From contig NC_088802.1 of NCBI RefSeq assembly GCF_011386835.1, forward strand, positions 1,488,001 to 1,552,000: 64,000 nucleotides of DNA, in the 5' to 3' direction. The position numbers and the translations under genes were made by a program. The notes beneath the pieces are model-generated. The model did not search any database and was not told where the DNA came from. It saw only the letters and a program-made list of their open reading frames with translations. Below, one piece after another: positions 1 through 64,000 of this stretch. How positions within the stretch are numbered: position 1 is the stretch's first letter; each line of letters starts with the position of its first letter. The DNA is from Chrysemys picta bellii. Taxonomy: Eukaryota.

Positions 1-3000
1 CCGGGCGTTGGGGTCCCGGGGGCGGGCGAACCCCGTGGGGAGCCAGAGCACCCCCTGTTTCCTCGTCCCCCGGCGGCGCAGCCGGAGCCCGACCACGGCC
101 CCCAGGGCCAGCGCCAGCCCCCCCGCGAGCAGGCTGCCGAGCAGGGGCCAGGGCAGCCGTGGGGCAGAGGCCTGGGGGTCTGGGGGGGGAGAGGCAGGGG
201 GTGAAATTGGGGGCACAGGCTGACCCCCAATGACGGATCCTCCCCCACACCCCTCTTGGGACCCCTTCCCAACCTGGCCCCACTACCCCCCACCACTGCC
301 TTGACCCCTCCCTGTCCCCCCTGGCCTGCCCCCCCTTGAGTATCCCTACACGATCCCCCCCAGCCTGTGCCCCCCCCACTGCCCTGCCCCCTCCCCAGCC
401 CCCGCTTACCGCTGCTGGCCTCTTCGACCCACACGGCCGCCAGGGGGTGGGGGGTCAGCGCCCCCAGAGCGTTGGAGGCGGCCAGCGCCCCCAGGAAGCG
501 CCGGGCGCCCTCGGGGGTTGTCAGGCAGCGCCCGGCGCAGCGGGACCCATCCACCACCAGGAACACGACGGACCTGGGGGGCGGCGCGGGGTCAGGGGCT
601 GCTGGAAAGGGAGGTTTTGGGGGGCAGGGTCTCTCCCTATGGGGGTGGGGTCCGTGTTGGGACAGGGTGTTGATTGGGGAATCGGGAGTGGGAGGGATTG
701 GGGGGGTCTCACCCAATGGTGTCCCTCTCCCCCATGGCAGGTCCCCGCAGTTGGCTGGGGATTCAGGGGCTGTGAAGATCGGGGGTGGGGCAATGGGGGA
801 TTTGGAAGGTCGAAGGGATTTGGGGGGTCAGGGGGTGTGGATTTTGGGGTGCAGGAATGCAGGATTTGGGGGTCAGGGGATGGGGGATTTGGAAGGTCAG
901 GGTGTGTGGATATTGGGGTGTGGGAATGCGGGATTTGGGGGTTCAGGGGAGTCTCACTCACCCGATGGCGTCTGTCTCCCCCTCCTGGCCGGCTGCGGTG
1001 GGCGCAGGGTGCGGGGCAGGGCGGGGGGGCCTCCGGCCGGTGCGGTTCCCCCCGCCTGGCCCCTCGCGCCCCGTGTAGGGGTACAGCCTGGGCCGGCCCT
1101 GGGGGTCGCGCCGGGGGCTCAGCCCCACGCGCAGGGCCAGCGCCAGGGCGTGGAGAAGGCCGGGCAGGGCCGGGGGGGGCAGGGCAGCCGCCAGCCCCAG
1201 GGTGGCCCCCTCCCCCGCCGGCCCGGCCCCTCCCAGGGTGCAGTCCCCCCCGTCCCAGCCGCACTCGGGGGTCAGGCAGCCCCGGTCGCAGTGTCCGTTG
1301 GCAAAGTGGTCGTGGCAGTAGCGGGCGTAGGCCAGGCTGGTGGCAGAGACACGGGTTGGGGGTACCCTGCAGAGCTCCCCGGACCCACCCCCCACAGCCC
1401 CCCCGGGTCCCCCAGATTCCCCCAATCCACCCCCCACAGAGCCCCCCAGGATGTGCCCCCGGTCACACCTGGAGACACCCCCTGAACCCCCAATCCCTCT
1501 CAGCCCCCAATGTTCCCTCGCCTGGCAGCCCCCCAGATGCACCCACTCCCCATCCCCCCGATGAGACCCCCCCCCATCGCAGACCCCATCCCCCCACCCC
1601 AGCAGCGAGTCCGAGCTCAAAGCCGGCCCCGTTCCCCGCCCCAGCCCGGCCCGGCGCCCCCCGAGGCCCCTCACCTGCAGCTGGCCGGGCGGCAGTCGTA
1701 CCCATCATACAGACAGGCCTCGCTGTCGCACTGGGGCTGGCAGCGCCCGTCGCGGAAGCCCGGCTGGCACAGCTCCGGGCACCCCGCCCAGGGCTCCAGC
1801 ACCCCCAGCGAGCAGTCACCCCCGTCCCAGGCGCTGGAGGGGGAGCTGCAGGCCGGGTGGCAGATGCCATCCCCCGCCAGCTCCCCGCAGGGCCCCCCCG
1901 CCCCAGGCTGGGGGCAGGCCGAGCCGCCGGGGGGGCAGGGCGCCGGGGGGCGGGCCTGGAGGCAATCGGGGCCCCCGTAGCCTCCCGGGCAGAGGCAGCG
2001 GGGACCGGCCGGGGGCTGGACACACACCCCTTCGTGGTGGCAGTAGTGGGATCCACAGGGGGGCAGCTGGACGTCGCAGGTGGCACCGCTGTAACCCTGG
2101 GGGTGCGGAAAGAGGTGGGGGTCAGATGGATAATGAGGAAAGGGACCCAGGCATCCAGCAAGGGAGAGGCAAAAGGACCCAAGTGTCCGGCAGGGGAAGG
2201 GGAGCAGGGAAAGGATCCAGGAATCTGGCGATGGAGGGGGAAAGGGACCCAGGCATCAGGGGCGGGGGAATGGGGAGCGGTGAAAGGACCCAGGCGTCCG
2301 GCAGGGAATGGAGAGCGGGGAAAGGACCCAGGCGTCCGGTAGTGGAGGGGGAAAAGGACCCAGGCATTTGGGTCAGGGGAGGAGGGAGTGGGGAAAGGAC
2401 CCAGGCGTCCGGGGGAGCTCACCGAAGGGCAGCGGCAGGTGAAGCCGGAGGGGGTGCTGGCCGTCACAGCGCAGGTCCCCCCATTGGCACATGGGTTTGA
2501 TTGGCAGCTGTCAATCACTGACTCACACTGGGATCCTGGCGGGGGGGCACAGGAGAGTTAGAACAGGCCGTCCCTGGAGCCCCCCCCGCCGCCCAACAAC
2601 CCCCCTCGACCGCCCCACCCCCAACGAACCCTCCCCCATCCTGCCCTGGCCCCCCGCCCCTCCCCCGCCCACTTACCGTGCGTGCTGGGGGGGCAGGCGC
2701 AGTAGGGGCCGGTGGGGCGCTGGGAGCAGGTGCCCCCGTTCTGGCAGGGCAGGGGTTGGCAGGGCCCCCCAGGCCCCGGCTCTGAGCAGTTCACCCCGTG
2801 CTGCCCGGGCGGGCACTACAATGGGGAGAGGTCAGGGGTCAGCCCAGGCAGGGTCCCCCCCCAGCACAGGGCCGAGGGACCCCGGCGTCCGGGCAGGGAC
2901 CCCGGCGTCCGCGCAGCTCACCTGGCAGACGTAGCCCCCAGGCCGGGCCAGGCAGGTGGCCCCGTGTTCGCAGGGGTCCGGTTGGCACCGATTGGCCTCC

Positions 3001-6000
3001 TGGCGGCAGGACGGGCCCCCCCAGCCCGGGGGGCAGGAGCAGCGCGGGGTCACCCCCCCGTCCACGCAGTGCCCCCCGTTCCCGCACAGCTCCTCCAGCC
3101 GCACCCCTAGGGGCAGAGCAGGGCAGTGAGCCCCCGGCTGGAGCTGCCCCCCACACCTCCGAGAGCCCCCCTTTCCCCTCCCCCACTGCCCCCATCCCTC
3201 CTCATGCTCCTGCTACCCCCTCCCCTGACATCCCCTACTCCCCCACTCCCCCCATTCCTTTTCCTTGAACCCCCAGACCTCCGGCCCCCCATTCCTCCCT
3301 CCAGCCCCCCCTCGGCACCTCGTCTCTGGGCGGCCGCCTGGCAGGGGCTCTGCGGCTCCTGGCATAGGGCCCCCCCCCAGGCTGGGGGGCAGCGGCAGCG
3401 GGGTGGGGAGGGGCCACCCAGCTGGCAGCGCCCCCCGTTCTGGCATGGGGGGCAGCGGGGGGTCAGCGGCGTCTGGGGGAGAGACAGAGACCGTCAGGGA
3501 GAACCCCCAGCCCCTCAGTGGGGAGACACTGTATCCCCCACCCCCCCTACCCCTCTCACCTCCCTGCTCCCCTCCCCCCTGCCCCTCATCTGGCAGCGCT
3601 CCCCTCCCCCCATACCCCTCTCCCCTCCCTGCTCCCCTCCCCCCCCTGCCCCTCACCTGGCAGCGCTCCCCGCCCCCCGGGCCCCTCTCCCCTCCCTGCT
3701 CCCCTCCCCCCCTGCCCCTCACCTGGCAGCGCTCCCCTCCCCCCCGTGCCCCTCTCCCCTCCCTGCTCCCCTCCCCCCCCTGCCCCTCACCTGGCAGCGC
3801 TCCCCTCCCCCCCGTGCCCCTTTCCCCTCCCTGCTCCCCCCCCGCCCCTCACCTGGCAGTGCTCCCCACTGAACGCCGGGGGGCAGAGGCAGCTGAAGGA
3901 TCCGGCCCCGTCCAGGCAGGACCCACCGTTCGCGCAGGGATCTGGGGGAGAGATGGGGTCAGCGCCACCCCCCACAGTGCCCCTCGGCCCCAGCCCCCCA
4001 GCCCTGAGACCCCTCACCCCCTTAGCCTCACCCCATCCCAGTACTGGCCTCCCTGCCCCCCAGCTCCCCAGCCCTGAGACCCCCCCACCCCCTTAGCCCC
4101 ACCCCATCCCGGTACCGGCCTCCCTGCCCCCCAGCCCTGAGACCCCCCCAGCCCCTTAGTCCCCCCCTCATGTCCCCCAGACCTGAGTCCCTCCACCCAA
4201 TGACCCCCCCGGTCCCTCCCACTCACTGGGGGCGCACTGGTCCAGGTCGCTCTCACAACGCTCCCCGCTGAACCCCGGGGGGCAGAGGCAGAGGTACCCC
4301 ACAGGGCTGTTCTGGCAGGTGCCCCCGTTCCGACACGACCCCCCCCGGCACCCGTCCAGCTCCTCCTCGCACTTCACACCTGGGGGCAGAGACAGAGCGG
4401 GGAACCCAGGGCAGGGCTGGGCTGGCAGGGGGCTGCGGGTCGGGAGTGAGGGGCGCCGGGGGAGCAGGGGCTGCGGGTCAGGAGTGGGGGGCGCCGGGCA
4501 GAGCTGGGAGGCTGCGGGTCAGGAGTGGGAGGCGCCGGGGGAGCCAGGGGCTGCGGGTCGGGAGTGGGGGGCGCTGGGGGAGCCGGGGGCTGTGGGTCGG
4601 GAGTGAGGGGCACCGGGCAGAGCTGGGAGGCTGTGGGTCGGGAGTGAGGGGCACCGGGCAGAGCTGGGGGGCTGCGGGTCGGGAGTGAGGGGCGCCGGGG
4701 GAGCAGGGGGCTGCGGGTCAGGAGTGGGGGGCGCCGGGCAGAGCTGGGGGGCTGCGGGTCGGGAGTGAGGGGCGCTGGGCAGAGCTGGGGGGCTGCAGAT
4801 CAGGAGGGGGGGCGCCGGGGGAGCAGGGGGCTGTGGGTCGGGAGTGGGGGGCGCCGGGGGAGCCGGGGGCTGCGGATCGGGAGTGAGGGGCACCGGGCAG
4901 AGCTGGGGGGCTGCGGGTCGGGAGTGAGGGGCGCCGGGGGAGCCGGGGGCTGTGGATCGGGAGTGAGGGGCACCGGGCAGAGCTGGGGGGCTGCGGGTCG
5001 GGAGTGGGGGGCACCGGGGGAGCCGGGGGCTGCAGATCGGGAGTGGGGGTCGGGAGTGGGGGGGCCATTACCTGTGAACCCCTGGGGGCAGGTGCAGCTG
5101 TAGCCGTGGGGCTGGGGCTGGCAGGTCGCCCCCTGGGGGCAGGGCCCCGAATCGCAGGGGTCGATCTCGGCCGAGCAGTCCCGGCCCGTCCAGCCGGGGG
5201 CGCAGACGCACAGAGCCCTGTGTGGGGCAGGGGGGCGGGGTCAGTGTGAGGTTCCGCCCCCCATCCCACCCCCCAGCCCCGGCCCCCCTTACCCCTGCGG
5301 GTGGCTCTGGCAGGTGCCCTGGGCGCAGGGCCACTGGCTGCAGGCGTCGCTCCAGGGGGCGCAGTCGGGGCCCGTGAAGCCCGGGGGGCAGAGGCAGGAG
5401 AAGCCACCCGCGACCTCCAGGCAGGTGCCCCGCTGGCAGGGGTCACTGGCGCAGGCCCCCACCTCTTCCAGGCAGCGCGGCCCCTCAAATCCTGGGGCGA
5501 CGGGAGTGTCAGGGGGGCTCCAACCCAGCTCCCCAGTCCCTGCCCCACGTCCCCCAGGGGAATCCCCCAAATCCGCCCCCCTATGCCCGTGTCCCCTGGG
5601 TCCTTGTACCCCCAAATCTACACTCCCCTGTCCCAGTTCTAATGTCCCCCAACAGAGACAGATCCCCCAAGTCCCGGTCCATGCCCAGCCCCTCCCCGAG
5701 ACAGCCCCCACCCCCCCATTCCCGGTCCATGCCCAGCCCCCCAGATCCCGGTCCATGCCCAGCCCCCCCATGACAGCCCCCAGCCCCCCAGATCCCAGTC
5801 CATGCCCAGCCCCCCATGGCAGCCCCCAGCCCCCCAGATCTCGGTCCATGCCCAGCCCCCCGAGACAGCCCCCAGCCCCCCCAAGGCAGCCCCCAGCCCC
5901 CCAGATCCCAGTCCATGCCCAGCCCTCTCATGGCAGCCCCCAGCCCCCCAGATCCCAGTGGGCGTCTCACCAGGGGGGCAGTGGCAGCGGAAGGCCCCCG

Positions 6001-9000
6001 TCCCGGCCTGGCAGCGCCCCCCGTTCCCGCAGGGGTGACTGGCGCAGGGGTCGGCCTCTCGCTCGCACGTGGGCCCCAGGGAGCCGGGGGGGCAGAGGCA
6101 CTGGAAGTGGCCGAGCAGGTCCAGGCAGGGCGCCCCCCGCAGGCAGGGCTGGCTCAGACACTCGTTCACGTCGGCCTCGCAGCGGGACCCCGTGTAGCCG
6201 GCCGGGCAGCGGCACCGGAAGGAGCCCACGGTGTTCTCACAGCGCCCGCCGTGCTCGCACGGCTCCGCGCCTGGGGGAGGGGCGTCAGGGGGCTGGCGTG
6301 GGGCCAACACGGCAACGACACACGATGAACACGCCTGGACACGGGGGGCCAGGCACTGACACGCGATGAACACGCCTGGACATGGGTCCATGTGCAGACA
6401 TGCGGACATGCCTGGAAACGGGGAGCCATGCACCGACACACGATGAACATGCCTGGACACGGGGGGGCAGGCACCAACACACAATGAACACGCCTGGACT
6501 CAGGGGCCATGTGCAGACACACGATCAACACGCCTGGACACAGAGGGCCATGAACCAACATGTGATGAACATGCGTGGACTTGGGGGGCCACGCAATGAC
6601 ATGTGATGGACACATGTAGACAACACATACAGACACACATGGAAAATATGCCCAGACATGTAATGCACACACACAGTCATGTGATGCAGATGAAGGCACA
6701 CAAACAACACAAATGTGAATGTCCACGCAGACACACAGGATGGTGCATAAACGTGCAAAGCACACGCACAGACACAGGGCAACAGGCAGAGATTTAATTC
6801 ACGGGCCTGGCCCACATGCTCAGCGACACGGGACCTGCCCCGATGTGCCGTTCACGTGACATGCGGGCAGAGACACGCAGCTGATCGTGCCCTGCCTGTG
6901 CCCGACCCCCGGCCTCACTCACCCAGCTGGCACTCGTCCAGGTCCTGGTGGCAGGTGGGCCCGGTGGAGCCCGGCTGGCACACGCACACGGCCGAGCCCG
7001 TCAGGGGGTTGGTGTCGCACGAGGCCTCCGCGTGGCAGGGGCTGCTCAGGCAGGCGTCGCTCAGGTGGCACAGGAGCCCTGGGGGCGTCAGATGGGGTGA
7101 GAGATGCCCCCACCCAGAGCCAGCCGCACCCAGATCGGGGCCTGCCCCATTCCCCGCCCCCCTGAGCCAGCCAGTCCCTGCCCTGGGGCTGGTGGGAGCC
7201 GGCGCCCCCTAGAGGGGACAGGCCCACCCCACTCCCCACCCCCCGGCCGGCCCCACCTGTGCGCCCCGGGGGGCACTGGCAGAGGAAGGTGCCCACGCGG
7301 TCCAGGCAGGTGGCGCCGGGGAAGCAGGTGGCCGAGACGCAGTCGTCCACATTGTGGCTGCAGCTGGTGCCCGACCAGCCGTTGACGCAGACGCAGCGGA
7401 AGCCCCCGGGCAGGTTGTGGCAGGTGCCACCGTGGTGGCAGGGGGGGGCCCCCGGCGCCAGGCACTCGTCGTCGTCCCCCGAGCAGTCCCAGCCTGCGGG
7501 GAGCACATCAGGATGCCGGGGGGGCTAGTGGTTAGAGCGGGGGGGCTGGGAGCCAGAACTCCTGGGTTCTCTCCCCAGCTCTGGGAGGGGAGTGGGGGCT
7601 GGTGGGTTAGAGCAGGGGGGTCTGGGAGCCAGAACTCCTGGGTTCTCTCCCGGCTCTGGGAGGGGAGTGGGGGCTGGTGGTTAGAGCAGGGGGGGCTGGG
7701 AGCCAGAACTCCTGGGTTCTCTCCCGGCTCTGGGAGGGGAGTGGGGGCTAGTGGTTAGAGCGGGGGGGGGGGTACTGGGAGCCAGAACTCCTGGGTTCTC
7801 TCCCTGGCTCTGGGAGGGGAGTGGGATCTAGTGGTTAGAGCAGGGGGGCTGGGAGCCAGGACTCCTGGGTTCTCTCCCCGGCTCTGGGAGGGGAGTGGGG
7901 ATGGGTGGGTCAGAGCAGGGGGGCTGGGAGCCTGAACGCCTGGGTCCTGTCCCTAGTAAGGGATGGGGGGTGTCCTACTCACCCGTCCAGCCGGGGGGGC
8001 AGAGGCAGGAGTACGTCCCCACCCCGTCCTGGCAAGCCCCCCCGTTCCGGCAGTGGTGCTCCACGCAGTCGTCGGGGTTCACCTCACACAGCTGCCCCGT
8101 GTACCCTGGGGGGGGACAGAGAGAGACGCCCCCGGGGGGGGGTAATTCAGCCGCAGTCGCTCCCCTCCACAGCGGGCGGCCATGTTGGGAGCCACGGTTC
8201 CAGGGCGGAGGGGCTGGGGAGGTTGGCTATCTTGGAGACTGGCCTCCGGCGGTGCCTGCTGACCCCCCCCCACCGAGTCCCCCCCATTCCCAGTCACCCC
8301 CAGGAATGGGTCTGGTTCTAATTAGCCCCGTCCCATAACGGCCCCGTTGAACATAACAGCTGGTGGGAGGAACCAAGAACATGGCGGCCATATTGGATTG
8401 GTCTGTCTAGGGGAAGGGGCCTCTGTGCGGTTCTGAGCGTGATCTCTTCTCTCACTGACAGGGCCAGGCCAGAGAGGGTCAATTCCCGTCGACACCCACC
8501 TGCCCCAGGGCCCAACTTCAGAGACTCGTTAGGAAGATCTGGGAATGAGCAGAGCTGGGAAACGCAGCCGCATCGTTAGGGAGACGGGAGCTGTGTGCTC
8601 AGGGCTTGGGGGGTCAGCAAAGTCTTGTGTATTGCTAGGGCTTCGACCAAAACAGGGATATTAACATTTAGGGAGACACTGGCGGGAAATAGTATTATTG
8701 TCTCTAGGTCTCTTTGAAGGTTGTGGTGACCTGGATCTGAACTGTTTCATGGATAAATGACCCTGTGCTAATTGCCAGGATGTTTAAAAGAAGGAAAGTT
8801 AGGCCAATTGTTTTCTCAGACCGAGCGGCTGCTGGAAATGTATAAAAACCCTGGGACACGATCCTGCTTCATCTCAGATCTGCTTTGGGTTTCAAGAGGG
8901 GGAAACCTTAAACCACAAGGATTGAGATCCCCAGTCACTGACTGGAGCCACCCTGAATATGGACATTGGACTATAACCTCTGGACTATTTCTAAAAGGAC

Positions 9001-12000
9001 TTTTGGCCACTACAAGCTCATCTCTGCTGTGTCTGAACCTCAAGAATTGAATTCAAGTCTGTCTGTAGATTGATCTTTTCACCAACACTCTCTCGCTTTT
9101 CTTTTTTAATAAATTTTAGTTTAGTTAATAAGAATTGGCTGTAGTATGTATTTTGGGTAAGATCTGAGTTATCATTGGACCTGGGTGTGTGGCTGACTCT
9201 TTGGGGTTGGAAGAACATTTTCTTTTATATGATGAAAGAAGATTTTCAGTAATCATCATCATATCTGACGTGTGTCTGGACGGAGGCCTGAGGCCGGGCA
9301 CTTTAAGGGAACTGCGTTGTTTGGACGTCTGAGTAACCAGGGAGGTTCTATAGAAGCTGTTTTGGGCTGGTTGGTAAATCTCAGCACTGGAGGATCCACC
9401 AGCGTTGGGGGTTTGTCTGCCCCGGTCTGTTTGCAGTTCACCCTGATTGAGTGACCTCAGCACCGTCACAGCCTTGATGGGGCGGCCATATTGGATTGGT
9501 TCTGTCTAGGGGAAGGCATCTCAATGTGGCGGCCATATTGGATTGGCCCTGTCCGGGGGATGAGAAATCGATGGGGCGGCCCTACTGGGACGGTCCAGTC
9601 TACAGGAACGGGCCAGGGCCTGGCGGCCATATTGGGCACCAGCGGACGATACGTCACCTCGGCGGCCATATTGAACGTCGGCCCCACGTGCGACAAGGCG
9701 CCCCCGGCCCAGCCCCCGCCCCCGCCGCGGCGCAGCCCCCACCTGGCGGGCACAGGCAGCCGTGGAAGCCGCCGGGCAGGGGGCGGCAGGTCCCGCCGTG
9801 CAGACACAGCCCGGCGGAGCAGGGCCCGGCGCGGTGCTGGCACTGGGGGCCAGAGAAGCCGGGGGGGCAGAGGCAGCGGAAGGAGCCCAGGCTGTTGAGA
9901 CAGGTGCCCCCGTTGGCGCAGGGCCCGGGGTCCCGGTAGCACTCGTTGACGTCGTGCTGGCAGGTGTGGCCGTCGAAGCCGGGCAGGCACTGGCACACGA
10001 TGTGCGGGTAGGTGAGCAGGCAGGTGCCCCCGTTGGCGCAGGGGTTGGTGGGGCAGAAATCCATCAGCTGGCAGTTCTTCCCTGGACGGGACCCCGCATC
10101 AGAGCCAGGGAGAGAACCCAGGAGTCCTGGCTCCCGCCCCCCTCCCAGAGCCACGGAGAGAACCCAGGAGTCCTGGCTCCTGCCCCACTCCCAGAGCTGG
10201 GGAGAGAACCCAGGAGTCCTGGCTCCCAGCCCCCCACCCCCTTGCTCTAACCACCAGCCCCCACTCCCCTCCCAGAGCCGGGGAGAGAACCCAGGAGTCC
10301 TGGCTCCCGCCCCCCTCCCAGAGCCAGGGAGAGAACCCAGGAGTCCTGGCTCCTGCCCCACTCCCAGAGCCGGGGAGAGAACCCAGGAGTCCTGGCTCCC
10401 AGCCCCCCACCCCCTTGCTCTAACTACCAGCCCCCACTCTCCTCCCAGAGCCGGGGAGAGAACCCAGGAGTCCTGGCTCCCAGCCCCCCACCCCCCTGCT
10501 CTAACCACCAGCCCCCACTCCCCTCCCAGAGCTGGGATAGAACCCATGCGTCCGGGCACCTACCTGTCCATCCTTCCATGCACAGGCAGCGGTACTGGGC
10601 GCTGGACAGGCGCTGGCAGGTGCCGCGTTTCTGGCAGGGCGAGGGGAAGCAGGGGTCGCCCACGGCCCCCTGGCACTCGTCCCCGGTGAACCCTGGGGGG
10701 CAGGAGCAGGTGTAGGTGGGGGGCACCGAGGGGTGGAAGAGCCGGGGGAAGCAGGTGCCCCCATTCCGGCAGCGCCCGGGGCGGCACGGGTCCTGGAACT
10801 GGCACGACTCCCCCACAAAGCTGGGGGGGCAGCTGGGGAGAGAGAACCCAGGAGTCCAGTGAGGGGAGAGGGAGTTAAGCCCCACATTTTCCCTCCCCCC
10901 AAAACCCCCCAATCAGCTCCCTCCCCCTGGGTTCCCCTCAACTCACAGGCAGGAGCGGCTCCCATCGGGGTGTGCCAGGCAGGTGCCCCCGTTCGTGCAG
11001 GGATCCCGGGCGCAGGTCAGACCTGGGGGGGGGCGTGGACAGACGGACGGCGGGGGTCAGAACACCCTCAGACATGGAGACCCCATCTCCCCAGCCCTCC
11101 ACCCCTACCCCAGAGCCCCGGCTGTACCTCGCCCAGGGGTCCTTATCCCGGGATAAGCCCCTGGTACAGACGCCCTTATCCCGGGATAAAGCAGCCAATC
11201 CCCCCCTTTAGCTCCGTCCTCCACAGGGGGGCACGGGGGATTTCTCTCCCCCACAGGGACGGCTCCGCGCTGCCCCCCAGCCGGGGGATCTCCCAATGGG
11301 GACCGAACCAGCCGGCCCCACTATGGGCACAGAGAACCCAGGAGTCCTGCCAGACACGGGGGGCAGCTGCCTGGGGGGGGGGTTCGAGCATTTCTGTTAA
11401 TTGGTTTCCAGTTCTGGATGGGATGAAATGACGGAATAATGGGTGTGACGTAGCCCAGGGGAGCTTGACAATGCGACAGAAAATCCATCGCGTCAGAGGA
11501 TACAGCGTTCAAACGTGTCGCACGGCTGGGTTCGGATTTCATACACTGCACCCCCCGGGCCGAGAGCACGGAACGGAGCTGAGTTCACGGGATTATTTTA
11601 ATATAATAGGACACGGAATACGACAACATGAAAATAACCTTAACGTTCATAAATCTATTATACGCACGACTGAAATATTAGAGAGCGATTCGAATGTAAA
11701 TATATTTGATAAGATATTTAATATGAACCATATTTGAAATCTAATTGTATATGTAAAATATATTACAATATTATAAACAGCAAACAGTATAGTCAATATT
11801 TTAATCTTCAACTTAATAGATACCTATAATATGAACACAATAGATCTTCTATTGAATCTTGATAGCTTGATCTGACTAGATCACATGAAATGTCAAATAG
11901 ATCATTAATTTTAAGACTAGATTATTATATTGACCATTTTAATATATTATACTTATATAATAGCGATTCTATTTCATATTTATTAGAACATGTATTAAGT

Positions 12001-14884
12001 ATAATAGTATATATTCTTCAGTTTAGTGTGTAAACACACACACACACACACAATAATATATATTTTATATATATATAAAAATGAAATATTCAAACAATAG
12101 CTCTCATATTAGCATATGCCATTCCGTATAAGAATGGCAGTAATGAATGAGCAGTCTCTGTAACACCACCCCCTAGCGTACCCCTGGGGTTCTGTTTACT
12201 AGGGCACCATTCACTAGCGTTGCACCGAATAGCTAGTCCAGCGCAATGTGACACTGGCTCGTTCACGTGGCCGCTAGCAGTGGTGGTCACTAGGCCGTGT
12301 AAACGGAAGCGAAGTGACGCCCCCTGAGCACGCGGACACGACGCGATTTTACCTGGGCGAAAGGAGCGGTTGGAAACAGCCAGACGGGCCTTTCCCGGCC
12401 GCCATGACCCTGCCCCCCCATCCCATCCCCAGCATCTGCATTTCGAGGTCTCTGCGTTTCTGTCCCAAAGCCGGGGGACAGGGGAGCTTGAGCCGTCACG
12501 GACCTGCAGGCCCATTAGCGCATCGAATCTGACCTGCTTTATGGCCCAGGCCTGAGAACGTCCCCCGCTGCCCTGCCCCACACAGACACACACGGCCCCC
12601 AATACATCGCCAGCTCCTTGGGCACAGGGCTGGCTGCGAGCAGGCGCGGGGGATTTCGCAGCCAGGAACTCGCCTGGGAAACAGGACTTGGTGCCATTTC
12701 TTCTCCTGAAGCCACCCAAGGACTGGCCACTGCTGGGCCTCCTCCACACACACACTGGCGAAAGGCCCCTTTATCCTGGGACAAGGGCCCCACCCTCGGG
12801 ACTGTCCCAGGAGAGCAGAACCGGGAGGCCACGTGAGGACAAGGCCAGTGTTTACCCGCTGGACACAATCCTTCGCCAGCGAGGTGCCACTCCCCCCCCA
12901 GACCGTGGTGCCAGCGTCCGTCACCCACCTGGGACCTCCTCAAAACCCAGAACCCCAGAAACGCCCAACGAGCTACCTCACAACCCTCCTGCTTTGCCAC
13001 AGTGCCTGCCGGTGCCCACTGCTGCCTTATGCCACCCGCCCAGGTGTTCCCAGGATCGCCCTCGTCTGAGCAGCCGGGAAAGGCACCCAGGTGCTCAGCG
13101 CATGGCCAGCGGCCCGGCTACAGGGGCGCAGGATCAGCCCGGACGTCCCGGGTTTCGGGCCCTCGAGGTGGCAGCTCTCAACATCCAACAGGGCGGGGGG
13201 GAGGGCAGGGGTACCATGACCCAGCATTAGACCCGCACTATAACAACTGAAGGAGGGCTGGCTCCCGCGACCCCCGGACTCACTCACTGGCCAAGTCACT
13301 CCTCAGTGCCTCGGTTTCCCCACCTGGACACTGGGGAGAATGAGCCCCACCTGTGTTATAAGGCGCTTGGAGCTGTACAAAGGAGGTTGGCTTCTTAATC
13401 CCTATTGCACAGATGGGGAAACAGAGGCATGGGGCGGGGAAAGGAACTTGGCCAAGGTCACCCAGCACAGCAGTGGCAGAGCTGGGGATGGAACCCAGGA
13501 GTCCTGGCACACTGGCCACTCCACTCCCCCTTAATTAAACAGCACTAATTACGCCCCCCCCTCGCTGCCCCTGGCGCCCGTTACCTGGCGTTTGTTCTCC
13601 CCTCCCTTGCCCGCCTTGGCACCGGCTCCCTCTGCCCATTAATTAACCTCGGTTCCTTCATTGCCATTAATTCCCTCTTGCCTCCCCGTGCAATTAAATT
13701 CCCACCCGGCAATTCCTTCATTTGCATTCACTAATGGGCAATAATCGCAGGCGGGCGCACGGGCATCCCCCGCCCTGTCGCTACTGGGCACCGATTTCCC
13801 CCCCCCCGACTAATGAACGGCACCAGTTATCCCCCCCTGCAGCCTTTGAATTCTTTATTAATCCGCCCCCCCGCAGCCTTTGAATTCTTTATTAATCCGC
13901 CCCCACTCTTCCCCAAGTCCCCCCGCATCCTGCCCCCCCAGTTCCTGTTGTTTTCCTGTTGTTCCCGATTCTGACTGTCCCGGCGGCATCCGGACCTCGG
14001 GGAGGGGTTCCGGGGCGGGGGCGCTGAGCGTGGGAATCAGTCGGGGGGGGGGGGAAACGATCACCCCCACTACACATGCGGTGCCAGCCAGGTGTACACA
14101 CACACACACACACGGTGCCCACCAGGTACACACAGACACACACACACGGTACCAGCCGGGGACACACACACACACACAGTGCCAGCCGGGTGTACACACA
14201 CACACAAACACACACGGTGCCAGCCAGGTACACACACAGAGACACACACAGTGCCAGCCAGGTGTACACACACACAGACATACACACGATGCCAGCCAGG
14301 TGTACACACACACACATAGTGCCAGCCGGGTACACACAGACACACACACACAGTGCCAGCCGGGTGTACACACACACAGACACACACACGATGCCAGCCA
14401 GGTGTACACACACACACGGTGCCAGCCGGGTGTACACACACAGAGACACACACAGTGCCAGCCAGGTGTACACACACACAGACACACACACGATGCCAGC
14501 CAGGTGTACACACACACATAGTGCCAGCCGGGTACACACAGACACAGACACACACACAGTGCCAGCCGGGTGTACACACACATAGACACTGACACACAGT
14601 GCCTGCCGGGTACACACACAGACACACACACAGTGCCAGCCGGGTACACACAGACACAGAACCACACACACGGTGCCAGCGGGGTACACACAGACACACA
14701 CACACGGTGCCAGCCGCGTACACACACACACACACGGTGCCAGCCATGCCCACCCCCAGGCAGCAGGTGCCCAGATAAGTCAGGGGGCTCCCGGGGGGGC
14801 CTCCCACTCCCCAGCCTGCTCCCCCCCGGGTTCCCCCCCCGTACCTCGGGCCAGCGGCAGCAGCAGCAGCAGCAGCGGCCCCAT
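1..14884 (-). CDS. NOTCH4: NOTCH4 receptor, copy 1; coding exons 1-20, continues beyond the left edge of the window
   Basis: Minus-strand exons with GT/AG ends and continuous phase: 14884-14845 (signal peptide [14 protein letters not shown]), 11022-10947, 10832-10564, 10081-9743, 8105-7983, 7493-7257, 7078-6923, 6270-5971, 5491-5293, 5217-5072, 4379-4227, 3941-3853, 3472-3319, 3106-2922, 2815-2677, 2535-2423, 2096-1675, 1336-962, 573-410, 179-<1. They encode 24 EGF repeats, 3 LNR repeats ([26 protein letters not shown]), the HD domain, a TM segment [24 protein letters not shown] and the RAM motif LWLPTGF. The LNR and TM sequences match recalled human NOTCH4. Confidence 0.93.
2130..2412. repeat. 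Intronic minisatellite, core GAAAGGACCCAGGCGTCCGG
   Basis: About 8 imperfect ~35 bp units in the NOTCH4 intron between exons 16 and 17. Confidence 0.8.
3545..3852 (-). repeat. Tandem repeat of the NOTCH4 exon 12 3' end plus splice donor
   Basis: ~65 bp units carrying GGGGAGCGCTGCCAG|GTGAGGGG (minus strand) near 3655, 3720 and 3788, plus a donor-dead copy near 3588. Confidence 0.85.
4430..5050 (-). repeat. Dispersed minisatellite family CCCCTCACTCCCGACCCGCAGCCCC (reverse orientation)
   Basis: Repeated GGGGCTGCGGGTCGGGAGTGAGGGGC units; the same family occurs at 20180, 29860, 41915 and 62120. Confidence 0.9.
5640..5960. repeat. Intronic minisatellite GTCCATGCCCAGCCCC...CAGCCCCCCAGATCCC
   Basis: About 6 imperfect units between NOTCH4 exons 8 and 9. 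Confidence 0.8.
6315..6560. repeat. Intronic minisatellite CACGATGAACACGCCTGGACA
   Basis: About 5-6 units between NOTCH4 exons 7 and 8. Confidence 0.75.
7515..7930 (+). repeat. Tandem array of tRNA-SINE-head-like units
   Basis: Units CTAGTGGTTAGAGCAGGGGGG-CTGGGAGCCAGAACTCCTGGGTTCTCTCCC-GCTCTGGGAGGGGAGTGG resemble pol III A-box and B-box segments. Confidence 0.6.
8501..9470 (+). mobile_element. Solo LTR-like element in NOTCH4 intron 4, antisense to the gene
   Basis: Low-GC ~1 kb block with TATAAAA (8841), AATAAA (9108) and a terminal ...GTCACA (9470). The left boundary is approximate and no TSD was identified. Confidence 0.6.
10100..10550 (-). repeat. Tandem SINE-head-like array in NOTCH4 intron 3
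   Basis: Reverse complement of the 7515-7930 unit (GGGAGAGAACCCAGGAGTCCTGGCTCCC). It is much shorter in copy 2 (52310-52450). Confidence 0.7.
13279..13510. mobile_element. Two oppositely oriented MIR/CORE-SINE fragments
   Basis: GCCTCGGTTTCCCCACCTG (plus) followed by CAGATGGGGAAACAGAGGCA...CTTGGCCAAGGTCACCCAGC...GGCAGAGCTGGG (minus-oriented core). Also present at 55129-55350. Confidence 0.65.
14080..14746. repeat. Compound (CA)n minisatellite GTGCCAGCCGGGTGTACACACACACAGACAC
   Basis: About 18 units just downstream of NOTCH4 exon 1 (intron 1). Confidence 0.95.
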
Positions 14885-15184
14885 CGCTGAGCACGGAGCC
14901 CCCCAGCCCCGAGCCCGGCCCCCGCCCGGCCATTGTCCAGAGCTTCCTGACCCACAATGCAGGGAGGGACCCGGACCCGCCCCCTTCCTGCCCCCCAGTC
15001 CGGGAGCACCCTGCCCCCGCACGGACCCCTCCGCAGAGCGACCGGCGGGGCCAGAGCCGGCCGGGCTGCCCCCGTGCCCCAGGGCGGCGCTAGGGGTGGG
15101 GTCACCTGCCCAGACTGGGGCACTGCTGGGTTTGGGGGTCACCCCCCACAGGACATGAGCCAGGCGGTTCAGACACCTCTCGCT

Positions 15185-15195
15185 TTTATTTATAG
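15185..15195 (-). terminator. Putative ATF6B poly(A) signal overlapping a TATA-like box upstream of NOTCH4
   Basis: The minus strand reads TATAAATAAAAG: AATAAA at 15190-15185, about 690 nt after the ATF6B stop, and TATAAATA about 300 nt before the NOTCH4 ATG. Confidence 0.55.
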
Positions 15196-15439
15196 ATGTA
15201 AAAAAGCCCCCGGGGCAGGATCCGGCTGGGGGGATCCACAAAAGGGGGGGCCCTGTGGAGGGGAGCCCCCCCGGTCCCTCATCATGCCCCCCCAGTCTAT
15301 AAATATCCACAGGGGAAGATAGTGCAGTACGGGGGTGGGGGGCAGGATCACCCCACGGGAATGGGGGCCAGGTCCTAGCACGGGGGGGGGGGTCACCCCA
15401 AGGAAGGGGGGGTCCAAGCGCTGTCCCCCAGCCCGCCTA

Positions 15440-15875
15440 GGCTGGGGGCGGGGCTAAGTGCTGCCTCATGTGGGAGGGGTGGTCACTAAGGGGCAGGGCC
15501 AGCCCTCACCCATGGGGAAGGGGCAGTGACTGAAGGGGCGGGGCTAGGCTCATCGGGGAGGAGGGGCTCTCTGAAAGGGGCGGGGTTAGTGCTGCTCAGG
15601 TGGGAGGAGCTATCCACAATGGGGCAGGATGAGCCTCAACATAAGCGGGGCTGTACCAATAGGGGCGGGGCTAGCCACATAGGGGCAGGGCTAGCCACAT
15701 AGGGGCGGGGCCATTGCCAAAATGGCATATCAGGGGGCAAGGCGAGGCCCAGGTGGGCATGTCTGTCACCAAGGGGCATGTCTAGCCCCGGGCGGGCGTG
15801 GCTCTTGCCAAGGGGCGGGGCCAGCCCCGAGTGGGCGTGGCTATCTTGAGTGGGCGTGGCTTTGCCGAGGGGCGT
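15440..15875. promoter_or_regulatory. GC-box (Sp/KLF) and CCAAT array in the ATF6B 3' UTR, candidate NOTCH4 upstream promoter
   Basis: Multiple GGGGCGGGGC and GGGCGTGGC motifs, CCAAT at about 15656. Confidence 0.45.
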
Positions 15876-15877
15876 AG

Positions 15878-23379
<7,502 letters not shown>

Positions 23380-23900
23380 CTTCCCCCGGCCCCGCCCCCT
23401 CCGGCTGCCATGACAACCGCCCCACCCAATCACAGCGCCGAGTCAGCCCGCGCCAGCCAATCACAGCGCGCGGGAGGCGGGGCCCGAGCGAGATCAGCCA
23501 ACGGGGAAGCGACTTCCGCTCCGATCTTCGGGAATGGGCGTGGCCGCGGCAGCATGGCGAGAGCGGCGCACGCGCGGAACGGGGATACTGGGGCGGCGCG
23601 CAGCACGGCGCATGCTCACAGGGCGGGAGCCTCTCCCTGCGCCTGCCTGAGTTATAGGAGCCTGAGACGCGTCTGCGTGAGTTTGGAGACAGCGACGCGC
23701 ATGCGCGAAGCGGGGTGGCCATGCGGCGTGTGGACAGCACTCCAAAGAGCGCATGCGTAGCTTTGAGACCCCTCCCCCAACTGCCCCCCCGCCAAGTGAG
23801 TGCTACGCGTGCGCAGCGACGCACTGCCTCCTGGGACGTGTAGTTCCGGTCCCCCTTAAAGGGCCAGTAGCGACTCATGCTCCAGGCCGGCTCCCAGAGG
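23380..23900 (-). promoter_or_regulatory. ATF6B CpG-island promoter
   Basis: YY1-type CCGCCATCTT over the ATG, CCAAT boxes (about 23426 and 23457), ETS cores (GACTTCCG, GTTCCGG) and NRF1-type GCGCATGCG (about 23697 and 23749). Confidence 0.75.
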
Positions 23901-24419
23901 GACTCAGCCACCCCCCACCTATAGGCCAGAGCCGGTGGGTGAGGTCACATCCTTCTGTGATGTCATCAACATTCCGTATGCTGACATCACCACCCTCCCT
24001 CTGTGACATCACACTATGCCAACAGCACAAGCAGTGATGTCATAAGGCTGCATGACATCATCAGCTCACCCCCCTCGAGGGAACATGCCCCTGCCCCATT
24101 CCCCGCCCCCCTGAGCCAGCCAATCCCTGCCCTGGGGCCGGATGGGAACCGACACCCCTATATGGGACAGGCCCCTGCCCCGCTGAGCCAGCCAGTCCCT
24201 GCCCTGGGGCCAGATAGGAACCGACGCCCCCTAGATGGGACAGGCCCCTGCCCCATTCCCCATCCCCCTGAGCCAGCCAGTCCCTGCCCTGGGGCCGGGT
24301 GGGAACCGATGCCCCCTAGAGGGGACAGGTCCCATGCCCCATTTCCCACCCCCCTGAGCCAGCCAGTCCCCCAGCAGCTCCAATCCAACAAGAACCCCTC
24401 ACTTGGCGCTTTTGCACAG

Positions 24420-26340
24420 TGGCCTCTGAAACCTATTTATTCTGAATTCCTTTTTGGGGTACAGTGGGGTCGGGGGGGGGGGGTCGGTGTCTCGGGTCCG
24501 TCCGCTGCCCACGACTCTGGGAGTTGCCAGATGAACCGTCATTCGCCCCTCGCCAACCCCACTGTGAGCCTCAGGAGGGCCGTCCCGGTGCCCCCCGTTC
24601 TGCTGGGACCTGGGGAGTGCGCCCCGGGGGGACAGAGTCCAACGGAGCCACCACTGGCCGAGGGGTTACATCTTTCTTGTCACCTATGGGGGGAAGAAAG
24701 AGGGGTACCTAGAGAGTTACTTGGGGTGTTAACAGGCACCCCCAAAATCCACTGTACTCCCAACATTGTCCCTGACAGTCTCCCAGTGGGATGTGCTCTC
24801 CCAATATATTGGGGGGGGGGCAGAAATCACTGATATATTGTGGGGTGTGCTAGGAGGTAGCACCTTGAAGCAGTGAAAGTTTTGGGGTGCACACAAAGAG
24901 CAGAACAGAGGAGTTTCAGGATGGTAGAACGGAGGTGATTTCCAGATATGGCAGGATATGAGGGACCTAGAGAGATTGCATTTTGCAAAGATGTGGAGTG
25001 ATTTTGGGGTGCAGAATTGGGAACACCGGAGATTAGGAGGCATTTTGTGGTGCAGGGAGACCAAAAAATCAGGGTACACAAGAGTGGGAAACCCTAACAA
25101 AGATCTGGATGGTGTAGGTCAGTTTGAGGGTTTGGAACAAGAGACTCCCCCAAATGATGGAAAGATTTGGGGATACAGAATAGATGCAGAACAGGTCAGT
25201 GGGCCCCAGAAAGATGTTAAAGGATTCTGGGGTACAGCTTCAGTTTTGAGGTGTAGAAGACGGAGAATCTCTACAAAGAGATCTGAAATTTGGGGGGAGG
25301 GGGGTAGAATCAGGAAGACACTTTATGAATATAGAGAATTTTGGAGGTTCGGAAAAGGGGGAATCTCTACCCATAGATAGGAGACTTTGGGGGTGGACAA
25401 AGGGGCCCTCACAAAATCAGGGAGGGATTGGGAACAAAATGGGTGAAAACTGGGGTGCAGGACAAGGTGAAGGCCAAATTAGGGGTACAGAACAGCTACA
25501 TATTGGAAGGGTAAATCAGGGAGTTTTGGGGGTGAGCTGTAGGGAGGTGGGGGAGTTTGGGGTCCAGCCAGTGGGGTGCACTCTCTTGTTTAGGTAGGGG
25601 TGGCTACATAAAGGGGTGCCCTGTGAGAGTATTATGGGTGAACTGGGGTGCTGGAAAAGGGGGTTCAGCATTAGAATGGGGGAGTTTGGGGTGCTGATAA
25701 TGGTGTGATCCAGTGAGGGAATTCAGGACCATTTGGGGGCATGAACTGGGGACCCCAAGAGTTGGGGTGTAGCGACAAGAGGGCACAGGAGTTAGGGGGT
25801 ACAGGAGTAGAGGGGCAGCTTCCTGGGGACGGAGGAGGGGATTTTAGGGTGCAGAACTAGGGATCCTTCGAGGGCAGACTAGGAAGCTTTGGGGTGCAGT
25901 TCACAGGGGTGGGGCACCCCACAGGGACTCAGATTGCTTCCAAGGGGGCTGCGTGGGGAGAGGGGCCCACCAGCAAAGAAAGGGTGTGCACTTACCTAGG
26001 TCCTTGCGCCGGCTGGGGGGCAGGGGCGCCCCAGGGTCGTCCCTACGCAGAGCCGAGGCGATTTGCCGCCCCACATAGCGGCAAGCTGCTGGGAGAGAGA
26101 CGGGGGCTCATTGAGGGCGATCTGGGGGCACAGTGCACCCCCTTTTCCATCCCCCCGGATCCCTACTCGCCAGCACCCCCCAGACCCTGCCTAGTGCCCC
26201 CCGGGCCCCCCTTCCCACCATCCCCCCTCTGTCCCGGGGCCCCCGAGCCCCCCACTCACCCCCAATGACCAGTCAGACCATGCCGGATCCAGCTGGGCGC
26301 TGACGTAAGCGGCATGGAAATAAAGCGGGAGGGGGAGGGG
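24420..26340 (-). ncRNA. Candidate unannotated 3-exon transcript (lncRNA or micro-ORF)
   Basis: Exon A ends at 26260 (GTGAGT); exon B 26088-25996 (pyrimidine tract-AG, GTAAGT donor); exon C starts at 24683 (CTTTCTTCCCCCCATAG) with AATAAA at 24441-24436. No expression evidence is available. Confidence 0.4.
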
Positions 26341-26349
26341 GGAGGGAGA

Positions 26350-26373
26350 GCAGGGGATTCTGGGAAATGTAGT
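26350..26373 (-). promoter_or_regulatory. ZNF143/Staf site with ACTACA submotif
   Basis: Minus strand ACTACATTTCCCAGAATCCCCTGC; TTACGTCA (CRE-like) lies nearby at 26301-26308. Confidence 0.65.
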
Positions 26374-27319
26374 CTTCAACGCTGCCCCCTCTGCTAGCCT
26401 ACCCCCCCGCCCGGACGCCTGGGTTCATAACCCCTCCCCCCCCCCGCGAGTGTGGATCAAGGGGTGAACTAATGAACACTTAACCCTGTCTCTCCTGGAT
26501 GCCTGGGTTCACACCCATCCCTCGCCCTGAATTAGGGGGTACAGAGCCCCCCAAAAAACTCCATCTTCCCTGGACACCTGGGTTCACACTCCTGAATTAG
26601 GGGTACGGTCTCCCCTCCCTTTACCCCATCTTTCCCTGGCCCCCGGGGGGGTTCCCACTCCTGCTTCCCCTCCCCCTGGTCCCGCACAGGTGGGGTACGA
26701 TCTACCCCCCAACCCCAGCACCCAAGGACCCACCCTCCCTATCCCCCCATTCCTGCCCTCCCCCACCCCTGCATCCCCCCCTCTTCCCCATCCCCCCCAA
26801 CAGCCCCTTCTGCCCCATCCACATCTGCACCCCCTTTGCCCCCCTCAATCTTGGGGTGCGTCCCCGATCTCCCCAGCTGCAACCCAGCCCCCCCCATGCG
26901 GGGTCAGCCACCGGCAGCCATCTTGTTTGGCCAACCCCAGTGCCCAGGGGCAGAGGGATTTGGGGGGGAGACCCCCCCCCAGCGCCCCCAATCGTTTGCT
27001 GCTTCTTAACACACTGATGGAGCCCGGGGTCCCAGCCCCCTTTCCCTTGTGGGGGGCAGGGAGGGTCTGGGCCTGGCCCCTCCCCACACGGCTCAGCCTG
27101 GCTAATCGAGGCAGGCTGCGGCCTAGCGGGGCCGCCCCCAGGAAGTGATGCAAAGACAAGGGGGGGCGGCGGGGGGAGGCCCGAGGAGCGGGGCCAGAGC
27201 GCAGCTGGATCCCCCCAGTCTGCGCCCCCCGCCTGGGGTGAGGGGGGGGCCAAGGGGGCACAGCTGGGTGGGGAGGAGCGAGGGAGCAGGGCAGAGACAG
27301 ACAGCACAGCCGGAGCGGG

Positions 27320-27975
27320 GGAGGGAGCCAGGACTCCTGGGTTCTCTGTGTGGGGGCTGGGAGCCAGGACGCCTGGGTTCTCTTGAGGGGGGAGGGCTTG
27401 GAGCCAGGACTTCTGGGTTTTCTCGAGGGGAGGGGCTAGGAGCCCAGATGCCTGGATTCTTGGGGCGGGGGGCGGTCTAGCAGATTAGGGGAGGGGGCTG
27501 GGAGCCAGAACACCTGGGTTCTCCGGCTGGGGGTCTAGTGGTTTACTGGGGGGGGGCTGGGAACCAGGACTCCTGGGTTCTCTTGAGGGGGGAGGGCTTG
27601 GAGCCAGGACTCCTGGGTTCTTTTAGGGGGGATCTACTGGGTTTGAGGGGGGGCTGGGAGCCCAGATGCCTGGGTTGTCGTGGGGGATGGGGGGGTGTCT
27701 AGCAGATTAGGGGAGGGGGCTGGGAGCCAGGATGCCTGAGTTTTCTTGGGCGGGGGGGATGGGAGCCGGTCTCCTGGGTTCTTTGGGGGGAGTGGTCTAG
27801 TGGATTAGTGGGGGGACTGGGAGACAGGACGCCCAGGTTCTCTTGAGGGGGGAGGGCTGGGAGCCAGGACTCCTGGGTTCTCTTGGGGGCGGCTGGGAGC
27901 CAGAACACCTGGGTTCTTGGGGTGGGGGTCTAGTGGTTTACTGGGGGGGCTGGGAGCCAGGACTCCTGGGTTCTT
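27320..27975 (+). repeat. Tandem SINE-head-like array, probably in the FKBPL 5' UTR intron
   Basis: Repeated GGCTGGGAGCCAGGACTCCTGGGTTCTC and TCTAGTGG units. Confidence 0.7.
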
Positions 27976-28102
27976 TCTGACCCGTTTCCCCTGCCCTCTG
28001 GTTCACAGGAGCTGCCCGTCCCTGAACCCCCCAACCCTGCCTGGTTTCACCTCTTGGGGGTGCCGAGCCAGACCCCCGCACTCCCCGCTTGGCCAAGGGC
28101 AG

Positions 28103-29023
28103 ATGGAGGCAGCGGCAGTAGCCAATGGGAAGGCAGAGGGCAGCGGAGCAGCCAATGGGATGAGTGGTGCCAGCAGAGGCGCTGAACCCCAGGGCGCGGG
28201 GCCAGAAGAGGACCAGAGAGAGAACCTGCAGGCGCCCAGTCAGCCAGCGGACGCCTGGGTGGCACCGGACGGCGCCTTCGCCAAGCAGATCCTGCAGCCG
28301 GGCGCGGGACTGGACAAGCCGACGCTGGGCGCCCTGTGCCAGGTCTTCCTGGAGGCGCCGCCGGGGGCGCCCCTGGGGTACCCAGCCAACCGCTGGGCCC
28401 AGCTGGAGTTGGGGGAGGGGGACGGCGCCTGGGACGGCCTGGTGGACGCTTGCCTGGAAACCATGGGGCCGGGGGAGCGGGCCGAGCTGCGGGGCCCGGA
28501 CGGGGCCGTCCTGGGGCTGCACCTGGCCTCCTTCGCCCCGGCCCCGGAGCCCTGGCAGCTGGACCCAGCGGAGAAGTGGGCGCTGGCCCTGCGGCACAAG
28601 GAGCGCGGCTCGGAGCGCTACCGGGCTGGCGAGGTGGGGGCGGCCGCCCGGCGCTATGCCCGGGCCCTGCAGCTGGCCATCGCCGCCGGCCCGGCGCCCC
28701 TGGACCCAGAACACGCCCGCCTTCGGGCCGACCTGCACGCCAACCTGGCCGCCTGCCAGCTGCGGCTCACCCAGCCAGCCCATGCCGCCTGCAACTGCAC
28801 CAAGGCGCTGGCGCTGTGGCCCCAACACGCCAAGGCCCGGTACCGCCGCGGCCTGGCCCGCGCCGCCATGAACGACCTGGAGGGGGCGGCCGAGGATTTC
28901 AGGGGGGTGCTGGTGGCTGAGCCAGGGAACACGGCCGCCCGCAGGGAGCTGGACAGGGTGGGGCAGCGGGCGCGGGAGCGGGACGCCCGCCTGGCTCGGG
29001 CCATGAGCAAGCTCTTCTCCTGA
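28103..29023 (+). CDS. FKBPL: FK506-binding protein-like (TPR co-chaperone), single coding exon, 306 aa
   Basis: Open ORF from ATG 28103 (acceptor AG at 28007-8) with a degenerate FKBP-like region, TPR motifs (LHANLAACQLRL, AKARYRRGLARAAMNDLEGAAEDFRGVLVAEPGN) and the C-terminus MSKLFS. It lies next to ATF6B and PRRT1. Confidence 0.9.
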   Translation: MEAAAVANGKAEGSGAANGMSGASRGAEPQGAGPEEDQRENLQAPSQPADAWVAPDGAFAKQILQPGAGLDKPTLGALCQVFLEAPPGAPLGYPANRWAQLELGEGDGAWDGLVDACLETMGPGERAELRGPDGAVLGLHLASFAPAPEPWQLDPAEKWALALRHKERGSERYRAGEVGAAARRYARALQLAIAAGPAPLDPEHARLRADLHANLAACQLRLTQPAHAACNCTKALALWPQHAKARYRRGLARAAMNDLEGAAEDFRGVLVAEPGNTAARRELDRVGQRARERDARLARAMSKLFS

Positions 29024-29173
29024 GCGCAGCAGGGACAGAGCCTGGACCCTGCATGTGGGATGGGGCAGGGGGCCCCCCTCTAGGGGGCGCCGGCTCCCAT
29101 CCGGCCCCAGGGCGGGGACTGGCTGGCTTGGGGGGGGAATGGGGCAGGGGCCACAATAATTGTCAGTTTCGAT

Positions 29174-29179
29174 AATAAA
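29174..29179 (+). terminator. FKBPL poly(A) signal
   Basis: AATAAA 150 nt after the stop codon. Confidence 0.7.
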
Positions 29180-29242
29180 ATTAATTTCTTAAAATACAAA
29201 GAAATCTTGTTGTTGAAACAAGAAAATCATGAAGTTGGGAGC

Positions 29243-29696
29243 AGGTCAAAGGTTGTGGTCCGGCCGTTCTGATTGGCTGCCGGTTGGACAGCGGGATGTG
29301 CCGGGGTCAGGGGGCAGCGCCCTGGGGTCAGAGGTCACTGGGAGTTGAGGCCTTTTCCTGCTTGCTCACACCCAGGTCGAAGGCCTGAGGCCTCAGGTGC
29401 CATTTTGGGTCAAAGGTCATCAGTCCGGGCTAGTTGGCCAATCCCTGGTGGGGTTGGGTCAAAGGTCAAGTGTGGACGGAACCAAAGAAAAGTGGCACGT
29501 GTAGGGTCAAAGGTCACAGGAAGTGGCCAGGTCCATTGGTTGTGCTCTGGGTGGCCTGGGTCCAAGGGCAGGTGCTGAGGAGGGAGCCAATCAGGCTGTC
29601 AGGTCAGAGGTTATGGACACTGGCTGACACTCCAGTTCAGCTCCGTGGGAAGGTCACAGGCACCGTTACCGTGGCCGGGTCAGAGGGCAGAGGTCA
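29243..29696 (+). promoter_or_regulatory. Cluster of DR1 nuclear-receptor elements
   Basis: GGGTCA-N-AGGTCA at 29325, 29407, 29456 and 29504; near-matches at 29243, 29601 and 29677. Confidence 0.55.
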
Positions 29697-29859
29697 CGGA
29701 GGGATGCTGGCAGGCAGCAGGGCTCCTTCTGCAGCCCCCAGCCGCTGCGCCGGTTAATGGGGCCTGTCCCAGGGCATGGGGGGCCCCGCATGGGCCAGGC
29801 GGCCGGAGGTGCGGCAACCCCAAATCCACCTCGGAGCCCTTCACCCACGCCTGGGAGAG

Positions 29860-30985
29860 CGCCCCTCACTCCCGACCCGCAGCCCCGGCCAGCCCAGCCC
29901 TGCCGGTGCCCCTCACTCCCGACCCGCAGCCCCTGCCAGCCCCGCCCTGCCGGTGCCCCTCACTCCCGACCCGCAGCCCCCTGCCAGCCCAGCCCTGCCG
30001 GTGCCCCTCACTCCCCACCCGCAGCCCCAGTCAGCCCTGCCGGTGCCCCTCACTCCTGACCCGCAGCCCCTGCCAGCCCAGCCCTGGGCCCCCCCCAGCC
30101 CTGCCGATGCCCCTCACTCCCGACCCGCAGCCCCTGCCAGCCCAGCCCTGCCCCCCCCCAGCTCTGCCAATGCCCCTCACTCCCGACCCGCAGCCCCTGC
30201 CAGCCCAGCCCTGGGCCCCCCCAGCCCTGCCGGTGCCCCTCACTCCCGACCCGCAGCCCCTGCCAGCCCAGCCCTGCCCCCCCAGCCCTGCCGGTGCCCC
30301 TCACTCCCGACCTGCAGCCCCTGCCAGCCCAGCCCTGCCCCCCCAGCCCTGCCGGTGCCCCTCACTCCCGACCCGCAGCCCCTGCCAGCCCAGCCCTGGG
30401 CCCCCCCCAGCCCTGCCGATGCCCCTCACTCCCGACCCGCAGCCCCTGCCAGCCCAGCCCTGCCCCCCCCCAGCTCTGCCGGTGCCCCTCACTCCCGACC
30501 CGCAGCCCCTGCCAGCCCAGCCCTGCCGGTGCCCCTCACTCCCGACCCGCAGCCCCTGCCAGCCCAGCCCTGCCGGTGCCCCTCACTCCCAACCCGCAGC
30601 CTCTGTCAGCCCAGATTTGCCCCCCAGTTCTGCCCATGCCCCTCACTCCTGACCCACAGCCCTCTGCTAGCCCAGCCCTGCCAGTGCCCCTCACTCCCGA
30701 CCCGCAGCCCCGGTCAGCCCTGCCCCCCCCAGCCCTGCCGATGCCCCTCACTCCCGACCCGCAGCCCCTGCCAGCCCAGCCCTGCCCCCCAGCTCTGCCG
30801 GTGCCCCTCACTCCCGACCCACAGCCCCCGCCAGCCCGGCCCTGCCCCCCCCCAGCTCTGCCGGTGCCCCTCACTCCCGACCCGCAGCCCCTGCTAGCCC
30901 AGCCCTGCCCCCCCCAGCTCTGCCGGTGCCCCTCACTCCCGACCTGCAGCCCTTGCCAGCCCGGCCCTGCCCCCCCCAGCTCTGC
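29860..30985 (+). repeat. Minisatellite GCCGGTGCCCCTCACTCCCGACCCGCAGCCCCTGCCAGCCCAGCCCTG
   Basis: About 20 units between the FKBPL and PRRT1 3' ends. Confidence 0.95.
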
Positions 30986-31439
30986 TTGTCTGTGACAAGT
31001 CCCCACCCCCCAGCTGCCTCCCCCTCCCTGGCCCTACATGCCGGGAGCCATCACATGGTCCCTCCATCCTGCCGCAGCCAGGCAACCGTCACCATGGATA
31101 CATCAAAGCTCCAGGATGCTGGGGGTGGATGGGGGCCCTACAGGGACACAGAGAAGGGAACTGAGCGAGGGGGAGGGGGACTCGGGATGGGGGGCTGGGG
31201 GAGGTATCCGGGAGCCAGGGAGGGAAAGCGGGGGTGGGGGACATGGGGGCAGACGGAGCTGCTCAGGGACTGGGGGAGCAGCGAGGTGGGTCAATGGGGC
31301 TGGGGGAGGGATATCAGGGCCGGAGGGGGGCGACGGGGTGGGGAACAGGGGGGCAGCACTACGGGCTTCGATATTTCCTTCTGTCACCTGTGTAACACCC
31401 CCCACCCACTGCCCCGCTCCCCCAGCCAGCCCCCTTCCA

Positions 31440-31740
31440 CCAGGCCGGGGGGCAGCCAGCGCCCCCTAGAGGGGACAGGCCCCTGCCCCATTCCCTGCCC
31501 CCCTGAGCCAGCCAGTCCCACCCTGGGGCCGGGTGGGAGCCGACGCCCCCTAGAGGGGACAGGCCCCTGCCCCATTCCCTGCCTCCCTGAGCCAGCCAGT
31601 CCCTGCCCTGGGGCCGGGTGGGAGCTGACGCCCCCTAGAGGGGACAGGCCCCTGCCCCATTCCCCGCCCCCCTGAGCCAGCCAGTCCCTGCCCTGGGGCC
31701 GGATAGGAGCCGGCGCCCCCTAGAGGGGACAGGCCCCGCC
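31440..31740. repeat. ~85 bp tandem repeat carrying a CTCF-type motif
   Basis: 4 units with (G/A)CGCCCCCTAGAGG (reverse complement CCTCTAGGGGGCG) at 31459, 31543, 31628 and 31713. Confidence 0.75.
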
Positions 31741-31826
31741 TCATTTCCCGCCCCACGCCCTGCCCCCCCGATTCCCGTGCAGCCGGTCAGGGCCAGGGAC
31801 GAGGCTGGAGTCGTTATCAATAGAGA

Positions 31827-31832
31827 TTTATT
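31827..31832 (-). terminator. Putative PRRT1 poly(A) signal
   Basis: AATAAA on the minus strand about 1.9 kb after the PRRT1 stop. Confidence 0.45.
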
Positions 31833-33601
31833 AACCCAGGTGACTTGCAAACAGGCCGACAGGAGAGGAATCGGGGGCCGGATCGCACAGGGACCAGGGC
31901 CATGTAGGGGGGCTACGATGGACCATACAAAACTGCACCCCCCCCAGCTCTGCCGGCGCCCCTCACTCCCGACCCGCAGCCCCCCACTAGCCCAGCACAC
32001 CTGTCCCGTTCTGGGGTCTCTGCAAGGGATGCCCAGATGTCTAGGCTTTGGGGCAGCGTGCTGGGTGGGGGTGACTTGGGGGGACCCCAATAATGAACAG
32101 TGTCTCCCCCACCTCAGTGATTCTGCCCCCAGACTTCAAACACCCTGAACCCCAGAAATGCAGCATTGGACCCTCAAACTTCTCCCCTCCCTGCCCCCCA
32201 CCGTCCCCCTGAACCAGGAATCCCCCCATAGGGGGGCAGAGGTGGCGTCCCAGAGGGGCGGCATCACTCACTGGGGGGGGGCATGAGAAAAGAGGGGTCT
32301 CATTGTGGGGGGGGGCAGTGTCTTAAAGGGCCAGTGTCACAGCTTTGGGGGGCTCGTGCTGGGGGTCACAGCTTAGCAAGGGGGTTATTTCATTGGTATG
32401 TACAGCTGGGGGCTCTGTGATATATTGGGGTTTGTGCTCCCCCTCCAATCTGGAGCAAAATGTTTATGGGGGAGGGGCTAAAAGGGGAAGGGGCTGTTGG
32501 GAAGAAAGGGGGCGGAGTCTGTGCTGAAGAAGGCGGAACCAATTGGGGAGAAGCTAATTGGGGCTTTGGGGGAGCAATCAAGGCATGAAGATATTGGGGG
32601 AGGTGAGGGGCGGAGCCTGATATGAAGGGGCGTGGTCTGATGGGGAAGCTCAGGAATATATTTAGGGCAAGCCAGGGGGTGTGGCCTGAGCCAATGGGGC
32701 GTGGCCTAATCATGTGGGAGTGGAGTCAGACCCAGGGTTGGGGGCAGAATACGGTGCCTGCAAAGCATTGTGGGTAGTATTCCATTGGAGGGTGTGAGGC
32801 CAGGGGGCGGAGCTTGTTCCTAGGGGCCAGAGCCAGACGTGCTGACGGGAAAATGACAGTTGCAAAGGACTATGGGAATTGCTCAGTTGGGGGGGGGGGG
32901 CTGTGGGGCTGCTGAGGGGCGGAGCCAAAGATGCCAGTGGGGAGGGATGGGGGGCAATGGTTACTAAGGATCATGGGAAAGGTCCTGCTGGGCAAGGGAG
33001 GTGTTGTCATGGATACAGGGGTGACTGAGGGACAGGGGCGGAGCCAGGAGAGGGTGGGGCTGCAAAGGCTCCTGGGTATCCAGCAGGGTGGTGGCTGCAG
33101 GGGATTGTGGGTGTTGCTGGCTAGAGCAGGGCTTGCAAAGCCTCATGGGTATCCTGAGGGACAATACCTGCAGGGACTGTGGGTCTGGTGGGCGAGGTCT
33201 GCAAGGGATTGTGGGTAATGTTGGCAATGGCTGCAGGGGATTGTGGGTAATGGCATCTGCAGGGGATTATCAGACTGGTTGAGGGGTGGGGCCGGCAGTG
33301 GACATGGCCTGGTCGCTAGGTGGGGCCCGGCTGGCAGGCAGGACAGGTGGTGGGCGGGGCAGTCGGTGGGCGGGGCCGAGGCTAGGGGTCCCAGGCCTTG
33401 TCGTGGTGCTGGGTGGGGCCTGGTTAGCAGGCAGGGCAGGCGGTAGGCGGGTCAGTTGATGGCCGGGGCGGGGCTAGGGATCCCAGTCGTTATTGTGGTG
33501 CTGGGCGGGGCCCGGTTGGCAGGCAGAGCAGGTGGTGGGTGGGGCTGGGGGCGGGGCTAGGGATCCCAGTCGTTATTGTGGTGCTGGGCGGGGCCTGGTT
33601 A

Positions 33602-41700
<8,099 letters not shown>

Positions 41701-41914
41701 CTTGCGGGGGTTGGCTCCGCTCGTCTCTTCTCCTGCGAAGCAGCCGGGCTGGGGGGGGGGGAACTAGCGGCAGCGGCTCCAGCGTCACCGCCTCCCCCCC
41801 CCCCGAAACGAGCTGGTACCCGGATCCCCCCCCCCCCCCAGCGCCTGAGCTGCCGAGACAGGGACCCGCCAGCCAGACAGACGGGGCAGGAACAATCGCC
41901 CCACAGCCCCCGAC

Positions 41915-43080
41915 CCCCCGCTCCGCCGGTGCCCCTCACTCCCGACTCTCAGCCCCCTCCTCCGCCGGTGCCCCTCACTCCCGACCCGCAGCCCCCCCGC
42001 TCCGCCGGTGCCCCTCACTCCCGACCCGCAGCCCCCTCCTCCGCCGGCGCCCCTCACTCCCGACCCGCAGCCCCCCCCCCTCCGCCCGCGCCCCTCACTC
42101 CCGACCCGCAGCCCCCCCCCCTCCGCCGGCGCCCCTCACTCCCGACCCGCAGCCCCCCCGCTCCGCCGGCGCCCCTCACTCCCGACCCGCAGCCCCCAGC
42201 CCGGCCGGTGCCCCTCACTCCCAACCCGCCGCCCCCCTGCTCCGCCGGCGCCCCTCACTCCCGACCCGCAGCCCCCTCCTCTGCCGGTGCCCCTCACTCC
42301 CGACCCACAGCCCCCTCCTCTGCCGGTGCCCCTCACTCCCGACCCGCAGCCCCCCCCACTCCGCCGGCGCCCCTCACTCCCGACCCGCAGCCCCCTCCTC
42401 TGCCGGTGCCCCTCACTCCCGACCCCCAGCTCCCCCAGCCCGGCCGGTGCCCCTCACTCCCGACCCCCAGCTCCCCCAGCCCGGCCGGTGCCCCTCACTC
42501 CCGACCCGCAGTCCCCCCGCTCTGCCGGTGCCCCTCACTCCCGACCCACAGCCCCCAGCCCAGCCGGTGCCCCTCAGTCCCGACCCGCAGCCCCCTCCTC
42601 CGCCGGTGCCCCTCACTCCCGACCCGCAGCCCCCCCGCTCCGCCGGAGCCCCTCACTCCCGACCCGCAGCCCCCAGCCCGGCCGGCGCCCCTCACTCCCG
42701 ACCCGCAGCCCCCCCCGCTCCGCCGGTGCCCCTCACTCCCGACTCGCAGCCGCCCCGCTCCGCCGGCGCCCCTCACTCCCGACCCGCAGCCCCCCCGCTC
42801 CGCCGGCGCCCCTCACTCCCGACCCGCAGCCCCCTCCTCTGCCGGTGCCCCTCACTCCCAACCCGCCGCCCCCCTGCTCCGCCGGCGCCCCTCACTCCCG
42901 ACCCGCAGCCCCCTCCTCCGCCGGCGCCCCTCACTCCCGACCCGCAGCCCCCTCCTCCACCGGCGCCCCTCACTCCCGACCCGCAGCCCCCCCGCTCCGC
43001 TGGTGCCCCTCACTCCCGACCCGCAGCCCCCCCGCTCCGCTGGTGCCCCTCACTCCTGACCCGCAGCCCCCTCCTCCTGT
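41915..43080 (+). repeat. Minisatellite CCGCCGG(C/T)GCCCCTCACTCCCGACCCGCAGCCCC upstream of PRRT1
   Basis: About 28 units of ~40 bp. Confidence 0.95.
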
Positions 43081-43753
43081 CGCCGGAGTGAGGGGAGGCC
43101 TCGTACAATGAGGAGGCGGGGCCACAGAGGGGGAGGAGCCTGCACTGGAGGGGCGGGGCGGGCCGATTGGGGCAGGAAGGGATCCTAGGGGAGGGGGGCT
43201 CTGCCCTCCCTTCCATTCATTCCCCCCATGGGCCGTGACCCCGCCCAGCCCCCCATTGCCCCATAGCGGCACTATGGGCTCGGGGCTGCAGGGAGCCGGG
43301 GGCAGTAGGGTCATGGGGGTCACTAGGAGGCACCGCGCCCCCAGGATGGGGGAGATCAGGGGGGTCCCTGGGGGCACAGCACCCCTGGGAAGAGGGGGCT
43401 CGGGGGGTCACTAGGAGGCACCACACCCCCAGGAAGGGGAGGATTAGTAGGCACCGTGCAGCCAGGACGGGAGGGTCCAGGGGCTGCCACACCCCTGGGA
43501 AGGGGGAGATCAGGGGGGGTCACTGGTAGGCACTTTGCCCGCAAAAAAGGGGGTCATTGGGGGTCCCAAACGACCACAAAGTGGGGGGCACCACAACCCC
43601 AGGAAGGGGAGGGTGGGGGGGTTACTGAAGCACCACCCCCGGGAAGTGGGTGGGTTGGGGGTCACTAGGGGCATCACACCTCAGGGACGGGGGCATTCAG
43701 GGGGATCCCATACTCAGAGCCGACACCACATAGCTACAAATCGCACCAGGATT

Positions 43754-43759
43754 TTTATT
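43754..43759 (-). terminator. Poly(A) signal of the CRAT-like gene
   Basis: AATAAA on the minus strand about 310 nt after the stop codon. Confidence 0.6.
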
Positions 43760-44065
43760 CATTTTCCGTCCATCAGAAAATAAGTTAGATTTGTCTCCCA
43801 ATTACCTGTGTGAATGGGGGGGGGGGGCTGCCCCTGCGCAGAGGGGATTGTGGGTAAGGAGGGGAGGGGGCACAGAAGGGGATTGTGGGTAGGATGGCAG
43901 GGGACGCATAGAGGATTCTGGGTAGGGAGCGAGGGGGCGCAGAAGGGGATGTTGGGTGGGAGTGTCAGAGGGGTTCTGGGCAGGGGGATTGTGGGTAAGG
44001 GGGCGAGGGGTGCTGCAGAGGGGCATTGTGGGTAGATGGAGTGTGTGGTGGCAGGCGGGGGGCCG

Positions 44066-44314
44066 TCAGGGCTGCCCCTCCACATCCCCACCCCCCTCCC
44101 CGTCAGTGCTCCCCGGGTTCTCTCCCAGCAGGCGGGCGAGCTGGTCCAGGACCTGCTGCAGGGTGCGGGCCAGGCGCTGGGCGTGGGTCTCACGGCAGCA
44201 GTTGAAGGCTGTGATGGCAAAGTTGACGTGGGCGTCCAGCGGGTTGTAGCAGACCCCGTAGCCGTCCGGCACCTGCGGCCCGTAGATCATCAGGCAGTCG
44301 GAGCGCGAAGCCAC
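44066..44314 (-). CDS. Last coding exon of a carnitine O-acetyltransferase (CRAT)-like choline/carnitine acyltransferase family gene
   Basis: AG acceptor at 44315-6, then VASRSDCLMIYGPQVPDGYGVCYNPLDAHVNFAITAFNCCRETHAQRLARTL. This matches the recalled CRAT C-terminus VPAKTDCVMFFGPVVPDGYGVCYNPMEAHINFSLSAYNSCAETNAARLAHYL. Confidence 0.85.
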   Translation of the reverse strand: MASRSDCLMIYGPQVPDGYGVCYNPLDAHVNFAITAFNCCRETHAQRLARTLQQVLDQLARLLGENPGSTDGEGGGDVEGQP

Positions 44315-44609
44315 CTGGCAGGGTGTGGGGAGAGCGGGGTGAGGGGGGCGGACAAGTCCCCTCCCCCTGCCTGCACCCCAACGTCCACCCAACCTGAACC
44401 CCCCACCGCTGATGACCTCCACTGAGGAGGCAGGATAAGAACCCACTACTGCGAAGAGAGCCTGCGAAGAGAGCTCTCCCCAACACCCCTGGGCAGGGAG
44501 CAGGAACGGGTGTTAGTTGGGGGGCAGAGGCCCATATCTGCCTAGTGAGCAGCCATCAGTGGATGGCAACGGTACTGAGGGTAGCTGGTGCGGGGGACGG
44601 TGTAGCTGG

Positions 44610-47600
44610 GGGGTCCATACCTGCCTGGTAAGCAGCAGGTAGCATGTGGTGATGGTATAGGGGCGCCGTGGGGCGGGTGAGGGTGAGTTGGGGGGTGCCG
44701 TGGGGCAGTACCTGGCCGGTCAGCAGCCGGCAGTGCGTGGCGATGGCGTAGGGGCGCCGTGGGGCGGGTGAGGGTTAGTTGGGGGGCGCCGTGGGGCAGT
44801 ACCTGGCCGGTCAGCAGCCGGCAGTGCGTGGCGATGGCGTAGGGGCGCCGTGGGGCGGGTGAGGGTTAGTTGGGGGGACGCCGTGGGGCGCCGTGGGGCA
44901 GTACCTGGCCGGTCAGCAGCCAGCAGTGCGTGGCGATGGCGTAGGGGCGCCGTGGGGCGGGTGAGGGTTAGTTGGGGGGGCTCCGTGGGGCGGGTGAGGG
45001 TGAGTTGGGGGGCGCCGTGGGGCGCCGTGGGGCAGTACCTGGCCGGTCAGCAGCCGGCAGTGCGTGGCGATGGCGTAGGGGCGCCGTGGGGCGGGTGAGG
45101 GTTAGTTGGGGGGGCTCCGTGGGGCGGGTGAGGGTGAGTTGGGGGGCGCCGTGGGGCGCCGTGGGGCAGTACCTGGCCGGTCAGCAGCCAGCAGTGCGTG
45201 GCGATGGCGTAGGGGCGCCGTGGGGCGGGTGAGGGTTAGTTGGGGGGCTCCATGGGGCGGGTGAGGGTTAGTTGGGGGCGCCGTGGGGGGCCGTGGGGCA
45301 GTATCTGGCCGGTCAGCAGCTGGCAGTGCGTGGCGATGGCGTAGGAGCGCCGTGGGCGGGTGAGGGTTAGTTGGGGAGCGCCGTGGGGCAGTACCTGGCC
45401 GGTCAGCAGCCGGCAGTGCGTGGTGATGGCGTAGGGGCGCCGTGGGGCGGGTGAGGGTTAGTTGGGGGGCGCCGTGGGGCAGTACCTGGCCGGTCAGCAG
45501 CTGGCAGTGAGTGGCGATGGCGTAGGGGCGCCGTGGGGCGGGTGAGGGTTAGTTGGGGGGACGCCGTGGGGCGCCGTGGGGCAGTACCTGGCCGGTCAGC
45601 AGCCAGCAGTGCGTGGCGATGGCGTAGGGGCGCCGTGGGGCGGGTGAGGGTTAGTTGGGGGGGCTCCGTGGGGCGGGTGAGGGTGAGTTGGGGGGCGCCG
45701 TGGGGCGCCGTGGGGCAGTACCTGGCCAGTCAGCAGCCAGCAGTGCGTGGCGATGGCGTAGGGGCGCCGTGGGGCGGGTGAGGGTTAGTTGGGGGGCTCC
45801 GTGGGGCGGGTGAGGGTTAGTTGGGGGGCGCCGTGGGGCAGTACCTGGCCGGTCAGCAGCCGGCAGTGCGTGGCGATGGCGTAGGGGCGCCGTGGGGCAG
45901 GTGAGGGTTAGTTGGGGGCGCCGTGGGCACCGTGGGCAGTACCTGGCCGGTCAGCAGCCGGCAGTGCGTGGCGATGGCGTAGGGGCTCCGTGGGGCGGGT
46001 GAGGGTTAGTTGGGGGGCGCCGTGGGGCAGTACCTGGCCGGTCAGCAGCCGGCAGTGCGTGGCGATGGCGTAGGGGCGCCGTGGGGCGGGTGAGTGTTAG
46101 TTGGGGGGCGCCGTGGGGCACCGTGGGGCAGTACCTGGCCGGTCAGCAGCCGGCAGTGCGTGGCGATGGCGTAGGGGCTCCGTGGGGCTGGTGAGGTTAG
46201 TTGGGGGGCGCCGTGGGGCAGTACCTGGCCGGTCAGCAGCCGGCAGTGCGTGGCGATGGCGTAGGGGCGCCGTGGGGCGGGTGAGGGTTAGTTGGGGGGC
46301 GCCGTGGGGCACCGTGGGGCAGTACCTGGCCGGTCAGCAGCCGGCAGTGCGTGGCGATGGCGTAGGGGCGCCGTGGGGCAGGTGAGGGTTAGTTGGGGGG
46401 CGCCGTGGGGCAGTACCTGGCCGGTGAGCAGCCGGCAGTGCGTGGTGATGGCGTAGGGGCTCCGTGGGGCGGGTGAGGGTTAGTTGGGGGGCGCCGTGGG
46501 GTAGTACCTGGCCGGTCAGCAGCCGGCAGTGCGTGGCGATGGCGTAGGGGCGCTGTGGGGCGGGTGAGGGTTAGTTGGGGGGCGCCGTGGGGCAGTACCT
46601 GGCCGGTGAGCAGCCGGCAGTGCGTGGTGATGGCGTAGGGGCTCCGTGGGGCGGGTGAGGGTTAGTTGGGGGGCGCCGTGGGGCAGTACCTGGCCGGTCA
46701 GCAGCCGGCAGTGCGTGGCGATGGCGTAGGGGCGCCGTGGGGCGGGTGAGGGTTAGTTGGGGGGCGCCGTGGGCAGTACCTGGCCGGTCAGCAGCCAGCA
46801 GTGCGTGGCGATGGCGTAGGGGCGCCGTGGGGCGGGTGAGGGTTAGTTGGGGGCGCCGTGGGGCAGTACCTGGCCGGTCAGCAGCCGGCAGTGCGTGGCG
46901 ATGGCGCAGGGGCGCCGTGGGGCGGGTGAGGGTTAGTTGGGGGGGCTCCGTGGGGTGGGTGAGGGTTAGTTGGGGGGCGCCGTGGGGCACCGTGGGGCAG
47001 TACCTGGCCGGTCAGCAGCCGGCAGTGCGTGGCGATGGTGTAGGGGCGCCGTGGGGCGGGTGAGGGTTAGTTGGGGGGCGCCGTGGGGCACCGTGGGGCA
47101 GTACCTGGCCGGTCAGCAGCCGGCAGTGCGTGGCGATGGCGTAGGGGCGCCGTGGGGCGGGTGAGGGTTAGTTGGGGGGCGCCGTGGGGCGGGTGAGGGT
47201 TAGTTGGGGGGCGCCGTGGGGCAGTACCTGGCCGGTCAGCAGCCGGCAGTGCGTGGCGATGGCGTAGGGGCGCCGTGGGGCGGGTGAGGGTTAGTTGGGG
47301 GGCGCCGTGGGGCAGTACCTGGCCGGTCAGCAGCCGGCAGTGCGTGGCGATGGCGTAGGGGCGCCGTGGGGCGGGTGAGGGTTAGTTGGGGGGCGCCGTG
47401 GGGCACCGTGGGGCAGTACCTGGCCGGTCAGCAGCCGGCAGTGCGTGGCGATGGTGTAGGGGCGCCGTGGGGCGGGTGAGGGTTAGTTGGGGGGCGCCGT
47501 GGGGCACCGTGGGGCAGTACCTGGCCGGTCAGCAGCCGGCAGTGCGTGGCGATGGCGTAGGGGCGCCGTGGGGCGGGTGAGGGTTAGTTGGGGGGCGCCG

Positions 47601-48528
47601 TGGGGCGGGTGAGGGTTAGTTGGGGGGCGCCGTGGGGCAGTACCTGGCCGGTCAGCAGCCGGCAGTGCGTGGCGATGGCGTAGGGGCGCCGTGGGGCGGG
47701 TGAGGGTTAGTTGGGGGGCGCCGTGGGGCAGTACCTGGCCGGTCAGCAGCCGGCAGTGCGTGGCGATGGCATAGGGGCGCCGTGGGGCGGGTGAGGGTTA
47801 GTTGGGGGGACGCCGTGGGGCGCCGTGGGGCAGTACCTGGCCGGTCAGCAGCCAGCAGTGCGTGGCGATGGCGTAGGGGCGCCGTGGGGCGGGTGAGGGT
47901 TAGTTGGGGGGGCTCCGTGGGGCGGGTGAGGGTGAGTTGGGGGGCGCCGTGGGGCGCCGTGGGGCAGTACCTGGCCAGTCAGCAGCCAGCAGTGCGTGGC
48001 GATGGCGTAGGGGCGCCGTGGGGCGGGTGAGGGTTAGTTGGGGGGCTCCGTGGGGCGGGTGAGGGTTAGTTGGGGGGCGCCGTGGGGCAGTACCTGGCCG
48101 GTCAGCAGCCGGCAGTGCGTGGCGATGGCGTAGGGGCGCCGTGGGGCAGGTGAGGGTTAGTTGGGGGGCGCCGTGGGGCACCGTGGGGCAGTACCTGGCC
48201 GGTCAGCAGCCGGCAGTGCGTGGCGATGGCGTAGGGGCTCCGTGGGGCGGGTGAGGGTTAGTTGGGGGGCGCCGTGGGGCAGTACCTGGCCGGTCAGCAG
48301 CCGGCAGTGCGTGGCGATGGCGTAGGGGCGCCGTGGGGCGGGTGAGTGTTAGTTGGGGGGCGCCGTGGGGCACCGTGGGGCAGTACCTGGCCGGTCAGCA
48401 GCCGGCAGTGCGTGGCGATGGCGTAGGGGCTCCGTGGGGCTGGTGAGGGTTAGTTGGGGGGCGCCGTGGGCAGTACCTGGCCGGTCAGCAGCCGGCAGTG
48501 CGTGGCGATGGCGTAGGGGCGCCGTGGG
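44610..48528 (-). repeat. About 37-unit tandem array of the CRAT-like penultimate exon 3' end (PYAIATHCRLLTGQ), its GT donor and an intron piece
   Basis: ~90-135 bp units, minus strand CCCTACGCCATCGCCACGCACTGCCGGCTGCTGACCGGCCAG|GTACTG...CAACTAACCCTCACCCGCCCCACGGCG. There is one diverged terminal copy at 44610-44665. The array runs into the gap. Confidence 0.92.
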
Positions 48529-49028
48529 NNNNNNNNNNNNNNNNNNNNNNNNNNNNNNNNNNNNNNNNNNNNNNNNNNNNNNNNNNNNNNNNNNNNNNNN
48601 NNNNNNNNNNNNNNNNNNNNNNNNNNNNNNNNNNNNNNNNNNNNNNNNNNNNNNNNNNNNNNNNNNNNNNNNNNNNNNNNNNNNNNNNNNNNNNNNNNNN
48701 NNNNNNNNNNNNNNNNNNNNNNNNNNNNNNNNNNNNNNNNNNNNNNNNNNNNNNNNNNNNNNNNNNNNNNNNNNNNNNNNNNNNNNNNNNNNNNNNNNNN
48801 NNNNNNNNNNNNNNNNNNNNNNNNNNNNNNNNNNNNNNNNNNNNNNNNNNNNNNNNNNNNNNNNNNNNNNNNNNNNNNNNNNNNNNNNNNNNNNNNNNNN
48901 NNNNNNNNNNNNNNNNNNNNNNNNNNNNNNNNNNNNNNNNNNNNNNNNNNNNNNNNNNNNNNNNNNNNNNNNNNNNNNNNNNNNNNNNNNNNNNNNNNNN
49001 NNNNNNNNNNNNNNNNNNNNNNNNNNNN
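48529..49028. other. Assembly gap (500 N)
   Basis: Run of exactly 500 N. Confidence 1.
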
Positions 49029-49968
49029 TATGAGTCGACAGTGTGACGTGGCGGTGAAAAAAGCCAATGCTGTCTTGGGATGCATTAGGCGAGGTATATC
49101 TAGTAGGGATAAGGAGGTCCTGCTTCCGTTGTACAAGGCGCTGGTGAGACCTCATTTGGAGTACTGTGTGCAGTTCTGGTCTCCCATGTTTAAAAAAGAT
49201 GAACTCAAACTGGAACGGGTGCAGAGAAGGGCCACTAGGATGATCAGAGGAATGGAAAACCTGTCGTATGAAAGGAGACTAGAGGAGCTTGGGTTGTTTA
49301 GTCTGACCAAGCGAAGGCTGAGGGGGGATATGATTGCTATCTTTAAATATATTAGAGGGATTAATACAAGGGAGGGAGATGAATTATTCCAGCTTAGTAC
49401 TAACGTGGATACGAGAACGAATGGATATAAACTGGCCGTGGGGAAGTTCAGGCTTGAAATTAGACGAAGGTTTCTGACCGTTAGAGGGGTGAAATATTGG
49501 AACGGCCTTCCGAGGGAAACGGTGGGGGCGAGGGACTTGTCTGGCTTTAAGATTAAGTTAGATAAGTTTATGGAGGGAATGGTTTAATGGTAAAACATAG
49601 TTGTCAAGGAAAACCAAGCAATGGTAGGTAAATAGCATAATGGCTAAAAGGGGTCAGGATGGAGACTCTTGCCTATATGCTCGGGGTCTTACTGATCGCC
49701 ATATTTGGGGTCGGGAAGGAATTTTCCTCCAGGGCAGATTGGCTGAGCCTCTGGAGGTTTTTCGCCTTCCTCCGCAGCATGGGGCAGGGATCTCTAGCAG
49801 GAGGGTCTCTGCCGATTGAGGTCACTAATAACAGGATTGGGGACTTCAGCAGCAGAGTCCAGGGAAGGGGCGGGGATGGTTTTATGGCCTGCAGCGTGCA
49901 GGGGGTCAGACCAGATGATCATAATGGTCCCTTCTGACCTTAAAGTCTATGAGTCTATGAGTCTATGA
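49029..49968 (+). mobile_element. Young CR1 LINE 3' end (ORF2 C-terminus, 3' UTR, (GTCTATGA)3 tail)
   Basis: Uninterrupted 185-aa frame (LYKALVRPHLEYCVQFWSP...ERVQRRATRMIRG...RRLRGD), CpG-rich, with the tail at 49945-49968. Confidence 0.95.
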
Positions 49969-50166
49969 GAACTCCTGGGTTCTCTCCCTGGCTCTGGGAG
50001 GGGAGTGGGATCTAGTGGTTAGAGCAGGGGGGCTGGGAGCCAGGACTCCTGGGTTCTCTCCCCGGCTCTGGGAGGGGAGTGGGGATGGGTGGGTCAGAGC
50101 AGGGGGGCTGGGAGCCTGAACGCCTGGGTCCTGTCCCTAGTAAGGGATGGGGGGTGTCCTACTCAC

Positions 50167-53100
50167 CCGTCCAGCCGGGGGGGCAGAGGCAGGAGTACGT
50201 CCCCACCCCGTCCTGGCAAGCCCCCCCGTTCCGGCAGTGGTGCTCCACGCAGTCGTCGGGGTTCACCTCACACAGCTGCCCCGTGTACCCTGGGGGGGGA
50301 CAGAGAGAGACGCCCCCGGGGGGGGGGGGTAATTCAGCCGCAGTCGCTCCCCTCCACAGCGGGCAGCCATGTTGGGAGCCACGGTTCCAGGGCGGAGGGG
50401 GCTGGGGAGGTTGGCTATCCTGGAGACTGGCCTCCGGTGGTGCCTGCTGACCCCCCCACACCGAGTCCCCCCCATTCCCAGTCACCCCCAGGAACGGGTC
50501 TGGTTCTAATTAGCCCCGTCCCATAACGGCCCCGTTGAACATAACAGCTGGTGGGAGGAACCAAGAACATGGCGGCCATATTGGATTGGTCTGTCTAGGG
50601 GAAGGGGCCTCTGGGCCGTTCTGAGTGTGATCTCTTCTCTCACTGACAGGGCCAGGCCAGAGAGAGTCAGTTCCCGCCAACACCCACCTGCCCCAGGGCC
50701 CAACTTCAGAGACTCGTTAGGAAGGTCTGGGAAGGAGCAGAGCTGGGAAACGCAGCCGCATCGTTAGGGAGACGGGAGCTGTGTGCTCAGGGCTTGGGGG
50801 GTCAGCAAAGACTTGTCTATTGCTAGGGCTTCGATTCAAAGACCAAACCAGGGATATTAACATTTAGGGAGACACTGGCGGGAAATAGTGTCATTGTCTC
50901 TAGGTCTCTTTGAAGGTTGTGGTGACCTGGATCTGAACTGTTTCATGGATAAATGACCCTGTGCTAATTGCCAGGATGTTTAAAAGAAGCAGAGTTAAGT
51001 CTATTGTTTTCTCAGGCCAAGCAGCTGCTGGAAATGTGTAAGAACCCTGGGACATGATCCTGCTTCATCTCAGATCTGCTTTGGGTTTCAAGAGGGGGAA
51101 ACCTTAAGCCACAAGGATTGAGATCCCCAGTCACTGACTGGAGCCACCCTGAATATGGACATGGGACTATAACCTCTGGACTATTTCTAAAAGGACTTTT
51201 GGCAACTACAAGCTCATCTCTGCTGTGTCTGAACCTCAAGAATTGAATTCAAGTCTGTCTGTATATTGATCTTTTAACCAACACTCTCTCCCTTTTCTTT
51301 TTTAATAAATTTTAGTTTAGTTAATAAGAATTGGCTATAACGTGTATTTTGGGTAAGATCTGAGTTATCATTGGACCTGGGTATGTAGCTGATCCTTTGG
51401 GGTTGGAAGAACCTTTTCTTGTATCTGATGAGATCAGATTCTCAGTAATCACCATCGTATCTGACGTGTGCGTCTGGACGGAGGCCGGACGCTGGGTACT
51501 TTAAGGGAACTGCGTTGTTTGGACGTCTGAGTAACCAGGGAGGTTCTATAGAAGCTGTTTTGGGCTGGTTGGTAAATCTCAGCCCTGGAGGATCCACCAG
51601 CGTTGGGGGTTTGTCTGCCCCGGTCTGTTTGCAGTTCACCCTGATTGAATGACCTCAGCACCGTCACAGCCTCGATGGGGCGGCCATATTGGATTGGTTC
51701 TGTCTAGTGGAAGGCATCTCAATGTGGCGGCCATATTGGATTGGCCCTGTCCGGGGGATGAGAAATCGATGGGGCGGCCCTACTGGGACAGTCCAGTCTA
51801 CAGGAACGGGCCAGGGCCTGGCAGCCATATTGGGCACCAGCGGACGATACGTCACCTCGGCGGCCATATTGAATGTCGGCCCCACGTGCAGCAAGGCGCC
51901 CCCGGCCCAGCCCCAGCCCCCGCCCCTGCCGCGGCGCAGCCCCCACCTGGCGGGCACAGGCAGCCGTGGAAGCCGCCGGGCAGGGGCCGGCAGGTCCCGC
52001 CGTGCAGACACAGCCCGGCGGAGCAGGGCCCGGCGCGGTGCTGGCACTGGGGGCCAGAGAAGCCGGGGGGGCAGAGGCAGCGGAAGGAGCCCAGGCTGTT
52101 GAGACAGGTGCCCCCGTTGGCGCAGGGCCCGGGGTCCCGGTAGCACTCGTTGACGTCATGCTGGCAGGTGTGGCCGTCGAAGCCGGGCAGGCACTGGCAC
52201 ACGATGTGCGGGTAGGTGAGCAGGCAGGTGCCCCCGTTGGCGCAGGGGTTGGTGGGGCAGAAATCCATCAGCTGGCAGTTCTTCCCTGGACGGGACCCCT
52301 CATCAGAGCCACGGAGAGAACCCAGGAGTCCTGGCTCCCGCCCCCCTCCCAGACCCGGGGAGAGAACCCAGGAGTCCTGGCTCCCAGCCCCCCACCCCCC
52401 TGCTCTAACCACCAGCCCCCACTCCCCTCCCAGAGCTGGGATAGAACCCATGCGTCCGGGCACCTACCTGTCCATCCTTCCATGCACAGGCAGCGGTACT
52501 GGGCGCTGGACAGGCGCTGGCAGGTGCCGCGTTTCTGGCAGGGCGAGGGGAAGCAGGGGTCGCCCACGGCCCCCTGGCACTCGTCCCCGGTGAACCCTGG
52601 GGGGCAGGAGCAGGTGTAGGTGGGGGGCACCGAGGGGTGGAAGAGCCGGGGGAAGCAGGTGCCCCCATTCCGGCAGCGCCCAGGGCGGCACGGGTCCTGG
52701 AACTGGCACGACTCCCCCACAAAGCTGGGGGGGCAGCTGGGGAGAGAGAACCCAGGAGTCCAGTGAGGGGAGAGGGAGTTAAGCCCCCCATTTTCCCTCC
52801 CCCCAAAACCCCCCAATCAGCTCCCTCCCCCTGGGTTCCCCTCAACTCACAGGCAGGAGCGGCTCCCATCGGGGTGTGCCAGGCAGGTGCCCCCGTTCGT
52901 GCAGGGATCCCGGGCGCAGGTCAGACCTGGGTGGGGGGTGGACAGACGGACGGCGGGGGTCAGAACACCCTCAGACATGGAGACCCCATCTCCCCAGCCC
53001 TCCACCCCTACCCCAGAGCCCCGGCTGTACCTCGCCCAGGGGTCCTTATCCCGGGATAAGTCCCCGGTACAGACGCCCTTATCCCGGGATAAAGCAGCCA

Positions 53101-56100
53101 ATCCCCCACAGGGACGGCTCCGCGCTGCCCCCCAGCCGGGGGATCTCCCAATGGGGACCGAACCAGCCGGCCCCACTATGGGCACAGAGAACCCAGGAGT
53201 CCTGCCAGGCACGGGGGCAGCTGCCCGGGGGGGGGGTCGAGCATTTCTGTTAATTGGTTTCCAGTTCTGGATGGGATGACATGATGGAATACTGGGTGTG
53301 ACGTAGCCCAGGGGAGCTTGACAATGCGACAGAAAATCCATCGTGTCAGAGGATACAGCGTTCAAACGTGTCGCCTCGGCTGGGTTCGGATTTCATACAC
53401 TGCACCCCCCGGGCCGAGAGCACGGAACGGAGCTGAGTTCACGGGATTATTTTAATATAATAGGACACGGAATACGACAACATGAAAATAACCTTAACGT
53501 TCATAAATCTATTATACGCACGACTGAAATATTAGAGAGCGATTCGAATGTAAATATATTTGATAAGATATTTAATATGAACCATATTTGAAATCTAATT
53601 GTATATGTAAAATATATTACAATATTATAAACAGCAAATAGTATCGTCAATATTTTAATCTTCAACTTAATAGATACTTATAATATGAACACAATAGATC
53701 TTCTATTGAATCTTGATAGCTTGATCTGACTAGATCACATGAAATGTCAAATAGATAATTAATTTTAAGACTAGATTATTATATTGACCATTTTAATATA
53801 TTATACTTATATAATAGCGATTCTATTTCATATTTATTAGAACATATATTAAGTATAATAGTATATATTCTTCAGTTTAGTGTGTGTATATATATATATA
53901 TATAAAAATGAAATATTCAAACAATAGTTCTCATATTAGCATATGCCATTCCGTATAAGAATGGCAGTAATGAATGAGCAGTCTCTGTAACACCACCCCC
54001 TAGCGTACCCCTGGGGTTCTGTTTACTAGGGCACCATTCACTAGCGTTGCACCGAATAGCTAGTCCAGCGCAATGTGACACTGGCTCGTTCACGTGGCCG
54101 CTAGCAGTGGTGGTCACTAGGCCGTGTAAACGGAAGCGGAGTGACGCCCCCTGAGCACGCGGACACGACGCGATTTTACCTGGGCGAAAGGAGCGGTTGG
54201 AAACAGCCAGACGGGCCTTTCCCGGCCGCCATGACCCTGCCCCCCCATCCCATCCCCAGCATCTGCATTTCGAGGTCTCTGCGTTTCTGTCCCAAAGCCG
54301 GGGGACAGGGGAGCTTGAGCCGTCACGGACCTGCAGGCCCATTAGCGCATCGAATCTGACCTGCTTTATGGCCCAGGCCTGAGAACGTCCCCCGCTGCCC
54401 TGCCCCACACAGACACACACGGCCCCCAATACATCGCCAGCTCCTTGGGCACAGGGCTGGCTGCGAGCAGGCGCGGGGGATTTCGCAGCCAGGAACTCGC
54501 CTGGGAAACAGGACTTGGTGCCATTTCTTCTCCTGAAGCCACCCAAGGACTGGCCACTGCTGGGCCTCCTCCACACACACACTGGCGAAAGGCCCCTTTA
54601 TCCTGGGACAAGGGCCCCACCCTCGGGACTGTCCCAGGAGAGCAGAACCGGGAGGCCACGTGAGGACAAGGCCAGTGTTTACCCGCTGGACACAATCCTT
54701 CGCCAGCGAGGTGCCACTCCCCCCCCAGACCGTGGTGCCAGCGTCCGTCACCCACCTGGGACCTCCTCAAAACCCAGAACCCCAGAAACGCCCAACGAGC
54801 TACCTCACAACCCTCCTGCTTTGCCACAGTGCCCGCAGGAGTCTCCTGCCGGTGCCCACTGCTGCCTTATGCCACCCGCCCAGGTGTTCCCAGGATCGCC
54901 CTCGTCTGAGCAGCCGGGAAAGGCACCCAGGTGCTCAGCGCATGGCCAGCGGCCCGGCTACAGGGGCGCAGGATCAGCCCGGACGTCCCGGGTTTCGGGC
55001 CCTCGAGGTGGCAGCTCTCAACATCCAACAGGGCGGGGGGGAGGGCAGGGGTACCATGACCCAGCATTAGACCCGCACTATAACAACTGAAGGAGGGCTG
55101 GCTCCCGCGACCCCCGGACTCACTCACTGGCCAAGTCACTCCTCAGTGCCTCGGTTTCCCCACCTGGACACTGGGGAGAATGAGCCCCACCTGTGTTATA
55201 AGGCGCTTGGAGCTGTACAAAGGAGGTTGGCTTCTTAATCCCTATTGCACAGATGGGGAAACAGAGGCATGGGGCGGGGAAAGGAACTTGGCCAAGGTCA
55301 CCCAGCACAGCAGTGGCAGAGCTGGGGATGGAACCCAGGAGTCCTGGCACACTGGCCACTCCACTCCCCCTTAATTAAACAGCACTAATTACGCCCCCCC
55401 CTCGCTGCCCCTGGCGCCCGTTACCTGGCATTTGTTCTCCCCTCCCTTGCCCGCCTTGGCACCGGCTCCCTCTGCCCATTAATTAACCTCGGTTCCTTCA
55501 TTGCCATTAATTCCCTCTTGCCTCCCCGTGCAATTAAATTCCCACCCGGCAATTCCTTCATTTGCATTCACTAATGGGCAATAATCGCAGGCGGGCGCAC
55601 GGGCATCCCCCGCCCTGTCGCTACTGGGCACCGATTTCCCCCCCCCCGGCTAATGAACGGCGCCAGTTATCCCCCCCTGCAGCCTTTGAATTCTTTATTA
55701 ATCCGCCCCCACTCTTCCCCAAGTCCCCCCGCATCCTGCCCCCCCAGTTCCTGTTGTTTTCCTGTTGTTCCCGATTCTGACTGTCCCGGCGGCATCCGGA
55801 CCTCGGGGAGGGGTTCCGGGGCGGGGGCGCTGAGCGTGGGAATCAGTCGGGGGGGGGGGAACGATCACCCCCACTACACATGCGGTGCCAGCCGGGTGTA
55901 CACACACACACACACACACGGTGCCCACCAGGTACACACAGACACACACACACGGTACCAGCCGGGGACACACACACACANNNNNNNNNNNNNNNNNNNN
56001 NNNNNNNNNNNNNNNNNNNNNNNNNNNNNNNNNNNNNNNNNNNNNNNNNNNNNNNNNNNNNNNNNNNNNNNNNNNNNNNNNNNNNNNNNNNNNNNNNNNN

Positions 56101-56820
56101 NNNNNNNNNNCACACACACATAGTGCCAGCCGGGTACACACAGACACACACACACAGTGCCAGCCGGGTGTACACACACACAGACACACACACGATGCCA
56201 GCCAGGTGTACACACACACACGGTGCCAGGCGGGTGTACACACACAGAGACACACACAGTGCCAGCCAGGTGTACACACACACAGACACACACACGATGC
56301 CAGCCAGGTGTACACACACACACGGTGCCAGCCGGGTGTACACACACAGAGACACACACAGTGCCAGCCAGGTGTACACACACACAGACACACACACGAT
56401 GCCAGCCAGGTGTACACACACACACACAGTGCCAGCCGGGTGTACACACACACAGACACACACACGATGCCAGCCAGGTGTACACACACACACGGTGCCA
56501 GCCGGGTGTACACACACAGACACACACACAGTGCCAGCCGGGTGTACACACACACAGACACACACACAGTGCCAGCCGGGTACACACAGACACAGAACCA
56601 CACACACGGTGCCAGCGGGGTACACACAGACACACACACACGGTGCCAGCCGCGTACACACACACACACACGGTGCCAGCCATGCCCACCCCCAGGCAGC
56701 AGGTGCCCAGATAAGTCAGGGGGCTCCCGGGGGGGCCTCCCACTCCCCAGCCTGCTCCCCCCCGGGTTCCCCCCCCGTACCTCGGGCCAGCGGCAGCAGC
56801 AGCAGCAGCAGCGGCCCCAT
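50167..56820 (-). CDS. NOTCH4: NOTCH4 copy 2, exons 1-5 only in this contig
   Basis: Exons 56820-56781, 52926-52851, 52736-52468, 52285-51947 and 50289-50167 have the same lengths and phases as copy 1. Intron 5 is interrupted by the CR1 and the gap. Confidence 0.88.
50689..51668 (+). mobile_element. Solo LTR-like element, copy 2
   Basis: Same position as 8501-9470 but with many more substitutions than the flanks. Confidence 0.6.
55884..56681. repeat. Compound (CA)n minisatellite, copy 2 (contains a 130-N gap at 55981-56110)
   Basis: Same unit as 14080-14746. Confidence 0.9.
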
Positions 56821-57811
56821 CGCTGAGCACGGAGCCCCCCAGCCCCGAGCCCGGCCCCCGCCCGGCCATTGTCCAGAGCTTCCTGACCCACAATGCAGGG
56901 AGGGACCCGGACCCGCCCCCTTCCTGCCCCCCAGCCCGGGAGCACCCTGCCCCCGCACGGACCCCTCCGCAGAGCGACCGGCGGGGCCAGAGCCGGCCGG
57001 GCTGCCCCCGTGCCCCAGGGCGGCGCTAGGGGTGGGGTCACCTGCCCAGACTGGGGCACTGCTGGGTTTGGGGGTCACCCCCCACAGGACATGAGCCAGG
57101 CGGTTCAGACACCTCTCGCTTTTATTTATAGATGTAAAAAAGCCCCCGGGGCAGGATCCGGCTGGGGGGATCCACAAAAGGGGGGGCCCTGTGGAGGGGA
57201 GCCCCCCCGGTCCCTCATCATGCCCCCCCAGTCTATAAATATCCACAGGGGAAGATAGTGCAGTACGGGGGTGGGGGGCAGGATCACCCCACGGGAATGG
57301 GGGCCAGGTCCTAGCACGGGGAGGGGTCACCCCAAGGAAGGGGGGGTCCAAGCGCTGTCCCCCAGCCCGCCTAGGCTGGGGGCGGGGCTAAGTGCTGCCT
57401 CATGTGGGAGGGGTGGTCACTAAGGGGCAGGGCCAGCCCTCACCCATGGGGAAGGGGCAGTGACTGAAGGGGCGGGGCTAGGCTCATCGGGGAGGAGGGG
57501 CTCTCTGAAAGGGGCGGGGTTAGTGCTGCTCAGGTGGGAGGAGCTATCCACAATGGGGCAGGATGAGCCTCAACATAAGCGGGGCTGTACCAATAGGGGC
57601 GGGGCTAGCCACATAGGGGCAGGGCTAGCCACATAGGGGCGGGGCCATTGCCAAAATGGCATATCAGGGGGCAAGGCGAGGCCCAGGTGGGCATGTCTGT
57701 CACCAAGGGGCATGTCTAGCCCCGGGCGGGCGTGGCTCTTGCCAAGGGGCGTGGCCAGCCCCGAGTGGGCGTGGCTATCTTGAGTGGGCGTGGCTTTGCC
57801 GAGGGGCGTAG

Positions 57812-63804
<5,993 letters not shown>

Positions 63805-64000
63805 CTGCGCGGGGGATGGAAAGGGGTTAGAAAATAGTCCCTCACAGACATCCCTCCGCCCCCTACGTCCACCCGCCCCAGGGCAGCCCCATTGCACATG
63901 GATATCCCTCCGCCCCCTACGTCCACCCACCCCAGGGCAGCCCCATTGCACACAAATATCCCTCCGCCCCCTACGTCCACCCACCCCAGGGCAGCCCCAT

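What the first reader, a model, noticed from the sequence alone, without database searches (positions are those of the whole stretch)
44610..48528. Exon factory: about 37 tandem copies of an exon end plus donor, one of which has become a complete in-frame 45-nt exon
Seen: every unit carries the last 14 codons of the CRAT-like penultimate exon (PYAIATHCRLLTGQ) and the CAG|GTACTG donor, followed by a branch-point consensus CTAAC and a C-rich tract ending in CCCCACGG, one base short of an acceptor. In the unit at 46552-46508 a single CpG transition gives CCCCACAG. That creates branch point, tract, AG, 45 nt (RPYAIATHCRLLTGQ, phase 0-0) and GT, i.e. a symmetric cassette exon whose inclusion would duplicate the STS-equivalent substrate-binding segment. 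Because the enabling change is at a hypermutable CpG, any unit can be switched on. The outermost copy (44610-44665) is decayed (PYTITTCYLLLTRQ|GTATGG), so the array is old yet homogenised. Inference: a VNTR that generates new coding exons and dozens of competing donors.
Basis: partly seen in the sequence, partly recalled or inferred. Interest (0 to 1): 0.8.

Follow-up and report, generated by a model that had tools for sequence, protein, structure and literature searches.

The report
Minisatellite repeating an exon-intron junction
In a turtle carnitine-acetyltransferase-like gene, a large tandem repeat next to the last exon copies the final 14 codons and splice donor of the preceding exon in every unit, but RNA shows it is removed as ordinary intron, as in several human genes, so it is a good new example of a known kind.

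Summary
On the minus strand, 48518-44706 carries 37 near-identical units of 90-134 bp. Each unit has PYAIATHCRLLTGQ, CAG|GTACTG, CTAAC and a C-rich tract. Two decayed copies follow at 44665-44530. One unit (46552-46508) reads CCCCACAG and would give a 45-nt in-frame exon.

The "exon factory" reading is not supported. Contigs from four likely RNA runs (four studies) join exon 44314 to a single copy of the exon end, then continue into unique parent-exon sequence (QRLPGIFMDTA). The most upstream donor is used and the array is spliced out. The cassette is absent from the assembled isoform.

This kind is known: minisatellites whose first monomer spans an exon-intron boundary occur in human F7, IFI6, CBS, LMNB2 and PDGFA (PMC1557585).

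What is new here is the 42-nt exon share and the size. The array also has one origin across turtles (Eretmochelys 1 copy, Pangshura 7, Natator 20), and it evolves in concert with the coding exon.

Caveat: the array ends at a 500-N gap and the window holds no other exon of the gene. A ~42-kb segmental duplication, together with scan note s1-320970 (apparently a sister array next to the intact gene), suggests this copy may be a truncated duplicate.

The parts
44069..44314 (-). Last coding exon of the CRAT-like gene (82 codons, phase 0; stop codon at 44068-44066)
   Evidence: Translation. PDB carnitine acetyltransferase match, E = 4e-21. 94% and 86% identical to the Pangshura and Natator models. 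RNA contigs cover it and splice at 44314.
43746..44068 (-). 3' UTR; AATAAA starts at 43759 on the minus strand
   Evidence: RNA contigs of four runs end at 43746-43900. Poly(A) signal found.
44315..44529 (-). Unique 3' part of the intron, with a C-rich tract and the authentic acceptor (...CCCTGCCAG|GTG)
   Evidence: Sequence. GT..AG joints end here. 16 of 20 pyrimidines at positions -3 to -22.
44530..44665 (-). Two decayed units at the 3' edge of the array (PYTITTCYLLLTRQ|GTATGG, and a more degenerate copy with CAG|ATATGG)
   Evidence: Sequence reading.
44706..48528 (-). 37 homogenised units of 90-134 bp. Each has 42 nt of exon end, a donor, one or two copies of a 10-nt CCCCACGG(C/T)G motif and one or two copies of a 32-nt CTAAC plus C-tract module. 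Higher-order blocks are present (units 1-7 resemble 23-29). The array is truncated by the gap.
46506..46554 (-). The one unit with an acceptor-like CCCCACAG (AG at 46554-46553), a 45-nt in-frame exon-like segment (46552-46508) and donor GTACTA (GT at 46507-46506)
   Evidence: Not seen in the assembled RNA contigs.
48529..49028 (.). 500-N assembly gap directly abutting the array. The parent exon and all 5' exons are missing from the window beyond it.
   Evidence: tblastn with five CRAT-family proteins finds only the last exon and the array.

Best explanation
This is a GC-rich intronic minisatellite. It arose once, in an early cryptodiran turtle, by tandem duplication of a roughly 90-bp segment spanning the junction between the penultimate exon and the last intron of a CRAT-like (crat-b type) gene in the MHC class III region.

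Every unit therefore repeats the exon's last 42-43 nt and its 5' splice site. In the intact gene the first unit is the real exon-intron junction. The spliceosome uses that most upstream donor and removes the whole array with the intron.

Unequal exchange and gene conversion expand and contract the array: 1, 7, 20 and at least 37 copies in four species. The same processes keep the units, and the coding exon's end, homogeneous within each species.

The AG-bearing unit is a neutral CpG-decay variant, not a selected exon.

Shown here: the anatomy, the single origin, the concerted evolution, and the canonical junction in RNA contigs. Inferred: the neutrality, the duplication mechanism, and that pseudo-donors are silent for the reason found in human F7.
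For: - **Anatomy:** 37 units plus 2 decayed copies.
- **RNA:** contigs of 2.1-5.3 kb from X25, X27, X29 and X31 (four studies) join 44314 to a unit's CAG with GT..AG ends. They contain only 43 nt of exon end, with 0 mismatches. They then run into sequence that translates QRLPGIFMDTA, which is the unique part of the parent exon in Pangshura and Natator. They end near AATAAA at 43759.
- **Low array signal:** array-only contigs have a depth of about 3, against 30-233 for the mRNA.
- **Parent exon in relatives:** gapless Natator and Eretmochelys loci, and the Pangshura locus, show the parent exon followed directly by 20, 1 and 7 copies. All have the same junction, GC|CCCTACGCC.
- **Concerted evolution:** species-specific bases are shared by the parent exon and its own units, at positions 33, 39 and 47 of the 48-mer.
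- **Variant spectrum:** 17 of 24 variants in the exon parts are CpG transitions and several are non-synonymous. Divergence from consensus is 1.4% in the exon part and 2.7% in the spacer.
- **Local context:** 29% of the window is minisatellite, in 35 arrays, and GC skew over the array is +0.35 to +0.42.
- **Precedent:** F7, IFI6, CBS, LMNB2 and PDGFA (PMC1557585).
Against: - The RNA evidence consists of assembled contigs whose RNA status is only guessed by the tool. Contigs hide rare isoforms, and they fit any of the identical units.
- Only the four units nearest the last exon could be laid.
- All four runs differ from the window at 44090. Three also differ at 43859 and by 3 nt at 43816. The transcripts may therefore come from a sister copy, not from this DNA.
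- The parent exon is not in the window.
- The unit-20 acceptor is about as pyrimidine-rich (15 of 20) as the authentic acceptor (16 of 20). It has a CTAAC 19 nt upstream, so nothing in the sequence forbids its use.
Confidence: 0.8

Rival explanations
1. Exon factory. AG-bearing units are used as 45-nt cassette exons and the many donors compete. The array would then create new coding sequence, a duplicated RPYAIATHCRLLTGQ segment, at least at a low level or in some tissues or individuals.
For: Unit 20 has a branch-point-like CTAAC, a C-rich tract comparable to the real acceptor, a YAG, 45 nt in phase 0-0 and a GT. Pangshura independently has one such unit, at L001 11149, with CCCCACAG. In human IFI6 and CBS the two pseudo-donors nearest the exon are used (PMC1557585). 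An upstream acceptor is transcribed before the real one.
Against: Contigs of four runs show only the canonical junction. No turtle model (Pangshura, Natator, Eretmochelys) carries the insert. One unit in 37 is the neutral expectation: about 4.6% per CpG per direction gives about 1.7 units expected. The donor is weak, with 6 contiguous U1 pairs and -7.1 kcal/mol against -14.0 for the consensus. By homology to CrAT, a 15-aa insert would fall at the STS-equivalent strand in the core of the fold, so it is likely to be harmful. This array copy may lie outside the intact gene.
Confidence: 0.08
2. The array and last exon in this window are a truncated duplicate, not the working gene. On this reading, a ~42-kb tandem segmental duplication has one breakpoint in or near the array. 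It copied the block from the CRAT-like 3' end through PRRT1-like, FKBPL and ATF6B-like to the tenascin-like 5' part. The intact gene, with its own array of about 30 units and its own parent exon, lies about 22-29 kb beyond the window's end.
For: 7784-21513 matches 49968-63405 at 95-97% identity. The second copy carries a bZIP ORF (61711-62217) and EGF ORFs (52271-52816) on the minus strand. No CRAT exon lies in the 15 kb beyond the gap, whereas Natator has them all within 5.5 kb.

First-reader notes place a three-exon gene at 24420-26340 and again 2600 bases beyond the window. They also place an intron of about 30 GT...AG units at +22440 and CRAT exons at +25340 and +28479. All of these fit the same ~42.1-kb offset.

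RNA contigs differ from the window at 44090 in all four runs. In Pangshura a tenascin-like gene also lies directly upstream of a two-exon CRAT-like fragment.
Against: The region beyond the window was not seen here. The notes are unchecked titles. The junction is hidden in a gap, so a scaffolding error or two haplotypes laid in tandem would look the same. The differences from the RNA could be allelic.
Confidence: 0.5
3. Assembly artefact. The copy number, the internal block structure or the single T at 46554 would be errors of assembling a repeat, or the 42-kb duplicate would be a falsely duplicated haplotype.
For: The array ends at a gap. Units 1-7 and 23-29 have nearly the same order of lengths. 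Repeats of this kind are often mis-sized.
Against: The same array type is present in three other assemblies, two of them without gaps at the locus. The duplicated 7-unit blocks differ by substitutions and indels. 4-5% divergence between the 42-kb copies, and a non-homologous CR1-like end at 49029-49967, fit a real duplication better than alleles.
Confidence: 0.2
4. The array is kept because it does something in cis. It might be a row of U1 snRNP sites that protects or tunes the long intron, a platform for poly(C)-binding proteins, or a recombination or regulatory element.
For: Persistence since the split of Testudinoidea and Americhelydia. Every unit keeps CAG|GTAC, and the spacer is C-rich. 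The exon part is somewhat less variable than the spacer.
Against: Copy number ranges from 1 to at least 37 among species, so no dose is conserved. Homogenisation alone explains the similarity. Variants are mostly CpG decay. The surrounding region is full of unrelated minisatellites.
Confidence: 0.07

Closest known systems
Human LMNB2 intronic repeat (de Stanchina et al. 1997, as cited in PMC1557585)
   Same: [quoted passage not shown] Only the authentic donor is used.
   Different: The turtle array is larger (at least 37 units). It carries 42-43 nt of coding sequence per unit. It is shared, with concerted evolution, across turtle superfamilies, and it contains a unit with a complete acceptor.
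Human F7 intron 7 37-bp VNTR (Borensztajn et al. 2006, PMC1557585)
   Same: The first monomer spans the exon-intron boundary. Identical pseudo-donors follow, and only the most upstream one is used. The array is polymorphic in copy number.
   Different: F7 units hold only 4 nt of exon and there are 5-9 copies. No cassette exon can arise from one unit there. The mechanism (5'-to-3' scanning) was shown by 50 constructs for F7 and is only inferred here.
Human IFI6 (6-16) and CBS intron 13 minisatellites (Turri et al. 1995; Yang et al. 2000; as cited in PMC1557585)
   Same: Minisatellites at an exon/intron border that reiterate the donor, with 25 pseudo-sites in IFI6 and 15-20 repeats in CBS.
   Different: In those genes the two pseudo-donors nearest the exon are used constitutively. 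Here the assembled transcripts show only the authentic donor. Using the next donor would add 90-134 nt and mostly shift the frame.
Carnitine O-acetyltransferase (CrAT; PDB 1ndb, 1nm8) and the vertebrate 'carnitine O-acetyltransferase b / -like' paralogues
   Same: The last two exons align over 112 residues with mouse CrAT (E = 5e-39). The repeated peptide is the strand that carries the STS motif in CrAT.
   Different: STS reads LTG. In the Natator orthologue the catalytic YEH reads YEQ. The turtle gene lies between PPT2-like and PRRT1-like genes, not at the CRAT locus.

Membership tests
Minisatellite whose first monomer spans an exon-intron boundary (F7 / IFI6 / CBS / LMNB2 / PDGFA type) | Head-to-tail array of units of about 10-130 bp inside an intron | tested here: met
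   37 units of 90-134 bp, 97.5% mean pairwise identity in the 48-nt core.
Minisatellite whose first monomer spans an exon-intron boundary (F7 / IFI6 / CBS / LMNB2 / PDGFA type) | Each unit reiterates the exon's 3' end and the 5' splice site | tested here: met
   Each unit has 42-43 nt identical to the mRNA's exon end, then CAG|GTACTG. 35 of 37 units keep GTACTG; one has GTACTA and one ATACTG.
Minisatellite whose first monomer spans an exon-intron boundary (F7 / IFI6 / CBS / LMNB2 / PDGFA type) | The first monomer is the real exon-intron junction | tested here: inconclusive
   Met in the Natator, Eretmochelys and Pangshura loci and implied by the RNA loose ends. In this window the 5' end of the array is lost in the gap at 48529-49028.
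Minisatellite whose first monomer spans an exon-intron boundary (F7 / IFI6 / CBS / LMNB2 / PDGFA type) | Copy number varies | tested here: met
   Between species: 1, 7, 20 and at least 37 copies. Variation between individuals was not tested.
Minisatellite whose first monomer spans an exon-intron boundary (F7 / IFI6 / CBS / LMNB2 / PDGFA type) | The authentic (most upstream) donor is the one used | tested here: met
   Contigs of four runs hold one copy of the exon end between the unique parent-exon sequence and 44314. This is contig-level evidence only.
Alternatively spliced cassette exon | Acceptor, branch point, tract, in-frame body and donor are all present | tested here: met
   46554-46506: CTAAC 19 nt upstream, 15 of 20 pyrimidines, CAG, 45 nt, GT. 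No MaxEnt or SpliceAI score could be computed.
Alternatively spliced cassette exon | Inclusion in mature RNA | tested here: inconclusive
   Absent from the assembled contigs of four runs and from three turtle protein models.
Carnitine/choline acyltransferase (Pfam PF00755) | Sequence homology of the C-terminal domain | tested here: met
   PDB CrAT matches at E = 4e-21 (last exon) and 5e-39 (last two exons of the Pangshura model). PF00755 is recorded on the gene calls.
Carnitine/choline acyltransferase (Pfam PF00755) | Catalytic His (YEH) and STS motif | tested here: not met
   STS aligns to LTG. The Natator orthologue reads YEQ at the catalytic position. The His exon of this genome is not in the window.

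The most novel reading that the evidence does not exclude
Because the last 14 codons and the donor of a coding exon are themselves the first unit of a recombining minisatellite, the array could act as a reservoir that rewrites the coding sequence. Unequal exchange can swap any unit's variant (A>T, R>W, R>Q, Y>C are all present) into the exon. Recurrent CpG transitions, seen independently in this turtle and in Pangshura, switch units into in-frame 45-nt cassettes that are included at a low level. This would have helped remodel the active-site strand (STS to LTG) of a CRAT paralogue that has lost its catalytic histidine.
Probability: 0.08. Interest if true: 0.6.

Novelty: new member of a known kind. 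Interest (0 to 1): 0.3.

Why it matters
Natural arrays of identical 5' splice sites are rare test beds for how the spliceosome picks one donor among many. The human examples have 5-25 pseudo-sites and little or no coding sequence per unit.

This turtle array offers dozens of identical donors. It has a long exon share and naturally occurring units with a complete acceptor, in two species. Copy number ranges from 1 to at least 37 across species. That makes it a ready-made comparative series for minigene tests of donor scanning, exon definition and exonisation.

It also shows concerted evolution between a minisatellite and a coding exon end. For annotation, it warns that gene predictors and assemblers will break at this locus, as seen in the gap, the truncated models and the possible segmental duplication.

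Tried and rejected
- **tblastn of five CRAT-family proteins against the window.** This found no exon other than the last one and the array. I therefore dropped the idea that the parent exon lies just beyond the gap inside the window.
- **Searching for protein models with a duplicated YAIATHCRLLTGQ.** A phmmer scan of 1.8 billion representatives and two word-index searches returned only Pangshura, Natator and Eretmochelys models without the insert. Full-length turtle models were out of reach because of the length filter.
- **Selection on the exon part.** Divergence is 1.4% in the exon part and 2.7% in the spacer. The difference is too small, and too confounded by indels and homogenisation, to claim selection.
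- **Splice-site scores.** MaxEntScan and SpliceAI are not available. U1 duplex energy was used as a crude stand-in.
- **Scan notes on the duplication.** Searching for ATF6B or PRRT1 notes gave nothing usable beyond titles. A request for places beyond 64000 is not possible.
- **Array as a transposable element or a coding repeat.** Rejected. The units are anchored to the exon junction in four species, and the mRNA contains one copy only.
Full report
**1. What is there**

The gene reads on the minus strand. Its last coding exon is 44314-44069 (82 codons, phase 0, then TGA). It matches the C-terminus of carnitine acetyltransferase (PDB 1nm8, E = 4e-21; choline acetyltransferase at about 5e-9).

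Upstream of it in the direction of transcription lies 215 bp of unique intron ending in a C-rich tract and CAG. Next come two decayed repeat copies (44665-44610, reading PYTITTCYLLLTRQ|GTATGG, and about 44575-44530). After these are 37 well-kept units from 44753 up to 48518.

Each unit has 42 nt that translate PYAIATHCRLLTGQ, then CAG|GTACTG, then a spacer. The spacer is built from one or two copies of a 10-nt CCCCACGG(C/T)G motif and one or two copies of a 32-nt module holding CTAAC and a C-rich tract ending in CCCCACGGCGC. Unit lengths are 90/91 (15 units), 101/102 (10), 123 (4), 132/134 (6) and 98 (1).

Mean pairwise difference of the 48-nt core is 2.5%. Multi-unit blocks recur. Units 1-7 and 23-29 have the same order of lengths, and the 134-102-91 pattern occurs three times. 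This is the signature of unequal exchange.

The array runs into a 500-N gap at 48529, so 37 is a minimum.

**2. The special unit**

One spacer ends in CCCCACAGCGC instead of CCCCACGGCGC. On the plus strand this is the T at 46554. That gives AG at 46554-46553, 45 nt in phase 0-0 (46552-46508, RPYAIATHCRLLTGQ) and GT at 46507-46506, within a GTACTA donor.

The acceptor context has CTAAC 19 nt upstream and 15 of 20 pyrimidines. This is as good as the authentic acceptor of the last exon, which has 16 of 20.

Other AGs in the array are poor acceptors or out of frame: GGAG|CC 13 times, CACCAG|CC twice, TGCCAG|CTG twice, and the donors' own CAG.

**3. What the gene is and where the parent exon is**

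A full scan of 1.8 billion representative proteins with the last exon found two close relatives. They are annotated as carnitine O-acetyltransferase-like [Pangshura tecta] and an unnamed product of Natator depressus. A third, from Eretmochelys imbricata, came from a later search.

Their loci were fetched and give the following picture:

| Species | Assembly at the locus | Parent exon position | Copies after the parent exon | Last exon start |
|---|---|---|---|---|
| Natator | gapless | ends at 11792 | 20, with the same start (GC\|CCCTACGCC) | 14716 |
| Pangshura | 200-N gap at 10058-10257, upstream of the parent exon | ends at 10593 | 7 | 11539 |
| Eretmochelys | gapless contig | exon end copied in the units at 9450-9491 | 1 | 10029 |

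- In Natator the whole gene lies within 6325-14943. The parent exon reads GQGIDRHLLGLKLAAIGDGQRLPGIFMDTAYAIATHCRLLTGQ.
- In Pangshura the last of the 7 copies (11149) also has CCCCACAG.
- In Eretmochelys the intron is about 540 bp.

The unit boundary is the same in Testudinoidea and Chelonioidea. The array therefore arose once, before these lineages split. From published turtle time trees, as I recall them, that is on the order of 100 million years ago.

In the window itself, tblastn with five family members finds no exon other than the last one and the array copies.

**4. Concerted evolution**

Bases that differ between species are shared by each species' parent exon and its own units:

- Position 33 of the 48-mer is G in 35 of 37 window units. 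It is also G in the window species' mRNA, where the 43 nt fit with no mismatch. It is C in the parent exon and units of Pangshura and Natator.
- Positions 39 and 47 are G in the Natator parent exon and in most of its units.

Units 19 and 21 of the window keep what looks like the older C at position 33.

The coding exon's end is thus part of the homogenising array.

Within the window, 17 of 24 departures from consensus in the exon parts are CpG transitions. Several change the amino acid: A>T, R>W, R>Q, Y>C. The copies are therefore not held by protein-level selection.

About 4.6% of CpGs per direction carry a transition. That predicts about 1.7 units with the acceptor-creating G>A, and one is seen.

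**5. How it is spliced**

Many small runs that the tool guesses to be RNA hold the last exon.

In four runs from four studies, contigs of 2166, 5350, 2191 and 2100 nt cover the 3' UTR and last exon. They jump from 44314 to the CAG of a unit, skipping 397 or 724 nt with GT..AG ends. They fit 43 nt of exon end without mismatch.

They then leave the window with the plus-strand letters CCGTGTCCATGAAGATCCCGGGCAGCCGCT. The reverse complement of these letters encodes QRLPGIFMDTA, which is the unique part of the parent exon in the relatives.

The mRNA therefore holds one copy of the repeated segment, flanked by the parent exon body and the last exon. The most upstream donor is used and the whole array is removed.

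About 1560 nt lie upstream of the junction in the X25 contig. This is enough for a protein of about 616 residues. The contigs end 13-40 nt from an AATAAA at 43759.

Array-only contigs are present at a depth of about 3, against 30-233 for the mRNA contigs. This fits pre-mRNA or traces of DNA.

Its limits are these: the evidence is contigs rather than reads, the RNA status is a guess by the tool, rare isoforms would be lost, and unit 20 itself was not covered.

**6. Known kind**

Borensztajn et al. [quoted passage not shown]

| Human gene | Unit and copy number | Donor use |
|---|---|---|
| IFI6 (6-16) | 25 pseudo-sites | authentic donor plus the two nearest pseudo-sites |
| CBS intron 13 | 15-20 repeats | authentic donor plus two pseudo-sites |
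| LMNB2 | 10-15 repeats of 100 bp | authentic donor only |
| PDGFA intron 4 | 16-18 repeats of 81 bp | authentic donor only |
| F7 intron 7 | 5-9 repeats of 37 bp | most upstream donor only |

For F7 they show, with 50 constructs, that pseudo-donors are functional but silent because the most upstream site is chosen.

The turtle array is a new and larger member of this kind. The human LMNB2 repeat is the closest match.

The donor here is weak. It has six contiguous pairs to U1, with -7.1 kcal/mol against -14.0 for the consensus. Its position next to the defined exon, rather than its strength, plausibly decides its use. That point is inferred, not tested.

**7. Is this copy in the working gene?**

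Beyond the gap the window holds a CR1-like reverse-transcriptase ORF (49030-49584). From 49968 to 63405 there is a 95-97% copy of 7784-21513. This copy carries EGF (52271-52816) and bZIP (61711-62217) ORFs on the minus strand. These look like a tenascin-like 5' part and an ATF6B-like gene.

Nothing there resembles the 5.5 kb that holds the other CRAT-like exons in Natator.

First-reader notes from neighbouring windows, available only as unchecked titles, place the following:

- a three-exon gene at 24420-26340 and again 2600 bases past the window's end;
- an intron of about 30 back-to-back GT...AG units 22440 bases past the end (2901 letters);
- CRAT-paralogue exons starting exactly where that intron stops.

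All of these fit one offset of about 42.1 kb.

The simplest reading is a ~42-kb tandem duplication with one end in or beside the array. The intact gene, with its own array of about 30 units and its own last exon, would lie beyond the window. The array studied here would sit in a 3' fragment downstream of a truncated tenascin-like copy.

Three further points bear on this:

- All four RNA runs differ from the window at 44090, and three of them at two more places.
- Pangshura also has a tenascin-like gene directly upstream of a two-exon CRAT-like fragment.
- Two haplotypes laid in tandem, or a scaffolding error, cannot be excluded. However, 4-5% divergence and the non-homologous CR1 end argue for a real duplication.

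I put this reading at about even odds. If it is true, the AG-bearing unit is not in the working gene's intron at all.

**8. Verdict**

The structural part of the interpretation (a VNTR of exon end plus donor, old and homogenised) is supported. The functional part (an exon factory with competing donors) is not.

The region is saturated with minisatellites: 35 arrays covering 29% of the window. The array has the strand asymmetry typical of them, with GC skew of +0.35 to +0.42. The array is best seen as a neutral by-product that happens to include a splice junction.

It is a new member of a known kind. It is of moderate interest as a natural series for studying 5' splice-site choice and exonisation.

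Noticed in passing
window 7784-21513 and 49968-63405: Segmental duplication of at least 13.6 kb at 95-97% identity, offset about 42 kb. It carries bZIP (ATF6B-like) and EGF (tenascin-like) ORFs on the minus strand. First-reader notes suggest it extends to the CRAT-like 3' end. It recalls the modular duplications of the human MHC class III region.
   Followed up: partly
window 49030-49584 (+): A 185-aa ORF (...LEYCVQFWSP...) that looks to me like the C-terminal part of a CR1-type LINE reverse transcriptase, with no Pfam hit at E<=0.01. It lies between the gap and the start of the duplicated block and is not homologous to the other copy's flank.
   Followed up: no
L002 9157-9258 (Natator depressus): The catalytic-histidine motif of carnitine acyltransferases (YEH) reads YEQ, and the STS motif reads LTG. 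The paralogue may be a pseudoenzyme, yet it is well expressed in the window's species (contig depth 30-233).
   Followed up: partly
window, whole: 35 minisatellite arrays (period at least 10) cover 29% of the 64 kb. Examples are 41914-43077 (39/79-bp unit), 39779-41604 and 29861-30985. GC content is 55-75% throughout.
   Followed up: partly
window 44090, 43859, 43816, 44144: RNA contigs differ from the window at 44090 (A>G, synonymous) in all four runs. Three runs also differ at 43859 (G>A) and by a 3-nt deletion at 43816. These may be allelic or paralogous differences.
   Followed up: no
P0151 (Acipenser sinensis) and P0003 (organism not looked up): Protein models of CRAT-family genes in other animals contain two to five tandem copies of the segment encoded by the last one or two exons. 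Either the 3' end of this gene family duplicates in tandem repeatedly, or gene models run through such duplications.
   Followed up: no
L001 1-9253 and 10058-10257 (Pangshura tecta): A tenascin-like gene (EGF_TEN, fn3, Fibrinogen_C) ends 800 bp before a 200-N gap and the penultimate CRAT-like exon. No 5' CRAT-like exons lie in the 10 kb upstream, unlike Natator.
   Followed up: partly
window 49968-50137, 7520-7999, 10100-10557, 52296-52464: Tandemly repeated 75-bp unit (CTCCTGGGTTCTCTCCCCGGCTCTGGGAGGGGAGTGG...) of SINE-like sequence. It is also found upstream of the gene in Pangshura and Natator, and it marks the edge of the duplicated block.
   Followed up: no
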